DNA from: an uncultured Actinomycetes bacterium
Lineage (GTDB): Bacteria > Actinomycetota > Acidimicrobiia > IMCC26256 > PALSA-555
Assembly: GCA_903899845.1 (NCBI GenBank)
Contig: CAIUKV010000251.1
Coordinates: 5,970 to 69,969, forward strand
DNA: 64,000 nucleotides
Reading direction: 5' to 3'
Both the position numbers and the translations under genes were made by a program. Shown in pieces: positions 1-64,000 of the stretch. Under the pieces are notes generated by a model. It ran no database searches. It was not told the origin of the DNA and saw nothing but the letters and a program-made list of their open reading frames with translations. Each line of letters begins with the position of its first letter. The stretch's first letter is position 1.

Positions 1-233
1 GGGAGGATGCGGTACCCGATCTCGCCCCCGAGGGAGTCGACCGGGCCCACGGTGATCGGGATGCCGAGCTCGCGCAGGGTCTCCTTGTCGCGCTCGAACT
101 GCCGGCGGCGCGACGCGAGCTCCTCGGGGTAGCCCGGCTCGAGCCGGTCGGCGAGCTCGTCGAGCGTGAGCGGTCGCCGGGTGTCGAGCAGGGTCGCCGT
201 GAGGTTGATGAGGCGCTCGAGTCGCTCGCTCAC
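1..233 (-). CDS. PafB/PafC-family WYL-type HTH regulator (N-terminal part; gene runs off the window edge)
   Basis: Reverse translation from GTG at 231-233 gives VSERLERLINLTATLLDTRRPLTLDELADRLEPGYPEELASRRRQFERDKETLRELGIPI. This resembles the wHTH N-terminus of proteasome accessory factors B/C. GTGA overlap with the upstream DUF3866 stop. Lies downstream of pafA as in the known paf operon. Confidence 0.7.
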   Translation of the reverse strand, partial: MSERLERLINLTATLLDTRRPLTLDELADRLEPGYPEELASRRRQFERDKETLRELGIPITVGPVDSLGGEIGYRIL

Positions 234-1309
234 GGGCGGGTCCCCGGAGGCGCGAGCCGATCGGCGGCGACCGAGCCGGCGGCGGCCGCGGCCTCGAACA
301 GGACCGGGTCGGCGGCGGCGGGCCGGCCCATCGACACCACCGAGAGGTCGGCCGCGGCCAGCAGGGCGAGGGCGTCGGGGGGTGCGACGTCGACGAGGTC
401 GTGGCGGTCGGCGATGCCGGCCTCGGCGAGGTCGGCGCGGATGCGGGCCTCGGCGTCGCCGCCGACGCAGGGCACGGGCACGACCACCCGGGACCGGGTC
501 GCCAGGCGCAGCGCGGTGAGGCTGTGGTGGGAGACGCCGAGGTGCCGCGGACGGGGGTCGGCGAAGGAGACCCGGAGGCAGGCGATGGGCACCCCGCCGA
601 GGGCAGTGGCCGCGTCGAGGATGGGGCCGACCTCGAGGCCGGAGAACCCGAGCCGGGTGTTGGTGCCGACGATGCCGGGGCCCATCGCGACGACGGCGAC
701 ATCGGCCTCGGCGACGTGACGGGCGACCACGAGGGCGGAGAACACCGACACCGCCTCGTAGTCACCGCCGAAGGCGTGGCCGTAGGTGACGGTGGCGTCG
801 AGGAGGTCCCGGTCCCGCAGGGCCGCGACCAGGTCCGAGAGGGCGAGGGGCAGGCCGGCGCCGTCGCTCATGACGTAGGCGATCCGGGCGGTGGGCCGGG
901 CGGCCCGGATCGCCACCACCACCGCCGGCACCTGGCTGTGGAGGGCGGCGGCCACCACCGGCATCCCGTCGATCGACTCGGCCTCGGCCAGCGCGGCGAG
1001 GTGCTCCTCGGTGCTCCCGACGTCGGCCTGCAGGCTGGTGTAGCGCCCCTTGATGATGTGCCCGGGCCCCCGCTCCTGCCAGTCGCCCCGGGCCAGGTTC
1101 CAGTGGACCACGTGCCAGCCGCCGGTCCCGAGGCCGAGCTCCACGGCCGTGGTGTTCACGACGACCCGGTCGCCCGCGTCGACCCGACCGGTGAGCTGGG
1201 TCAGGACGTAGGCCCGCTCCGGACCGTCGCCGAGGTCGACCTCGACCCGCTGGAGACCGGTGCGCTCCTCGAGCAGGCGCACGACGGGACCGGTTCGGAA
1301 CGACGGCAT
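230..1309 (-). CDS. DUF3866-family protein (unknown function) embedded in the paf operon
   Basis: 359-aa ORF with saturated GC3. The sequence (HIIKGRYTSLQADV, MSDGAGLPLALSDLV, AMGPGIVGTNTRLGFSG) matches my recollection of DUF3866. Starts 13 nt after the pafA stop and is GTGA-coupled to pafB/C. Confidence 0.75.
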   Translation of the reverse strand: MPSFRTGPVVRLLEERTGLQRVEVDLGDGPERAYVLTQLTGRVDAGDRVVVNTTAVELGLGTGGWHVVHWNLARGDWQERGPGHIIKGRYTSLQADVGSTEEHLAALAEAESIDGMPVVAAALHSQVPAVVVAIRAARPTARIAYVMSDGAGLPLALSDLVAALRDRDLLDATVTYGHAFGGDYEAVSVFSALVVARHVAEADVAVVAMGPGIVGTNTRLGFSGLEVGPILDAATALGGVPIACLRVSFADPRPRHLGVSHHSLTALRLATRSRVVVPVPCVGGDAEARIRADLAEAGIADRHDLVDVAPPDALALLAAADLSVVSMGRPAAADPVLFEAAAAAGSVAADRLAPPGTRP

Positions 1310-1322
1310 CGCCGACCCGGGA

Positions 1323-2681
1323 TCAGAGGGAGGCGATGAGGCGCTCGACCCGCTCGTCGCGCGCCTTGAACGGGTCCTTGCACAGCACCGTCCGCTGCGC
1401 CTGGTCGTTGAGCTTCAGGTGCACCCAGTCGACCGTGTAGTCGCGCTTGCGCTCCTTGGCCCGCTTGATGAAGGCGCCGCGCAGCCGGGCGCGCGTGGTC
1501 TGGGGCGGCGTGTGCATCGCGTTGTCGATGGCGTCGTCGTCGACCATCCGGTCGAGCTGACCGCGGCGCTCCATGAGGTAGTACAGCGACCGGGAGCGCG
1601 TGACGTCGTGGTAGGCGAGGTCGACCAGCGCGACCCGCGGACTCGTGAGCGCGAGGTCGTGGCGCTCGCGGAACGCCTCGATCAGGTGGTACTTGATCAC
1701 CCAGTCGACCTCGGTGCGGAGCTTGAGCGGGTCGTTCTCGAGGTGGGTCATCACGTGCTCCCACATGTCGAGCGCCTGCTGCTCCTCCGGGCCGAGCCCG
1801 TACTTCTTGGCGAAGGTCAGGGCCCGCTCCAGGTACTCGCTCTGGATCTCGACCGCCGACAGCTCGCGCCCGTTGGCGAGCCGCACCCGGCGACGGCAGG
1901 TCATGTCATGACTGATCTCGCGGATGGCCCGGATCGGGTTCTCGAGGCTGAGATCGCGCCACGGGGTGGGATCCTCCTCGAGGATCCGCAGCAGGATCGA
2001 GGTCGCCCCGGTCTTGAGGAACGTCGCGTACTCGCTCATGTTGGAGTCGCCGACGATCACGTGGAGGCGCCGGAACCGCTCGGCGTCGGCGTGGGGCTCG
2101 TCGCGGGTGTTGATGATCGGCCGGGACCGCGTGGTGGCGCTGGAGACGCCCTCCCAGATGTGCTCGGCCCGCTGGCTCACGCAGTACATGGCCCCGCGCG
2201 CGGTCTGGAGCACCTTGCCCGCGCCGGCGTACACCTGCCGCGACACGAGGAACGGGATCAGGACGTCGGTGAATCGGCTGAAGTCCCCGTCGCGCTCGAC
2301 GAGGTAGTTCTCGTGGCATCCGTAGGAGTTGCCCGCCGAGTCGGTGTTGTTCTTGAACAGGTAGACCTCGCCCCGGATCCCCTCCTCGCGCAGTCGCTGC
2401 TCGGCGCTGCGCACGAGCGCCTCGAGGATCCGCTCGCCGGCCTTGTCGTGGACCACGAGATCGGTGATCGAGTCGCACTCGGGCGTGGCGTACTCGGGGT
2501 GGCTCCCGACGTCGAGGTAGAGCCGGGCACCGTTCTCGAGGAAGACGTTGCTGGACCGTCCCCACGAGACCACCCGGCGGAAGAGGTAGCGGGCGACTTC
2601 GTCGGGGCTCAGACGGCGCTGGCCCCGCAGCGTGCAGGTGACTCCGTACTCGTTCTCGAGTCCGAAGATCCGCCGCTCCAT
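1323..2681 (-). CDS. pafA: Pup--protein ligase PafA
   Basis: From the internal ATG: [17 protein letters not shown]...[48 protein letters not shown], close to mycobacterial PafA. About 452 aa. The upstream part of the track ORF (to 2855) overlaps the divergent gene and looks non-coding. Confidence 0.95.
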
Positions 2682-2687
2682 GGACGA

Positions 2688-2693
2688 AGCGTA
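2688..2693 (-). promoter_or_regulatory. -10-like box TACGCT, 6 nt upstream of the pafA ATG (leaderless candidate)
   Basis: Minus-strand sequence ggTACGCTtcgtccATG. Only 46 nt separate the divergent pafA and DUF2007-like starts. Confidence 0.4.
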
Positions 2694-2715
2694 CCGGGGT
2701 GCCGCCGGGTGCGCG

Positions 2716-2721
2716 TAGCAT
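2716..2721 (+). promoter_or_regulatory. -10-like box TAGCAT, 6 nt upstream of the GTG at 2728 (leaderless candidate)
   Basis: gcgcgTAGCATcgggcgGTG on the plus strand. Confidence 0.4.
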
Positions 2722-2727
2722 CGGGCG

Positions 2728-3072
2728 GTGCCCCCGCTCGTCGCCCTGACGACCGTCCACGGCTCGTTCACGGCCCACGTGCTCGCGGCCCGTCTCGGGT
2801 GCGAGGGCATCGACGTCGAGCTGCGGGGCTCGGTCGGTGGGCCGTACGGACTCACCGTGGGCGACCTGGCCCGGGTCGATCTCTACGTGCCCGAGGAGCA
2901 CCTCGACGACGCCCGTCTGGTGCTGCTGGCGTCGGAGATCGACGACGCGTTGGCGCTGCCCGACCCCTCGGTGGCGGCGCCGCGTCCACGGACCGCCTGG
3001 GTGTGGGCCGCCGTGCTCGCGCTGGTGGTCGCCGCGATCGGGACGCCGATCCTGCGCCTCCTCGCCGACTGA
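2728..3072 (+). CDS. Small DUF2007-like (putative signal-transducing) protein with a C-terminal TM helix
   Basis: 114 aa, GC3 near 100%. [29 protein letters not shown]...[18 protein letters not shown] resembles the DUF2007 fold pattern. C-terminal [22 protein letters not shown] is hydrophobic. Confidence 0.6.
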
Positions 3073-3092
3073 GGCGCCCCGGCCCCGCCGGA

Positions 3093-3770
3093 TCAGCCGG
3101 CGGCGAGGACGGTGGCGAGGTCGTCACCCCGCACCCGCACGAAGGCCCGTCGGGTCCGGCGCCGGTCGAGGAAGGCGACCTCGAGGCTCGCCGCGCCGAG
3201 GGTCTCGCCCTCCAGCGCGAGGGCGCCCGCCCCGAGGCGGATCGCCCCGTCGCGGTCGAGGTCGGCACCCACCTGCGGGCGCAGGTGGTCGGCGATGGCC
3301 TCGGCCTGCCCGCCCAGCACCGTGAAGCCCTGCTCGTCCATGACGGTGCCGTCGTAGAGGATGTGGAACAGCTCGTCGTCGTCGGGGCGCTCCCCCACCT
3401 GCGCGACGAGGATCTCGACCTCGTAGGGCTTCATCTCGTGGGTGAAGACCTGGCCGAGCGTCTGGGCGTAGGCGTTGGCCAAGGACCGCGCGTTGACGTC
3501 CTCGCGGGCGAAGGAGTAGCCCTTGACGTCGGCCTGACGGACCCCGGCGATGCGCAGCATCTCGAACTCGTTGTACTTGCCGACGCCGGCGAACGCGATG
3601 CGGTCGTAGATCTCGCTGATCTTGTTGAGCATGCGCGAGGGGTTCTCGGCCACGATGACGATGCCGTCGGTGGTGCTGAAGGCGACGAGGCTGCGGCCCC
3701 GGGCGATGCCCTTGCGGGCGTAGTCGGCCCGGTCCTTCATCACCTGCTCGGGCGAGACGTAGAAGGGCAT
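3093..3770 (-). CDS. prcA: 20S proteasome alpha subunit
   Basis: From the internal ATG (cat at 3768-3770): MPFYVSPEQVMKDRADYARKGIARGRSLVAFSTTDGIVIVAENPS...KISEIYDRIAFAGVGKYNEFE. Starts 2 nt after the prcB stop. Confidence 0.95.
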   Translation of the reverse strand: MPFYVSPEQVMKDRADYARKGIARGRSLVAFSTTDGIVIVAENPSRMLNKISEIYDRIAFAGVGKYNEFEMLRIAGVRQADVKGYSFAREDVNARSLANAYAQTLGQVFTHEMKPYEVEILVAQVGERPDDDELFHILYDGTVMDEQGFTVLGGQAEAIADHLRPQVGADLDRDGAIRLGAGALALEGETLGAASLEVAFLDRRRTRRAFVRVRGDDLATVLAAG

Positions 3771-3772
3771 GC

Positions 3773-4585
3773 TCACAGGCCCGCTCCTTCCTCGCGGCCG
3801 CCGAGCAGCGCCTCGGCCCGGGTCCCGATCTCCTCGACCTCGAGGGCGTGGTACCCGGCGGCGTCGATGGTGGCGACCACCGGGAAGATGCGCCGGACGA
3901 GGTCGGGTCCACCGGTGGCGGAGTCCTCGTCGGCGGCGGCGAACAGCGCCCGCAGGGCGAGGTCGACGGCGGCGTCGCGCGACATGTCCTGGGTCCACTG
4001 GGCCTTGATCCAGTTCCGGGCGTGGATGCCGCCGGATCCCGTGGCCTGGAAGTCGGCCTCCTCGTACTTGCCGCCGGTGGCGTCGTAGGAGAACACCCGG
4101 CCGCGGTCGCGGCGCTCGTCGAAGCCGGCGAACAGGGGCACCACCACGAAGCCCTGCATGGCGGCGGGCAGGTTCGCCCGCACCAGGCCCGCGAGCTGGT
4201 TGGCCTTGCCCTCGAGGCTCAGCGGCTCACCCTCGATCTTCTCGTAGTGCTCGAGCTGCACCTGGAACAGGCGGACCAGCTCGACCGCGGGACCGGCCGC
4301 CCCGGCGATGGCCACGCCGGAGAAGTCGTCGGCGGGGAACACCTTCTCGATCCGCCGGCTGGCGATGAGGCTGCCGGCGGTCGCCCGGCGGTCACCCGCC
4401 ATCACCACGCCACGGTCGTAGCGGATCGCCACGATGGTGGTGCCGTGGGTGACCTCGGTCCCGAGCGTGCCGGTGCCGGCGGTCGCGCCGGGCACCTTGT
4501 CGGGGGCGACGCGGCGCAGCAGGTCGACGAAGGAGGCGCCGGGATCGGTGCCGGCGGCGAAGAAGGGCAGCGGGCTGTCGTTCAC
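3773..4585 (-). CDS. prcB: 20S proteasome beta subunit (about 48-aa propeptide, predicted Thr1 at HG/TTIVA)
   Basis: 270 aa. THGTTIVAIRYDRGVVMAGDRRATAGSLIASRRIEKVF is a typical PrcB active-site region. Confidence 0.95.
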   Translation of the reverse strand: MNDSPLPFFAAGTDPGASFVDLLRRVAPDKVPGATAGTGTLGTEVTHGTTIVAIRYDRGVVMAGDRRATAGSLIASRRIEKVFPADDFSGVAIAGAAGPAVELVRLFQVQLEHYEKIEGEPLSLEGKANQLAGLVRANLPAAMQGFVVVPLFAGFDERRDRGRVFSYDATGGKYEEADFQATGSGGIHARNWIKAQWTQDMSRDAAVDLALRALFAAADEDSATGGPDLVRRIFPVVATIDAAGYHALEVEEIGTRAEALLGGREEGAGL

Positions 4586-4616
4586 GAGCCGAGGAGCCTA
4601 CCCGGGCGCCGCCGGG

Positions 4617-4811
4617 TCACTCGCCGCCCTTCTGCACGTAGCTCTTGACGAACTCCTCGGCGTTCTCCTCGAGGACCTCGTCGATCTCGTCGAGCAGGTC
4701 GTCGAGCTCGGACTTGAGCTTCTCGCCCCGCTCGGTCGGGGCGGCGACCGCGGCCTCCTCCCCCACCCGCTCGCGCGGGGCGGGTCGCTGCTTGCGCTGC
4801 TGCTCGGGCAT
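4617..4811 (-). CDS. pup: Prokaryotic ubiquitin-like protein Pup, ending in GGE
   Basis: 64 aa: ...[29 protein letters not shown]. Strong SD (GAGGAGG) 4 nt upstream of the ATG. Lies between dop and prcB. Confidence 0.95.
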
Positions 4812-4894
4812 CGGACCTCCTCGGCTCCTTCAGCGGGGACGACGGCGGATCGGCCGCCACCCATGGGTTAGCACGTCGCTGCCTCCGGACCGGG

Positions 4895-6382
4895 TCACGA
4901 GGCCAGCCGGGCCACGAGGTCCGCGGGCGTGCGGGCCTGGTCGAGGAGCGCCTCGACGTGCACCCGGCTCCCCCGCAGCGGCTCCATCATCGGGATGCGC
5001 TTGAGGGGGTCGGTGCCCACGTCGAGGATGATGCTGTCCCAGTTGGCGGCGACCACGGCGTCGGGCCAGCGCTCCAGGCAGCGGCCCCGGAAGTACGCCC
5101 GGGTGCTCGCCGGCGGGTCGGTGATCGCCGCGGTGACCGCGTCCTCGTCGACGAGGCGCTCGACCGTGCCGGCGGCGACCAGCCGCTCGTACAGGGAGCG
5201 CTCGGGCCGGACGTCGTGGTACTGGAGGTCGAGGAGGGCGAGTTTCGGGTCGCCCCAGGCGAGCCCGTCGCGCGCGACGTACGCCTCCAGGAGCCGCAGC
5301 TTGGTGACCCAGTCGAGCTGGCCGTCGAGGGTCATGGGGTCGGCCTCGAGCGCGGTGAGGGTGCGCTCCCAGCGGTCGAGCACGAGGCCCCCGACCGCGG
5401 TGCCGCCGCAGGCTTCGAGGCCCGATCGGTCGGCGTACGCGCGGGCGAGGCGGAGGAACTCCCACTGCAGCTCCACCGCGGTGCACCGGCTGCCGTCGAC
5501 GAGCTCGACCGTGGCCCGGCAGGTCGGGTCGTGCGAGACCGACCGCATCGCCGCGACGGGGGTGGCGAGGGCGAGGTCGGACCGGACCACCTCGTCCTCG
5601 GTCATGGCCAGCACGATGGCGGTGGTGCCGACCTTCAGGAAGGTCGCGACCTCGCAGAGGTTGGCGTCACCCGCGATCACGTGGAGGCGCCGGTACCGCT
5701 GGGGGTCGGCGTGGGGCTCGTCGCGGGTGTTGACGATCGGCCGCTTGAGGGTGGTCTCGAGGCCGACCTCCTCCTCGAAGAAGTCGGCCCGCTGGCTGAT
5801 CTGGTAGCGGGCGACGCCGGCGCCGTTCTCGCTGCCGACCTTGCCTGCGCCGGTGAACACCTGGCGGCTGACGAACCACGGCAGCAGCACGCGCACCAGG
5901 TGGGCGAACGGGACCGCCCGGTCCACGAGGTAGTTCTCGTGGGTCCCGTAGCTGTTGCCCTTGCCGTCGGAGTTGTTCTTGTAGACGACGATCTCCTGGC
6001 CGGGATCGAGCAGCCGGTTGGCCGCCCGCATCGACCGGGCCAGGATCCGCTCGCCCGCCTTGTCGGCGACGACGAGCTCGAGGGCGTCGAGGCACTCCGG
6101 CGTGGAGTACTCGGGGTGCGCGTGGTCCACGTAGTACCGGGCGCCGTTCGTGAGCACGGTGTTGACGAGGTGGGTCTCCACCTCGGGGGCCATGGCGCCC
6201 TCACGGGCCGCGCCGCGGGCGTCGCGGTCGGGAGACTCGTCCTCGAAGTCCCAGCCCACGCGGCGCTGCTCGACGTAGCCGTTGATCAGGAGCGACGACG
6301 CCAGCACCGGGTTGGGGTCGGCCGCCCCCCGCAGGACGACCCCGTACTCCGTCTCGATGCCGCAGACCTTGGGGATCGCCAC
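4895..6382 (-). CDS. dop: Pup deamidase/depupylase Dop
   Basis: GTG at 6380-6382 gives VAIPKVCGIETEYGVV..., a PafA/Dop carboxylate-amine ligase fold (YYVDHAHPEYSTPEC, NNSDGKGNSYGTHENY). About 495 aa, immediately upstream of pup. The upstream track ORF extension overlaps the mpa end. Confidence 0.92.
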   Translation of the reverse strand: MAIPKVCGIETEYGVVLRGAADPNPVLASSLLINGYVEQRRVGWDFEDESPDRDARGAAREGAMAPEVETHLVNTVLTNGARYYVDHAHPEYSTPECLDALELVVADKAGERILARSMRAANRLLDPGQEIVVYKNNSDGKGNSYGTHENYLVDRAVPFAHLVRVLLPWFVSRQVFTGAGKVGSENGAGVARYQISQRADFFEEEVGLETTLKRPIVNTRDEPHADPQRYRRLHVIAGDANLCEVATFLKVGTTAIVLAMTEDEVVRSDLALATPVAAMRSVSHDPTCRATVELVDGSRCTAVELQWEFLRLARAYADRSGLEACGGTAVGGLVLDRWERTLTALEADPMTLDGQLDWVTKLRLLEAYVARDGLAWGDPKLALLDLQYHDVRPERSLYERLVAAGTVERLVDEDAVTAAITDPPASTRAYFRGRCLERWPDAVVAANWDSIILDVGTDPLKRIPMMEPLRGSRVHVEALLDQARTPADLVARLAS

Positions 6383-6428
6383 GGCACCGAGCCTACCGGG
6401 GCGGTCGGACGGCCCGACCCGGCGCGCG

Positions 6429-8207
6429 CTAGAGGTACTGGCCGGTGGTGATCCGCTCGATCTGGCGACCGCCGCCCTCGGTCTCGCCCCGGTTGACGAG
6501 GGTGCGCACGAAGACGATGCGCTCACCCTTCTTGCCCGAGATCTTCGCCCAGTCGTCGGGGTTCGTCGTGTTGGGGAGGTCCTCGTGCTCCTTGAACTCC
6601 TGGCGCACGGAGGCGAGGAGGTCGGCGGTGCAGATCCCCTTGGCGCCACCGTCGATCTGACGCTTGATCGACAGCTTCTTCGAGCGGCGCACGATGTTCT
6701 CGATCATTGCGCCCGACGAGAAGTCCTTGAAGAACAGGACCTCCTTGTCGCCGTTCTGGTACGTGACCTCGAGGAAGCGGTTGTCGTCGTCGACGGCGTA
6801 CATGCGGTCGACGGCGGCGTCGATCATCGCCCGCACGGCCCCGGCCGGGCTCCCCGCGCTCGCCACCTCGTCCTGGGCGATGGGGAGCGACGCCGTGAGG
6901 TAGCAGGCGAAGATCTTGCGGGCCGAGTCGGGGTCGGGCCGCTCGATCTTGATCTTCACGTCGAGGCGGCCCGGGCGCAGGATCGCCGGGTCGATCAGGT
7001 CCTCGCGGTTGGAGGCGCCGATGACGATGACGTTGCGCAGGCTCTCGACCCCGTCGATCTCGGCGAGCAGCTGCGGGACGATCGTGCTCTCGATGTCGGA
7101 CGAGATGCCGGTGCCCCGGGTGCGGAAGAGCGAGTCCATCTCGTCGAAGAAGACGATGACGGGCACGCCCTCCTCCGACTTCTCGCGGGCGCGCTGGAAG
7201 ATCAGCCGGATCTGGCGCTCGGTCTCGCCGACGTACTTGTTGAGCAGCTCGGGGCCCTTGATGTTCAGGAAGTAGGAGCGCTGCGACGAGTTGCCGGTGC
7301 GCTCGGCGACGCGCTTGGCCAGGGAGTTCGCGACCGCCTTGGCGATCAGCGTCTTGCCGCACCCGGGCGGGCCGTAGAGCAGGATCCCCTTGGGCGGCTC
7401 GAGCTGGTGCTCGGTGAACAGGTCGGCGTAGAGGTACGGCAGCTCGACTGCGTCCTTGATCAGCTCGATCTGGTCGTCGAGGCCACCGATGTCCTCGTAG
7501 TTGACGTCGGGCACCTCCTCCAGCACGAGCTCCTCGACCTCGGGCCGCGGCAGCCGCTCGACGATGAGATCGGAGCGCACGTCGAGCAGGAGGTGGTCGC
7601 CCGCCCGCAGGCGCTGCCCGACCATCGGCCCGGCCAGCTCGCACACCCGCTCCTCGTCGGCCCGACCGACCACGAGGGCCCGACGCTCGTCCTCGAGGAG
7701 CTCCTTGAGGACGACGACCTCCCCCGCCACCTCGAGGCCGCGGGCGAGCACGACGTTGAGCGACTCGTTGAGGGCCACCTCCTGGCCCCGCTCGAGCGCC
7801 TCGACGTCGACGTCGGGGTGGACCGAGACCCGCATCTTGCGCCCGGCGCTCAGCACGTCGACGCTGCCGTCGTCGTTGCAGCCGAGGAAGGTGCCGTAGG
7901 CCGCCGGGGGCATGGTCAGCTTCTCGACCTCCTCCCGGAGCGCGGCGATGTGCTCACGCGCCTCGCGCAGGGTGGCCGAGAGGCGCTCGTTCTGGGCGAT
8001 GGCCTGGGCGAGCTGCCCCTTGGTCTCGAGCAGGCGCTCCTCCAGGGTCCGGACCCGCTTCGGCGCGTCCTGAAGCCGGCGCCGCAGCACGGCGATCTCG
8101 GCCTCGAGCGCGTGGAACTGCTCGACCAGTCCGGGATCCGGGGCCTGCGGACCGGGCAGGTCGGGGTCCGGGGCGCCCGGACCGGTCGGTGCTGCTCCCT
8201 GGGCCAC
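6429..8207 (-). CDS. mpa: Proteasome-associated AAA+ ATPase Mpa/ARC
   Basis: Coiled-coil N-terminus. Walker A is GPPGCGKT. C-terminal ...ITTGQYL is a penultimate-Tyr proteasome docking motif. Start chosen at GTG 8205-8207, 9 nt after GAGGAGG. Confidence 0.95.
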
Positions 8208-8356
8208 TGCCGTGCACCTCCTCACGCCCCCGGGCCGGATGTCGTGTCGCGTGCTCGCGCCGTCGTGCTCGTGGGTCCGGCGCCGGTGCGCGGACACTAC
8301 ACGGGCCCCCGGCCGGTTCCGGTCGTTTCCCGCCGGTCGATTTCACCGGCCGATGC

Positions 8357-8385
8357 TTGAGAAATCCATGTCGGCTTGTTAGCCT
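8357..8385 (+). promoter_or_regulatory. Sigma-70-like promoter TTGAGA-N17-TAGCCT upstream of the ferredoxin gene
   Basis: gcTTGAGAaatccatgtcggcttgtTAGCCTtcgg. It is the most AT-rich patch I noticed while reading the window. It implies a leader of about 90 nt containing inverted repeats (ccgtcgg...ccgacgg; cccgg...ccggg). Confidence 0.45.
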
Positions 8386-8484
8386 TCGGCCCGTCGGCCC
8401 GCGCCGTTCGGGTCCCCGACGGAGGTCCCGGCGTCTCACCGGGCCCGCACGACCGAGCCCACCGCAACCCCACGGAGGACACCC

Positions 8485-8721
8485 ATGAAGGTCTGGATCG
8501 ACCAGGACCTCTGCACCGGCGACGGCCTGTGCGAGGAGATCGCCCCGGACGTGTTCACGCTCCTCGACGACGGCCTCGCCTACGTCAAGGAGGGCGGCAA
8601 GGTGTTCTCCGACCCGGGTGGCGCCGAGGGCGTCGCCAACGTGCCCGCGGGCATGGAAGAGGCCACGATCGAGTCGGCGGAGGAATGCCCCGGGGAGTGC
8701 ATCTTCATCGAGGTCGACTGA
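8485..8721 (+). CDS. Small single-cluster ferredoxin
   Basis: 78 aa: MKVWIDQDLCTGDGLCEEIAPDVF...ECPGECIFIEVD (CxxxxxC...CPxxC). SD GGAGG 6 nt upstream. Confidence 0.85.
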   Translation: MKVWIDQDLCTGDGLCEEIAPDVFTLLDDGLAYVKEGGKVFSDPGGAEGVANVPAGMEEATIESAEECPGECIFIEVD

Positions 8722-8730
8722 CCGGGATCC

Positions 8731-8782
8731 CCCGCGCGAGGCCGCGCGAGGCCGCGCGGGACCGAGCGGGACCGAGCGGGCC
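8731..8782. repeat. Two adjacent 10-nt tandem duplications / GC hairpin between convergent genes (terminator-like)
   Basis: cccgcgcgaggccgcgcgaggccgcgcggg then accgagcggg accgagcggg. cccgcgcg and cgcgcggg can pair. Confidence 0.4.
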
Positions 8783-8871
8783 GGGTCGACGACCTCCGCT
8801 CCCCCCGATTCCACCGATCGGCCCGGGCTCCGGCCCGGGCCGCTTCGCGTCCGGACCCGGTCGAGACCCGG

Positions 8872-9735
8872 TCAGGACCCGGGGTCGTCGGTGACGTCGG
8901 TGTCCTCGGGTGCGTCGGGTGCGTCGGATGCGTCGGATGCGTCGGGGCGGGCGGCCTCAGGGGTGAGGAGCCGGGCCACGGTGAGGAACCCGGTGTGGGC
9001 GACCATGCGGTGGTCGGGACGGACGGACTGCCCCTCGACGTGCCAGGTGCGGTGGAGCACCTCGAAGGTCTGGGCCATGCCGAACTCGGACTCGGCGATC
9101 GCCGCCCGCAACGTGGCGACCTGCAGGATCGTGGGCAGGTACGCGCAGAGGATGCCCCCGCGGGTCAGCGCGCCGGCGGCGTGGGGCACCACCCGCCACG
9201 GCTCGGGTAGGTCGAGCAGGATGCGGTCGAGGTCGGTCGCCTCGATCCCCTCGTAGACGTCGCGCACCTCCACCGTGAGGGGCACGTCGGGCCCGAGGAA
9301 GGCCTCGACGTTGCGGCGGGCCCGACCGGCGAAGTCGTCGCGGATCTCGTAGCCGAGGACGTGCCCGTCGGGGCCGAGCGCGCGCAGGAGGGTCATGGTG
9401 AGGGCGCCGGAGCCGACGCCCGACTCGAGGACGCGGGCGCCCGGGAACACGTCGGCGTGCACGAGGATCGCCCCGAGGTCCTTCGGGTAGATCACCTGGG
9501 CGCCCCGGGGCATCTCGAGCACGTACTCGGCGAGCGTGGGCCGGACTGCCGTGAGGCGCGCGCCCATGGTCGTCCGGACCCGGGTCCCCTCGGGGGCGCC
9601 GATGAGGTCGTCGTGGGCGACGATCCCGGCGTGGGAGTGGAAGGCGCCGCCGGCCTGGAGGACCACCAGGTGCCGCCGCCGCTTGGTGTCGAGGAGCAGG
9701 ACGCGCTCCCCCACCGTGAACGGACCCCGGCTCAC
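8872..9735 (-). CDS. trmI: tRNA (adenine58-N1)-methyltransferase TrmI
   Basis: GTG at 9733-9735 gives VSRGPFTVGERVLLLDTKRRRHLVVLQAGGAFHSHAGIV...VIYPKDLGAI...ESGVGSGALT, the GCD14/TrmI pattern. GTGA overlap with the upstream gene. Acidic repeat tail DASDASDAPDAPEDT. Confidence 0.85.
   Translation of the reverse strand: MSRGPFTVGERVLLLDTKRRRHLVVLQAGGAFHSHAGIVAHDDLIGAPEGTRVRTTMGARLTAVRPTLAEYVLEMPRGAQVIYPKDLGAILVHADVFPGARVLESGVGSGALTMTLLRALGPDGHVLGYEIRDDFAGRARRNVEAFLGPDVPLTVEVRDVYEGIEATDLDRILLDLPEPWRVVPHAAGALTRGGILCAYLPTILQVATLRAAIAESEFGMAQTFEVLHRTWHVEGQSVRPDHRMVAHTGFLTVARLLTPEAARPDASDASDAPDAPEDTDVTDDPGS
8911..8946. repeat. 4 tandem copies of a 9-nt unit (tgcgtcggN) inside the trmI 3' end
   Basis: tgcgtcggg tgcgtcgga tgcgtcgga tgcgtcggg. 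Encodes the (D-A-S/P) repeat tail. Confidence 0.6.
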
Positions 9736-10652
9736 GAGGTCACCGGGATCGCGCGGTGCTGGAGCCGACAGAAGGCGCACTCGTCGCCCGGGGTGGGCGT
9801 GCCGCAGCGCGGGCACGGGTGGAGCGCGACCGTGGGTCCGCCCCGGGTGAAGCTCCCGTGGGCACGCTCGAGGTAGCCGAACAGGAAGGCGGCCTTGCTC
9901 CCCGGGGACCGGAGCTCGAGCGCGTTCAGCGACTCCTTGTACGCGAGGTGCCGGTTCCCGGCGGCCATCGGGCACTCGTCGACCTGGTAGTCGATCCGCT
10001 CGAGCACGCAGTAGGCGGCCATCTCGCGCTCGCCGAGGCGGTAGAGCGGCTTGACCTTGCGGGCGAAGCCGGGCGCGGCCGGGAGCGCCGGGTGCTGACG
10101 GGCCAACGAGTCGAGGTCCCAGTGAAGCACGTTGCCGAGCAGGACCGCGGCCTCGTCGTCGAGGTTGTGGCCCGTGCACACGACGTCGTAGCCGTGGTCG
10201 AGGGCGTAGCGGTTGAACACGTGGCGCTTCGACAGCCCGCACGCCCCGCACGGCGCGCGTCGGGTCGCGGCGGCGGCCTCCGGCACGGTGAAGCCGTGGT
10301 CCGTGGCGAGGTCCACCACGTGGAGGTCCAGCTGCCGCCGGGTCGCGAAGGCCCGGGCGTGGCCGAGCGACTCGTCGGAGTAGCGGTCGATGCCGAGCCC
10401 GACGTAGAGCCCGTCGGCGGCGTACCCCAGGCGGACCAGGAGGTCCCAGAGCGCGAGCGAGTCCTTGCCGCCCGACACGGCGACGAGCACCCGGTCGCCC
10501 GGCTCGAGCATGGCGAAGTGCCGCACCGCCCGCCGGACCTGCTCCTCGCAGTGCGCCACGAAGTGCTCGTGGCAGAAGTTCGCGTTGTGACGGCGGAGGT
10601 CGATGACCGCCGGTCCCCGGCAGACCCGGCACTTCATCGGCTGGCGGGTCAC
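9732..10652 (-). CDS. TtuA/Ncs6-type PP-loop tRNA 2-thiolation ATPase
   Basis: N- and C-terminal Zn fingers (CRVCRGP...CHEHF; CPRCGTPTPGDECAFC). PP-loop SGGKDS. Cluster cysteines PCGACG and ECP. GTGA overlap with the upstream ThiS-like gene. Confidence 0.8.
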   Translation of the reverse strand: MTRQPMKCRVCRGPAVIDLRRHNANFCHEHFVAHCEEQVRRAVRHFAMLEPGDRVLVAVSGGKDSLALWDLLVRLGYAADGLYVGLGIDRYSDESLGHARAFATRRQLDLHVVDLATDHGFTVPEAAAATRRAPCGACGLSKRHVFNRYALDHGYDVVCTGHNLDDEAAVLLGNVLHWDLDSLARQHPALPAAPGFARKVKPLYRLGEREMAAYCVLERIDYQVDECPMAAGNRHLAYKESLNALELRSPGSKAAFLFGYLERAHGSFTRGGPTVALHPCPRCGTPTPGDECAFCRLQHRAIPVTS

Positions 10653-10873
10653 GCGGGGGTCCCCCGGGCGATGTCCCCGGCACCCCCCGAGATCACCGGC
10701 CGGATCTCCACCGACGCGTCGTCGGCGAGCACGGCGTCGTGGGTGACGAGCTCGTCGCCCACGATGACGAGCACCGATTCGGGATTGCAGTCGAGGTGTG
10801 CGAGCAACGCGCCGACCGTGGTCGGGCCGGGGACCTCCACCTCGCGGCGGGGGTTGCGCAGGAGCACCTTCAC
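10649..10873 (-). CDS. ThiS/MoaD/TtuB-like ubiquitin-fold sulfur carrier with a 10-aa extension after the Gly-Gly
   Basis: 74 aa: ...DASVEIRPVISGG-AGDIARGTPA. A beta-grasp carrier pattern. Sits immediately upstream of the thiolase. Confidence 0.7.
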   Translation of the reverse strand: MKVLLRNPRREVEVPGPTTVGALLAHLDCNPESVLVIVGDELVTHDAVLADDASVEIRPVISGGAGDIARGTPA

Positions 10874-10892
10874 GGGGCGTACCCGACGCGGT

Positions 10893-11093
10893 TCAGGACT
10901 CGGACCGGTCGCGGACGCGGATCCGGATGCCCGTGCCCGGCTCGAGCCTGCCCCGGAAGACCGTCTCGGGCTTCCCGAACGCGATCTGGCGCACGAGCGT
11001 CATCACCGCCGTCGTGGTGCTCACGCGCTGCAGGTTGCGCCGCCAGTTGCGGAAGAACCACCGCCACGCCCACCGCAGCACGGAGCGCCACAC
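10893..11093 (-). CDS. Hypothetical 66-aa Trp/Arg-rich protein
   Basis: VWRSVLRWAWRWFFRNWRRNLQRV... Every third codon position is G/C in this frame, unlike the competing 10870..11091 ORF. Starts 4 nt after the upstream stop. Confidence 0.5.
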   Translation of the reverse strand: MWRSVLRWAWRWFFRNWRRNLQRVSTTTAVMTLVRQIAFGKPETVFRGRLEPGTGIRIRVRDRSES

Positions 11094-11097
11094 CGGA

Positions 11098-11316
11098 TCA
11101 GATCCGCGTGATCTCGACGACGGTGCGCTTCTTGCGGCCGTGGCGACGTCCCATCAGGTAGATCACGCCGAGGGCCACGACGCCTCCGGCGACGGCGGCC
11201 ACCCGGCCGATGTCGCGCCCCGACTCGACGCCGACCTCGACGTCGCCCTGGAGCTGGCGGAACTTGGCCTCGATGTCGGCCCGGGTGATCCGCGGGTTCG
11301 CTGCGCCGCTGCTCAT
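11098..11316 (-). CDS. Hypothetical tail-anchored small membrane protein
   Basis: From the internal ATG: MSSGAANPRITRADIEAKFRQLQGDVE...VAAVAGGVVALGVIYLMG. ATGA overlap with the upstream gene. Confidence 0.5.
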   Translation of the reverse strand: MSSGAANPRITRADIEAKFRQLQGDVEVGVESGRDIGRVAAVAGGVVALGVIYLMGRRHGRKKRTVVEITRI

Positions 11317-11675
11317 CGCTCCAACTCCTTCGAGACCCGGAAGGCCTTCCGGGCGGTCCAGGTCACCGCGGCGCCGACCATCAGCACGGCGAAGACGATC
11401 ACGTAGGGAACCCACGACCAGTTGCCGTCGAAGGCCTCACCGGTCTCGGTCTGCAGGAGGCGCAGGCAGCCCAGGGCCAGCAGCATCACGCCGGTGCCGA
11501 GGAGCACGGATCCGGCCACGCCGAAGGCGAGGTAGCGCCCGAGCTCGCGGAGGGGCAGGAGGGTCTCCTGCTTGAAGTACGCCACGAGGAGGTCCCGCAG
11601 CTCCAGCACCAGCTGGGGCAGCGAGGGGCGCCCCGCCGGGCGGAGGGACGGACGGGGGTCGCGGTCGTCGGCCAC
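11313..11675 (-). CDS. Holin-X/DUF1469-like two-TM membrane protein
   Basis: 120 aa with two hydrophobic helices (YLAFGVAGSVLLGTGVMLLAL; VPYVIVFAVLMVGAAVTW). The family assignment is from general resemblance only. Confidence 0.5.
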   Translation of the reverse strand: MADDRDPRPSLRPAGRPSLPQLVLELRDLLVAYFKQETLLPLRELGRYLAFGVAGSVLLGTGVMLLALGCLRLLQTETGEAFDGNWSWVPYVIVFAVLMVGAAVTWTARKAFRVSKELER

Positions 11676-11684
11676 CGAGGGATA

Positions 11685-13136
11685 CTACGGCGCTGCGGTC
11701 GGGGCGCGCGGGGCCGGGACCAGCGCGTCGGGGGCCGGCGCCTCGGGGAACCGGCCGATCGCCTCGGCCAGGCGAGCCCGGATGCGGATCGCCTCGGCCT
11801 CGCCGAAGCTGCCGGTGGCGATGAGCGAGAACCGCAGCGGTCGCCCGACGTCGACGAGGCCGGCCAGGCCGCTCACGCCGTTGAGGAAGCCGGTCTTGCC
11901 CCGGAGCCGCCCGTCGAGCGGGCCGCCCCGCATCTCGTCGGCGAGGGTCCCGGTCTGCCCGGCCACCGCCATCCCCGCCCAGAGCGGCTCGAGGCCCGGC
12001 CGGGCCCCGAGATCCACCGCCGCGGTCAGCGCCCGGCACGTGACGCGGTTGTCGCGCGCGAGCCCCGAGCCGTCGATCAGGGTGACCCCGGTCATCGGCA
12101 CGCCGAGGTCGGCGAGGGCCCGGGTCGCGACCGCGAGGCCGGCCGCGGTCGTCCCCGCCCCGCCCTTGCGGACCCCCATCTCCTTCACCAGCGTCTCGGA
12201 CGCGAGGTTGTCGCTCGACCGGACCACCGCGGCCACGAGCTGGGCGACCGGCGCCGAGTCGAGCGTCGCGACCTCGCGCGCGCCGTCGGGGACCCGACCG
12301 CGCTGCACCGTGCCGCCCACGGCGACGCCGCGCTCGCGCAGCAGGCGCGCGAGCTCGGTGCCCGCGAGCACGGCCGGGTCGTCGGCCGCGACCGGGGGTG
12401 ACGTCCGCACGAAGCCGCGGTTCACGGTGAGCGCACCGACCGGGCCGATCTGCCCCTCGGTCCGGTAGGCCGGGGACCACGCCGGGTTGTAGCGCTCCTC
12501 GTCGTAGCGGTCGTCCACGACCGACAGCGACCGGACCGACCGGATCCCCTTGGCCACCACGAGGTCGGCCAGGCCCTCGAGCGCGGTCGACGGCGCGCCC
12601 GCGGTCTTCGGGTCGGCGGCCAGGTAGGCCCGGAACGGCGCGGTCGAGAGCAGTGGGTCTCCTCCCCCCACGAGCACGAGCCGGTCGACCGCGCCCTCCC
12701 CGGGGTCCCCGGTCGCCAGCACCCGGGTCCGCAACGTCGTCTCGGGACCGAGCACCGCCAGGGCGGCGGCGCCGGTGAGCAGCTTCTGGGTCGAGGCCCC
12801 GACCGTGGGGGCGTCCTCGTTGCGCCCGGCGACCGGACCGGCCGCGGTCGTGACCTGGAAGCACCCGCCCCCCGACCCGAGGCCGGCGTCGAGCTGGCGT
12901 TGGAGCCGGGTCCCGCCGACGGCATCGACGAAGGGCTGGGGCACCCGCCGGGGCGACCAGCCCGGGCTGCCGAGCGCCGACTGGCGGCTCGCGGGCTGGT
13001 CGGGGGGCGCGGCGCCGGCCACCGCGACCGCCGCGCTCACCCCGGCCCCGACGCACAGCAGGGCGACGAGGACCGGCCGGACCCGGCGGCTCCGTCCCGG
13101 TCGCGGGCGCGACCGGGCGCGCTCCCGAGGGCTCAC
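11685..13136 (-). CDS. dacB: D-alanyl-D-alanine carboxypeptidase/endopeptidase (PBP4/DacB, S13 family)
   Basis: GTG at 13134-13136 (GTGA overlap). Signal/TM segment VLVALLCVGAGVSAAVAVAGA. SxxK motif in GASTQKLLTG. The rest of the 701-aa track ORF overlaps the upstream gene. Confidence 0.8.
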   Translation of the reverse strand: MSPRERARSRPRPGRSRRVRPVLVALLCVGAGVSAAVAVAGAAPPDQPASRQSALGSPGWSPRRVPQPFVDAVGGTRLQRQLDAGLGSGGGCFQVTTAAGPVAGRNEDAPTVGASTQKLLTGAAALAVLGPETTLRTRVLATGDPGEGAVDRLVLVGGGDPLLSTAPFRAYLAADPKTAGAPSTALEGLADLVVAKGIRSVRSLSVVDDRYDEERYNPAWSPAYRTEGQIGPVGALTVNRGFVRTSPPVAADDPAVLAGTELARLLRERGVAVGGTVQRGRVPDGAREVATLDSAPVAQLVAAVVRSSDNLASETLVKEMGVRKGGAGTTAAGLAVATRALADLGVPMTGVTLIDGSGLARDNRVTCRALTAAVDLGARPGLEPLWAGMAVAGQTGTLADEMRGGPLDGRLRGKTGFLNGVSGLAGLVDVGRPLRFSLIATGSFGEAEAIRIRARLAEAIGRFPEAPAPDALVPAPRAPTAAP

Positions 13137-15280
13137 CCGGGGGCGGCCCGGCGCATCCGGTGCCGGGCGTCGTGCCACAGGTGCTCGAGGGCGCGCACGG
13201 CCCGGTCCGCCGACGGGTAGCACAGGCGGCCAGTCTCGCGGACCGTGCGGGGTCCGGCGTTGTCGGGGTCGGCCACCGCCAGCTCGGTCGCCACCAGGAC
13301 GGGCTTGCCGGTGCGGGCCGACACCTCGGCCGCGGCCCGGGCGAAGCGGGCGTCCTGGCGCTCGTGGTAGGCGACGATCCGCTCGAGCCCGTGGCCGGGG
13401 TAGAAGCCCCCACCCCGCATCAGCCGGGCCTGGTTCGACTGGATGCCCAGTCCGAGGAGGATCACGGCGTCGACGTCGGGATGGGCGGCCACCAGGTCGA
13501 GCACCTCGGGGATGGTGTCGCGGGTCTCGGCCCCGGCGAAGTCGATCGGGTTGCCCCGGCTCCACCGGGGCGGGAGCTTGGCGTCGATCGCCGTGCGGAG
13601 GTCGTCCGGCAGCGCGACGAGGTCGAGGTCGCTGCGCTGGATCGCGTCGGCGGTCACCACGCCCCAGCCGCCCGCCGTCGTGCACACCACCACGCGGTTG
13701 CCCCGGGGCCGGGGCTGGGTCGCCAGGGTGGCCGCGGCCTCGAACGCCTCCTCGACCGACCCGGCTCGGATCGCCCCGGCCTGGCGGCACACCCCGGCGA
13801 ACACCCGGTCGTCGCTGGCGAGCGCCCCGGTGTGGGACGCGGCGGCCTGCTGGCCGCTCGCGGTGGCGCCCCCCTTGAGCACCACCACCGGCATCCGTGC
13901 CGTGACGGCCCGGAGCCGGTCGGCGAACGCCCGGCCGTCACCGAGCCCCTCCACGTAGGCGAGGGCCACGGTCGAGTGCGGATCGTCGGCGAACCACTCG
14001 AGGTAGTCGACGACGCCCACCGCCGCGGCGTTGCCCGCCGACACGGCCCGGCTCACCCCGACCCCGGTCGCGACCGCGAGGTTCATGAACGACGACACGA
14101 AGTTGCCCGACTGGCTCGCGATGGCGATCGGACCCGGGGGCGGCGCCGGGGCGACGATCTGCGCGCACAGCGATGCGGGGGTCGACACCACGCCCTGCCC
14201 GTTGGGGCCGGCGACGACGATCCCGAGCTCGGCCCCCAGCGCGACGAGCGCGTCCTGGGCCGCGCGCCCGTCCGCGCCCGCTTCGGCGTACCCCGCCGAG
14301 GCGACGAACGCGCCCCGGATCCCGCGGCGCGCGCAGGCCGCGAGCACCCCGGGGTTGACCGCCGCCGGGGTGCAGACGAACGCGAGGTCGACCACGGCGT
14401 CGGCGGGCAGGTCGTCGACCGAGGCCACGGTCGCGACCCCGAGGATCGTGCCGCCGTCGCGGTTCGTGGCGTGGACCTCGCCCCGGTAGCCGCTCGCGAG
14501 CAGGTTGTGCAGCGCGACGAACCCGAACTTGCCCGGGTGGCTCGACGCGCCGACGACCACGACGCCCCGGGGGTCGAACAGCGGGCGCAGGTCGGGTGCG
14601 GGCCGGGTCGGCGCGTCGCCGCGCATCTCGTCGGGACTGCCGATCTCGACCAGCGCGTCGACGGCGAGCGGACGTCCGTCCACGACGATGCACGGGTTCA
14701 CGTCGACCGACCGCACGTCGGCCCGGTCCCGGGCCAGCGCGGCGAGTCCGAGCAGCACGTCGGCGACCGCGTGCCGGTCGATCGCGGGCTCGCCCCGGAC
14801 CGGTCCGAGCAGGGCCTGGTGCGTGAGCGCCTCGATCGCCTCGAGCGCGTCGGTGCGGTCGAGCGGGACGGGCACGAAGGCGACGTCGCCCAGCGCCTCG
14901 GTCAGCACGCCGCCGACCCCGACCATCACGCAGGGGCCGAACTGGGGGTCGCGCACGAGGCCGGCGACGAGCTCGCGGGTGCCCGCCACCATCGGGGCGA
15001 CCAGGACGCCGACCTCGCCGTCGTCGGGGCGCGCGGCGCCCAGGAGCTCGGCGGCGGCCGCCCGCACCGCCGGGGCGTCGCCGAGGCGCAGGCGCACGAG
15101 GCCGCGCTCGGTCTTGTGGGCGATGGCCGGCCCCACGAGCTTTGCCACCACCGGGTACCCGAGCCGGTCGGCCGCGGCCGCGGCGGCGTCGGGATCGGTG
15201 GCCCGGACCGCCGTGACGACCGGCACCCCGTAGCCGGCCAGCAGCGCGCCGGACTCGTCCTCGGCGAGCGTGCGCGCCAC
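13133..15280 (-). CDS. ADP-forming acyl/acetyl-CoA synthetase family protein (ATP-grasp + CoA-binding + ligase-CoA domains)
   Basis: 715 aa. LLAGYGVPVV...YPVVAKLV is an ATP-grasp pattern. VVVGASSHPGKFGF is a CoA-binding pattern. Confidence 0.8.
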   Translation of the reverse strand: MARTLAEDESGALLAGYGVPVVTAVRATDPDAAAAAADRLGYPVVAKLVGPAIAHKTERGLVRLRLGDAPAVRAAAAELLGAARPDDGEVGVLVAPMVAGTRELVAGLVRDPQFGPCVMVGVGGVLTEALGDVAFVPVPLDRTDALEAIEALTHQALLGPVRGEPAIDRHAVADVLLGLAALARDRADVRSVDVNPCIVVDGRPLAVDALVEIGSPDEMRGDAPTRPAPDLRPLFDPRGVVVVGASSHPGKFGFVALHNLLASGYRGEVHATNRDGGTILGVATVASVDDLPADAVVDLAFVCTPAAVNPGVLAACARRGIRGAFVASAGYAEAGADGRAAQDALVALGAELGIVVAGPNGQGVVSTPASLCAQIVAPAPPPGPIAIASQSGNFVSSFMNLAVATGVGVSRAVSAGNAAAVGVVDYLEWFADDPHSTVALAYVEGLGDGRAFADRLRAVTARMPVVVLKGGATASGQQAAASHTGALASDDRVFAGVCRQAGAIRAGSVEEAFEAAATLATQPRPRGNRVVVCTTAGGWGVVTADAIQRSDLDLVALPDDLRTAIDAKLPPRWSRGNPIDFAGAETRDTIPEVLDLVAAHPDVDAVILLGLGIQSNQARLMRGGGFYPGHGLERIVAYHERQDARFARAAAEVSARTGKPVLVATELAVADPDNAGPRTVRETGRLCYPSADRAVRALEHLWHDARHRMRRAAPG

Positions 15281-15287
15281 CGTGGGG

Positions 15288-16841
15288 TCAGACCCTGCGG
15301 TCCTGGCCGCTCCAGAACTCGTCCCGGAGCACCCGCTTGAGCAGCTTCCCCGACTCGGTGCGGGGCAGCTCGTCGCGCAGCTCGTAGCCGCGGGGCTGCT
15401 TGTAGCCGGCGAGGTGGGCGGCGGCGAAGTCCCGGACCTCGTCGAGGTCGAGGGTGACGCCGGCTCGGGCCTGGAGGATCGCGTACACCGACTCGCCCCA
15501 CTCGTCGTCGGGGATGCCGAACACGGCGACGTCCATGACGCCCGGGTGCTGGTGCAGCACCGCCTCGATCTCGGCCGGGTAGATGTTGACCCCGCCCGAG
15601 ATGATCATGTCCTTCTTGCGGTCGCAGATGTAGAGGTAGCCCTCGTCGTCGAGGTAGGCGACGTCGCCGACGGACTTCCAGTCGTGGTCGGCGAGCTCGG
15701 TGAGCTGCTCCTCGGTGCGGTGGTAGCCGTCCATCGCGAGGCGGGTCCGGATGAACAGCTCGCCGGGCTCCCCGGTCGCCGTCTCGGCGCCGTCGTCGCG
15801 CACGATGCGCACGTCGATCGGCCCGTAGGTCTTGCCGCACGACCCGGGCTTGCGGAGCTGGTCCTCGGGCGGCAGCACCGTCACGACGCCGAGCTCGGTG
15901 GAGCCGTAGATCTCGAACAGGAACCCGTCACCGAGCTTCTCGACCACTTCCTGCTTGAGCGCGTACGGCACCGGGGCCGCGTTGGCCACCAGGATGCGCA
16001 TCGACGACATGTCGGCACGGGCGAGGTCCTCGGGCGGGAGCGCGACGATCCGCTTCAGCTGGGTCGGAGCCGAGAACGTGTTGGTGGCCCGGTGCACCCG
16101 GACCGCGTCGAGCCAGGCCGCGGGCTGGAACTTGCGCATGGTCACGATCGACCCGCCGAGCGAATGGGCGAGCGTCGCGAACATCAACGGACCCGAGTGG
16201 TAGAGCGGACCGGTGGTGAGGTACACCTCCTCGCCGGGCTGGAAGCGGAGGGCGCCGAGCAGCGCGAGGACCGTCTCGGGGTCGCTCCCGGTGCGGGTCG
16301 CCCCCTTCGGGTGGCCGGTCGTGCCCGAGGTGTAGATCATCGAGCCGCCGATGGTGCCGGGCTCCCCGCCCGGGTCGGGCTCGGTCTCGGGACTCCCGGC
16401 GAGGACCTCGTCCCAGGCCACGAAGCCCGCGGGCGTGCCCTCCCCCCAGACCACGACCGACCGGACCTTGGGCAGGCGGTCGCGGATCTCGGCCAGCAGC
16501 GGCGCCTGCTCGGCGTCGATGACCACGGTGGTCGCGTCGGAGTTGTCGACGACGTACTGCATCTCCTCGGCGGTGAACCGGTACGACAGGGGCACGGCCA
16601 CGAGGCCCGCCTTGCGCGCCGCGTGCACCGCGGTGATGACCTCGAGCGAGTTGGGGCCGCACCACACGACCCGCTCCCCCGGCCGGGCGCCGAGCGCCAC
16701 CAGGCCGTTGGCGAGGCGGTTGGCCGCGAGGTTCAGCTCCCCGTAGCTGGTCGACGAGCCGACGCCCCCGCCGGCGGGCTCCACCACCACGGCGGGCGCG
16801 TGGCCCTGCAGCTCCGCCTGCGCGGTCAGCGAGTCGGTCAT
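15288..16841 (-). CDS. AMP-dependent acyl-CoA synthetase/ligase
   Basis: 517 aa. MIYTSGTTGHPKG, GYHRTEEQ..., GDVAYLDDEGYLYICDRKKDMIISGGVNIYP. Confidence 0.88.
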   Translation of the reverse strand: MTDSLTAQAELQGHAPAVVVEPAGGGVGSSTSYGELNLAANRLANGLVALGARPGERVVWCGPNSLEVITAVHAARKAGLVAVPLSYRFTAEEMQYVVDNSDATTVVIDAEQAPLLAEIRDRLPKVRSVVVWGEGTPAGFVAWDEVLAGSPETEPDPGGEPGTIGGSMIYTSGTTGHPKGATRTGSDPETVLALLGALRFQPGEEVYLTTGPLYHSGPLMFATLAHSLGGSIVTMRKFQPAAWLDAVRVHRATNTFSAPTQLKRIVALPPEDLARADMSSMRILVANAAPVPYALKQEVVEKLGDGFLFEIYGSTELGVVTVLPPEDQLRKPGSCGKTYGPIDVRIVRDDGAETATGEPGELFIRTRLAMDGYHRTEEQLTELADHDWKSVGDVAYLDDEGYLYICDRKKDMIISGGVNIYPAEIEAVLHQHPGVMDVAVFGIPDDEWGESVYAILQARAGVTLDLDEVRDFAAAHLAGYKQPRGYELRDELPRTESGKLLKRVLRDEFWSGQDRRV

Positions 16842-16918
16842 CGGCGCGGTCCCCCATCCCCGGGCCGGGGCGGTGCCGCGGACGGGTGGTCGCGGGGCCG
16901 ATCCGGCGAGCGGCTCGG

Positions 16919-16924
16919 TAGCCT
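16919..16924 (+). promoter_or_regulatory. -10-like TAGCCT, 6 nt upstream of GTG 16931 (leaderless candidate)
   Basis: cggTAGCCTacccccGTG. Confidence 0.4.
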
Positions 16925-16930
16925 ACCCCC

Positions 16931-17710
16931 GTGCCGCCCGCCTCCGACGGGGACACCCCGCCGGTCCCGAGCGCTCCCCCGCCCCACCTCGCGATCAGCG
17001 TGGTGATGCCCGCGTACAACGAATCCGCCTTCCTCGGGACCGCGGTCACCGAGGTCGTCGCCGGACTGCGCGACGCCGGCGATCCGTTCGAGGTCCTCGT
17101 GGTCGAGAACGGATCGCGCGACGACACCGCCGCGGTCGCCGACCGGTTGGCCGCCGAGCACCCCGAGGTGCGGGCCCTGCACCTGCCCGACCCCGACTAC
17201 GGCGCGGCGCTGCGGGCGGGGCTGCTCGCGGCCCGGGGTGAGGTCGTCGTGAACTTCGACGTCGACTACTACGACCTGGGCTTCGTCGCCCGGGCCCGCG
17301 ACCGCCTCGGCGCCCCCGACCACCCGGCCGTGGTGGTCGGGTCGAAGCGGGCCGCCGGGGCCGAGGACCACCGGGCCTGGGGCCGACGGTTCGTCACCGG
17401 GGTGTTCGCCGGCGTGCTGCGCGTCGGGTTCGGCCTCGGGGTCTCCGACACCCACGGCATGAAGGTCCTGCGTCGCGCCGCGGTCGAGCCGCACGCGCGG
17501 CGGTGCCGCTCGGGCACCGACCTCTTCGACACCGAGCTCGTCCTGCGGGTGGAGCGGGCCGGCCTGCGGGCCGTGGAGCTCCCGGTGGTGGTCGACGAGC
17601 GACGACCGTCGCGCTCGCCGATCTGGCGCCGGGTGCCCCGGACCCTGGGGGGCCTGCTGCGCCTTCGGATGCGGGCCTGGTCCGACTCGTCGCTGCGGCG
17701 GTCCCGGTGA
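16931..17710 (+). CDS. Family 2 glycosyltransferase (polyprenol-phosphate glycosyltransferase-like)
   Basis: ISVVMPAYNESAFL...VLVVENGSRDDT...DVDYYD, the GT-A DxD pattern. Confidence 0.8.
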   Translation: MPPASDGDTPPVPSAPPPHLAISVVMPAYNESAFLGTAVTEVVAGLRDAGDPFEVLVVENGSRDDTAAVADRLAAEHPEVRALHLPDPDYGAALRAGLLAARGEVVVNFDVDYYDLGFVARARDRLGAPDHPAVVVGSKRAAGAEDHRAWGRRFVTGVFAGVLRVGFGLGVSDTHGMKVLRRAAVEPHARRCRSGTDLFDTELVLRVERAGLRAVELPVVVDERRPSRSPIWRRVPRTLGGLLRLRMRAWSDSSLRRSR

Positions 17711-18858
17711 GCGCCCGCTACGCGTCGGCGCTGTCCACCCACCCATTGCCGGCCCACGCGGTCGGCGAGGTCGCCGGGCAGGTGCTCGACGCGCTCGGGG
17801 GCGACGACCCCGACCTCCTCGTGTGCTTCGTCTCCCCCCACCTGGTCGGGGCCCTCGACGACGCGCTGCACGCGCTCCACGCGCTCCTCGGCCCCCGCGT
17901 GCTCCTGGGCGCGTCGGCGAGCGGCGTGCTCGCCGGGACCCAGGAGGTGGAGGACGGCCCCGGCGTCGCGGTCTTCGCCGCGGTGTTGCCCGGCGCCGAC
18001 CTGATCCCGATGGCGCTGCGGAACGAGGACACCCCCGACGGCCCGTCCGTCGTGGGCTGGCCCGAGCGCCCCGACCAGGGCGTCGACGCCGACGTGCTGT
18101 TGCTCGCGGCCGATCCGTTCACCTTCCCCACCGAGGCGTTCCTGCGCCGCCTCGACCACGACCGACCCGGGCTCCCGGTGCTGGGCGGCTTGGCCTCGGC
18201 GTCGAGCCGCCCCGGTGGCAACCGGCTCGTGGTCGACGGGCGGATCGAGCACGCGGGCGCGGCCGCGGTCCTGGTGGCCGGGGCCGGGGTGCGGACGGTG
18301 GTGTCGCAGGGCTGCCGTCCCGTCGGCGAGCCGCTGGTCGTCACGCGGGGCGAGCGGAACTTCGTCGCCGAGCTGGCTGGTCGTCCCGCCCTCGAGCGCC
18401 TGCGTGAGATCGCCGAGCGCGCCGACGACGCCGAGCGGGCCCTGCTCCAGCGCGGGTTGCAGCTCGGGTTCGTCGTCGACGAGCACCGGGCCGACTTCGG
18501 TCGGGGCGACTTCCTCGTCCGGTCGGTCATCGGGGCCGACCGCGAGACCGGGGCGATCGCCGTCGGCGAGCCGGTGGAGGTGGGGCGCACCGTGCAGTTC
18601 CACGTCCGCGACGCCGCCGCGGCCGACGACGACCTGCGCGCGCTCCTCGCCGCCGAGTCGGCCGGGGCCGCGCTCTGCTTCACCTGCAACGGGCGGGGCC
18701 GGGCCCTGTTCGGCGCCCCCGACCACGATGCGGGGGTGGTGGCCGAGACGCTCGGACCCGTGCCCGTGGCCGGGATGTTCTGCGCCGGGGAGATCGGCCC
18801 GATCGGGCGCCGCAACGCGCTCCACGCCTTCACCGCGAGCCTCGCGCTGTTCCCCTGA
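17707..18858 (+). CDS. FIST N/C-domain sensor-like protein
   Basis: GTG 17707 (GTGA overlap). VSARYASALSTHPLPAHAVGEVAGQVLDAL...DLLVCFVSPH...GMFCAGEIGP is typical of FIST proteins. Confidence 0.7.
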   Translation: MSARYASALSTHPLPAHAVGEVAGQVLDALGGDDPDLLVCFVSPHLVGALDDALHALHALLGPRVLLGASASGVLAGTQEVEDGPGVAVFAAVLPGADLIPMALRNEDTPDGPSVVGWPERPDQGVDADVLLLAADPFTFPTEAFLRRLDHDRPGLPVLGGLASASSRPGGNRLVVDGRIEHAGAAAVLVAGAGVRTVVSQGCRPVGEPLVVTRGERNFVAELAGRPALERLREIAERADDAERALLQRGLQLGFVVDEHRADFGRGDFLVRSVIGADRETGAIAVGEPVEVGRTVQFHVRDAAAADDDLRALLAAESAGAALCFTCNGRGRALFGAPDHDAGVVAETLGPVPVAGMFCAGEIGPIGRRNALHAFTASLALFP

Positions 18859-18996
18859 GCCGGGCGCCCGCCTCCCGCGGCGACCCGCCCGACCGTTCCT
18901 GGCGCGTCACCGCGGGTGCCATAGGCTCCCGGCGCGCGGCACGGGCGGCGCGCGTGGGCCCTCGGGTCGGCGCAGGCTTCGACGAGAGGAGTCCGG

Positions 18997-20982
<1,986 letters not shown>

Positions 20983-21825
20983 CCCGGTCCCCGGGCGCGT
21001 CGCCGGGACGGGCGGACGCCACGTCGTCGGCCAGGGCGCGCGCCGCGCGCAGGTGCGCGGCGAGGGACGCGACCGTGGCGTGCGCGTTGCGGCCGCTCGG
21101 GTTGGGCATGAGGTAGACCGGGCGCCCCCCGAGCTCGCCGGGCTGCACGCCGGGCCGGGCCCGCGGATCGGCGGCCGTGCGCCACCCCTCGAGGCCGAGC
21201 ACGCACACCGCTCCCGGGGCCAGCCACGCCACGAGGCGCTCCACCCGGGCCAGGCCCCGGCGGTACTCGGCCGGCCGGACCGCGGCGGCGTCGTTGGTGG
21301 CCCGCTTGACCAGGTCGGTCATGCCGACCCGGTCGGTGCGCACGGCCCCCCACGGGTCGCGGTCGGCCGAGACGACCCCGGCCTCCAGGGCCGCGGGCCA
21401 GAAGCGGTTCCCGGGACGGGCGAAGCCGACACCCGCGTCGGCCGAGCGCAGCGACGGGTTGCAGCCGACGACGAGGAGGCGCAGCCCCGGGGCGACGAAG
21501 TCGGGCAGCGTGTGGTCCCGGCGGGCCACGACGCGCGCCCGGGTGCGGCCCGTGGTGGTGGCCTCCAGCACCGAGAACCCGCCACCCTCCACCACCTCGG
21601 CGAGGGAGGCGGGAGGCCGTCCGGTGAGCGAGGCCGACCACGTCGCCCCCACCGGCAGCGCCGCGTGCAGCGCCGCCAGCGCGAGCGGCAGCTCACCGGG
21701 TGCGACCCGCAGGCGCCGGGCGATCGAGCGGGCATCCACGGGGGAGTCCACGGGGTCGGCCACGGGGTCATCCTGCCCGGTCGCCTCGCCCGTCACCCGG
21801 CGACCGCGTCGGGACGGAGGCTCCC

Positions 21826-21831
21826 TATGCT
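21826..21831 (+). promoter_or_regulatory. -10-like TATGCT, 6 nt upstream of the pgl ATG (leaderless candidate)
   Basis: ccTATGCTcgggcgATG. Confidence 0.4.
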
Positions 21832-21837
21832 CGGGCG

Positions 21838-22485
21838 ATGGCGCTGCCCGGTGAGATCCGTGTCGTCCCCCACGTGCCCGCGGCGTTCGCCGAGCTCCTG
21901 ACCACCGAGGCCCCGCGCTCGGTCGCGCTGTCGGGTGGGGCGACCGCCCGGGCCTGCTACACCCTCTGCGCCACCGCGGCCCGGCTCGACTGGTCGCAGG
22001 TCGACGTGTACTTCGGCGACGAGCGCTGGGTCCCGGTGCACGACCGCGACTCCAACGAGGGGATGGCCCGGGTGGCGTTCCTCGACGAGGTCGGCCCGGC
22101 GTGGATCCACTCGATGTACCACGCCGGCACGACCCCCGAGGCCGCCGCCGCGGCCTACGACCTCCTCGTCGCCGGTGCCGACCCGATCGACCTCGTGCAC
22201 CTCGGCCTCGGCCCCGACGGCCACACGGCGTCGCTGTTCCCCGGCTCGCCCGCCCTGACCGTGACCGACCGACTGGTCGTGACCAACGGCGACGACGCCC
22301 ACCCCCACCTCCGGTGCACCTTCACCTACCCGGCCATCGCGCGTGCCCGGCTGGTGGTCGTGACGGTGGCCGGCGCCGACAAGCGCGACGCGCTGGCCCG
22401 CATCCGCGCCGGCGAGGACCTTCCCGCATCGCGCATCGAGGCCGATCGGGTGCTGTGGCTGGTGGACCCCGCCGCGTTCGCCTGA
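21838..22485 (+). CDS. pgl: 6-phosphogluconolactonase
   Basis: From the internal ATG: VALSGGATA...VYFGDERWVP..DSNEG...HLGLGPDGHTASLFPG. Confidence 0.85.
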   Translation: MALPGEIRVVPHVPAAFAELLTTEAPRSVALSGGATARACYTLCATAARLDWSQVDVYFGDERWVPVHDRDSNEGMARVAFLDEVGPAWIHSMYHAGTTPEAAAAAYDLLVAGADPIDLVHLGLGPDGHTASLFPGSPALTVTDRLVVTNGDDAHPHLRCTFTYPAIARARLVVVTVAGADKRDALARIRAGEDLPASRIEADRVLWLVDPAAFA

Positions 22486-22516
22486 TCCGGACCCGGACCG
22501 GCCCGGGGGCGTCGTC

Positions 22517-22522
22517 TAGCGT
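22517..22522 (+). promoter_or_regulatory. -10-like TAGCGT, 6 nt upstream of the fbiC GTG (leaderless candidate)
   Basis: tcTAGCGTgtcgccGTG. Confidence 0.4.
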
Positions 22523-22528
22523 GTCGCC

Positions 22529-24904
22529 GTGCTCTCCGAGCCGGATGCCCTCGCCCTCGTCGACGTCACCGCGGACGAGATCGTCCCCGAGGCGGGCAAG
22601 CTGCGCGACGCCGGCCACGGCGACCGCATCACGTTCTCGCCCAAGGTGTTCGTCCCGCTGACGATGCTGTGCCGCGACCGCTGCGGCTACTGCACCTTCG
22701 CCAAGCCCCCGGCCCGGCTCGAGGCGCCGTTCCTCGACCTCGAGGCGGTGCTCGCCCTGGCCCGCCACGGTGCCGCCCTCGGGTGCCACGAGGCGCTGTT
22801 CACCCTGGGTGAGGCCCCCGAGGCCCGCTACCCCGACGCCGCCGCCTGGCTGGCCGAGCGGGGCGTCGCGAGCACCCTGGACCACCTCTGCGCGGTCGCG
22901 GGGGCGGTCCTCGCCGAGACCGGCCTCCTTCCCCACGCCAATGCCGGCGCCCTGGACGAGGCCGACCTCGTCCGGCTCCGGGCCGTGAGCCCGTCGCAGG
23001 GGATGATGATCGAGACCCTCGCCGCCCGGCTCGGCGAGCCCGGGGGCCCCCATCACGGCGCCCCCGACAAGACGCCGGCCCGGCGCCTCGCCACCCTCGA
23101 GGCCGCGGGCCGGGCCAAGGTCCCGTTCACCACCGGGATCCTCGTCGGGATCGGGGAGACCCGGAGGGAGCGCATCGAGGCGCTGCTCGCGATCCGGGCC
23201 GCCCACGCCCGGCACGGGCACGTGCAGGAGGTCATCGTCCAGAACTTCCTGCCCAAGCCCGGGACCGCCATGCACCGGGCCGACCCGTGCCCCCCCGACG
23301 AGTTCCGCTGGACCATCGCCGCGGCCCGCCTCGTGCTCGGCCCGGCGATGCACCTCCAGGCCCCCCCGAACCTCTCCGACGACCTCGGCGCGCTGATCGA
23401 GGCCGGGATCGACGACTGGGGCGGGGTCTCCCCCGTCACCCCCGACCACGTGAACCCCGAGCGGCCCTGGCCCGACCTCGACCGGCTCCGGGCCGCCACC
23501 GAGGCCGCGGGCAAGGTCCTCGCGCCGCGCCTCACCGTGTATCCCGAGTACGTGCGCGCCGCCGACGAGTGGCTCCACCCCGACGTCCGCACCGCCGTGT
23601 GGCGGGCCAGCGACAGTGAGGGGCTCGCGCGCGACGACGACTGGGCGTCGGGCGGCGATCGCGAGCCGCCGGCGCTGCTGCCGGTCGCATCCGTCGCGGC
23701 GGTCCCGACCCGGTCCGGCAGCGCCGTGGGCGAGGTGCTCGCCGGCGTCGCCGCCGGCGAGGAGGTCGGGGTCCCCGAGATCGTGACCCTCCTCGGCGCC
23801 CGCGGTCCCGACGTCACGGCCGTCGCGGCCGTCGCCGACCACCTGCGGCGCGAGACCGTCGGGGACGACGTCACCTTCGTCCGGAACCGGAACATCAACT
23901 ACACGAACGTGTGCACGTTCAAGTGCCGATTCTGCGCGTTCTCCAAGGGTCCGCTGTCGCTGGACCTTCGCGGCACCCCCTACCTGCTCGACCACGAGGA
24001 GATCCAACGCCGGGTGATCGAGGCGGTGCAGTGCGGCGCGACCGAGGTCTGCCTCCAGGGCGGGATCCATCCCGACTTCGACGGCGACTACTACCGCAGC
24101 GTCGTGGCCGCGGTCCGGGCGGTCGCCCCGGACATCCACGTCCACGGCTTCACCGCGTTGGAGGTCACCGAGGGGGCCCGCCGCCTCGGCGTCCCCCTGC
24201 ACGACTACCTCGTCTCGATGCGGGCGGCCGGGCTCCACACGCTGCCCGGCACGGCGGCCGAGGTGCTCGACGACGAGGTCCGGGCCGTGATCTGCCCGGA
24301 CAAGGTCGACACCGAGCAGTGGCTGGAGGCCCACCGCACCGCGCACGCCGTGGGCCTGCGCTCCAACGTCACCCTGATGTTCGGCACGGTGGAGCGCCCC
24401 GAGCACGTGGCCAACCACTTCGTCCGCACCCGTGCCCTGCAGCGCGAGACCGGCGGCTTCACCGAGTTCGTCGGTCTGCCCTTCGTCCACATGGCCAGCC
24501 CGATCCACCTCCAGGGCCGGTCCCGGCGGGGCCCGACGTTCCGCGAGGTGCTGCTCGTGCACGCGGTGGCCCGCATCGCCTACCGGGGCGCCATCGACAA
24601 CGTCCAGGTGTCGTGGGTGAAGGTCGGGGCCGCGGGCGCCCGCCAGATCCTGCAGGCCGGGGCCAACGACCTCGGGGGCACGCTGATGGACGAGAACATC
24701 TCCCGGGCGGCCGGCGCCGCCCACGGCCAGGAGCTCGACGAGGCCGGCTTCCACGAGATCGTGGCGCCGCTGGGTCGTCCCCTGGTCCAGCGCACCACCC
24801 TCTACGGCCGGGTGACCACCACCGGGACCCGCCTGCGGCCCGACTCCGGGCCGACCCCCGACGGCGTGCCCGTGGCCCTGCGCCCCCGGGCGGTGGTCAC
24901 GTGA
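22529..24904 (+). CDS. fbiC: FO synthase, fused CofG/CofH radical-SAM enzyme (F420 biosynthesis)
   Basis: 791 aa with two radical-SAM halves: CRDRCGYCTF and CTFKCRFCAF. Confidence 0.93.
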   Translation: MLSEPDALALVDVTADEIVPEAGKLRDAGHGDRITFSPKVFVPLTMLCRDRCGYCTFAKPPARLEAPFLDLEAVLALARHGAALGCHEALFTLGEAPEARYPDAAAWLAERGVASTLDHLCAVAGAVLAETGLLPHANAGALDEADLVRLRAVSPSQGMMIETLAARLGEPGGPHHGAPDKTPARRLATLEAAGRAKVPFTTGILVGIGETRRERIEALLAIRAAHARHGHVQEVIVQNFLPKPGTAMHRADPCPPDEFRWTIAAARLVLGPAMHLQAPPNLSDDLGALIEAGIDDWGGVSPVTPDHVNPERPWPDLDRLRAATEAAGKVLAPRLTVYPEYVRAADEWLHPDVRTAVWRASDSEGLARDDDWASGGDREPPALLPVASVAAVPTRSGSAVGEVLAGVAAGEEVGVPEIVTLLGARGPDVTAVAAVADHLRRETVGDDVTFVRNRNINYTNVCTFKCRFCAFSKGPLSLDLRGTPYLLDHEEIQRRVIEAVQCGATEVCLQGGIHPDFDGDYYRSVVAAVRAVAPDIHVHGFTALEVTEGARRLGVPLHDYLVSMRAAGLHTLPGTAAEVLDDEVRAVICPDKVDTEQWLEAHRTAHAVGLRSNVTLMFGTVERPEHVANHFVRTRALQRETGGFTEFVGLPFVHMASPIHLQGRSRRGPTFREVLLVHAVARIAYRGAIDNVQVSWVKVGAAGARQILQAGANDLGGTLMDENISRAAGAAHGQELDEAGFHEIVAPLGRPLVQRTTLYGRVTTTGTRLRPDSGPTPDGVPVALRPRAVVT

Positions 24905-25899
24905 GCGGACCCACCGACTTCGACGTCGTCGGTCTCGGCAACGCGCTCGTCGACGTGCTCGCCCACGCCGACGACGCGTTCCTCGCCGCCCACGACCGGG
25001 TCAAGGGGTCGATGACGCTCATCGACGCCGAGCAGGCCGAGCGCCTCTACGGGGCGATGGGCCCGGGCATCGAGGTGTCCGGTGGCTCGACCGCCAACTC
25101 GCTGGTGGGGCTCGCCTCCCTGGGCGGCCGGGCCGCCTTCGTGGGGAGGGTCGCCGCCGACCAGCTCGGCGCAGTGTTCGCCCACGACATCCGGGCCGCC
25201 GGCGTGCACTTCGCCGCGCCCCCGGCCGAGGGGGGTCCGCCCACCGGCCGCTGCCTCATCCTCGTCACGCCCGACGCCGAGCGCACCCTGAACACCTTCC
25301 TCGGGGCCGCAGCCGAGTTCGGCCCCGAGGACGTGGACGTCGACCTCGTGCGCGCGGCCCAGGTGACCTACCTCGAGGGCTACCTCTGGGACCAGCCCCG
25401 GGCCAAGGAGGCGTTCCGCCACGCCGCCCGGGTCGCCCACGACGCGGGCCGCCGGGTCGCCCTGACCCTGTCCGACTCCTTCTGCGTGGAGCGCCACCGC
25501 GCCGACTTCCTCGCCCTCGTGGAGCACGACGTCGACATCCTCTTCGCCAACGAGGCCGAGATCTGCGCGCTCTACGAGGTGACCGAGTTCGACGACGCCC
25601 TGCAGAGGGTCAACCACCACTGCGAGATCGCGGCGTTGACCCGGTCGGCCAAGGGCTCGCTCGTGATCAGCGGATCCGAGGTCCACCTCGTGGACGCCGC
25701 GCCGGTGCCCGGCGGGGTGGTCGACACCACCGGGGCCGGCGACCTCTACGCCGCCGGGTTCCTCTACGGCGTCACCCACGGCTACGACCTCGGGACGAGC
25801 GGACGCCTCGGTGCCCTGGCCGCGGCCGAGGTGGTCTCGCACCTCGGGGCCCGCCCCGAGACCTCGCTCGCTGCGCTGGCCGCCGACCTGCTCGCCTGA
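24901..25899 (+). CDS. PfkB-family carbohydrate/adenosine kinase
   Basis: GTG 24901 (GTGA overlap with fbiC). GLGNALVDVL...GGSTANS...DTTGAGDLYAAGFLYG. Confidence 0.8.
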   Translation: MSGPTDFDVVGLGNALVDVLAHADDAFLAAHDRVKGSMTLIDAEQAERLYGAMGPGIEVSGGSTANSLVGLASLGGRAAFVGRVAADQLGAVFAHDIRAAGVHFAAPPAEGGPPTGRCLILVTPDAERTLNTFLGAAAEFGPEDVDVDLVRAAQVTYLEGYLWDQPRAKEAFRHAARVAHDAGRRVALTLSDSFCVERHRADFLALVEHDVDILFANEAEICALYEVTEFDDALQRVNHHCEIAALTRSAKGSLVISGSEVHLVDAAPVPGGVVDTTGAGDLYAAGFLYGVTHGYDLGTSGRLGALAAAEVVSHLGARPETSLAALAADLLA

Positions 25900-25930
25900 G
25901 CCGCGCGGCCGCCGGACGGGCGGTCCCGGG

Positions 25931-26122
25931 CTACTCGTCGAACGGCGCGCCGCCGAGGGACCGGATCGCCTTCTCCACCGCCCGGCGGGCCGCCAGGATG
26001 CGCTTCTCGTCGGCGGCCGCGTCGGCGTCGCCCGCCGCCGCCTCGCGGAGCCGGTCGTAGGCGAGGTCGCGGAGGCGCTCCTCGATGCCCACGAGCTGGG
26101 TGACGATCTCGGGGATGCTCAT
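25931..26122 (-). CDS. Hypothetical 63-aa helical protein, translationally coupled to glcF
   Basis: MSIPEIVTQLVGIEERLRDLAYDRLREAAAGD... High GC3. ATGA overlap with the glcF-like stop. Confidence 0.45.
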   Translation of the reverse strand: MSIPEIVTQLVGIEERLRDLAYDRLREAAAGDADAAADEKRILAARRAVEKAIRSLGGAPFDE

Positions 26123-27321
26123 CGGCCCTCCGGGTCGAGCGCGTCGGCGAGGAGCTCCGCGGGGTGGCGGACCTCGAGCCCGGCGGCGCGCAGGTGGAGC
26201 AGGCAGCCGGGGTTCGCCGACGCCACGACCGGGGCCGGCCCGCCCACGGCCCGGATGGCCGCGACCTTGCGGTCGCGCACCGCGCCGGCGAGCTCGGGCT
26301 CCCAGACCGCGAAGGCGCCCCCCGCCCCGCAGCACAGGCCGTCGTCGGCGGTCTCGAGCAGGCGGCACGCCGGGGCGAGCACCGTGCGCACGGGGAGGTG
26401 GGCCCGCTGGACGTGGCGGAGATGACACGGATCCTGCACCACGACCGGAAGTCCGGTGTCGCGCAGCGCCAGCGGCGGCTGCCTGGTGAGCCAGTCGGCG
26501 AGGTCGACCACCCGGGCGGAGAACGCCGCCGCTTCCGGGGTCCCCAGGAGGTGGCCGTAGTCCCGCATCGCCGCGCCGCACCCGGCACTGTCGACGACCA
26601 CGGGCGCGTCGCCGGGCATCGACGCGATCACGCTCCGGGCGAGGCGCTGGGCCGTCGCGGTCCGCCCCGCGTGGACGTGCAGCGCGCCGCAGCAGTCGGC
26701 GCCGGGACCCGGGTGCATGGGGGTCGCGCCCGCGGCCCGCATCACGGCGACCGTGGCCCGGTGCACCGAGCGCTGCCAGGCGTCCATCACGCAGCCGGTG
26801 AGCAGGTAGGCGTCGCCGGTTCCCGGACCGCCGAGGTCGAGCGGTCGCCGCAGCTCGTCGGCGCGCAACGCGGGCACACCCGCCCGCGCGGGCACGAGGC
26901 GCAGTCGCTGCAGCGCCCACAGGGCCCAGGTGGCGGCGCGGAGCACCGGACGCCGGGTGAGCACCCAGCGGTAGGCGACGGCCTCGGCGACCCGGCGCGC
27001 CGGGGCCCGGCGCGCGCCGGGGGGCGCACCGGGCGCCGCCAGCGCCGCGCGGGTCCCCTCCATCAGGCGACCGAAGGGGACGCCCGAGGGACACGCGGCC
27101 TCGCAGCCCCGGCACTGGATGCACGCGTCCATGGCGGCCACGAACGATGCGTCGACCGGGGCACCGTCGAGGTCGACCGCCCGCATCGCGGCGATGCGAC
27201 CCCGGGGCGACGCGATCTCGAGGCCGGTGACGCGGTAGGTCGGGCAGTGCGGCAGGCACAGGCCGCAGGCGACGCAGCTCACGAGCTCGTCGGGGTCGAG
27301 GCCGAGCGCCCGGCCGCTCAC
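26119..27321 (-). CDS. glcF: Glycolate oxidase Fe-S subunit GlcF-like (2x4Fe-4S + CCG domains)
   Basis: GTG 27319-27321 (GTGA overlap). CVACGLCLPHCP and CIQCRGCEAACP. C-terminal CCG-type cysteines. Confidence 0.8.
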   Translation of the reverse strand: MSGRALGLDPDELVSCVACGLCLPHCPTYRVTGLEIASPRGRIAAMRAVDLDGAPVDASFVAAMDACIQCRGCEAACPSGVPFGRLMEGTRAALAAPGAPPGARRAPARRVAEAVAYRWVLTRRPVLRAATWALWALQRLRLVPARAGVPALRADELRRPLDLGGPGTGDAYLLTGCVMDAWQRSVHRATVAVMRAAGATPMHPGPGADCCGALHVHAGRTATAQRLARSVIASMPGDAPVVVDSAGCGAAMRDYGHLLGTPEAAAFSARVVDLADWLTRQPPLALRDTGLPVVVQDPCHLRHVQRAHLPVRTVLAPACRLLETADDGLCCGAGGAFAVWEPELAGAVRDRKVAAIRAVGGPAPVVASANPGCLLHLRAAGLEVRHPAELLADALDPEGR

Positions 27322-28364
27322 GCGGGGCCGCCCACGGGGACCGGGGCCAGGGGCAGCCGGCCCGGGTTGCACTTGCCCGTCGGGTCGAGCGCGTCCTTGA
27401 TCCGGGCCATCAGCGCCCGGTTGGGCAGGTCGGTCCCGAAGCCGTCGAGCGGTCCCGCCTCGCGGAGCAGCCAGCCGCCCGCGGCGTGGGCCACCGTGCG
27501 GGCGGCATCGAGCCCCGCAGCGCTCGGCGCGGCGACGTGCACGGTGCCGACGCCCCCCTCCCCCAGTGCGCCGATCCCGAGCCCGGCGAGGTCGGCGAGC
27601 ACGCGGTCGACCAGCGCGGGACGCACCGAGATGCGCCCCCGGTGGGGGCCGGTGGGCCAGGCCGGCGCCTCGGCGCCGGTCGAGGGGCCCAGGCGGGTCC
27701 GCTCGGCGGCGACGTCCTCGGGGAACCCCTCGAGCAGCACGGTGGTGCCGGTCGGGTCGGTGAGCACCGCGGCGGGCCGGAACGCGCGCCGGAGCACCTC
27801 GGCCGCCGGGACGTCGAGGCGGCGCCACTCGGACGCGGCCGGGCGGGGCTCGCAGCGCAGCGTGACCTGCACCAGCACGCCGAGGGTCCCGAGCGACCCG
27901 ACCATCAGGCGGGCGACGTCGTAGCCGCTCACGTTCTTCACCGTGCGCCCGCCGCCCTTGACCGTGCGGCCGTCGGCGAGCACGAGGTGCACCTCGAGGA
28001 GCCGGTTGCGCAGCGGGCCGTAGCGGAGCCGACGGGGGCCGCTCAGCCCCGCCGCGAGCACGCCGCCCACGGTCGCGGCCGGGTCACGGGGGTCGAGCGG
28101 GCACTGCTGGCCCGCCGCACCCAGGACGGCGTCGAGCTCGCCGACGGTCGTCCCCGCGGCGACGGTGACGGTCAGCTCGGCGGGGTCGTACTCGAGCACC
28201 CCGGACGGGGCCCGCACCTCGGTGCCCGCGGGTGCCGGTCCTCCCACCTCCCAGTGCGTGCGGGAACCCACCGGCACGACGGTCGCGGCGGTGGCCACGG
28301 TCGCGGCCAGGGCCGCGACGGCCTCGGCGACGGCCGGGGCGACGGTCCCTGGGCTCACACCCAC
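27318..28364 (-). CDS. glcE: Glycolate oxidase FAD-binding subunit GlcE-like
   Basis: VVPVGSRTHWEVGG..., TVKNVSGYDVARLMVGSLGTLGV. An alternative GTGA-overlapped start lies at 28358. Confidence 0.8.
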   Translation of the reverse strand: MGVSPGTVAPAVAEAVAALAATVATAATVVPVGSRTHWEVGGPAPAGTEVRAPSGVLEYDPAELTVTVAAGTTVGELDAVLGAAGQQCPLDPRDPAATVGGVLAAGLSGPRRLRYGPLRNRLLEVHLVLADGRTVKGGGRTVKNVSGYDVARLMVGSLGTLGVLVQVTLRCEPRPAASEWRRLDVPAAEVLRRAFRPAAVLTDPTGTTVLLEGFPEDVAAERTRLGPSTGAEAPAWPTGPHRGRISVRPALVDRVLADLAGLGIGALGEGGVGTVHVAAPSAAGLDAARTVAHAAGGWLLREAGPLDGFGTDLPNRALMARIKDALDPTGKCNPGRLPLAPVPVGGPA

Positions 28365-29653
28365 GTCCCTTCGGGGACCCGGCGGACCTCCCCGCAGCGG
28401 CTGCCCCGGGGCAGGACCTTGTCGGGGTTGGCCAGGCCCTGCGGATCGAACGCGTCGCGCAACCGGGCCTGCAGGTCGAGGTCGTCGGGGGTGAAGATCA
28501 GCGGCATGGCGTCGCGCTTCTCCATGCCGATCCCGTGCTCGCCTGAGAGCACGCCGCCCGCGGCCACGCAGGTCCGGAGGATCTCGTCGCCGGCGTCGTG
28601 CACCCGCGACCAGATCCCCGGCTCGCGGGCGTCGAAGACGATGAGGGGGTGGAGGTTGCCGTCCCCCGCGTGGAACACGTTCATCATCGTCAGGCGCTGC
28701 TCGGCCGCGATCTCGTAGACGCGGCGCAGGACGTCGACCAGCTTGGTGCGCGGCACCACCGCGTCGTGGAGGTAGTAGTCCGGGGCGATGCGGGCGATCG
28801 CCCCGAAGGCCGACTTGCGGCCCTTCCAGAGCAGCGCCCGCTCCGCCTCGTCGGCGGCGACCCGGACCGAGCGGGCCCCGTGGGCCCGGGCGACGGCGTC
28901 GATGGCGGCGACCTGCGCGGCGACCCCGTCGGGCAGGCCGTCGACCTCGACCAGGAGCACCGCCGCGGCGTCACGCGGGTAGCCCGCGCCCACGAAGTCC
29001 TCGACCGCGCGCGTGATCTCGGCGTCCATCATCTCGAGCGCTGCGGGAACGATCCCGGCGGCGATGATGCCGCTCACGGTGGCGGCGGCGTCGTCGAGCG
29101 CGCCGAAGTCGCAGAGGAGCGTCCGGACCACCGGGGGGTCGGGCAGGAGGCGGACCGCGATCCGGGCCGCGATGCCCATCGTGCCCTCGCTCCCGACGAA
29201 GCAGCCCCGCAGGTCGTAGCCGGGCACGTCGGGCTCGGTGCCGCCGAGGCGCGCCACCTCGCCGTCGGCGAGCACGGCGTCGACCGCGAGCACGTGGGCC
29301 GAGGTGACCCCCGACGCCAGGCAGTGGGGACCCCCGGCGTTGGTCCCGACGTTGCCGCCGATCGTGCAGGCCTGCTGCGACGACGGATCCGGCGCGTAGT
29401 GCAGCCCGAGGTGCTGGACGGCCCGGGTCAGGTCGAGGTTGAGCACGCCGGGCTCGACCCAGGCGACGCGCTCCACCGGATCGACCTCGAGCACCCGGTT
29501 CATCTGCGTGGTCACCACGACCACGGCGTCGTCGAGCGGGGTGGCGCCGCCGGCGAGGCCGGTGCCGCTCCCCCGCGCCACGAACGGCACGCCGTGGTCG
29601 GCCGCGACCCGGACGGCGGCAGCCACGTCCTCGGTCGAGCGCGGGAAGCACAC
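28355..29653 (-). CDS. glcD: FAD-linked oxidase GlcD-like; the true N-terminus probably extends to about 29779
   Basis: CFPRSTEDVAAAVRVAADHGVPFVARGSGTGLAGGA... The in-frame upstream sequence IAPDALLADLRAALGPDRARAEALELALYARDAGVEQGRAAAV looks like a genuine GlcD N-terminus but has no ATG/GTG/TTG. Confidence 0.85.
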   Translation of the reverse strand: MCFPRSTEDVAAAVRVAADHGVPFVARGSGTGLAGGATPLDDAVVVVTTQMNRVLEVDPVERVAWVEPGVLNLDLTRAVQHLGLHYAPDPSSQQACTIGGNVGTNAGGPHCLASGVTSAHVLAVDAVLADGEVARLGGTEPDVPGYDLRGCFVGSEGTMGIAARIAVRLLPDPPVVRTLLCDFGALDDAAATVSGIIAAGIVPAALEMMDAEITRAVEDFVGAGYPRDAAAVLLVEVDGLPDGVAAQVAAIDAVARAHGARSVRVAADEAERALLWKGRKSAFGAIARIAPDYYLHDAVVPRTKLVDVLRRVYEIAAEQRLTMMNVFHAGDGNLHPLIVFDAREPGIWSRVHDAGDEILRTCVAAGGVLSGEHGIGMEKRDAMPLIFTPDDLDLQARLRDAFDPQGLANPDKVLPRGSRCGEVRRVPEGTWV

Positions 29654-29785
29654 GGCGGCGGCCCGGCCCTGCTCGACCCCTGCGTCACGGGCGTACAGCG
29701 CGAGCTCGAGCGCCTCGGCGCGGGCGCGATCGGGTCCGAGCGCGGCGCGGAGGTCGGCGAGGAGCGCGTCGGGTGCGATACCCGA

Positions 29786-29791
29786 AGACTA
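29786..29791 (-). promoter_or_regulatory. -10-like TAGTCT, 6 nt upstream of the in-frame ATC at 29777-29779 of the glcD-like gene
   Basis: Minus-strand cggTAGTCTtcgggtATCgcaccc. Same geometry as the other leaderless candidates here. Confidence 0.3.
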
Positions 29792-29852
29792 CCGACGGCC
29801 TCGCTACGCTCCCGGAACCGCGCGGCCGCGCGTCGACACACGAGGAGCACCG

Positions 29853-30632
29853 GTGGCCAAGGGTCCCACCCGGGAATGGGTGACGTTCGACGACCCCGAG
29901 GAGGAGGGGCGCGTCTGGCAGATCGACGTCACCTTCCTGTGCTCGTCGTGGGACTGCATCTTCGGGGCGGGCTGCCAGGGGGTCTTCACCGCCCCGGCGC
30001 CCGAGCGGGAGCAGGGTTGCTGCTCCTACGGGGCGCACTTCTCCGACAAGGCCGACCGCGACCGGGTCGTGCGCCTGGCCAAGGACCTCCCCGACGACCT
30101 CTGGCAGTACGCCCGGATCGGCCGCAAGAAGGGCGTCACGGCCAAGGTGGGCAGCGACGACGGCGAGCCGGAGTGGCGCACCCGTCTGGTGGACGACGCC
30201 TGCATCTTCCTCAACCGCCCGGGCTGGGCGAGCGGTGCGGGCTGCGCGCTCCACCAGTGGGGGATGCGCACCGGCACCCACCACAGCGTCCTCAAGCCCG
30301 AGGTCTGCTGGCAGCTGCCGCTGCGGCGCATCGACGAGGAGCAGGACGACGGCACCGTCGTCTCCCGGCTCACGGAGTTCGGCCGCGAGGGGTGGGGCGA
30401 GGGCGGCGACGACTTCGCCTGGTGGTGCACCGAGGCGCCCGAGGCGTTCGTGAACGCCCGCCCCGTGTACCGGTCGCTCGAGTCCGAGCTGCGGATCATG
30501 CTCGGGGACCGGCTCTACCGCCGGGTCGCCCGGTACCTCGACGAGCGCATCGCGGCGCGCCCCGCGCCCGTCGTGCATCCGGCGGAGGTCCGTCTGCTCG
30601 CGAAGCGGCCGGACCGGCGGACGCGCCGCTGA
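29853..30632 (+). CDS. Conserved cysteine-rich hypothetical protein
   Basis: GTG 29853, 5 nt after GAGGAG. VTFLCSSWDCIFGAGCQG...GCCSYGAHF...DACIFLN...GCALH...VCWQLP. I do not recognise the family confidently. Confidence 0.65.
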   Translation: MAKGPTREWVTFDDPEEEGRVWQIDVTFLCSSWDCIFGAGCQGVFTAPAPEREQGCCSYGAHFSDKADRDRVVRLAKDLPDDLWQYARIGRKKGVTAKVGSDDGEPEWRTRLVDDACIFLNRPGWASGAGCALHQWGMRTGTHHSVLKPEVCWQLPLRRIDEEQDDGTVVSRLTEFGREGWGEGGDDFAWWCTEAPEAFVNARPVYRSLESELRIMLGDRLYRRVARYLDERIAARPAPVVHPAEVRLLAKRPDRRTRR

Positions 30633-30663
30633 CCGGACCGGGGGCGGGCGCGGCGTTCGGTCC

Positions 30664-31461
30664 TCAGACCAGCGAGAGACCGCCGTCGAGCCGGTAGACC
30701 TCGCCGGTGATCCACGCCGCGGCGTCGGACGCGAGGAACCGGGCCAGGGCGGCCACGTCGTCGGGGCGGCCGATGCGCCCGAGGGGATGGCGCCGGTCGA
30801 TGCCTGCCTCGTCGGGCTCCCAGAGCGCCCGGGCGAACTCGGTCCTGACCAGGCCCGGGGCGATCGCGTTGACCCGGACCCCCGGCGCGAGCTCGAGCGC
30901 GAGCTGGCGGGTGAGGTGGATCAACGCGGCCTTCGACACGTTGTAGGTGCCGATGAACGGCGCCGGGTCCAGGCCCCCGACCGAGGCGATGTTCAGGATG
31001 ACGCCGCCGTGGTCGCGCATCCACGCGCCCCACGCCGCCTGGGCGAGGGCCAGCGGCCCCTCGAGGTTCACCGCCAGGATCTTGCGCACGGCCCGGGCCT
31101 CGACCTCGATCGTCGGGCCGAACGCGGGGTTGGTCGCGGCGTTGTTGACCAGGACGTCGAGCCGACCGAGCTCGCCCACGGTGCGGGCGACCGCGGTGGC
31201 GACGACGTCGGGATCGTCGACCGAGCCGGCCACGGTGACGACGGGTGCCCCGAGGGCCAGGAGGGCGGCCTCGGTCTCGGCGAGCTCGTCGGCCTTGCGG
31301 GCGAGCACCGCCACCGCGGCCCCGGCCCGGGCGTAGGTCTCGGCGATCGCCCGCCCGATCCCCCGGGTCCCCCCGGTGACGAGCGCGACGCGGCCGTCGA
31401 GGCGCTCCGCCCGGGCGGGCGCCCCGCGCTCCGGCGGATCGGCAGCGGCTCGATCGGGCAC
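30664..31461 (-). CDS. SDR-family oxidoreductase
   Basis: GTG 31459-31461. VALVTGGTRGIGRAIA...NNAA...YNVSKAAL. Confidence 0.85.
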   Translation of the reverse strand: MPDRAAADPPERGAPARAERLDGRVALVTGGTRGIGRAIAETYARAGAAVAVLARKADELAETEAALLALGAPVVTVAGSVDDPDVVATAVARTVGELGRLDVLVNNAATNPAFGPTIEVEARAVRKILAVNLEGPLALAQAAWGAWMRDHGGVILNIASVGGLDPAPFIGTYNVSKAALIHLTRQLALELAPGVRVNAIAPGLVRTEFARALWEPDEAGIDRRHPLGRIGRPDDVAALARFLASDAAAWITGEVYRLDGGLSLV

Positions 31462-31496
31462 GGTCGGTGCGGTCTCCAGCGCCTGCGTCGGAGGGG

Positions 31497-31826
31497 TCAG
31501 AGGTAGAGGCCGGAGTGCCCGTCGGTGCGGGTCGAGGCCACCGCGTGGACGTCGCGCTCGCGCAGGATGAGGTACTCCTCGCCCCGGATCTCCACCTCGT
31601 AGCCGGTGTCGGGGGCGAACAGCACCTGGTCGGCCTCCTCGACGTTGCGCACGGTGGGCCCCGCCGACACGACCTCGGCCCAGACCAGGCGCCGGTTCAC
31701 GTTGGCGGTCGCCGGGATGAGGATGCCGGCCCGGGACTTCCGCTCGCCCGCCTCGGTCGACGGGCGCACGAGGATCCGGTCGGCGGTCATCCGGATCGAC
31801 TGCTTGACGTCGGGATCGGCGGCCAC
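31497..31826 (-). CDS. Divergent GroES/Cpn10-family protein with a C-terminal tail ending in GLYL
   Basis: MTADRILVRPSTEAGERKSRAGILIPATA...EVVSAGP...QVLFAP..GYEVEIRGEEYLILRERDVHAV fits the GroES pattern. Extra tail ASTRTDGHSGLYL. -10-like TAACCT (31833-31838) lies 6 nt upstream of GTG 31826. Confidence 0.7.
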   Translation of the reverse strand: MAADPDVKQSIRMTADRILVRPSTEAGERKSRAGILIPATANVNRRLVWAEVVSAGPTVRNVEEADQVLFAPDTGYEVEIRGEEYLILRERDVHAVASTRTDGHSGLYL

Positions 31827-31944
31827 GCCGGGAGGTTACCCCGGTCGTCCCCGGCTCCTTCCCCGGGGCGTCGCTGCCGCTTCCCGGGCTCCGGGACCCG
31901 ACGGCTACCCTCGCCGCGTCCCGCCGTCCGCGTCCTGGAGCGCC

Positions 31945-32865
31945 GTGTCCGAGGTCCTCCCCCGCTCGCACACTGCGCCGGAGCCTCGCCCGCGGATCCG
32001 CGACGTCGTGCGGGCCTACGTGGCGCTCACGAAGCCCCGGGTGGTCGAGCTGCTCCTCGTCACCACGGTCCCGGCCATGATCCTGGCCGAGGAGGGCCTC
32101 CCCGACCTCGGGCTGATCCTTGCCGTGCTCCTCGGCGGGGCCCTGGCCGCCGGGGGCGCCAACACCATCAACTGCTGGGTGGAGCGCGACCGCGACCAGC
32201 TGATGCGCCGGACCCGCAACCGACCCCTGGCCACGGGCACGATCGCGCCGGGGCGTGCCCTCGGGTTCGGGATCCTCCTCAACGTGGTCGCCTTCGCCGT
32301 CCTGTGGGCGTCGGCCAACCTGCTCGCCGCGGCGCTCACGCTCAGCGCCACGCTGTTCTACGTGTTCGTGTACACGATCTGGCTCAAGCCCCGGAGCCCC
32401 CAGAACATCGTGATCGGCGGCGCGGCGGGCGCCGTGCCCGTGCTGGTCGGGTGGGCCGCGGTCACCGGCACGCTGGCCGCGCCGGCCTGGGTGCTCTTCG
32501 CTCTCGTCTTCGTCTGGACCCCGCCGCACTTCTGGGCCCTCGCCCTGCGCTACCGCGACGACTACGCCGCCGCGGGCATCCCGATGCTCCCGGTGGTCAA
32601 GGGGGAGGCGGCCACCGCCCGGCAGATCTTCGCCTACTCGTGGGTGGTCGTGCTCGTCAGCTTCACCCTCGGTCTCACCACGACCGTCGGGCCCGTCTAC
32701 CTGGTGGCGGCCGCCGTGCTCGGGTGCGCGTTCATCGCCGGCGCGGCCCAGCTGCTGCGCTCGCCCGAGCCGGTCCGGGCCATCCGGTACTTCGGCTACT
32801 CGAACGTGTATCTGGCCGCGCTGTTCGTCGCCGTCGCCGTCGACACGCTCGTCCGCAACGCCTGA
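31945..32865 (+). CDS. ctaB: Protoheme IX farnesyltransferase (heme O synthase)
   Basis: GTG 31945 after GGAG. YVALTKPRVVELLL...NCWVERDRDQLMRRTRNRPLATG...TPPHFWALA. Confidence 0.92.
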   Translation: MSEVLPRSHTAPEPRPRIRDVVRAYVALTKPRVVELLLVTTVPAMILAEEGLPDLGLILAVLLGGALAAGGANTINCWVERDRDQLMRRTRNRPLATGTIAPGRALGFGILLNVVAFAVLWASANLLAAALTLSATLFYVFVYTIWLKPRSPQNIVIGGAAGAVPVLVGWAAVTGTLAAPAWVLFALVFVWTPPHFWALALRYRDDYAAAGIPMLPVVKGEAATARQIFAYSWVVVLVSFTLGLTTTVGPVYLVAAAVLGCAFIAGAAQLLRSPEPVRAIRYFGYSNVYLAALFVAVAVDTLVRNA

Positions 32866-32872
32866 GGCCCGG

Positions 32873-33400
32873 GTGCGTCGGGTCGGACGCCGCGCCGTGG
32901 TGGCACTCGCCCTGGTCGCCCCCGGCCTGCTGGGCCCCCCGGCCGCCGGGGCCACCCCGGTCGTGGACCCCGGGCCCGCCGAGGTCGGTGCGCCGGCGCC
33001 GACGTTCCGGCTCCCCGGTCTGCGGTCCGGGACGGTGGCCCTGCCGTCGGGGCGCCCGGCCGTCGTGAACTTCTGGGCGTCGTGGTGCAACCCGTGCCGC
33101 AAGGAGTTCCCGCTGCTCGCCCGGGCTCAGCGCCGCTACGCCGCCGCCGGCCTCGAGGTGATCGGGGTGTCGTACCGCGACATCGCCGACGACGCCCGCC
33201 GCTACGTGGCCGAGCGCGAGGCCGACTGGCGCTTCGCCCGGGACCCCGACGGTCGCCTGGCCGCCGCGTACGGCGTACGCGGGGTTCCCCAGACGTTCTT
33301 CGTGGCCGCCGACGGCACGCTGGTGTCACGGGCGTTCGGGATCACGACGTGGGCCGACCTGCGGGCCGAGGTGGCGAAGATCGTGCCCCGCGGCGCCTGA
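32873..33400 (+). CDS. TlpA/ResA-like secreted thiol:disulfide oxidoreductase
   Basis: Signal peptide. VVNFWASWCNPCRKEFP is a CxxC motif. Confidence 0.8.
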   Translation: MRRVGRRAVVALALVAPGLLGPPAAGATPVVDPGPAEVGAPAPTFRLPGLRSGTVALPSGRPAVVNFWASWCNPCRKEFPLLARAQRRYAAAGLEVIGVSYRDIADDARRYVAEREADWRFARDPDGRLAAAYGVRGVPQTFFVAADGTLVSRAFGITTWADLRAEVAKIVPRGA

Positions 33401-33405
33401 GTCGT

Positions 33406-33442
33406 CCCGGGTCGCGCCGCCCGGGTCGCGCCGCCCGGGTCA
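33406..33442. repeat. 2.6 tandem copies of a 14-nt unit (cccgggtcgcgccg) between convergent genes; hairpin-capable
   Basis: cccgggtcgcgccg cccgggtcgcgccg cccgggtca. cccggg is self-complementary. The last copy contains the permease stop codon. Confidence 0.55.
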
Positions 33443-34165
33443 TTCCTCCCAGCGGAAGGCCCGGGCCGCGAGGACCGGTGCGCCCACGGCCCACAGCGCG
33501 AGCACGACGACGCTCCACGTCGGGACGGCCACGCCCGGGGTGCACGCCGCCCGCACGCTCTCCGAGAGCGCGGCGGCCGGCAGCACCTGGGCGACGTCGC
33601 GCAGGATCCGGGGCAGGTCCTCGAGCGGATAGGCCATCCCGCCGAGGAACAGCAGCACGAGGAAGCAGCCGTTGGCCAGTGCAAGGGTCGCCTCGGCCCG
33701 CAGGGTGCCCGCCATCAGCAGCCCGATGCCGGCGAACGCGACCGTGCCGAGCAGGAGGAACACCACCGCCAGCACCAGCCCACCGGTGGCCCGCCAGCCG
33801 AGGAGGACCCCGGTCGCCACGACCACGACGGCCTGGAGCACCTCGATCGCGAGCACGTTGACCGTCTTGGCCGCGAGCAGGCCGCCGCGCGACAAGGGGG
33901 TCGAGCCCAGCCGCTTGAGGACCCCGTAGCGGCGCTCGTAGCCGGTGGCGATCGCGAGGCTGACCATGGCCGTCGACATGACCGCGAGCGCCAGCACCCC
34001 GGGGACGAGAAACGCGACCGGGTCGTCGAGGTCGGTGCTCACCGGGGCGACCTCGGCGAAGAACACCAGGATCCCGATGGGGATCGCGAACGACACCAGC
34101 AGGCTCTCGCCCCGCCGGAGCGTCAGCGCCAGCTCGGCGCGCGACTGGGCCAGGACGGCCCTCAC
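33440..34165 (-). CDS. ABC-2 type transporter permease
   Basis: GTG 34163-34165 (GTGA overlap with the ATPase). Six hydrophobic segments. Confidence 0.8.
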   Translation of the reverse strand: MRAVLAQSRAELALTLRRGESLLVSFAIPIGILVFFAEVAPVSTDLDDPVAFLVPGVLALAVMSTAMVSLAIATGYERRYGVLKRLGSTPLSRGGLLAAKTVNVLAIEVLQAVVVVATGVLLGWRATGGLVLAVVFLLLGTVAFAGIGLLMAGTLRAEATLALANGCFLVLLFLGGMAYPLEDLPRILRDVAQVLPAAALSESVRAACTPGVAVPTWSVVVLALWAVGAPVLAARAFRWEE

Positions 34166-35106
34166 GGGCCCGGCACCCCGGTGGGGGCGTCGTCGCCGGT
34201 GAGCCGGAGGAAGACCTCCTCCAGCGAGCGACGACCGGTGTGCAGCACGTCGATGCGGTGACCCCGGTCCCGCATCCACGCGGCCAGGTCGGCGACGAGG
34301 TCGGGGGTGCCCGGCGCGGCCACGACGTACTCGCCGGGTCGGCGCTCGCGGACCCGTTCGCTCCCGAGGCCGAGCGCGCCGGCGAGGGCGGCGACGTCGA
34401 TCCCGGGCTCGCTCACGAGCTCGACCTCGTCGCGGGCGAGCGACCGGGTGAGCTCGGTGGGCCGACCCGAGGCGACCACCCGGCCGTGGTCGATGATGGC
34501 GACGCGGTCGCAGAGGTGCTCGGCCTCGTCCATCGCGTGGGTGGTGAGCATGACGGTGACCTCGCGCTCGGCGAGATCGCGCACCAGGCGCCAGGTCGTG
34601 GCGCGGGCGTGCGGGTCCATCCCGGCGGTGGGCTCGTCGAGGAAGACGACCTGGGGCCGTCCGATCAGCGCCGCGGCGAGCGAGAGGCGCTGGCGCTGGC
34701 CGCCCGAGAGCCGGCGGACCATGGTCCGGGCCGCGTCCTCGAGCCCGACCCGGGCGAGCAGGGCCATCGGGTCGTCGGGTTCGGCGTAGTAGGCCGCGAA
34801 GAGGCGCAGCACCTCACGGGCGGTGAGGCCCGGGTAGAGGCCGCCCTCCTGCAGCATCACCCCGATGCGGGGTCGCAGCCGGGCGCCGTCGCGCACCGGG
34901 TCGAGCCCGAGCACCCGCACGACGCCCGCGTCGGGCTCCCGGTACCCCTCGAGGATCTCGACCGTCGTCGTCTTGCCCGCGCCGTTCGGGCCGAGGAGGC
35001 CGAACACCTCGCCCGGCGCGACCGACAGCGTGAGCCCGTCGAGGGCGCGCCGGTCGCCGTACTGCTTCACCAGGTCCGCGACAGCGATGGCAGGGGTCGC
35101 GGACAT
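34162..35106 (-). CDS. ABC transporter ATP-binding protein
   Basis: GLLGPNGAGKTT, LSGGQRQRL, VVFLDEPTAGMD. Confidence 0.9.
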   Translation of the reverse strand: MSATPAIAVADLVKQYGDRRALDGLTLSVAPGEVFGLLGPNGAGKTTTVEILEGYREPDAGVVRVLGLDPVRDGARLRPRIGVMLQEGGLYPGLTAREVLRLFAAYYAEPDDPMALLARVGLEDAARTMVRRLSGGQRQRLSLAAALIGRPQVVFLDEPTAGMDPHARATTWRLVRDLAEREVTVMLTTHAMDEAEHLCDRVAIIDHGRVVASGRPTELTRSLARDEVELVSEPGIDVAALAGALGLGSERVRERRPGEYVVAAPGTPDLVADLAAWMRDRGHRIDVLHTGRRSLEEVFLRLTGDDAPTGVPGP

Positions 35107-35186
35107 CCGCGGCGGAGGTTACCGGAGCGGGGCGCCCGCGCCCCTCACGCACGAGCGCCCCGGCGGGACCGGGGTGGGCGGGTCGG

Positions 35187-35192
35187 TACGAT
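35187..35192 (+). promoter_or_regulatory. -10-like TACGAT, 6 nt upstream of GTG 35199 (leaderless candidate)
   Basis: cggTACGATccgacgGTG. Confidence 0.4.
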
Positions 35193-35198
35193 CCGACG

Positions 35199-35585
35199 GT
35201 GTCCCCCACCGCCCCGGAGTTCCTCGGCCCCGACTGGGTGGCCGTGCTCGACGCCGCCGTGCGGGAGGCCGCCGACCTGGCCGACGCCGCCGATCCCCCG
35301 GTCGTGATCGAGCAGCGGGTGGTGATCGACGACGGCGAGGTCGCCTACCACCTGGTCCTCGGCCCCGGCCCGGCCCGGGTCCGCGCCGGGCGGGCGGCCG
35401 CCGCCGACCTCACCATGATCACGACGGTCGACGCCGCCCGGCGGATCCACGCCGGCACGGCCAACGCCCAGCAGTGCCTGGCCGACGGCACGCTGCGGCT
35501 CCGGGGCAATCCCGACGTGCTGACCCGCCGGGCCGCGGCGCTCTCCCGGGTGGGTGCCCTGCTCGGTGCGCCCGGGTCCGGGTGA
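35199..35585 (+). CDS. SCP2/sterol-carrier-like domain protein
   Basis: 128 aa. ...MITTVDAARRIHAGTANAQQCLADGTLRLRGNPDVL resembles an SCP2 C-terminal pattern. Confidence 0.6.
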   Translation: MSPTAPEFLGPDWVAVLDAAVREAADLADAADPPVVIEQRVVIDDGEVAYHLVLGPGPARVRAGRAAAADLTMITTVDAARRIHAGTANAQQCLADGTLRLRGNPDVLTRRAAALSRVGALLGAPGSG

Positions 35586-36376
35586 GGCCGGTGCTGCCGT
35601 TCGAGCGCCTGCGGGCCCTGGCCCGGTACTCCGGTGACGACCGGGGCCTGGTCGAGGAGGTGGCCGAGTGTCTCGCCCGCTTCGACGCCGACCCGGTGCA
35701 GCTGGTCCTGGTCTGCCGGCGCCTGCTCGCCCACCATCCGACCAACGGGCCGCTGTGGTGGCTCTGCGCGCACGTGGTGGGTGCCGGCGATCCCGCCGCT
35801 GCCGTGCGGGCGGCCACGCGCACGGTCGCGCGAGACCGGACGGTGGACCGCCTCGTCGCCGTGCTGCCGTTCCCCCACGACGAGCCGATCGCGGTGCTGG
35901 GCTGGCCGGAGGCGACCGGGGCCGCGCTCGGCGCGCGTCCCGATCTCGACGTGGTGGTCGTGCGCCCCGAACGGCCCGACGTCGGGCTGCGGTCGCGGCT
36001 CGCCGCGGCCGACCGGGCCGTGCGCATGGTGTCGGCGACCGAGGCGATGGCCAGTGGGGCGACGCACCTGCTGGTCGAGGTCCTCGCGACCAGTCCGACC
36101 ACCGCCCTGGTCCCGGCCGGGGTCGCCGACCTGCGCGCCGAGCTCCCCGACGCCGAGTGGTGGCTGGTGGCGCCGGTGGACCGCATCCTGCCCGAGCGGC
36201 TGCTCACCACGATGCAGGGCGCCGCGACCGATCCGGTCGAGGGACCGGGGACCGGGGTCGAGCCGCTGGCCCTGGCCGAGGTGGCCCGGATCGCCGGCCC
36301 CGGGGGGCTCGACTCACCCGAGCGGTTCCCCCGGCGGCTCGACTGCCCCGCCGCGCCCGAGCTGCAGCGACTCTGA
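35582..36376 (+). CDS. Hypothetical protein
   Basis: GTG 35582 (GTGA overlap). 264 aa. No family recognised confidently. Confidence 0.5.
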   Translation: MRPVLPFERLRALARYSGDDRGLVEEVAECLARFDADPVQLVLVCRRLLAHHPTNGPLWWLCAHVVGAGDPAAAVRAATRTVARDRTVDRLVAVLPFPHDEPIAVLGWPEATGAALGARPDLDVVVVRPERPDVGLRSRLAAADRAVRMVSATEAMASGATHLLVEVLATSPTTALVPAGVADLRAELPDAEWWLVAPVDRILPERLLTTMQGAATDPVEGPGTGVEPLALAEVARIAGPGGLDSPERFPRRLDCPAAPELQRL

Positions 36377-36781
36377 GCGCTCGCGCGACGTGACCGGCAG
36401 CGCGTCGCTCCCGACGCGCCGGGACCGGGCGGCGGCGGTCCAGCGCCGGATCAGGAGCGTGCGCACGAGGTCGCGTCCGGCCGGGATCAGCAGGGCGAGC
36501 CCGCAGACGGCGGTGACGAACCCCGGGACGAGGACGAGCACGGCGGCCACCGTGACGAGCAGCCCGTCGACCACGGCCCGGCCCGGGATGCGCCCGGCGG
36601 CCACGGTGGCCCGGCCCTCGCGCCACACGGCGGTGCCCTGGCGCTTCACCAGCCAGCACCCGAGCAGCGACAGCGCCGCGAGCAGGAGCGCCGCCTCGAG
36701 CACGCCGATCCACTGCGCGACCTGCACGAACACGGCCAGCTCGAGGATCGGCACCAGCACCAGGAGCGCGACCACGACCAC
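36314..36781 (-). CDS. fxsA: FxsA-family membrane protein
   Basis: GTG 36779-36781 gives VVVVALLVLVPILELAVFVQVAQWIGVLEAALL..LLGCWLVKRQG. The 3' end overlaps the convergent gene by 63 nt. Confidence 0.62.
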   Translation of the reverse strand: MVVVALLVLVPILELAVFVQVAQWIGVLEAALLLAALSLLGCWLVKRQGTAVWREGRATVAAGRIPGRAVVDGLLVTVAAVLVLVPGFVTAVCGLALLIPAGRDLVRTLLIRRWTAAARSRRVGSDALPVTSRERSESLQLGRGGAVEPPGEPLG

Positions 36782-36837
36782 GGGCCGAGGGTACCGGCGG
36801 CCCCACCGCCTCGGGACGCGCGTGGTGGGAGCGGGCG

Positions 36838-38388
36838 TCAGGGATCGCTCAGCGCGTACATGTACCCGCCGCGGGTCCCGACGTAGACGCGGCCCTTCCA
36901 CACCGCGGGGGTCGACTCGATGCAGCCCCCGAGCCGGACCGACCACAGCTCGGGCGGCGACACCGTCGGGTTGCGGACGTCGAACGCCCGCAGCGTGCCC
37001 GAGCAGTCACCCTGGAGCCAGATCCCGTCGACGACGACCGGCGACCCCATGAGCGGGCCGGGCAGCCGCTTCTCCCAGCGGATCTCCCCGGTCCTGCGGT
37101 CCACGGCCACCGCCCGGCCGCTGTACGTGGTGAACAGGGCGACCTCCCCGACCAGCGCCGCGCTGGAGTACACGCCGGCCTGGGCGATCGACGCGTCGGC
37201 GTGCGACCACACCAGCGGGTCGGGCCGGCTGGGGTCCAGCTTGAACAGCTGGCCGACCTGCTTGGACCGGTCCGTGTAGCGCTCCCACTCCGCCCCGAGG
37301 TACAGCATCCCGTCCTCGTCGACCGCGATGGTCCCGTCGGTGTCGTCGCCGGCCCAGAAGCGGAAGGTGCGGGTCGGCGGTCCGGTCCCGGTGCGCACCG
37401 GACCGATGTCCCAGCCCTGCACGAGGCCGCCCGAGTTGGCGAAGTACATCGTGTCGCCCGAGATCGCGACCGAGCCCTCGATCGACAGGCTCGGGCCCCA
37501 GGCCCGCAGCTGCTCGTCGTCCCAGCCCGGCTCGTCGAACACGACCTGGGGCGCGAGCGTCACCCGCCCGTCGGGTCCGTACCCGCGGTTGAGCTTGACG
37601 ACGTAGAAGCGACTGTTCTCCCCGCCCTCGAACAGGTGGTCGTCGAGCACCAGCGCGGTGCTGTCCCAGTCGTCGTTCCAGTAGGTCCGGGAACCGCCGT
37701 ACGCCCAGAGGCGCCACAGCTCGCGGGGCTCGGGAGCGTCGATCGCGATGGCCCGGAAGTAGTCGTCGCGCGAGCCCGTGTAGACGATCGGGTAGCCGTC
37801 GGGGTCGATCGTCACCGACCCCTTGATGATGTCGCCGGTCGGGAACGGGGGCAGGATGTCCTCGCCGGTGACCGCGTCCACGAAGTGGACGGCCCGGTCG
37901 TAGGCCCCGAAGACGAGCCAGGTCCGCCCGCCCCGCTCGAACACCGCGGGCTGCCCGGTCCAGCCGGTGCCGCACCACACCGACGTCTCCGGCCCGTCGA
38001 CCGACTCCGCGCACATGCCCTGCCCCGGGATGCGCCACTGGACCCGGGGCGCCGTGGGCACCGGCCCGGCGCCGTACCAGGTGCGGGTCGGGTTGCCCCG
38101 GAAGGTGAGCAGTCCGGCCACCGTCGCTCCGGGGTAGGGCGCCCCCACCGACCGGGGGTCGACCCAGCCGGGGTAGGTCGTGGTGGTGGTCGTCGGCACC
38201 GTGGTGGCGGGGGGCACGGTCGTCCCCGGGACCGGGGCGGGGCCGCCCGCGGTGGCCCGCCCATCCCCGCCGGCGAGCACCAGGACGGCCGCCGTGCCCC
38301 CGCCGAGGACCACCAGCGCGACCGCGACCGCTCCGATGACGATGCGGCGGGTCCGGCGGCGCCGGCGGCGGTCGGAGCGACGGGCCAC
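36838..38388 (-). CDS. Membrane-anchored PQQ-like/BamB-like beta-propeller repeat protein
   Basis: N-terminal Arg-rich segment plus TM helix, a Thr/Pro linker, and repeated propeller blades (...AVDRRTGEIRWEK...). -10-like TACGGT (38395-38400) lies 6 nt upstream of the GTG. Confidence 0.75.
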   Translation of the reverse strand: MARRSDRRRRRRTRRIVIGAVAVALVVLGGGTAAVLVLAGGDGRATAGGPAPVPGTTVPPATTVPTTTTTTYPGWVDPRSVGAPYPGATVAGLLTFRGNPTRTWYGAGPVPTAPRVQWRIPGQGMCAESVDGPETSVWCGTGWTGQPAVFERGGRTWLVFGAYDRAVHFVDAVTGEDILPPFPTGDIIKGSVTIDPDGYPIVYTGSRDDYFRAIAIDAPEPRELWRLWAYGGSRTYWNDDWDSTALVLDDHLFEGGENSRFYVVKLNRGYGPDGRVTLAPQVVFDEPGWDDEQLRAWGPSLSIEGSVAISGDTMYFANSGGLVQGWDIGPVRTGTGPPTRTFRFWAGDDTDGTIAVDEDGMLYLGAEWERYTDRSKQVGQLFKLDPSRPDPLVWSHADASIAQAGVYSSAALVGEVALFTTYSGRAVAVDRRTGEIRWEKRLPGPLMGSPVVVDGIWLQGDCSGTLRAFDVRNPTVSPPELWSVRLGGCIESTPAVWKGRVYVGTRGGYMYALSDP

Positions 38389-38471
38389 GTCCGGACCGTA
38401 TCCCAGCGCCCGACCCGCCCGGCACCGGGCGCGCGTGCCGGTACCGTCGGGGTCCCGGACGACCTCTGGAG

Positions 38472-40415
38472 GTGCCCGTGTCCGACCGGACCCACGCCCG
38501 ACTGACCACGCCGCTGGTCCGCGACGCCGACCGGCTGGTGCCCGCGTCGTGGGACGTCGCCCTCGACCGTGCCGCGGCCGGGTTCGCGACCGCCCGAGAC
38601 CACCACGGCGCCGACGCCGTGGGCATGTTCTCGTGCTCCAAGGCGACCAACGAGGTGAACTACGCCGCGCAGAAGTTCATGCGCCTGGCGGTGGGCACCA
38701 ACAACATCGATTCCTGCAACCGCACCTGACACGCACCCAGCGTCGTCGGTCTGGCGACGGTCTTCGGGGCCGGGGGCGGCACCAGCAGCTATCGGGAGGT
38801 CGAGGAGGCCGACGTGGTCGTCCTCTGGGGCTCCAACGCGCGTGAGACCCACCCGATCTTCTTCCACCACGTGCTGCGGGCGGTCCGGGCCGGGGCCCGC
38901 CTGGTCGTGGTCGACCCCCGCCGGACCGCGACCGCCGAGTTCGCCGACCTGTGGCTGCCGATCGACGTCGGTGCCGACATCCCGCTCGCCCACGCCATCG
39001 CCCACGAGATCATCGCCGCCGGTCTGGTCCACGAGGAGTTCGTCGCCCGGGCCACCACCGGCTACGCCGAGTTCGCGGCCCAGGTCGCCGACTGGTCCCC
39101 GGAGCGGGCCGAGGCGGTCACCGGGGTGCCCGCCGACCTGGTCCGGGCCGCGGCGCACGCCTATGCGACGGCCCCGAAGGCCCAGCTGTGCTGGACGCTC
39201 GGGATCACCGAGCACCGCAGCGGCGTCGACAACGTGCTCGCGCTCTGCAACCTCGCGCTGCTGTGCGGGCACGTGGGGCGGTGGGGCTCGGGCCTCAGCC
39301 CGCTCCGGGGGCAGAACAACGTCCAGGGCGGCGGCGACATGGGCGCCCTGCCGAACCGGCTCCCCGGGTTCCAGGCCGTGACCGACCCCGAGGCCCGGAC
39401 CCGGGTCGAGGCGGTGTGGGGGCACCCGGTCCCGCCCGAGGACGGCCGCAACCTCACCGAGATGTTCGCGGCGATGGAGACCGGCGACCTGCGCGCCGTC
39501 TACGTGCTCGGGGAGAACCCGGCCCAGTCCGAGGCCGACGTCACCCGGGCCCGGCGGCTCCTCGGTGACCTCGAGCACCTCGTCGTCCAGGACCTGTACC
39601 TGACCCGTACCGCCGAGCTCGCCGACGTCGTGCTGCCCGCGACCGCGGCGTGGTGCGAGGCCGACGGCACCGTGACCAACTCCGAGCGGCGGGTGCAGCG
39701 GGTGCGCGCCGCGGTCCGCCCGCCGCAGGGTGCACGCGACGACCTCGCGATCCTCACGGCCGTCGCCGAGCGCCTCGGCACCCCCATCGGGCCGCCCGAC
39801 CCCGAGACGATGTGGGACGAGCTCCGGCGGGTGTCGCCGCTCCACGCCGGCATGAGCTGGGTCCGCATCGAGGCCCTCGGGGGCATCCAGTGGCCCTGCC
39901 CGTCGGAGACCGGGCTCGAGCCGTCGTTCCTCCACGGGCGCCTCTGGGCCGACGACCCCGCCGAGCGCGGCCGCCCGGCGCCGTTCTCGGTGGTCGAGTG
40001 GGTGCCCCCCGCCGACCCGCTCGCCGCCGACTTCCCGATCCGGCTGACCACGGGCCGCCGCCTCGACTCCTACAACACCGGGGTGCAGACCCGGCGCTTC
40101 TCGTCGCCGTTGCGCTTCGGCGAGACGGTCGACCTCTCCCCCGCCGACGCCGACGCGCTCGGGGTCGCCCCGGGTGAGGTCGTGCGGGTGGTGTCGCGCC
40201 GGGGTGCGGTCGAGGCGCCGGTCCGGATCGACCCGGGCCTGCGTGCCGGCCTCGCCTTCATGACGCTGCACTTCGGCGACGACGTCGACACGAACCGACT
40301 CACCATCGAGGCCGTCGACCCGAAGTCGGGGACGGCCGAGTTCAAGGCCACCGCCGTGCGCATCGAGCGGATCCCGGCGCCGGTGGGCGCCCCGGACGCA
40401 CCGCCGGCCCGGTGA
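38472..40415 (+). CDS. Formate dehydrogenase alpha subunit, Mo/W-bisPGD catalytic fragment, with selenocysteine at TGA 38727-38729
   Basis: The 38472..38729 and 38814..40415 ORFs are in the same frame. Read-through gives NNIDSCNRT-U-HAPSVVGLATVFGAGGGTSSYREVEEADVVVLWGSNARETHPIFFHH, which matches the Sec-His active site of FdhF-type enzymes. It lacks the N-terminal Fe-S region. An alternative start is GTG 38478, after GGAGG. Confidence 0.85.
38741..38759 (+). other. SECIS-like stem-loop, 12 nt downstream of the UGA
   Basis: CGUCGUC-GGUCU-GGCGACG: a 7-bp stem (one G-U pair) with a 5-nt loop containing GU. The loop starts 19 nt after the UGA. Confidence 0.55.
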
Positions 40416-42034
40416 GCGACGTGCGGCCCACCCTCGTGGGTGTCCCGGTGGGCCTCCCCGTCACCCGACCCCGGCGCGACGCCCTCCTGCCCGCGCTGCA
40501 CGAGGCGCACGACGCCGCCGGCTGGCTCGCACCCGAGGTGCTCGACGCGATCGCCGACCGCCTCGGCCTCGGGCGGGCCGAGGTGTTCGGCGTCGCGTCG
40601 TCGTACGCGTCGTTCGCGTTCACGCCCCGGTCCCGCCGCCTGCGCCGGGTGTGCACCGACGTCATGTGCACGGCGGCCGGTGCGGTGCCGCCCGGCGCCG
40701 ACGAGCCCGGCGTGGTGGCCTCCCCGTGCCTGGGCCGCTGCGAGCAGGCGCCGGCGGTGCTCGACACCGAGGGCGGGCGGGCCGTGGTGCCGGTCGCCCC
40801 CGCGCCCGTGCCGCAGCCGGTCTCGGCCCGCACGCTGCTGCGGCGCGTCGGGGTGGTCGACCCCGCCTCGCTCGACGACTACCGCGCCCACGGGGGCTGC
40901 GCCGCGCTCGCCCACGCCGGGCGGATCGGTCCGGCCGCCGTGCGCGCGGCGATCACCGCGTCGGGGCTGACCGGCCGCGGGGGCGCCGCCTTCCCCGCCG
41001 GCCGGAAGTGGGAGGCCGTCGCCGCCGCGTCCGGCGCGCCGAAGTACGTCGTCGCCAACGCCGACGAGTCGGAGCCGGGCACCTTCAAGGACCGGGTCGT
41101 ACTCGAGCACGACCCCTTCGCCGTGGTCGAGGCCATGACCGTGGCGGGCTACGCGGTCGGCGCCGAGGTCGGCTACCTGTACGTGCGCGACGAGTACCCC
41201 GAAGCGATCGCCCGCCTCGAGCACGCCATCGCCGCGGCCGAGACCGCCGGGCTGCTCGGCCCCGACGTCGCCGGGCTCGGGGTGGCATTCCGCATCGAGG
41301 TGCGCCGGGGGGCGGGGGCCTACGTGTGCGGCGAGGAGACCGCGCTCTTCGCGTCGATCGAGGGCTTCCGGGGCGAGCCCCGCACCAAGCCGCCCTACCC
41401 GGTCGACGCCGGGCTCTTCGGCCGTCCGACCCTGGTGCACAACGTCGAGACCCTGGCCAACGTCCTGCGCATCCTCGATCCCGACGGGGCCGCCCCCGAG
41501 ACCAAGCTCTTCTCGGTGTCGGGGGCGGTGGACCGCCCCGGGTGCTACGAGGTGCCCATGGGGACCACCCTGGCCGCGCTGCTCGACCTCGCCGGCGGTG
41601 TGCCCGTGGGCCGCCGGCTGCAGGCGGTCCTGCTCGGCGGCGCGGCCGGGACCTTCGTGCCGCCCGGGGAGATCGACGTCCCGCTCACGGTGGAGGCCAC
41701 CCGGGCCATCGGGGCCACGGTGGGATCGGGCGCGGTGTTCGTGTGCGACGACACCACCGACCTCGCCGCGGCCGTCCTCGGGATCGCCACCTTCTTCCGG
41801 GAGGAGTCCTGCGGCCAGTGCGTGCCCTGCCGGGTCGGCACCGTGCGCCAGGAGGAGGCCCTCCACCGCCTCGTCCACGGCCGCCCCCTCGGCTCGGTGG
41901 CCGAGGAGGTCCAGCGCCTGCGCGACGTCGGCGCCGCGATGCGCGACGCCTCGATCTGCGGCCTCGGCCAGTTCGCCTGGAACGCGGTCGAGGGCGCCAT
42001 CGACCGCTTCGGCGTCTTCGGGGAGCGGTCGTGA
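40412..42034 (+). CDS. NuoE-NuoF fusion (NAD(P)H-binding FMN/Fe-S diaphorase subunit of the formate dehydrogenase)
   Basis: GTGA overlap. NuoE cysteines (CTDVMC...CLGRC). NuoF motifs GRGGAAFPAGRKW, ANADESEPGTFKDR, YVCGEETAL, ESCGQCVPCR. Confidence 0.88.
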   Translation: MSDVRPTLVGVPVGLPVTRPRRDALLPALHEAHDAAGWLAPEVLDAIADRLGLGRAEVFGVASSYASFAFTPRSRRLRRVCTDVMCTAAGAVPPGADEPGVVASPCLGRCEQAPAVLDTEGGRAVVPVAPAPVPQPVSARTLLRRVGVVDPASLDDYRAHGGCAALAHAGRIGPAAVRAAITASGLTGRGGAAFPAGRKWEAVAAASGAPKYVVANADESEPGTFKDRVVLEHDPFAVVEAMTVAGYAVGAEVGYLYVRDEYPEAIARLEHAIAAAETAGLLGPDVAGLGVAFRIEVRRGAGAYVCGEETALFASIEGFRGEPRTKPPYPVDAGLFGRPTLVHNVETLANVLRILDPDGAAPETKLFSVSGAVDRPGCYEVPMGTTLAALLDLAGGVPVGRRLQAVLLGGAAGTFVPPGEIDVPLTVEATRAIGATVGSGAVFVCDDTTDLAAAVLGIATFFREESCGQCVPCRVGTVRQEEALHRLVHGRPLGSVAEEVQRLRDVGAAMRDASICGLGQFAWNAVEGAIDRFGVFGERS

Positions 42035-42915
42035 CCGACGGCGCCGGGAACCCGGCCCCCGCACCCGGGGCGACCGTCACCGTCACCGTCGACGGGCGCA
42101 CGGTGGAGGTTCCCGACGGCGCGACCGTCCTCGACGCGTGCACCGCGGCCGGGGTGGACACCCCGACCCTGTGCTTCGGCGACACGATCACCGCCCGCAA
42201 CGTGTGCCGGATCTGCGTCGTCGACGTGGCCGGGAGCCGGGCCCTCGTGCCGTCGTGCTCCCGGCGGGCCGAGCCCGGGATGGAGATCGGCACCGACACG
42301 CCCCGCGTCCGCCACGCCCGGCGCATGGTGCTCGAGCTGCTCGCCAGCAGCGTCGACCTGTCGCTGACCGACCACGTGGAGGAGTGGAGCATCCGCTACG
42401 GGGCCGACCCCGACCGCTTCGGGCCCGACGCCGCCACGGTGGCCCAGCCCGTGAAGGTCGACAACGACTGCTTCGTGCGCGACTACTCGCGCTGCATCCT
42501 GTGCTACCAGTGCACTGACGCCTGCGGCGAGCAGTGGCAGCACACCTTCGCGATCGCGATCGCGGGCCGGGGCTTCGGGGCCACGGTCTCCACCGAGCAC
42601 GACGTCACTCTCCCCGACTCGGCCTGCGTGTACTGCGGGAACTGCATCGAGGTGTGCCCGACCGACGCTCTGATGTTCCGCACCGAGTTCGACCTCCGCA
42701 CGATGGGGGCCTGGGCGCCCGAGCGCCAGACCCGCACCGACACCATCTGCGCCTTCTGCGGCGTGGGCTGCACCCTGACGCTGCACGTGCAGCGCGGCGC
42801 GACCGACGACGAGGGCGACCGGATCGTCAAGGTGACGTCCCCGCACGGGAGCAGCGTGACCGGCGGGAACCTGTGCATCAAGGGCCGGTTCGGCGCCGGC
42901 CACGTCCATTCCTGA
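42031..42915 (+). CDS. Formate dehydrogenase alpha subunit, N-terminal Fe-S fragment (NuoG-like 2Fe-2S, 4Fe-4S clusters and the MopB CxxCxxxC cluster)
   Basis: GTG 42031 (GTGA overlap). CFGDTITARNVCRIC, CILCYQCTDAC, CVYCGNCIEVCP, CAFCGVGCTLTLHV...GNLCIKGRFGAGHVHS-stop. It ends where the 38472 product begins (RLTTPLVR). Confidence 0.85.
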   Translation: MTDGAGNPAPAPGATVTVTVDGRTVEVPDGATVLDACTAAGVDTPTLCFGDTITARNVCRICVVDVAGSRALVPSCSRRAEPGMEIGTDTPRVRHARRMVLELLASSVDLSLTDHVEEWSIRYGADPDRFGPDAATVAQPVKVDNDCFVRDYSRCILCYQCTDACGEQWQHTFAIAIAGRGFGATVSTEHDVTLPDSACVYCGNCIEVCPTDALMFRTEFDLRTMGAWAPERQTRTDTICAFCGVGCTLTLHVQRGATDDEGDRIVKVTSPHGSSVTGGNLCIKGRFGAGHVHS

Positions 42916-42924
42916 GCCGGCCGC

Positions 42925-43683
42925 TCAGAACGTGCCGCCGTCCACCTGGATGCGCTGGTCGTTGACGTAGCGGGCCGCGTCGGACACGAGCCAGGCCACC
43001 ACCTCGGCGACCTCCTCCGGGCTGCACACGTGCCCGAACGCCATGCGCTCGTCGAGCGAGTGGATGTCGTCGCCCGCACCCATGACCGCCTTGGCGAGAC
43101 GCCGGCCCATGTCGGTGTCGACCAGGCCCGGGGCGACGACGTTCACGTGGATGCCGTGGCGGCGCTCCTCCTTGGCCAGGGTGCGGGCCAGAGCCTCCAG
43201 CGCGGCCTTCGCCATGTTGTACGGCGCGGACCACCCGGCCATCGCGCTGGCCGCCACGCTCGAGATCATGACGACGTCGCCCCGGGGGCGGGTCCGCATG
43301 CTCGGGACCACCTGGCGGGCGATCGTGAACGCGGCGAAGGCGTGGGTGCGCCAGAGTCGCTCGATCTCGGCCGGGTCGGTGTCGACGACCGCGTTGCCCC
43401 GGCTGGCGATGCCGGCGTTGTGGACGAAGGTGTCGACGTAGCCGAAGTCGGCGAGGACGGCGTCGGTCATGGCGACGCAGGCGTCCGCATCGTCGACCGA
43501 GGCGGCGTACACCTCGGCGCGCCGGCCCATCGCCCGCACCAGGTCGGCGGTGGTGCGGGCGGCCTCCTCGTCGCGGCGGTAGTTGACCGCCACGTCGAAT
43601 CCCTGTCCCGCCAAGGCCAGGGTGATCGCGGCCCCGATCCCCCGTCCGCCCCCGGTCACCAGCGCCACCCGCGGTTCGTGCAT
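42925..43683 (-). CDS. SDR-family oxidoreductase (FabG-like)
   Basis: From the internal ATG: VALVTGGGRGIGAAI...HNAG...YNMAKAAL. SD GAGGAG upstream. Confidence 0.85.
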   Translation of the reverse strand: MHEPRVALVTGGGRGIGAAITLALAGQGFDVAVNYRRDEEAARTTADLVRAMGRRAEVYAASVDDADACVAMTDAVLADFGYVDTFVHNAGIASRGNAVVDTDPAEIERLWRTHAFAAFTIARQVVPSMRTRPRGDVVMISSVAASAMAGWSAPYNMAKAALEALARTLAKEERRHGIHVNVVAPGLVDTDMGRRLAKAVMGAGDDIHSLDERMAFGHVCSPEEVAEVVAWLVSDAARYVNDQRIQVDGGTF

Positions 43684-43754
43684 GCCGTCGCTCCTCGTCC
43701 CGGTCCGGTGGGCCGCCACTGCGGCCCGGCCGGGAGTCTGCCATCCGGCCACGG

Positions 43755-44429
43755 GTGTGCCAGGCTGGAGGCGTGGACGTCTACGAAGCCCTCTACACCA
43801 CCCGGGCGATGCGCCGGGTCCGGCCCGACCCGATCCCCGAGGAGGTGCAGCGCAAGATCCTCGACGCCGCGATCCGGGCCCCGAGCGGCGGCAACAGCCA
43901 GACCTGGCGCTTCCTCCTGGTGGACGACAAGGCGGTGCTCGCGCAGCTCGGGCCGATCTACCGGCGCTGCATCGCCCAGGTGTGGGAGCTCGTCTACAAG
44001 GACCGGCTCGACGCCGCGGCAGCCGCACCCGACGACCCCGACCACGCGCAGATGCTGCGGGTCCAGCGGTCGGCCCAGCACCTCGCCGACCACTTCGAGG
44101 ACTACCCGCTGATGCTGTTCAGCTTCGCCCAGGGTGACCCGACCGGCGGGTCGATCCACCCGTCGACCTGGTCGGCGATGCTCGCGGCGCGCGCCGAGGG
44201 CGTGGGCTCGGCCTGGACCGTGGCGTTCGTGTTCGAGCTGCCCGCGGTGCTCGAGATCCTGGGCGTCCCGACCGAGGAGCACTGGCAGTTCGGATCGTGC
44301 GTCACCTTCGGCTACCCGACCGGCCGCTGGGGGGTCGCCCCCCGGATCCCGGTGCACGAGGTGTCGTACCGCAACCACTGGGGCACCCCGGTGGGGTTCG
44401 AGATCCCTACCCCCCTCTGGTCGTACTGA
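43755..44429 (+). CDS. Nitroreductase-family protein
   Basis: YTTRAMRRVRPDPIPEEVQRKILDAAIRAPSGGNSQTWRFLLV. The start is uncertain (GTG 43755 or 43773). Confidence 0.8.
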   Translation: MCQAGGVDVYEALYTTRAMRRVRPDPIPEEVQRKILDAAIRAPSGGNSQTWRFLLVDDKAVLAQLGPIYRRCIAQVWELVYKDRLDAAAAAPDDPDHAQMLRVQRSAQHLADHFEDYPLMLFSFAQGDPTGGSIHPSTWSAMLAARAEGVGSAWTVAFVFELPAVLEILGVPTEEHWQFGSCVTFGYPTGRWGVAPRIPVHEVSYRNHWGTPVGFEIPTPLWSY

Positions 44430-45279
44430 GCCGGGTCGCCCGCTCGAGCAGCCGGGGCGCTCCCATCCGGGCGGTCCAGGCGGCGAAGGCGTCGGTCGGA
44501 CCGGTCCAGTGCCAGTCGTCGACGTCGCCGACCTCGGCGTCGGTGCGCAGCGTCGCCAGGGTGCGGAACAGCCGGGCCTCGTCGCGCCCGTCCGCGAGCG
44601 TGGCGGCGAGCGAGGCGGCCCCGCGCACGGTGACGTCCCAGGGCGGATCCGGGATCTCGTCGAGCGACCCGTACCGGGCCAGCACGGTGGCGGCCGACTT
44701 CGCCCCCCAGCCCCGCAGCCCGGGGAACCCGTCGGCACTGTCGCCGACCAGCGCGAGGTAGTCGGGGATGGCCGCGGGCGGAACCCCGAACTTCGCCACC
44801 ACCGCCGCCTCGTCGTAGCGGACGTCGGCCCGGCGGTCCCACTGCACCACGACCGGGTCCCGTACGCACTGCGCGAGGTCCTTGTCGGGAGTGCAGATCA
44901 GGACCCGCTGCACGCGCTCGTCGGCCACCGCGGCCGCGCAGGCCGAGGCGAGCCCGTCGTCGGCCTCGTGGTCGACCATCGCCCACACTGCGACCCCGAG
45001 GGCACGCAGCGCGTCCTCGAGCAGCGGGAACTGGGCGAACAGCACCGGGTCGATGCCCTCCCCGGTCTTGTAGCCGTCCCAGAGGTCGTTGCGGAACGAC
45101 TCCACCGTGTGGTCGGTGGCGACCCCGAGGTGGGTGGCACCCCCCTCGAGCAGGTCGAGCACCGACGCCACCACACCCCGGACCGCTCCGACGTCGACCC
45201 CGTCGGGGTCGAGGTGCTCGGGTCGGGCGAAGTAGTGCCGGAAGAGCTCGTAGGTGCCGTCGACGAGGTGGACCTGCAT
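44407..45279 (-). CDS. 5'-3' exonuclease / flap endonuclease (Pol I N-terminal-domain family)
   Basis: From the internal ATG: MQVHLVDGTYELFRHYF...TPDKDLAQCV...IPDYLALVGDSADGFPGLRGWGAKSAATVL. Confidence 0.85.
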   Translation of the reverse strand: MQVHLVDGTYELFRHYFARPEHLDPDGVDVGAVRGVVASVLDLLEGGATHLGVATDHTVESFRNDLWDGYKTGEGIDPVLFAQFPLLEDALRALGVAVWAMVDHEADDGLASACAAAVADERVQRVLICTPDKDLAQCVRDPVVVQWDRRADVRYDEAAVVAKFGVPPAAIPDYLALVGDSADGFPGLRGWGAKSAATVLARYGSLDEIPDPPWDVTVRGAASLAATLADGRDEARLFRTLATLRTDAEVGDVDDWHWTGPTDAFAAWTARMGAPRLLERATRLSTTRGG

Positions 45280-45334
45280 GGCCGAAGCCTTCCACACCGA
45301 CCCGTCGCCACTCCCGGTCGGGTGCCGGAACCCG

Positions 45335-45361
45335 GCCGGATCGGCCGGATCAGCCGGATCG
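45335..45361. repeat. 3 tandem copies of a 9-nt unit (gccggatcR)
   Basis: gccggatcg gccggatca gccggatcg. Spans the stop codon of the 45350 gene. Confidence 0.5.
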
Positions 45362-46336
45362 GTCGACGTCGACGATCGCCGGGAAGGGCGGATCGGGCTC
45401 GGCGATGTTGAAGCGGCGCCGGATCTCGGCGATCGGGAGGTGGGCCATGGCGAGATGGTCGACCGCGAGGAGGTCGACGTAGCACTGCTGACCGCGGAGC
45501 ATCGCGTCGAGCACGACCGCCATCGCACCGGGCCGGCCGAGGGTCCCGATCTTGGCCTCGAAGTCCGATGGTCCGTACGCGCCGTACTCGAAGATCGCCA
45601 TCACGCCGAGGAGATAGGCCCAGTGGGCGTCGCTCTCGTGGGCGGCCAGCAGGAACGCACCGAGCGCGATCTCCTCGTGGGCCTGCGGGCCGCACCCGGC
45701 GATGAGGTGACACATGTCGTGCCCGAGGAAGAATCCGGGAATGCCGGGCTTCTCGCCCGGGAGCGCGAAGCCCTGGTCGCGGTAGAACTCGACGTACTCC
45801 CGCCCGAGCGTGCCCCGAGGGAGGTCCCGCAGGGCCAGGATGCGTGCGACCAGCTCGGGGGACGGCTGCTCGGTGTTGCGGTACTCGTCGCGCAGGGTCG
45901 TCTCGGTCATGCGGTCGAGCGATGCGTCCCACGCCCGGTGGAGGTCGTCGGTGATCTCGAGGATCGCAGCGTCGGCCATCGCCCGGGCCTGGACCAGGCC
46001 GAGCTCGCCGTCGGCCCCACCCAGGGCGTCGACGAAGGCCTCGACCCGGGCGACCTGCTCCCCCGGCAGCGGGTGCCGACAGAGCATGAACAGCACGAGG
46101 AACATCCGCAGCCGCCGTCGCACGGTGATCGTGTCGAACCGGACGGCGACCTCCTCGGGCTCGATCGGAGCGAGCGCGTCAGGGTCGAGGTCGCGGACGC
46201 CGAACACGATCCGGGCGAGGTCGACGAGCATGGACCGCTGTTGGGCGGTGCCCCCGTCGCCGACGTCGATCGCAGCCCGGATCGCACGCAGGAGGGGAAC
46301 GGTGAGATCGTCCCGCCCGCCGAGGGTGATCGTCAC
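45350..46336 (-). CDS. Hypothetical protein with a Coq4-like HDxxH-x11-E motif
   Basis: FLGHDMCHLIAGCGPQAHEEIALGAF resembles the Coq4 zinc-ligand motif. Start chosen at GTG 46334-46336 to avoid overlapping the divergent gene. The family call is tentative. Confidence 0.5.
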   Translation of the reverse strand: MTITLGGRDDLTVPLLRAIRAAIDVGDGGTAQQRSMLVDLARIVFGVRDLDPDALAPIEPEEVAVRFDTITVRRRLRMFLVLFMLCRHPLPGEQVARVEAFVDALGGADGELGLVQARAMADAAILEITDDLHRAWDASLDRMTETTLRDEYRNTEQPSPELVARILALRDLPRGTLGREYVEFYRDQGFALPGEKPGIPGFFLGHDMCHLIAGCGPQAHEEIALGAFLLAAHESDAHWAYLLGVMAIFEYGAYGPSDFEAKIGTLGRPGAMAVVLDAMLRGQQCYVDLLAVDHLAMAHLPIAEIRRRFNIAEPDPPFPAIVDVDRSG

Positions 46337-46419
46337 GCCTCCGGACGGTAGTCCCTGCGGGACCGTAGGGTGCGGTCGGGCGCGCCCGATGCGCCCGGCC
46401 GTCGAGGACATGGGAGCCG

Positions 46420-48924
46420 ATGGTGAACGACAACGTGGCCGCAATGCTCCAGGCCCGGGCGGTCGCGGAACCCGACGGGATCGTCGTGGTCGACGAGCAC
46501 GGGCCGATCACGCTCGGGGAGCTCGACGCACTGACGGGGACCTTCGCCCGGCTGCTGACGGAACGAGTCGGAGTACGAACCCACCCGACCGCCGCCGCCG
46601 GCTCGCCGCCGTTGCCGATCGTCGTCGGGGCCGACCGCTGGTCGCTGGTGGCGCTGCTGGGGGCGGTCCGGGCCGGGATCCCGCACGCCCCGCTCCCGTC
46701 CGACCAGCCCGCCGCCCGGCTCGAGGCGCTGCTCGACCGACTGGGCCGCCCCTCCGTCGCGCTGGTGGACCCGGCCTTCCCCGGCCGGCTGCCGGACGGG
46801 GTCGAGGTGCTTCGCCCGGCGTTGGTGCCCGACGACCCCATCGCCCCGTGCGCCGTCGAGGACCCGGAAGCGGTGGCCTGTGTGCTCTTCACGTCCGGAT
46901 CGACCGGTCGGCCGAAGGGCGTGGTCTACGAGTGGCGCAACCTCGCCTGGATGGCGGCCTCGTCGCTCGGCGATCCCGGCTCCCACTGGGGCTCGGTGCT
47001 CCCGTTCCACTGGGCCGGCGGGTACTTCAACGTCGTGCGCGCGGCTGCCACCGCGACGCTGTCGATCGTCCCGCCCGGGTTGACGAACGCGGAGCGGCTC
47101 CTCGACTGGTACGACCGAGGGAGCGTCGAGATCGTGTCGATCCCCCCGAGCATGCTGGCGCAGCTCGTGGACCGCTGGCCCGAGGGCCGCCGTCTCGAGC
47201 AGGTGCGCCAGGTCCGCATCGGCGGCGAGAAGCTCGGCTGGGAGATCGTGCCCGCCGTTCGGCGGCTCGTGACGGAGCGCGCCGTCATCAACTTCTCGTA
47301 CGGCAGCACCGAGGGTGGGACCGTCGCGGTCTGCCGCATGATCATCGGACCGGACGACGAGGTCGGAGTGGGTCCGATCCCGATCGGCCGGTGGGAGGAA
47401 CCGGGGCGGGGCCGCCTCGAGCCGGTCGCCGGCGGTGACGACCTCGCCGAGATCGTGGTCACGGGCAAGATCGCCCGCGGCTACTGGGACGACCCCGAGG
47501 AGCATCGGGCGCGCTTCGGCCACGACCCCGACGGCACCCGGATCCTGCGCACCGGCGATCTCGCCCGCGTCGGTGACGACGGGCTGATCCAACTGGTCGG
47601 TCGGGCCGACGACCTGGTCAAGATCCGCGGCATCCGCGTGGAGCCCGCCGAGGTCGAACTGGCCTTCCACGCGATCCCGGGCGTCCGCGAGGCGGTGGTG
47701 CTGCCCCACGAGAGCGAGCGCGGCATCCGTCTCGTCGGGCACCTCGTGCTCGACGATCCCGACCTGTCCGCGGACGTCGTCCGGCACACCCTCTCCGAGC
47801 GTCTCCCGCCGCACCTGGTCCCCAGCCCCCTCGTGGTCCACGACGCGCTGCCGACACTGCCGAACGGCAAGGTCGACCGTCGTGCGCTGCGGAGCGCGCC
47901 GGTCGAACCGTGGCGCGCCGCGCCACCCCGCCCGCCGGCCGACGCGCTCGAGGCCGACGTCCTCGTCATGTGCGCCGAGGCGCTCGAGCTCGACGAGGTC
48001 GGCGCCGACGACGACCTCTGGGAGATCGGGTTGGACTCGCTCCGGGCGGTGGAGCTCGCCGCCGCGATCTCCGAGCTCGGCTGGGGACCGTTCGACCCCT
48101 CGCTCCCGCTGCAGCAGGTCAGCGCCGCCGCCATCGCCGAGGTGCTGCGCCGGGGTGCGGCCGACGAGGACCCCCACCGTCCGTCGGAGGTCGTCACGCT
48201 GGTGCCGGTGAGTTCGGGGGACCACACCCCGATCGTGGCGGTGCCCGGCGCCGGCGCCACCGCCTACTTCTGGCTGGCCCGGGTCCTGGGCCCGGAGCAG
48301 CCGTTCACCGTGGTCGAGGCCCACGGGCTCCACACCCCGGGCCGTCCGGACCGCAGCGTCGCGGCCGCCGCCCGCCGCACGGCGCGCCGTGTGGCGGACG
48401 TCCACGCCGACGGCCCCGTGCTGCTCGTCGGGCACTCGGCGGGCGGTGCGGTCGCCTACGAGGCCGGGCGCCTGCTCCACGCCGCGGGCCGTGACGTGCG
48501 GGTCGCGGTGCTGGACCTCGTCCCCTCGACGCTCCGTCCCGCGTCGGGGGGTCCGGTTCCGCCCGCTCCCGTCGGGGCGGCGCGCGGTCGACGGACGCGG
48601 GGCCCGGGGCGACTCCCGCACCTGCTCCGGCGCGCGGTCGACGAGGGCCGGGTCCGGTTCCGCGCCCTTCGGCCGGGACCGCCGAGTCGCAGCCTGATGC
48701 GCTTCCGTGCCTTCACGCTGATCGGCACCCGCGCGGTGCGGAGGTACCAGCCCGGCCCTGCGACCTTCCCGCTCCTCGTCGTGCACACCGAGGCCACGAC
48801 GGGCGCCGCCTGGGCGGGCGTCGCCCCCGATCTCACGGTCGCCGCCACGACCGGGAGCCACCTCTCGATGCTGCGACCGCCCCACGTCCGCCACACGGCC
48901 GACGCCCTGCGCAGCCTCGTCTGA
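46420..48924 (+). CDS. Single-module NRPS-like enzyme, adenylation-thiolation-thioesterase (A-T-TE)
   Basis: A3 LFTSGSTGRPKGV, A5 NFSYGSTEG, A7 RTGDLARV, A8 GRADDLVKIRGIRVEPAEVE, A10 PNGKVDRRAL. Carrier motif LWEIGLDSLRAVEL. TE motifs VGHSAGGAVAYE and GSHLSML. Confidence 0.87.
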   Translation: MVNDNVAAMLQARAVAEPDGIVVVDEHGPITLGELDALTGTFARLLTERVGVRTHPTAAAGSPPLPIVVGADRWSLVALLGAVRAGIPHAPLPSDQPAARLEALLDRLGRPSVALVDPAFPGRLPDGVEVLRPALVPDDPIAPCAVEDPEAVACVLFTSGSTGRPKGVVYEWRNLAWMAASSLGDPGSHWGSVLPFHWAGGYFNVVRAAATATLSIVPPGLTNAERLLDWYDRGSVEIVSIPPSMLAQLVDRWPEGRRLEQVRQVRIGGEKLGWEIVPAVRRLVTERAVINFSYGSTEGGTVAVCRMIIGPDDEVGVGPIPIGRWEEPGRGRLEPVAGGDDLAEIVVTGKIARGYWDDPEEHRARFGHDPDGTRILRTGDLARVGDDGLIQLVGRADDLVKIRGIRVEPAEVELAFHAIPGVREAVVLPHESERGIRLVGHLVLDDPDLSADVVRHTLSERLPPHLVPSPLVVHDALPTLPNGKVDRRALRSAPVEPWRAAPPRPPADALEADVLVMCAEALELDEVGADDDLWEIGLDSLRAVELAAAISELGWGPFDPSLPLQQVSAAAIAEVLRRGAADEDPHRPSEVVTLVPVSSGDHTPIVAVPGAGATAYFWLARVLGPEQPFTVVEAHGLHTPGRPDRSVAAAARRTARRVADVHADGPVLLVGHSAGGAVAYEAGRLLHAAGRDVRVAVLDLVPSTLRPASGGPVPPAPVGAARGRRTRGPGRLPHLLRRAVDEGRVRFRALRPGPPSRSLMRFRAFTLIGTRAVRRYQPGPATFPLLVVHTEATTGAAWAGVAPDLTVAATTGSHLSMLRPPHVRHTADALRSLV

Positions 48925-48962
48925 CTCGTCTGAGGGGCCACCGACGGTCGGTTCCCGCGCGA

Positions 48963-48985
48963 GCCGCCGGCGGTCGGCCGGCGGC
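48963..48985. terminator. Perfect 9-bp GC hairpin between convergent genes (bidirectional terminator candidate, no U-tract)
   Basis: gccgccggc-ggtcg-gccggcggc. Confidence 0.4.
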
Positions 48986-48990
48986 TGGGC

Positions 48991-50598
48991 TCAGGCGGGT
49001 TCGTGCTCGAGCGGGGCGCCGTCCTCGTGGGCGGGCTGGGGCTCTCCCTCCCCGCCCCGCAGGAGCAGGGTGGCCAGGAGCGTCAGCACCAGGATGGCCG
49101 CGGCTGCGACCAGGAACGTGGTGCGGAAGGCGTCGCCGTACGAGGTGATGGCGTCCGCGAGCGCCTGCTTGCCCAGGCTCGTGGTCGGCTGGGTGCCCTG
49201 ACCGGCGTAGGCGGTCACGGCGTCGATGCCGGTCCCCAGTTGGTTGGCCGGGACGCCCGCCGCCGTCAACCGCTCGACGACGCCGCCGCGGGTCAGGCGG
49301 TCGATGGCGACGGTGGAGAGCGCGAAGCCCAGGGTGTAGAAGACCTGGCCGAACATGGTCCGAGAGCTCGACACCGGCCCGAGGTACCTCGCCGGGGCCT
49401 CGCGCAGGATCAGGTTGCCGAACGGCACTGCGGCGATGACCACCCCGGCGCCCACGAGCACCATGCCCGGCGCGAACCCGACCAGCGACGTCGCACCGTT
49501 CGCGATCGCGAGGTAGACGAAGCCCGCCGCCGCGGTCACCCCGCCCACGAGGCCCGCCGTCCGGTTGCGAAGACCCCGACCCATGACCCGGCCGGTGACG
49601 ACCCCGGCGACGATGCCCGACAGGAGCAGGGGCAGCTGCCAGATCGCGGCCTTCGAGGTGGTGATGCCGTTGACGTACTGCCACAGGTTGGTGAGCTGCA
49701 GGAACGAGACCGCGGTGCCGAAGTTGTAGACGAAGCCGAAGCACAGCGCACCGAGGAACACCGGCGACCGCAGCAGCGCCACCGGGAAGAACGCCCCGGC
49801 GTACCGCCCCTCCCACACGACGAAGGCGACGAGGAGCACGACGCCCGCCACGAGCGGCACCAGGGTGCGGGGGCTGGTGAGGCTGGTCGCGAACTGGCTG
49901 AACCCGTAGAGGACGCCGACGATCCCCAGGCCGAGGACGATCTGGCCGACCACGTCGAACGAACCGCCGGTGACCCGGGGCAGGCGCGGCAGCAGCAGCG
50001 GGGTCAACACGAAGGCGACCGCGCACATCACCGGGATCAGCAGGTACGCGGTGCGCCAGTTCGCCGAGGCCAGGGTGCCGCCGACGAAGGTGAGCACGAG
50101 GGTGAAGACCATCACTGCGGCGGTGAACAGTCCCATGGCCCCGGCCAGCTTCTCGGGCTTGACCACCGACTTCATGAAGCCGAACGCGGCGCCGTAGGTG
50201 GCGCCGAGGCCGACGCCCACCACCGCCTGCCCGAGGAGGTAGACGCCGACGGCGGGCGAGGCGAGGACGATCAGGTTGCCCACCGCACCCACGACGAGGG
50301 CGACGAGCAGCAGGTTGCGGCGACCGATCCGGTCGGCGACGAGTCCCGCGGTGATCACGGTGGCCGCGATCGCCAGCGTCTGCATGCTGGCGGCGAGGGC
50401 CTGGGTGCTCCCGGCCATGTCGAGCGACTTGCTCGCTCCCACCAGCGCGGTGCTCGCGATGTTGGGGGCCGAGCCCTGGATCGCCCCGAGGAAGCCGAGG
50501 AACGGCACGGCCAGGGCCGACACCTTCATCACCTTGGCCGCCGGAGCCGACGTGCCGCCCGACGTGCCGCCCGACTGATCGCCCGACTGGCCGCTCAT
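48991..50598 (-). CDS. MFS transporter (14-TM drug:H+ antiporter-like)
   Basis: From the internal ATG: MSGQSGDQSG... Many TM helices. LVADRIGRRNLL is the MFS motif A. SD GGGAGG upstream. The remainder of the 800-aa track ORF is non-coding or overlapping. Confidence 0.85.
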   Translation of the reverse strand: MSGQSGDQSGGTSGGTSAPAAKVMKVSALAVPFLGFLGAIQGSAPNIASTALVGASKSLDMAGSTQALAASMQTLAIAATVITAGLVADRIGRRNLLLVALVVGAVGNLIVLASPAVGVYLLGQAVVGVGLGATYGAAFGFMKSVVKPEKLAGAMGLFTAAVMVFTLVLTFVGGTLASANWRTAYLLIPVMCAVAFVLTPLLLPRLPRVTGGSFDVVGQIVLGLGIVGVLYGFSQFATSLTSPRTLVPLVAGVVLLVAFVVWEGRYAGAFFPVALLRSPVFLGALCFGFVYNFGTAVSFLQLTNLWQYVNGITTSKAAIWQLPLLLSGIVAGVVTGRVMGRGLRNRTAGLVGGVTAAAGFVYLAIANGATSLVGFAPGMVLVGAGVVIAAVPFGNLILREAPARYLGPVSSSRTMFGQVFYTLGFALSTVAIDRLTRGGVVERLTAAGVPANQLGTGIDAVTAYAGQGTQPTTSLGKQALADAITSYGDAFRTTFLVAAAAILVLTLLATLLLRGGEGEPQPAHEDGAPLEHEPA

Positions 50599-50781
50599 CC
50601 TGCCCCGCCTCCCGCCCCACGACCGACCCGGTGCCGGTGTCCGTACTGTACCGAGCCCGTCCGCCACCCGTCGGCACCCGCACCGTGACCGCACCGTCAC
50701 CGGCGACGACGAGATTCCCGGGGCCGGACGACGGGCGTCACCGTCCGTCGTCGCGGTCCTGTCCCCCGTCGAGGAGCTCCG

Positions 50782-51486
50782 ATGTCGAAGCGCACCAACC
50801 GTCCCCGTTCCTTCCGTGCCCGCGTCGCGGGCACCGTGATCGTCGTCGTCGGCCTGCTGACCGTGGTCGGCGCCGGCACCTTCGCCACCTTCAACGCCCG
50901 CACCACCAACCCCGACAACCTGTTCGCGACCGGGAGCCTGGTGCTCGGCAACACCAAGACGTCCGGCGCCACCTGCCTCTCGACCGCCGGCGGCACCACC
51001 GACGCGAACGTCAACGACGCCTGTGACCAGCTGTTCGACCTGACGGTGCGCAAGCCGGGCGACTCGGCCACCGCCCGCCTGTCGGTGGCCAACGTCGGAT
51101 CGGTCGCCGCCTCGGCGCTGCGGGTCTTCAGTGCCCGCTGCGACGACGCCGACGTCGCCGCGGAGACCTACCACGGCACGGGGAGCCCCTGCGGACAGGT
51201 GCAGCTCGTGATCCAGCGCTACAGCGACGCCACCTTCGCCACGCCCGTGGAGTGCGTGTACGGCGGCGGCACCGCCACCACCTGCGACTTCAGCGACACG
51301 ACCAAGACGCTGGCCGCGTTCCGGGCCGTCCACGCCGACGCCGCGTCGGGTCGGACCGTCGGCACCGGCCTCGCCGCCGGCGCCACCCGGCACCTCGAAG
51401 TCCGGCTCCTCCTGCCGGTCACGGCCGACAACTCGCTCCAGGGTCGCCAGGCGACCGTGGACCTGACCTGGTACGCCGAGCAGTAG
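50782..51486 (+). CDS. TasA/camelysin-like secreted protein with a SipW-type signal peptide
   Basis: ...VVGAGTFATFNARTTNPDNLFATGSLVL parallels B. subtilis TasA GGGTWAAFND.......FASGTLDL. SD GAGGAG upstream. Confidence 0.75.
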   Translation: MSKRTNRPRSFRARVAGTVIVVVGLLTVVGAGTFATFNARTTNPDNLFATGSLVLGNTKTSGATCLSTAGGTTDANVNDACDQLFDLTVRKPGDSATARLSVANVGSVAASALRVFSARCDDADVAAETYHGTGSPCGQVQLVIQRYSDATFATPVECVYGGGTATTCDFSDTTKTLAAFRAVHADAASGRTVGTGLAAGATRHLEVRLLLPVTADNSLQGRQATVDLTWYAEQ

Positions 51487-52073
51487 TGCCGTCGGCGTCC
51501 ACCGCCGACGCCGGTCGGGGTCGACGGATCCGGTGGGCCCGCCGGATCCGCGACCTCGGCGGCGCCGCGCTCCTCCTGGTCCTCCTCGTCGGCTTCGTGC
51601 TCGTGACGGCGGGTCCCCGGGTGCTGCCGTACCAGGTGCGCTACGTGCGCTCGGGCAGCATGGCGCCCGCGGTGCCGGTCGGCGCGCTGGCGGTGTACGT
51701 CCCGACCCGGGCGGCCGACCTCGTGCCCGGTGACGTGATCGCGTTCGTTCCCCCCGGTCGGTCCACCGAGGTCGTCGCCCACCGGATCGTCGACGTCGAG
51801 GCCACGCCGGACGGGCGCGCGTTCGTCACCCGGGGCGACGCCAACGCCCGGCCCGACACCTGGCGGGTGCCCGCCCGTGGGACCGGATGGCGCCAGACGC
51901 TGGCGCTGCCCTACCTGGGCTACGCGCTGGCCGCCCTCGTGCGGCCCGTCGTCCGCCTCGGCCTGCTGGGGGCCCTCACCGTCGCGGTCGCGGCCGCGCT
52001 CCTCGTCCGGCTGTGGCGACCCGGACGCCGGCCCGTTCCGGACCGGCCCGGGGCACCGGGGACGCACGGGTGA
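51486..52073 (+). CDS. Signal peptidase I, archaeal/ER (SipW) type
   Basis: GTG 51486 overlaps the TAG of the upstream gene. TM helix. Motifs RSGSMAP, VVAHRIV, TRGDAN. C-terminal TM helix. Confidence 0.8.
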   Translation: MPSASTADAGRGRRIRWARRIRDLGGAALLLVLLVGFVLVTAGPRVLPYQVRYVRSGSMAPAVPVGALAVYVPTRAADLVPGDVIAFVPPGRSTEVVAHRIVDVEATPDGRAFVTRGDANARPDTWRVPARGTGWRQTLALPYLGYALAALVRPVVRLGLLGALTVAVAAALLVRLWRPGRRPVPDRPGAPGTHG

Positions 52074-52969
52074 GACCAGCCGGCCGGGGCCGGGCGGTCG
52101 CGACGGCCATGGCCGGCGTCGCCCTGCTCGCCCTCGTGGCCGCATCACCCCGGGGGGTCCAGGGCCGGTTCCACGCCCAGGTGTCGGCGATCGACACCGT
52201 GCTCGCACTCGACGCGCTCGAGCCCGTGGGCGCGCTCGCTGCCGAACCCAGGGGCACGGGCGTGGCTCTCTCGTGGACCGCCGGCCGCGCCGGGGCCACC
52301 CACCGTGTCTCGGTCGGTGCGGCCGACGCCTGGGGTGGGTGCGCCGGCACCGGGTTCACGACGGTGGGGGTCACCGACGCGACCGCGTCGACCGATCCAC
52401 AGCCGCCCGGCCCGGCGGGCGCCCGGGTCTGCTACCGGGTGGAGACCGTCGACGGGCCGTGGTCCAGCGTCACGGGGAACCCGACCGTGGCCGTGCAGGT
52501 CGGGTTCGTCGTCGCCGCGGTCGGGGTCGCCAACGGCGGCACCGCGGGCCGCCTCGACGTCGGCGACCGGATCGTGGTCTCGTTCAACCAGCCCGTCGAT
52601 CGCGCGTCGGGACCGGTCGCCACCGACACCGTCTGCACCACGGCGACCCTCGTCGTGCTCGCCGCCACCCGCACCGCGGGCACCTGCGCGGCGGGCGAGG
52701 CGAGCCGACTCGGACGGCTCGAGGGCGGGACGGTCGGCGCCACCACGCGGTGGACGGCGACCTACGCGTGGTCCGACGGGGACCGGGTCCTCACCGTCAC
52801 GCTCACCAACCGGGTCGGCGGGCCGAACTCCGCGTTCACGGGGGGTGCGTGGTCGTTCCGGCCGAGCGCCGCCGCCGATGGTCCGCGCGCCGCCACCGGC
52901 GGGGTGCCGGTCTGCACCGCCGGCGCGGTCCCGGGTCCGTGTCTCCCGGAGGCGACCGGCGCGTTCTAG
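52070..52969 (+). CDS. Secreted hypothetical protein (FN3-like region), third gene of the SipW cluster
   Basis: GTG 52070 (GTGA overlap). Hydrophobic N-terminus AMAGVALLALVAASPRGVQGRFHAQVSA. GVALSWTAG...YRVETVDGPWSS resembles FN3. Confidence 0.55.
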   Translation: MRPAGRGRAVATAMAGVALLALVAASPRGVQGRFHAQVSAIDTVLALDALEPVGALAAEPRGTGVALSWTAGRAGATHRVSVGAADAWGGCAGTGFTTVGVTDATASTDPQPPGPAGARVCYRVETVDGPWSSVTGNPTVAVQVGFVVAAVGVANGGTAGRLDVGDRIVVSFNQPVDRASGPVATDTVCTTATLVVLAATRTAGTCAAGEASRLGRLEGGTVGATTRWTATYAWSDGDRVLTVTLTNRVGGPNSAFTGGAWSFRPSAAADGPRAATGGVPVCTAGAVPGPCLPEATGAF

Positions 52970-53032
52970 GCGGGTCGTGCACCCGGATCGTCCACCCGGG
53001 CGTGGACCGGGTGCCCGGGATCGGGCGGTAGC

Positions 53033-53836
53033 GTGCGGTCCCGGATGGCCGTCCTCGTCACCCTCCTCGCGGTCGTGCTCGGACTCGTGGTCGTGCTCGT
53101 CGCCGGGCTCTTGCGCAGCCACGCCGAGATCCTGCGCGCCCTGCACGACCTCGGCGTCGACCTCGACCCCGCCGCGGCGCCGACGTCGGCCCCCATCCGG
53201 TCGATCCCGCTCACCGCGGGTCCCCCCCGCACCGCCACCGACGTCAGCGGCACCACGCCCACGGGCGACGCGCTGCACCTGACCGTCACGCCGGCGGCGC
53301 ACCCGACCCTGCTGGCCTTCCTGACCAGCGGCTGCACGTCGTGCCTGGAGTTCTGGCACGCCTTCGCCGCCGGCGGCCCCGACCTCCCCGGCGACACGCG
53401 CCTCGTCGTGGTCACCAAGGGTCCGGAGGCCGAGAGTGTGGCCGCCCTGCGCAGTCTCGCCCCCGCCGGGCTCCCCGTCGTGATGTCGACCGCGGCCTGG
53501 GAGGCCTACGACGCGCCGGTGGCCCCGTTCTTCGTCCTGGTCGACGGTCGCACCGGGACGGTGGTCGGCGAGGGCGCGGCCTCCACCTGGCCCCAGGTCG
53601 TGTCGCTGATGACCCAGGCCATGGCCGACGCCGGGATCGCCGAGCCCGCCGCCGGCGGGCTCGAGGGGCCGCGGCGCCGGCGGGCCCCGGGCCGGCCCCG
53701 GGCCGACGCCGACCGCGAGGCCCAGGTCGACCGCGACCTCATGGCGGCGGGCATCCTGCCCGGCGACCCCCGCCTCTACGTGCTCCCCGACGCCCCCGAC
53801 GCCGACCCCGGCCCGACCGCCGGCCCGACTCCGTGA
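53033..53836 (+). CDS. MauD-like membrane-anchored thioredoxin-fold protein (CTSC motif) with a disordered tail
   Basis: N-terminal TM helix AVLVTLLAVVLGLVVVLVAGLL. PTLLAFLTSGCTSCLEFW. Confidence 0.65.
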   Translation: MRSRMAVLVTLLAVVLGLVVVLVAGLLRSHAEILRALHDLGVDLDPAAAPTSAPIRSIPLTAGPPRTATDVSGTTPTGDALHLTVTPAAHPTLLAFLTSGCTSCLEFWHAFAAGGPDLPGDTRLVVVTKGPEAESVAALRSLAPAGLPVVMSTAAWEAYDAPVAPFFVLVDGRTGTVVGEGAASTWPQVVSLMTQAMADAGIAEPAAGGLEGPRRRRAPGRPRADADREAQVDRDLMAAGILPGDPRLYVLPDAPDADPGPTAGPTP

Positions 53837-54765
53837 CCCTCGTCGCCGCCCACGGCTTCACGGTCGAGGCACCGGCGGGCTGGGAGGTCCGCATCTTCCG
53901 GCGCCCCGCGGCCGACGAGGTCGCCGCGTCCCCCGCCGACGGGCCGCCCGCGCCCCGGGGGGAGACGACCCACCCCGTCGTGCACTGCTCCACCGTGGCG
54001 ATGCCCGCCGACATCGGGGACTTCGGGAGCTCGGGTGTCGACCGCCTCGGCCCCGACGACGCCTTCGTGGTCGTGTTCGACTACGGCCCCGAATCGGTGG
54101 GCCAGCCGCTGTTCGCGAACAAGGGGATGCCCCGCACGCTCGAGCCCTCCGACTTCGACCCCAACATGCTGCAGCGGACCGTGCTCGGCCAGGCCGGGTA
54201 CCAGGCGTTCTTCACCGAGGCCGGCCGGGCCTGCTGCCTCTACGTCGTGATCGGCTCGTACGCGAATCGGCGCCGGGTCGCCCCGCGGGTCAACGAGCTC
54301 CTGGCCGGCTTGACGATCGCACCCCCCGAAAACGCGGGCGTCGCCGCCCCGGTCCCACCGCCCACCGTGCTCGAGGCGCTCGAGGCCGACCCCGACCACA
54401 CGCGCTTCACCCGCCTGATCGTCACGAGCGGTCTCGCGGCGCGCTGCGCCGGACCGGGACCCCTGTCGGTCTTCGCCCCCACCGACACCGCGCTCGCCCG
54501 GATCCCCGACCTCCCGGCGATCGAGGCCGACCGGTCCCGGGCCGGGCGCGTGGTCCAGGCCCACCTCGTCGCGGCGGAGATCGACCTCGGCGCCCTCACC
54601 CCGGCGACGCCGCGCACCGTCACCACCCTCGACGGCACCGACGCGGCACTGACCAGCGACGGGACGACGCTGCGCCTCGGTGCGATCCCGGTCGACCCCC
54701 TGCGCATCGTGGCGGGCAACGGCAGCGTGTTCCCGATCGACGGCCTCCGGGACCCGGTGTCGTGA
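53833..54765 (+). CDS. Protein with a C-terminal fasciclin (FAS1) domain and an N-terminal domain of unknown function
   Basis: GTG 53833 (GTGA overlap). TVLEALEADPDHTRFTRLIVTSGLA...LSVFAPTDTALARIP...VVQAHLV. No obvious signal peptide. Confidence 0.62.
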   Translation: MTLVAAHGFTVEAPAGWEVRIFRRPAADEVAASPADGPPAPRGETTHPVVHCSTVAMPADIGDFGSSGVDRLGPDDAFVVVFDYGPESVGQPLFANKGMPRTLEPSDFDPNMLQRTVLGQAGYQAFFTEAGRACCLYVVIGSYANRRRVAPRVNELLAGLTIAPPENAGVAAPVPPPTVLEALEADPDHTRFTRLIVTSGLAARCAGPGPLSVFAPTDTALARIPDLPAIEADRSRAGRVVQAHLVAAEIDLGALTPATPRTVTTLDGTDAALTSDGTTLRLGAIPVDPLRIVAGNGSVFPIDGLRDPVS

Positions 54766-55283
54766 GCGTCTGGGCGGGCCCCTTCGCCCTCGCCGCGGTG
54801 CTGCTCGTGGTCGCGGGCGCGGCCAAGGCGGTCTCGCCGACCGCCACCGCCGGCGCGCTGCGCGCGCTCGGGCTCCCCGGGCGCCCGGTGTCGGTGCGGA
54901 TCGGTGGTGCCGCCGAGGCCCTGCTCGGCGCGGCGGCGCTCGCGACCGGATGGGCCCCGTTCGTGCTCCTGGTCGGAGCGTCGTACCTGGGGTTCGCGGG
55001 CTTCGTGCTCGGCGCCCGGCGGGCCGGCGTCCCGGTCGCCTCGTGCGGGTGCCTGGGCCGCGTCGACACCCCGCCCCACGCCGTGCACGTGGTCGGCAAC
55101 CTGCTGTGCGTCGGGGCCGCGCTCGGGGCGGCCCTGACCGGGAGCCCCCCGATCGGGTCGGTCCTCGCCGACCAGCCGCTGGGCGGTGTGCCCTTCGTGG
55201 TGCTCCTCGGGGTCGGGGTGGGTGCCGCGACCCTGGCCATGGCCGCCCTCCCTCGGGCCCTGACGGCGGCGAGGCCCCGGTGA
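54762..55283 (+). CDS. MauE/DoxX-family redox-associated membrane protein
   Basis: GTG 54762 (GTGA overlap). 4 TM helices. The SCGCLG motif resembles the CGCFG of the MauE family. Confidence 0.7.
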   Translation: MSVWAGPFALAAVLLVVAGAAKAVSPTATAGALRALGLPGRPVSVRIGGAAEALLGAAALATGWAPFVLLVGASYLGFAGFVLGARRAGVPVASCGCLGRVDTPPHAVHVVGNLLCVGAALGAALTGSPPIGSVLADQPLGGVPFVVLLGVGVGAATLAMAALPRALTAARPR

Positions 55284-56293
55284 GCGGCATCGAGCCCGGA
55301 TCCGACGCCGGGCCCGACGATGCGGCCCCCGGGACGCGTCCCGAGTCACTGCGCCCGAGCCGGTCCGTGGCCTGGGCCGACTGGCTGGTCCGGCGCACCG
55401 GCTCCTTCCTCGAGTCCCGATCGAGCCGTCGGGGCTTCCTCGTGGGCTCCGCCGTCACCGGATCGGCCCTGGCCGTCGCCGGGGTCCGGTTCGCCACCCG
55501 GCCGGGCAGCGCCTACGCCGCGATCACCGACTGCGAGCCCGCCGCGCTGTGCCGCGACGGCTACACGGAGTTCTGCTGCGTCATCAACAACGGTCGCAAC
55601 ACCTGCCCGGAAGGCGCGTTCGCCGGAGGCTGGTGGCGGGCCGACTACTCCGTCTACTGCAACGGCACCCGCTACTACATCGACTGCCACGAGGCCTGCT
55701 GCGGCCCCCACCGCGGCACGGGCTTCTGCCAGGGCTGCATCGCCTGCCAGTGTGCCAACGGCGACTGCGGCAACCGCAAGGTCTACTGCAGCTACTTCCG
55801 GTACGGGCAGTGCTACCAGGAGATCGCGCGCGTCGGCCCGATCGCCTGTCGGGTCGTGACCTGTGTACCGCCCTACCTGACCGATCCGGGCTGCTCGCCG
55901 GTGGCCGCCGTCGACAACGCCACCGCCGACCACGTCACCGGGTGCCTGCTCACGCCCCCGCCGCCCCCGCCGGCTCCGCCCCCCGCGCGGATCCGCCGAA
56001 AGGACCGCACCGTGATCCAAGTCATGCTCTACGGGACGATCAGCGTCTTCTACGTCGCCGACGACGGCGCGCTCGTCCAGAAGGCCTACTCCCCCGGCCC
56101 GACCGCCGACGCCAACGGGTGGATCACCGTCCGCCTGACTCCCGCCGGTCGGTGCAAGGTCGGGGGGACCGTCGACGCCCAGGAGGGGTTCATGGGCAAC
56201 TTCCACCTGTTCGCCCAGCACTCCGACGGCGCCCGCCTCGTCCACATGACCTGGATCTACAGCCAGCGGCGCTGGGTCGAGCAGACCCACTGA
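55280..56293 (+). CDS. TAT-signal, cysteine-rich methylamine-dehydrogenase-light-chain-like protein fused to a C-terminal domain of unknown function
   Basis: GTG 55280 (GTGA overlap). SRRGFLVGSAVTGSALAVAG is a twin-arginine signal. CEPAALCRDGYTEFCCVINNGRNTCPEGAFAGGWWRADYSVYCNGTRYYIDCHEACCG parallels MauA C..W.HC...G..C.C.GG....CPPG......W...C.......Y....DCCG. 20 Cys in about 140 aa. PPPPPPAPPP linker. Confidence 0.6.
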   Translation: MSGIEPGSDAGPDDAAPGTRPESLRPSRSVAWADWLVRRTGSFLESRSSRRGFLVGSAVTGSALAVAGVRFATRPGSAYAAITDCEPAALCRDGYTEFCCVINNGRNTCPEGAFAGGWWRADYSVYCNGTRYYIDCHEACCGPHRGTGFCQGCIACQCANGDCGNRKVYCSYFRYGQCYQEIARVGPIACRVVTCVPPYLTDPGCSPVAAVDNATADHVTGCLLTPPPPPPAPPPARIRRKDRTVIQVMLYGTISVFYVADDGALVQKAYSPGPTADANGWITVRLTPAGRCKVGGTVDAQEGFMGNFHLFAQHSDGARLVHMTWIYSQRRWVEQTH

Positions 56294-56307
56294 CCCCGGA
56301 GGCTCCT

Positions 56308-57108
56308 GTGACCGTCCTGCTGCTCCTCGGCGCCGTCGTCGCCGTCTGCGCCGCCGTCCGCTCCACGTGGTCGCCGTGCGGCCAGTCGATGCTCTCCTCG
56401 ATCACGCCGCTGTCCGAACGGTCCCGGGGGCACCGCTTCGGCGTCACCGCCGCCTGGTTCGTGACCGGGTCGACGCTCGGCGGGGCGACCCTCGGCCTGG
56501 GCCTCGCCGCGGTCGCCGCCGCGGTCGCGCGCCTCGGTCCGGTCCCGGTGGGCGCCGCCCTCGCGGTGGCGGCGATCGCCGCCGCGGTGGCTGCGGCGTC
56601 GGACGGACGCGTCTTCGGCCGTTCCCTGCCCTTCCACTGCCGCCAGGTCAACGAGCTCTGGCTGAACCGCTACCGCCGCTGGGTCTACGCGGCGGGCTTC
56701 GGCTGGCAGATCGGGACCGGGTTCGCAACCTTCGTCCTGACGGCCGGGGTCTACCTGCTCGTGGTCCTCGCCGCGCTCACCGCCGACCCGCGGGCGGCGT
56801 TCGCCCTCGGGGTGGGCTTCGGCGTCGTGAGGGGGCTGGGGATCCTGCCCGCCCGCCGCATCACGTCGCCGGTCGCGCTCGCCGCGTTCCACCGTCGGTT
56901 CGACGCGTGGGGACCGGTGACCCGGGTGGCGATGACTGGGGTGGAGTGTGGCGTCGCCGTCGTGGCCGCGGCGGCCGCCCTCGGCGCACCCGGCGCGGTG
57001 CTCGCCGGCATCGGCGCAACCGCCGCCCTCGTGACGGGGCTCACCGTCCGCCGGAAGCACGCGGCCCGACCGCAGGGCACCCCGACGGTCGCCGCGACGG
57101 CGCGGTAG
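56308..57108 (+). CDS. Polytopic membrane protein with a CcdA/DsbD-like WSPC motif
   Basis: GTG 56308, 5 nt after GGAGG. TWSPCGQSML in TM1 and a second Cys in LPFHCRQ. About 6 hydrophobic segments. Confidence 0.5.
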   Translation: MTVLLLLGAVVAVCAAVRSTWSPCGQSMLSSITPLSERSRGHRFGVTAAWFVTGSTLGGATLGLGLAAVAAAVARLGPVPVGAALAVAAIAAAVAAASDGRVFGRSLPFHCRQVNELWLNRYRRWVYAAGFGWQIGTGFATFVLTAGVYLLVVLAALTADPRAAFALGVGFGVVRGLGILPARRITSPVALAAFHRRFDAWGPVTRVAMTGVECGVAVVAAAAALGAPGAVLAGIGATAALVTGLTVRRKHAARPQGTPTVAATAR

Positions 57109-57113
57109 CTCGC

Positions 57114-57989
57114 ATGGCGGAGACCGCGGTCCTGCGCAGTGGGTTGCACTTCGGTGAGGCCCCCCGGTGGCACGACGGCCGTCTGTGGTACTCCGACTTC
57201 TACGACCACGCCGTGCACGCCTGCACGCTCGACGGCGACGACGAGCGGCTGGTCGAGGTTCCCGGGCAGCCCTCGGGGCTCGGGTGGCTCCCCGACGGGA
57301 GCCTGGTCGTCTCGTCGATGACCGACCGCACCGTGATGCGCCACGACGGCGTCGCCCTGACCGTTCACGCCGACCTGTCGGCGTACGCCGGCTGGTGGGT
57401 CAACGACCTCGTCGTCGACGGCCGGGGGCGCGCCTGGGTGGGGAACTTCGGCTTCGACCTCGACGCCTTCCTCGCCGAGCACGGCGTCGATGGCATTCTC
57501 GGGGACCCCGGACCTCCGGCCACCGTGCTGTGCCGCGTCGATCCCGACGGCACCGTCACCGTCGCGGCCGAGGACATGGTGTTCCCCAACGGATCGGTCG
57601 TGACCCCCGACGGGCGGACGCTCGTCGTCGCCGAGACCCTCGCGCTGCGGGTCTCGGCGTTCACCGTCGCCGACGACGGCACGCTCACGGACCGGCGGGT
57701 CTGGGCCGACCTGGCCCACCGCCTGGTCGCCCCTGACGGCATCTGCCTCGATGCCGAGGGTGCGATCTGGGTCGCCAACGCCATGGGGCACGAGTGCCTC
57801 CGGGTGGCCGAGGGCGGCGCCGTCCTGGAGACCGTCACCACGAGCCAGCCCGCCTTCGCCTGCGCGCTGGGTGGCCCCGAGGGCCGCCACCTGTTCGTGA
57901 TGACGGCACCCGACCCGACGCCCGACGCCCGCCGGCGGGCCTCCGAGGCCCGTATCGAGGTGGCCGGGGTCGACGTCCCGGGCGCGTGA
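57114..57989 (+). CDS. SMP-30/gluconolactonase/LRE-family protein
   Basis: From the internal ATG: LHFGEAPRWHDGRLWYSDF...NDLVVDGRGRAWVGN...FPNGSVVTPDGRTLVVAET...PDGICLDAEGAIWVA. Confidence 0.8.
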   Translation: MAETAVLRSGLHFGEAPRWHDGRLWYSDFYDHAVHACTLDGDDERLVEVPGQPSGLGWLPDGSLVVSSMTDRTVMRHDGVALTVHADLSAYAGWWVNDLVVDGRGRAWVGNFGFDLDAFLAEHGVDGILGDPGPPATVLCRVDPDGTVTVAAEDMVFPNGSVVTPDGRTLVVAETLALRVSAFTVADDGTLTDRRVWADLAHRLVAPDGICLDAEGAIWVANAMGHECLRVAEGGAVLETVTTSQPAFACALGGPEGRHLFVMTAPDPTPDARRRASEARIEVAGVDVPGA

Positions 57990-58001
57990 ACGCCGCCGGG
58001 A

Positions 58002-58904
58002 TCAGACCGCGCCGGCGCGGACCGCGAGGGTGAGCGTGGCGGTGAGCCCCGAGCCCGTGGCCCCGGACATCACGGCCATCTGCTGGGCGATCCCGTCCCG
58101 GAAGACGTTGTCGCGCGCCGCGGGGGTCTGCGGGAAGTTGCGGAGGCTGGTCTCGTAGCCCGGTTGCGCGTACACCGCGGCGCAGGTGTCCTCGGGGAAG
58201 GCCAGCTGTGACGTGCAGAGCTTCGGACCGCCACCGGCGGCCGCGGCCTGGCTCGGGTACACCTCGAAGTGCACGTGGGGGTACCGACCCGGGTACGCGC
58301 CCGGGAACACCGTCGTGAACCCCACCGTGCCGTCGGCGTCGGTGACCTGCACCCCGCGGCACCAGTTCTGGTCGGTGGCGCCCGGCGAGTACAGCGAGTA
58401 CCGACCGTCGGCGTCGCAGTGCCACGCGTAGACGGCGATGCCGCGACGCGGTGTGCACCCGGCGTCGAGGTCGAGCACCCGCAGGCGCACCGCGAGCGGG
58501 CTCCCGGCCGCGGTGCCCCGGAGGCCCCCGAACGACTCGCGCAGGTCGACGCGGACCACGCCCTCCTGGTTCAAGACGTTGGGACCGTTGCTGCCGTCGG
58601 CCGGGAAGGGCCCGGCGGTCTCGGTGGGGAACGGCGCACAGTCGGCCGGGGAGATCGGCGTCGTGGCCGCCGTGGTGGCGGCTGCGGTCGTCGGGGTGGT
58701 CCCGGCCGGACCGGGGACGCGCGCACCCCGCGCCCCGGGGCCGTCGCTCCCGCCACATCCCGCGAGGGTCAGCAGGCCGACGCCGCCGAGACCCCCGAGG
58801 AGGCCGAGCACGCGTCGTCGGGACGGGGCGTCGGGTGGAACGGGTGGACCGGGTGGATCGGGTGGACCGGAGGCGGCGTGACCGTCGGGCACAGGCGTCG
58901 TCAT
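58002..58904 (-). CDS. Secreted (TAT/lipoprotein-like signal) intradiol ring-cleavage dioxygenase-family protein
   Basis: SRRRVLGLLGGLGGVGLLTLAGCGG. ...AVYAWHCDADGRYS...GAYPGRYPHVHFEV. Confidence 0.75.
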   Translation of the reverse strand: MTTPVPDGHAASGPPDPPGPPVPPDAPSRRRVLGLLGGLGGVGLLTLAGCGGSDGPGARGARVPGPAGTTPTTAAATTAATTPISPADCAPFPTETAGPFPADGSNGPNVLNQEGVVRVDLRESFGGLRGTAAGSPLAVRLRVLDLDAGCTPRRGIAVYAWHCDADGRYSLYSPGATDQNWCRGVQVTDADGTVGFTTVFPGAYPGRYPHVHFEVYPSQAAAAGGGPKLCTSQLAFPEDTCAAVYAQPGYETSLRNFPQTPAARDNVFRDGIAQQMAVMSGATGSGLTATLTLAVRAGAV

Positions 58905-58960
58905 GGCGTCATCATCGCCCGTCGCCCGACCCGGGCCGGGCCCCGCACCTGTGAGGCCGC

Positions 58961-59884
58961 TCAGGCGGGCTGGAGCCGCTCGGAGTCGTCGCGAGGGTCG
59001 CGCCCGCCCGGTGCGGGCGGGTCGTCACGCGTGACGAGGCCGAGGTGGAACCACACGACCGCCGTCCACAACGCGGTGGCGCCGGCGACGTGCATCCCGA
59101 CGAGCAGGGCCGGGATGTCGTTGAAGTACTGGATGTAGCCGATGGCCGCCTGCGCCAGGGCGATGACCAGCACGGCCCCCAGCCGGTTCCGCACCGCCTC
59201 GTCGGCGTGGACCCGCTGCACGAGGCGCAGTGTCCACAACGTGAGGGCGAGGAACACCACGACGCTGATGCCGTGGATGCGGGCCACGTTGGCGATGTCG
59301 AACCCGAAGCGCCGGGCCTCCTCGTCGCCCCCGTGCGGTCCGGTGGCGGTCACCACCGTGCCGGTCACCACCACGACCGTGACCGAGCAGAACAGCAGCC
59401 GCCCGGCGGTGCGCACCCGGGGATCGACCGTCAGGCGGGCGGGCCCGGCGGGCTCCCCGGAGCGCTTGTAGAGCACGAGGGCGTTCCACAGCAGCACCAG
59501 GGAGAGGAGGAAGTGGCCCATCACGAACGGCGGCTGCAGGTGGTAGATGACGACGAACCCGCCGAGGACGGCCTGCGCGAGCACGCCGGCCACGAGGCCG
59601 AACGACCAGGACACGAGGTCACGGCGGCGGGGGTCGCGCCACAGGGACCCGAGGACGCACGCGATGACGGCGGCCGAGACCAGGCCCGTGACCAAACGGT
59701 TGGTGAACTCGATGATCGCGTGGACGTCGCCGGAGTCCGGGTGGAACTGCGTCTTCTCGCAGCTCGGCCACTCCGGGCACCCGAGGCCCGAGCCGGTGAG
59801 GCGGACCGCCGCCCCGCTCACGATGATGGCGCCGAGGAGCACCACGGCGACGAGTGCGACCTTCCGGAACGTGGTGGGCTGCAT
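58961..59884 (-). CDS. ctaA: Heme A synthase (COX15/CtaA)
   Basis: From the internal ATG: VRLTGSGLGCPEWPSC...HAIIEFTNR...HGISVV...MHVAGATALW. Confidence 0.9.
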   Translation of the reverse strand: MQPTTFRKVALVAVVLLGAIIVSGAAVRLTGSGLGCPEWPSCEKTQFHPDSGDVHAIIEFTNRLVTGLVSAAVIACVLGSLWRDPRRRDLVSWSFGLVAGVLAQAVLGGFVVIYHLQPPFVMGHFLLSLVLLWNALVLYKRSGEPAGPARLTVDPRVRTAGRLLFCSVTVVVVTGTVVTATGPHGGDEEARRFGFDIANVARIHGISVVVFLALTLWTLRLVQRVHADEAVRNRLGAVLVIALAQAAIGYIQYFNDIPALLVGMHVAGATALWTAVVWFHLGLVTRDDPPAPGGRDPRDDSERLQPA

Positions 59885-59941
59885 GCGGAGGCGGCGCACC
59901 CCGAGAGCGTATGCGGCGCCCCGTGGGTTACCGTCACCGGC

Positions 59942-60892
59942 GTGACCACCGACGCTCCCTTCCACTACGACGAGTTCGGCCTCTTCCGGGAGAACGCCGA
60001 GGAGCTCGGCCTCCCCTGGACCGGCCCGCCGACGGTCCGGAGGGCGGCCGTGGTCGTGGACCCCGCCTCCGGGCGCCGGGTCAGCGCCCTGATCTGGGGC
60101 GAGGGCCCGCCGGAGGTCGTGCTGATCCACGGAGGCGCCCAGAACGCCCACACCTGGGACACCGTGGCCCTGGCCCTCGGCCGACCCCTCGTCGCGGTCG
60201 ACCTGCCCGGGCACGGGCACTCCGACCACCGGGCCGACGGACCCTTCGGGCCCCGCGAGAACGCCGCCGACGTCGAGGTCGCCGTGCGGGCCCTGGCCCC
60301 CGACGCCGCGATGGTCGTGGGCATGTCGCTCGGTGGACTGACCGCGATCGCGCTGGCGGGTCGGGCGCCCGACGTGGTGCGGCGCCTCGTCCTCGTCGAC
60401 GTCACCCCGGGCGTCGACAAGGAGCGGGCGGCGCCCATCGCCCAGTTCGTGGCCGGACCCGAGAGCTTCGCCAGCTTCGACGAGATCCTCGAGCGCACCA
60501 TCGCGTTCAACCCGACCCGCTCCGTGGCGTCGCTCCGGCGCGGCGTGCTGCACAACGCGATGCCCCGTGAGGACGGTCGCTGGGTCTGGCGCTACCAGCG
60601 GCCCCGCGTCATGGAGCTCGCGGCGCGCCCCGACGGCGAGCCGCCGCGACCCGACGACCCCGTGGTGCCCGACTTCACCACGTTGTGGGAGGACCTCGGC
60701 GCGGTGCGGGTCCCCGTGCTGCTCGCCCACGGCACGACGGGCGGCAGCGTGGTGACCCCCGACCACGTCGACGAGTTCCGGCGCCGCCAGCCGGGTGGTC
60801 GGGTCGTGGCGGTCGAGGGTGCGGGCCACAGCCTGCAGGGCGACACCCCGCTCGAGCTCACCGCCCTGCTCGAGGAGTTCCTCCGGACCTGA
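59942..60892 (+). CDS. Alpha/beta-fold hydrolase
   Basis: GTG 59942, 7 nt after TACCGT. VVLIHGGAQNAHTW...PGHGHS...VGMSLGG...GAGHSLQGD. Confidence 0.85.
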   Translation: MTTDAPFHYDEFGLFRENAEELGLPWTGPPTVRRAAVVVDPASGRRVSALIWGEGPPEVVLIHGGAQNAHTWDTVALALGRPLVAVDLPGHGHSDHRADGPFGPRENAADVEVAVRALAPDAAMVVGMSLGGLTAIALAGRAPDVVRRLVLVDVTPGVDKERAAPIAQFVAGPESFASFDEILERTIAFNPTRSVASLRRGVLHNAMPREDGRWVWRYQRPRVMELAARPDGEPPRPDDPVVPDFTTLWEDLGAVRVPVLLAHGTTGGSVVTPDHVDEFRRRQPGGRVVAVEGAGHSLQGDTPLELTALLEEFLRT

Positions 60893-63188
60893 GCGGGACC
60901 AGGGTCTCCGCGGCCGTGGCGGCCGCCTCGATGCCGACCCAGTCGTAGCGCATCGGGACGAGGTCTCCGGCCGCCCACGCCGCCTGCTGGTCGGCGAAGT
61001 GCGGGTCGCGGCACTCGCCGCTCGCGCCGAGGGGCACGACCCATGCGCTGCGGTCCCAGTCGGCGAGGTCGAACACGTAGCGCGCCACCGAGGCGCCGGT
61101 GACGCCGAAGCCGAGCCCCGGCGCATGGGAGGTCGCCCAGACGGTGTCCCACTCCCCCGGGACCTCGACCGGCGGCGGATCGAGCACGCCGTCCCACTCG
61201 GGATGGACCCGTGAGAGCGGGTGCACGGGCGCGGCCCGGTGCAGCGCGCCCCACCGCCAGCCCCCCGGGTCGTCGCCGAGCACGGCGCGCAACGTCGCCA
61301 CCGCGTCGGTGAGCGCGGCGGCGAGCACGCCCGACCAGGTCTCGCCGGGCGGGAGCACCGTCGGGTCGTCGGCGGCGAGCAGCACGGTGAGGACCGGCCA
61401 CAGGCGCAACGTGGGCGGGACGAACGCGCCCGGGGGCTCGTCCCGGGCGGGGGCGCGCAGCGGTCGCAGCGTCGGGCCGGCGGCGACCCGGCGGCACAGC
61501 GCGTCGCGCACGACCATGAAGACCGCCGCGCCGGCGGAGTCGACCTCCACCTCGCCGTCCCAGGCCGCGACCAGCGCCACCGCCGCCTGCTCGAGCGGGT
61601 CGGTCGGCCCGAGATCGCCGAGGCGGCGCCGCCAGGGCTCGACCCGCAGGCTGCGGACGTCGCGGTGGATCGCGGCCATGTCGTCGACCGTGGCCGCATC
61701 GAGGGCGGTCAGGCGGTCGAGGATGCGCTCGGCCCGGTCCGGACGCGAGTAGCCGTCGCTCAGGTGGTTGGGATGGTCGACGCCGACGATCCGCTGGTTC
61801 GCGGTGACGATCACCCCCGAGATCGGATCGCGCGCGTGCGGGAGGTCGTCGTAGGGCACCGGGTCGGCCCAGGCGTGCGCCCCCGTCCATCCCGGCACCG
61901 GACCGCAGGCGTTCTCGGGTGTCCGCACCGGCACGACCCCCACCGTCTGGTAGTGGATCGATCCCGAGCGGTCGGCGCACAGGAGGTTGTTCACCGGGTC
62001 GACCCAGTGGCGCATGACCTCGCGCAGCCCGTCGACGCCGGTCACCGCGAGCATCGGGGCGAGCACCTCGAAGCCGGTGCTCGGCGTCCGCAGGGCGGTC
62101 GACTGCATCGCGATCGCCACCCCGCTGGCCGGGTCCCCGAAGACGACCGGACCGTTCGGGGTGCGGTGGCACGCCACCGGCACCGGCTCGCCCCCGCGCA
62201 CCGCGACGACCTCCACCCGTTCGGGCTCGGGCGCACGCGCGAACCGCTCGACGTAGAGGTCCTGGTAGTCGGCGTAGGCGTTGGTCACGCACCAGGCGAC
62301 CTCGGCGTTGTGGCCGAAGTGCGGGAACCCCGGGACGCCGACGAAGGCCAGGCCGACGGCGTCGAACTCCGGGCAGGTCAGGTGCTGCTGCACGTAGACC
62401 CCGGGCACCTCGAGCTGGCGGTGGGGGTCCCCGGCGAGGAGGGGACGTCCGCTCGCGGTGCGGGCGCCGGCGAGGACCCACGAGTTCGACCCGCCCGGAT
62501 CGGGCTCGCTCGCCGCCGCGAACCCGTCGAGCGACCCCAGCAGGTCCGGGTCGGCACTCCGCAGCATGGCCGTGGCCCAGCGCACCGGCCCGAACCAGGC
62601 CGGATCGAGCGCGAAGGGCGGTGCGGTGGCCCCCGGCGGCACGATGAGCGGGACGGTCCGGTCGTCGGTCTCGAGTCGGACCGCGGCGTCGGCGCCGAGC
62701 ACCTCGGCCACCCGGGCCCGCCACAGCTTCTTCTGCCAGTTGGCGAACACGACGTGACGCACGAGGAACACCGCGTTGGCGTCCCAGGGGCGCCACGGCG
62801 CGGGCTGGACCCCGGCCCGGGCCAGGTCGGAGGGGCGGGGCCGTTGCAGCGCCAGGTAGGCGTTGACGCCGGCGGCGAACGCGTCGAGCACCGCCCGGGC
62901 GGGTTCCGAGAGCGCCTCGTACTCGCGCCGGGCCGCCCCGGCGAGGTCCAGGCGGCGGGCGAACGCGTCGAACGGGAGGGCGGCGGGCCCGGCGATCTCG
63001 GCCCACCGGCCGAGCGCCCGGCGCCGGTCGTACTCGAGCTGGCCGAGGCGGTCCTGGGCCTGCACGAAGCCCTGCCCGAAGAACGCGTCGTGGAGGTTCG
63101 TGGCCCGGACGTGGGGAATGCCCCACTCGTCCCGCCGGATCTCCACGGTGTCGTCGGGGCCCGGCACCTCCGTCACCACCGGTGCCAC
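60858..63188 (-). CDS. Penicillin/AHL acylase-family Ntn hydrolase (S45)
   Basis: IRRDEWGIPHVRA...FGQGFVQAQDRL...GGSNSWVLAGARTASGRPLLAGDPH. No obvious signal peptide. -10-like TAGCCT (63196-63201) lies 7 nt upstream of the GTG. Confidence 0.88.
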   Translation of the reverse strand: MAPVVTEVPGPDDTVEIRRDEWGIPHVRATNLHDAFFGQGFVQAQDRLGQLEYDRRRALGRWAEIAGPAALPFDAFARRLDLAGAARREYEALSEPARAVLDAFAAGVNAYLALQRPRPSDLARAGVQPAPWRPWDANAVFLVRHVVFANWQKKLWRARVAEVLGADAAVRLETDDRTVPLIVPPGATAPPFALDPAWFGPVRWATAMLRSADPDLLGSLDGFAAASEPDPGGSNSWVLAGARTASGRPLLAGDPHRQLEVPGVYVQQHLTCPEFDAVGLAFVGVPGFPHFGHNAEVAWCVTNAYADYQDLYVERFARAPEPERVEVVAVRGGEPVPVACHRTPNGPVVFGDPASGVAIAMQSTALRTPSTGFEVLAPMLAVTGVDGLREVMRHWVDPVNNLLCADRSGSIHYQTVGVVPVRTPENACGPVPGWTGAHAWADPVPYDDLPHARDPISGVIVTANQRIVGVDHPNHLSDGYSRPDRAERILDRLTALDAATVDDMAAIHRDVRSLRVEPWRRRLGDLGPTDPLEQAAVALVAAWDGEVEVDSAGAAVFMVVRDALCRRVAAGPTLRPLRAPARDEPPGAFVPPTLRLWPVLTVLLAADDPTVLPPGETWSGVLAAALTDAVATLRAVLGDDPGGWRWGALHRAAPVHPLSRVHPEWDGVLDPPPVEVPGEWDTVWATSHAPGLGFGVTGASVARYVFDLADWDRSAWVVPLGASGECRDPHFADQQAAWAAGDLVPMRYDWVGIEAAATAAETLVPLRSGGTPRAGR

Positions 63189-63265
63189 GCGGCGCAGGCT
63201 ACCGACGCCGTCCCGGGTCCCGGGGGACCGGACCCCGGGACCGCCCCACGCGCGACAATGGGTCC

Positions 63266-63817
63266 ATGACCGCAGCCTTCACCCGCATGGACCACTCGAC
63301 CGCCGAGCACTGGTTGGTCATCGGCCACGAGACGATGGCGGCCCAGCCGCTCGTCGCCGACCACGTACTGGGGCTGCTGCAGAGCCTCGACGGCGTGGTG
63401 ATGGGGTTCGCCGTCGATCAGCTGACGCACTGCCTGCAGACGGCGACGCTGGCCGAGCGGGCCGGGGCCGACGACGAGATGGTCGTCGCCGCCCTCTGCC
63501 ACGACGTCGGCAAGTCCGTCAGCGTGGCCAACCACCCCGCGATCGCGGCCGAGATCCTGCGCCCGTACGTGCGCGACGACGTGTACCACGTGATCCGGGT
63601 GCACCAGGACTTCCAGGGCCGGCACTACTACGGGCACTTCGGCGGCGACCCCGACGCCCGGGCGCAGTACCGCGACGAGCCCTGGTTCGACCTCGCGGCC
63701 CGCTTCGCGGACGAGTGGGACCAGGTCGCCTTCGACCCGGACCACGACACCGAGCCCCTCGCGCACTTCGAGGCCCGGGTCCGCGCGGTCTTCGCCGCGC
63801 CGAAGCGCTTCGTCTAG
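63266..63817 (+). CDS. HD-domain metal-dependent phosphohydrolase/oxygenase-like protein
   Basis: From the internal ATG: ...LTHCLQTATLAERAGADDEMVVAALCHDVGK...IRVHQDF. Confidence 0.75.
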   Translation: MTAAFTRMDHSTAEHWLVIGHETMAAQPLVADHVLGLLQSLDGVVMGFAVDQLTHCLQTATLAERAGADDEMVVAALCHDVGKSVSVANHPAIAAEILRPYVRDDVYHVIRVHQDFQGRHYYGHFGGDPDARAQYRDEPWFDLAARFADEWDQVAFDPDHDTEPLAHFEARVRAVFAAPKRFV

Positions 63818-64000
63818 GTGACGCCGAGGCGCGCGGCGCGCCGGTAGGCCTCGTCCCGGATCTCCATCTCGTCGTCGACGGCGCCCCCGCGGACCACGAC
63901 GCGCCCGGCGACCACCACCGTGTCGACCACCGACCCGGCGGCGGCGTAGACGAGGTTGTGCACGAGCGCGCCGGGGCCGAGCTCGGGCCGGTCGGCGGGC
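63814..64000 (-). CDS. C-terminal end of an amidohydrolase-like protein (partial; start lies outside the window)
   Basis: Reverse translation ends ...VVVRGGAVDDEMEIRDEAYRRAARLGVT-stop, with TAG at 63814-63816. Typical of an amidohydrolase/deaminase C-terminus. Not in the ORF track because it has no start in the window. Confidence 0.4.
   Translation of the reverse strand, partial: PADRPELGPGALVHNLVYAAAGSVVDTVVVAGRVVVRGGAVDDEMEIRDEAYRRAARLGVT

Follow-up and report, generated by a model that had tools for sequence, protein, structure and literature searches.

A three-gene actinobacterial operon that probably encodes a TasA-type extracellular fibre, with a dedicated signal peptidase and an FN3-type accessory protein

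The locus described here comprises three translationally coupled genes, P1, P2 and P3 (50782-52969, plus strand), which lie where the first-pass annotation had placed them within the window, that is, the whole 64,000-nucleotide stretch of DNA analysed (Table 1). The GTG start of P2 at 51486 shares one base with the TAG stop of P1 (51484-51486), and the GTG start of P3 at 52070 forms a GTGA overlap with the stop of P2; both couplings had been read correctly in the first pass. For P3 an alternative start exists (ATG 52109, giving 286 aa), and this is the one picked by gene callers on identical metagenome contigs. All three are real reading frames to judge from their GC3 values, which range from 0.93 to 0.96, as against 0.71-0.83 in the overlapping alternative ORFs. 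The setting is that of a high-GC actinobacterium, as had been supposed: the GC content of the window is ~75%, it encodes a Pup-ligase and an Mpa-type proteasomal ATPase, and among named homologues the closest belong to MAGs of Actinomycetota and Acidimicrobiales.

Table 1. Genes and sequence features of the P1-P2-P3 locus, in window coordinates
Feature	Position	Strand	Details
Inverted repeat GACGACGGGCG-tcac-CGTCCGTCGTC	50727..50752		11-nt arms, 91% complementary; 30 nt upstream of P1 start
Shine-Dalgarno-like GAGGAG	50771..50776	+	5 nt upstream of P1 ATG; read from sequence
P1	50782-51486	+	ATG start; 234-aa precursor; GC3 0.957
P1 signal peptide (predicted), residues 1-35	50782..50886	+	n-region MSKRTNRPRSFRAR, h-region VAGTVIVVVGLLTVVGAG
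P1 putative N-terminal donor strand, residues 36-55, TFNARTTNPDNLFATGSLVL	50887..50946	+	family's most conserved stretch
P2	51486-52073	+	GTG start; 195 aa; GC3 0.929
P3	52070-52969	+	GTG start; 299 aa; GC3 0.927
P3 donor-strand-like segment, residues 29-51, GVQG then RFHAQVSAIDTVLALDALE	52154..52222	+	predicted cleavage after G32
P3 domain 1, ~residues 55-145, FN3-like beta-sandwich	52232..52504	+	model pLDDT above 88; Foldseek FN3 matches
P3 domain 2, ~residues 148-299, second beta-sandwich	52511..52966	+	model strands to 294-297; pLDDT above 90

The inverted repeat upstream of P1 could serve as an operator or as a 5'-UTR hairpin, and we regard it as a tentative part of the operon, because the predicted fold of the leader (50620-50790) is no stabler than that of shuffled sequence. 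The same holds for the P3-P4 spacer that follows the third gene (52960-53040), the z-scores against shuffled sequence being -0.3 and -0.5, respectively. Neither sigma-70 promoters nor intrinsic terminators were found in a scan of 50400-53300, and a search of the whole window with Rfam returned no riboswitch or other RNA family, and thus no c-di-GMP riboswitch upstream of the operon. Comparison of upstream regions was uninformative, because the sole close contigs (L057 and L058) are identical to the window. A regular expression for the SipW-type motif, run over all six frames of the window, matched P1 alone and revealed no further substrates of the peptidase.

P1 belongs to the TasA/camelysin superfamily as a divergent member. 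Aligned with B. subtilis TasA by hhalign, the P1 family reaches a probability of 95.6% (E 1.1e-8, identity 33%), with P1 residues 11-110 placed on TasA residues 3-80 in an alignment that spans the signal peptide, the donor strand and the KPGD..NxGSL strand; the TasA query was identical in sequence to entry 8AUR over residues 28-261. P1 passes the Pfam model Peptidase_M73 (PF12389) marginally, at 22.7 bits with a cutoff of 22.5 and with only residues 13-56 matched, and 32 of 36 of its relatives match the same model (best E 5e-8). TIGR04088 is matched by 18 of the 36, P1 itself scoring just under the cutoff (17.3 bits, cutoff 19). These Pfam and TIGR04088 scores of P1 are borderline and are carried mainly by its N-terminal 50 residues. 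The kinship with TasA that the first-pass annotation had recognised in the P1 N-terminus (GAGTFATFNARTTNPDNLFATGSLVL, present as described) is borne out by these comparisons. Against the NCBIfam equivalog model for B. subtilis TasA (NF046066), P1 scores 17.5 bits, which is so far below the cutoff of 450 that it must be a distant relative of TasA and not its orthologue. We also considered P1 as an 'alternate signal' protein of the TIGR04089 kind and rejected this assignment: neither P1 nor P3 matches that model at E<=1, a mere 4 of the 36 relatives of P1 match it, weakly (E 0.03 or worse), and P1 lies nearer the TIGR04088/TasA type.

The predicted fold of P1 points in the same direction. Its AlphaFold2 model contains a confident beta-sandwich core over residues ~85-234, and the best match of this model in the PDB, found by Foldseek, is the TasA fibre (8aur_A, E 1.6e-7, probability 1.00). 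With residues 17-84 modelled poorly (pLDDT below 50), the TM-score to 8AUR reaches only 0.45. Among the lower ranks are the donor-strand filaments AbpA (7UEG), the thread subunit 7PNB and CfaB. A profile of the P1 family run against all PDB sequences found TasA alone, weakly (E ~0.4), and P1 by itself found nothing there but a chance match to BamA. Altogether 248 homologues of P1 were found, and six cysteines are invariant in the family (C65, C81, C120, C137, C158 and C168; alignment A1). The mature protein, of ~200 aa and pI 5.0, is the putative major subunit of a fibre.

Signal peptidase cleavage of P1 is predicted after A35 (TFA|TF), since the P1 sequence GAGTFA|TFNA falls in register with GGGTWA|AFND of TasA in the hhalign alignment; mature TasA begins at A28 (PMC10151520). 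The stretch that would follow, residues 36-55, is aligned with TasA residues 28-46, AFNDIKSKDATFASGTLDL, and carries the pattern x-F-N-x...F-A-x-G-T-L behind a SipW-type signal peptide. Within it F37, N43, N46, G51 and L55 are invariant in the P1 family, and A39, P44, F48, T52, L53 and V54 are nearly so. The donor strand of TasA comprises residues 28-38, with hydrophobic contacts made by F29, I32 and F39 (PMC9674648), and Roske et al. noted that the protomer interface of camelysins is likewise the most conserved part of these proteins (PMC10151520). In the monomer model of P1 the segment 36-55 is of low confidence. Conservation of this strand suggests that P1 may polymerise by donor-strand exchange.

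The second gene, to judge from its sequence, encodes a functional-looking ER/archaeal-type (S26B, SipW-like) signal peptidase I. P2 passes TIGR02228 (72.9 bits, cutoff 51.85) and remains below the cutoff of Pfam Peptidase_S26 (17.7 bits, cutoff 22.9). Its predicted catalytic residues are S58, H99, D118 and D124, of the Ser/His type and not the Ser/Lys type of bacterial P-type enzymes. In alignment with human SEC11A/C (E 7e-5) the motifs SGSM, HR and GDxN..D are in register, such that S58 (SGSM), H99 (AHR) and D118 with D124 (GDANARPD) match SGSMEP, HR and GDNN..DD of SEC11A/C. Among 41 sequences (P2 of the window and 40 locus homologues), S58 and D124 are conserved in 41, and H99 and D118 in 40. 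Both ends of the protein carry hydrophobic segments. With 55.6 bits, P2 falls far below the cutoff of 190 for the B. subtilis SipW equivalog (NF046067), so that it is SipW-like in type and not an orthologue of SipW. The motifs SGSMAP, AHRIV and GDAN named in the first pass are all present and the catalytic Ser/His pair stands up to proper alignment. As for the kinds of family model brought up in the first pass, PF12389 was passed by P1 and the S26B model TIGR02228 by P2, whereas P1 narrowly missed TIGR04088 and gave no match to TIGR04089.

P3, the helper protein, belongs to a family not described before. Searches of Pfam and NCBIfam with P3 and with its family returned no family matches, and TIGR04088, TIGR04089 and other NCBIfam models gave no meaningful ones with the family; this family comprises at least 183 clusters (50% identity, E<=1e-30) among 1.84 billion representatives. 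From sequence and model together, P3 appears to be a secreted accessory protein in which a signal peptide and a TasA-like N-terminal strand precede two beta-sandwich domains of FN3/Ig type. The FN3-like region suspected in the first pass is confirmed by a confident AlphaFold2 model (pLDDT 86), for which Foldseek ranks tandem FN3 structures highest (E ~2e-4). Domain 1 contains the sequence LSWTAG, the invariant W69 and the cysteines C91 and C121; domain 2 contains D166, an F172-N-Q174 motif and the cysteines C189, C282 and C291 (alignments A2 and A3). Six cysteines are conserved in P3, as is a C-terminal CxPxxTGxF-COOH, the terminal Phe of which sits in the last strand of domain 2. No cell-wall anchor (LPXTG, SLH, C-terminal membrane helix) is visible in the sequence.

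The N-terminus of P3 resembles that of P1. When the two families are compared by hhalign, residues 29-54 of P1 are placed on residues 26-51 of P3 (probability 90.9%, E 1.2e-6), and the consensus of the P3 family at this motif reads TFAxFxAETxNxxSxFA. The P3 of the window is degenerate relative to its own family, with about 5 identities over 19 positions when the aligned segments are read by eye, and its residues 29-51 are of low confidence in the model. The P3 family and TasA give a non-significant hhalign score (E 0.015, probability 3%), yet in the expected register.

Is P3 the equivalent of TapA, as its position had suggested in the first pass? In terms of homology it probably is not: hhalign assigns the P3 family and TapA (query checked against 6QAY) a probability of 0.07%, and the TapA entries 6QAY, 6HQC and 8AIF are absent from the best 50 of the 1765 Foldseek matches of P3; as both proteins are Ig-like, a remote kinship is conceivable. 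In terms of function the resemblance stands and gains an argument, because P3 has a donor-strand-like N-terminus in addition to a gene directly downstream of P2. TapA nucleates the TasA fibre by strand complementation, and its N-terminus, which in the mature protein begins with AFHDIETFD, resembles the TasA donor strand (PMC9674648, PMC10151520). The motif common to P3 and P1 therefore makes the comparison with TapA stronger than position alone would.

The module recurs beyond this locus. The order P1-P2-P3 is found in MAGs of Actinomycetota, Chloroflexia and Dormibacterota; P2 is present in 42 of 56 loci, and a P3 detectable by BLAST lies downstream of the peptidase in 26 of the 38 informative ones. 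In 8 of 11 inspected loci where BLAST found no P3, another ORF with the same motif follows P2. The P3 homologues of Chloroflexia carry a large additional C-terminal half. An apparent archaeal occurrence on two contigs of a 'Nitrosotalea' MAG (L040 and L042) was set aside, as their GC content of 69% fits bacterial contigs misplaced in the bin. None of the genes that flank the module in the window has a detectable homologue in the related loci, and the MFS transporter and CxxC protein at 53033 gave no tblastn match in any of them. Likewise, when ORFs from 44001-60000 of the window were clustered with those of the loci, no other window gene grouped with locus ORFs, the ungrouped ones including an NRPS-like A-T-TE, a fasciclin, a MauE-like and a Cys-rich Tat protein. 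On these grounds, we reject a functional link between the module and its neighbours.

How might the three proteins act together? We consider it rather likely that the operon encodes a TasA-type extracellular fibre which assembles by donor-strand exchange, much as the first-pass annotation had supposed in reading it as a fibre/matrix secretion module, a reading that sequence, profile and fold comparisons support. P1 and P3 would be made with SipW-type signal peptides and exported, presumably via Sec. The membrane-bound S26B peptidase P2 (Ser58/His99/Asp) would then cut P1 after ..GAGTFA35 and P3 after ..GVQG32, and would thereby expose N-termini that start with x-F-x-A. We envision that the N-terminal strand of mature P1 (36-55) enters the beta-sandwich of the next P1 molecule, giving rise to a fibre as in B. 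subtilis TasA. P3 would present the same strand as well, attached to a tandem FN3 body that is complete in itself and lacks a TasA-like acceptor domain. Such a protein could donate a strand and not accept one, and would for this reason be confined to one end of the fibre, where it might act as nucleator or terminal subunit in the role of TapA, and possibly as an adhesin too. In both P1 and P3, the six invariant cysteines would probably pair into three disulfides per protein and stabilise it outside the cell.

Conceivably, P1 and P3 might instead be exported proteins that do not polymerise at all, for example monomeric proteins of the cell envelope or matrix, with the N-terminal motif serving as a recognition and cleavage determinant for P2 in a private secretion route. 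NCBIfam indeed labels the TIGR04088 motif, which half of the tested P1 relatives match, a 'SipW-dependent-type signal peptide'. TasA, for its part, stays stable and soluble as a monomer, because its groove is filled by another strand of the same subunit (PMC9674648). P3, moreover, is a complete FN3 tandem that folds without a partner. However, the conserved motif reaches L55, ~20 residues past the predicted cleavage site. Type I signal peptidases recognise their substrates mainly by positions -3 and -1, so that the conserved stretch far exceeds what recognition would need. It also matches the experimentally defined donor strand of TasA residue for residue (PMC9674648), and the best structural match of P1 is the fibre form of TasA. 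We therefore deem a purely monomeric role unlikely.

Less likely still is a variant in which the fibre is real and P1 polymerises alone, while P3 acts as a distal tip adhesin or a cell-proximal anchor whose FN3 domains bind substrate or envelope. FN3-type domains are frequent in adhesins and carbohydrate-binding surface proteins, and P3 finds its best structural matches in tandem FN3 modules; the extra C-terminal half of the Chloroflexia homologues hints at a functional end that varies. No chaperone takes part in the polymerisation of archaeal cannulae and AbpX (PMC12518558), and a combined role as initiator and adhesin was proposed for AbpB by Wang et al. (PMC9245690). Adhesion or anchoring and nucleation can coexist in one protein, however, and Pfam and NCBIfam searches of P3 revealed neither a binding motif nor an anchor signal. 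It is highly improbable that P1 acts as a secreted metalloprotease, as the name of the PF12389 family, 'camelysin metallo-endopeptidase (M73)', implies, or as the precursor of a ribosomally synthesised peptide, as JGI names some homologues ('predicted ribosomally synthesized peptide with SipW-like signal peptide'), because P1 lacks HExxH and HxxEH, its His131 lies outside the conserved columns of the family alignment, structurally characterised family members such as TasA are fibre subunits (PMC9674648), and a ~200-aa mature protein with a confident beta-sandwich core is no short peptide precursor.

We return to the donor-strand fibre and its implications. Among protein scaffolds of Gram-positive biofilms, TasA fibres serve as the model, and to our knowledge mechanistic work on them has so far been confined to Bacillus and a few archaea. 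Judging from the module, lineages of high GC content that are abundant and mostly uncultured (among them Acidimicrobiia-like actinobacteria, Gaiellales and Chloroflexia) may use the same assembly logic, with two departures from the TasA model: subunits rich in cysteine, and an accessory protein apparently unrelated to TapA that nevertheless bears the same donor-strand mimic. It thereby offers a natural experiment on what in the TasA/TapA/SipW system is indispensable (strand, peptidase) and what can be replaced (the accessory body). Its three genes also make a compact cassette with which a protein fibre, potentially stabilised by disulfides, could be reconstituted in a heterologous host. The P3 family, unmatched in Pfam and NCBIfam, would gain a plausible function. 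TasA homologues in Actinobacteriota and Chloroflexota already figure in surveys (PMC9245690; bioRxiv 10.64898/2026.01.04.697558), and searches of the literature for experimental work on a TasA-like system of actinobacteria returned such distribution surveys only. The new elements here are a subunit subfamily with six cysteines and an accessory family of the FN3 type. From a broader perspective, the operon may represent a branch of TasA-type fibres that is stabilised by disulfides and widespread among uncultured Actinomycetota, Chloroflexia and Dormibacterota of soil and freshwater. In this branch, a new FN3-tandem family would have independently become TapA-like, with its own copy of the donor strand, and would prime or cap assembly; we put this at slightly less than an even chance. 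If true, a subunit, a private S26B peptidase and a strand-mimicking accessory would constitute a general modular recipe for monoderm fibres with interchangeable accessory bodies.

Among known systems, the TIGR04089 proteins (Rhodococcus RER_14450 family) are likewise actinobacterial exported proteins, catalogued as substrates of a cognate SipW-like peptidase, but theirs is the model that P1 and P3 do not match. The chaperone-usher pili (Fim/Pap) share with the proposed fibre Ig-like subunits linked by N-terminal donor strands. There, a terminator subunit such as PapH is held at one end of the fibre by a donor-only logic, and P3, inferred to be able to donate and not accept a strand, would resemble PapH in this regard. 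However, there is no evolutionary relationship between the two systems, no periplasmic chaperone or outer-membrane usher is involved here, and assembly would take place outside a monoderm-type envelope. The archaeal filaments of the TasA superfamily (the bundling pili AbpA/AbpB of Pyrobaculum, AbpX of Pyrodictium and the haloarchaeal Tafi) are donor-strand filaments with jelly-roll subunits as well, and the subunit gene often lies beside a signal peptidase I gene or TasA-like paralogues; AbpB is a multi-domain beta-sandwich accessory and the proposed supplier of the first strand (PMC9245690; PMC12518558). P1 is much more distant in sequence from these archaeal proteins than from bacterial TasA. 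Their export routes and assembly also differ, as AbpA uses the general signal peptidase, Tafi the Tat pathway, and AbpX and CanX a calcium-driven, chaperone-free polymerisation; the pI of these last two proteins is acidic, near 4, compared with 5.0 for mature P1.

The closest parallel is tapA-sipW-tasA of B. subtilis. Here, the host is a high-GC uncultured actinobacterium and the gene order is subunit-peptidase-accessory, as already pointed out in the first pass, whereas in B. subtilis it is accessory-peptidase-subunit. P1 and TasA share about 15% identity in the structural alignment and 33% over the aligned N-terminal 78 columns; the long C-terminal tail of TasA is missing from P1, which has a 21-residue insertion between C65 and C81, and contains six invariant cysteines where the TasA sequence used contains none. 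P3, a tandem FN3-like protein, has no detectable homology to TapA. In both systems, however, a single operon provides a subunit of the TasA superfamily, a dedicated ER/archaeal-type peptidase (Ser/His/Asp) and a secreted accessory protein with a subunit-like N-terminus; the peptidase gene overlaps its neighbours in both, and the subunits have in common the cleavage context (GGGTWA|AFND in TasA, GAGTFA|TFNA in P1) and the motifs KPGD..NxGSL and NxxQG..F/W.

Within a window of about 75% G+C throughout, the TasA-like protein P1, the signal peptidase P2 and the secreted accessory protein P3 are encoded by three plus-strand open reading frames that are packed without gaps, and the coordinates, gene overlaps and motifs of the first-pass annotation all proved right when read from the sequence. 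Gene callers have chosen an alternative P3 start on identical metagenome contigs (ATG 52109, 286 aa); we prefer GTG 52070, because the arginine-rich n-region of P3 homologues is present only from this codon. Third-position G+C reaches 0.93-0.96 in the P1, P2 and P3 frames, against 0.71-0.83 for the alternative ORFs that overlap them. Thus, the three frames are real, and the long ORFs on the opposite strand are their shadows.

Features of the window, in order of position (~, approximate)
Feature	Position	Strand	Remarks
Pup-ligase family protein (Dop/PafA type)	1323-2882	-	
Pup-ligase family protein (Dop/PafA type)	4895-6703	-	
Mpa/ARC proteasomal ATPase	6429-8342	-	
FbiC-like fused radical-SAM protein	22520-24904	+	CofH_C domain, F420 biosynthesis type
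Molybdopterin oxidoreductase, then NuoF-like flavoprotein	38730-42034	+	formate-dehydrogenase-like pair
NRPS-like gene, stand-alone	46420-48924	+	adenylation, PCP and thioesterase domains; no condensation domain
MFS transporter	48991-50619	-	divergently oriented, adjoins NRPS-like gene
Inverted repeat GACGACGGGCG-tcac-CGTCCGTCGTC	50727-50752		30 nt upstream of P1 start codon, divergent MFS/P1 intergenic region
GAGGAG	50771-50776	+	before P1 ATG
P1	50782-51486	+	234 aa; ATG start
P2	51486-52073	+	195 aa; GTG start, one base common with TAG stop of P1
P3	52070-52969	+	299 aa; GTG start within GTGA overlap with P2 stop
Membrane protein with TSGCTSC (CxxC) motif	53033-53836	+	
Fasciclin-domain protein	~53839-54765	+	
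MauE-like protein	54762-55283	+	
Cys-rich protein	~55286-56293	+	~337 aa; Tat-like SRRGFLVGS signal; no Pfam match
Polytopic membrane protein	~56311-57108	+	no Pfam match

P1 had been described as TasA/camelysin-like, and it is indeed a divergent protein of the TasA superfamily. On their own, its single-sequence scores are borderline: 22.7 bits against Pfam PF12389 (Peptidase_M73/camelysin; gathering score 22.5) over residues 13-56 only, 17.3 bits against the SipW-dependent-type signal model TIGR04088 (cutoff 19) and 17.5 bits against the TasA equivalog model (cutoff 450). A metagenome protein collection yielded 248 homologues at E<=1e-3, almost all of them without a name and a few labelled Actinomycetota or Acidimicrobiales, and among 36 diverse family members PF12389 is matched by 32, the TasA model weakly by 30 and TIGR04088 by 18. 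When the family profile was compared with every PDB sequence, TasA (5OF1, 8AUR) was the sole return, with matches located at KPGD..NxGSL and at the C-terminal NxYQG..F.F..Q strand. In hhalign, the P1 family aligns with TasA at 95.6% probability (E 1.1e-8, 33% identity, P1 11-110 against TasA 3-80), in a register that places GAGTFA/TFNA of P1 opposite GGGTWA/AFND of TasA; over residues 28-261, the TasA sequence used for comparison was found on checking to be identical to 8AUR chain A. The AlphaFold2 model of P1 (mean pLDDT 70) predicts residues 85-234 with confidence but residues 17-84 poorly. Among PDB entries, the model matches the TasA fibre 8AUR best (E 1.6e-7, probability 1.00, TM 0.45), and the donor-strand filaments AbpA (7UEG), the Sulfolobus thread (7PNB) and CfaB appear further down the list. 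Unlike TasA, P1 carries an insertion of 21 residues between C65 and C81, both conserved cysteines, and its family has six invariant cysteines, whereas the TasA sequence used here contains none. The 'metalloprotease' implied by the PF12389 family name is not applicable to P1, because the protein lacks an HExxH motif. The homologues P0010, P0011, P0054, P0089, P0094 and P0115 (roughly 226-236 aa) bear the JGI label 'predicted ribosomally synthesized peptide with SipW-like signal peptide', a misleading name for a family whose member in the window, P1, has a predicted TasA-like beta-sandwich fold.

P2, judged by its sequence, is a signal peptidase of the ER/archaeal type (S26B, SipW-like). It scores 72.9 bits against TIGR02228 (cutoff 51.85) and 55.6 bits against the B. 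subtilis SipW equivalog model (cutoff 190). Among solved structures, human SEC11C and SEC11A come closest to it (E 7e-5), and its SGSM, HR and GDxN....D motifs are in register with theirs. When the window P2 was aligned with 40 homologues of related loci, S58 and D124 were present in all 41 sequences, and H99 and D118 in 40 each. Since S58 and H99 are conserved, no loss of the catalytic Ser/His speaks against the original designation as a SipW-type ER/archaeal peptidase, and the TIGR02228 score above cutoff and the aligned SEC11 motifs support it.

Searches of Pfam and NCBIfam with P3 gave no family match. On profile evidence, the protein belongs to a family that had no name before: among 1.84 billion clusters at 50% identity, the profile picks out 183 representatives at E<=1e-30 and 354 at E<=1e-10, mostly about 300 aa long and matched over their full length. 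With pLDDT 86 and pTM 0.78, the AlphaFold2 model of P3 is confident; it displays two beta-sandwich domains (approximately residues 55-145 and 148-299), the best PDB matches of which are tandem FN3 modules (E ~2e-4), in agreement with the FN3-like region noticed at first pass; the top 50 structural matches include no TapA entry. Six cysteines and a C-terminal CxPxxTGxF-COOH are conserved in the family. In the Chloroflexia loci L002-L005, the P3 homologues reach 554-587 aa (maximal-ORF lengths) and continue past the conserved CxP..F into an extra C-terminal half rich in Ala, Thr and Ser, suggestive of a functional extension that varies.

P3 homologues start with a signal peptide, after which comes the motif of P1, here in the form TFAxFxAETxNxxSxFA, and hhalign relates the two families at 90.9% probability (E 1.2e-6) in a region limited to P1 29-54 and P3 26-51. 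The copy in the window P3 is degenerate, GVQG/RFHAQVSAIDTVLALDALE, in which phenylalanine at +2, alanine at +4 and the spacing of hydrophobic residues are kept. Mature TapA begins with AFHDIETFD (checked against 6QAY), and it is because TapA resembles the donor strand of TasA that it can nucleate by strand complementation (PMC9674648; PMC10151520). P3, too, bears an N-terminus resembling the strand of the subunit. Sequence homology between the P3 family and TapA was not found by hhalign (0.07% probability); on sequence, P3 is an analogue of TapA and does not belong to its family. The suggestion that the third gene recalls TapA therefore holds for the subunit-like strand and fails for sequence homology.

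Each GTDB species was scanned through one genome, which returned 56 related loci, all from MAGs, in Actinomycetota, Acidimicrobiia, Gaiellales, Chloroflexia and Dormibacterota. A P2 homologue lies directly downstream of the P1 homologue in 42 of them, and a BLAST-detectable P3 comes next in 26/38 loci having enough downstream sequence; among 11 inspected of the 12 loci without detectable P3, eight have another post-peptidase ORF bearing the same N-terminal motif. In many Gaiellales loci (e.g., L018-L020, L022, L024-L027, L036 and L051), the peptidase gene is preceded by two to four P1 paralogues, of which some are longer or partial, and in 19 loci a dCache-like membrane protein (weak dCache_3 match) is encoded downstream of the P3 homologue. 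These arrangements suggest that subunits are of both major and minor kinds and that a sensor is linked to them. The flanking genes compared (divergent MFS transporter, NRPS-like A-T-TE, CxxC membrane protein, fasciclin, MauE-like and Cys-rich Tat protein) have no detectable counterparts in the related loci. Because the module genes recur whereas their neighbours do not, the unit is P1-P2-P3. The module is also carried by L040 and L042, assigned to a 'Nitrosotalea sp.' MAG (SMAG_U13922), with 68-70% G+C, far from expectation for Nitrosotalea; these are therefore probably misbinned bacterial contigs and not a transfer to archaea, and we draw no cross-domain conclusion from them.

The actinobacterial context proposed earlier is supported by the two Pup-ligase family proteins and the Mpa/ARC ATPase, since a Pup-proteasome system typifies Actinobacteria. 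A protein identical to P1 is encoded, beside the same neighbours, on metagenome contigs ERZ1426724, ERZ1426820, ERZ18644595 and ERR4195044, and none of the representative genomes (one per GTDB species) exceeds 58% identity. The inverted repeat could be an operator; its predicted fold is no better than that of shuffled sequence, and the close contigs covering it are only ones identical to the window. The genes from 53033 to 57108 may constitute a maturation set for a cysteine-rich secreted protein, and none was found beside a TasA-like module in other genomes. The FbiC-like gene and the formate-dehydrogenase-like pair look like ordinary chromosomal housekeeping.

What might the three products do together? 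Conservation in the P1 family is maximal at residues 32-55 (A35, F37, N43, N46, G51 and L55 invariant), a stretch equivalent to the donor strand of TasA (residues 28-38), for which F29, I32 and F39 make the contacts (PMC9674648). Homology, catalytic residues, motif sharing and synteny are shown by the data; for cleavage, polymerisation, disulfides and the part played by P3, we infer the scenario that we favour, whereby P2 would cleave the signal peptides off P1 after A35 and off P3 after G32, and mature P1 would polymerise, each subunit receiving residues 36-55 of its neighbour. P3 would fill the otherwise empty groove at one fibre end only, because it possesses the strand but lacks an acceptor domain, and would there nucleate or terminate assembly; conceivably, it doubles as an adhesin. 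Three disulfides each in P1 and P3 probably stabilise the subunits extracellularly; for P1, closeness in the sequence alone would predict the pairs C65-C81, C120-C137 and C158-C168. Alternatively, and this is the main rival, the motif may serve as a peptidase recognition tag only, such that nothing polymerises; the weak point of this reading is that conservation runs on for about 20 residues after the predicted cleavage and falls on the very strand that experiments define as the TasA donor.

A literature search for experimental work on actinobacterial members found none. PF12389 proteins have already been reported from Actinobacteriota and Chloroflexota (PMC9245690), Actinomycetota sequences have been placed in the central TasA cluster by a 2026 preprint (bioRxiv 10.64898/2026.01.04.697558), and signal peptidase genes adjoining TasA-like genes are a recognised theme (PMC12518558). 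New are a P1 subfamily with six cysteines, an accessory family of tandem FN3 proteins bearing the N-terminal strand of the subunit, and the conserved gene order subunit-peptidase-accessory. The finding is solid and testable, but its concept was foreshadowed by the systems of Bacillus and archaea.
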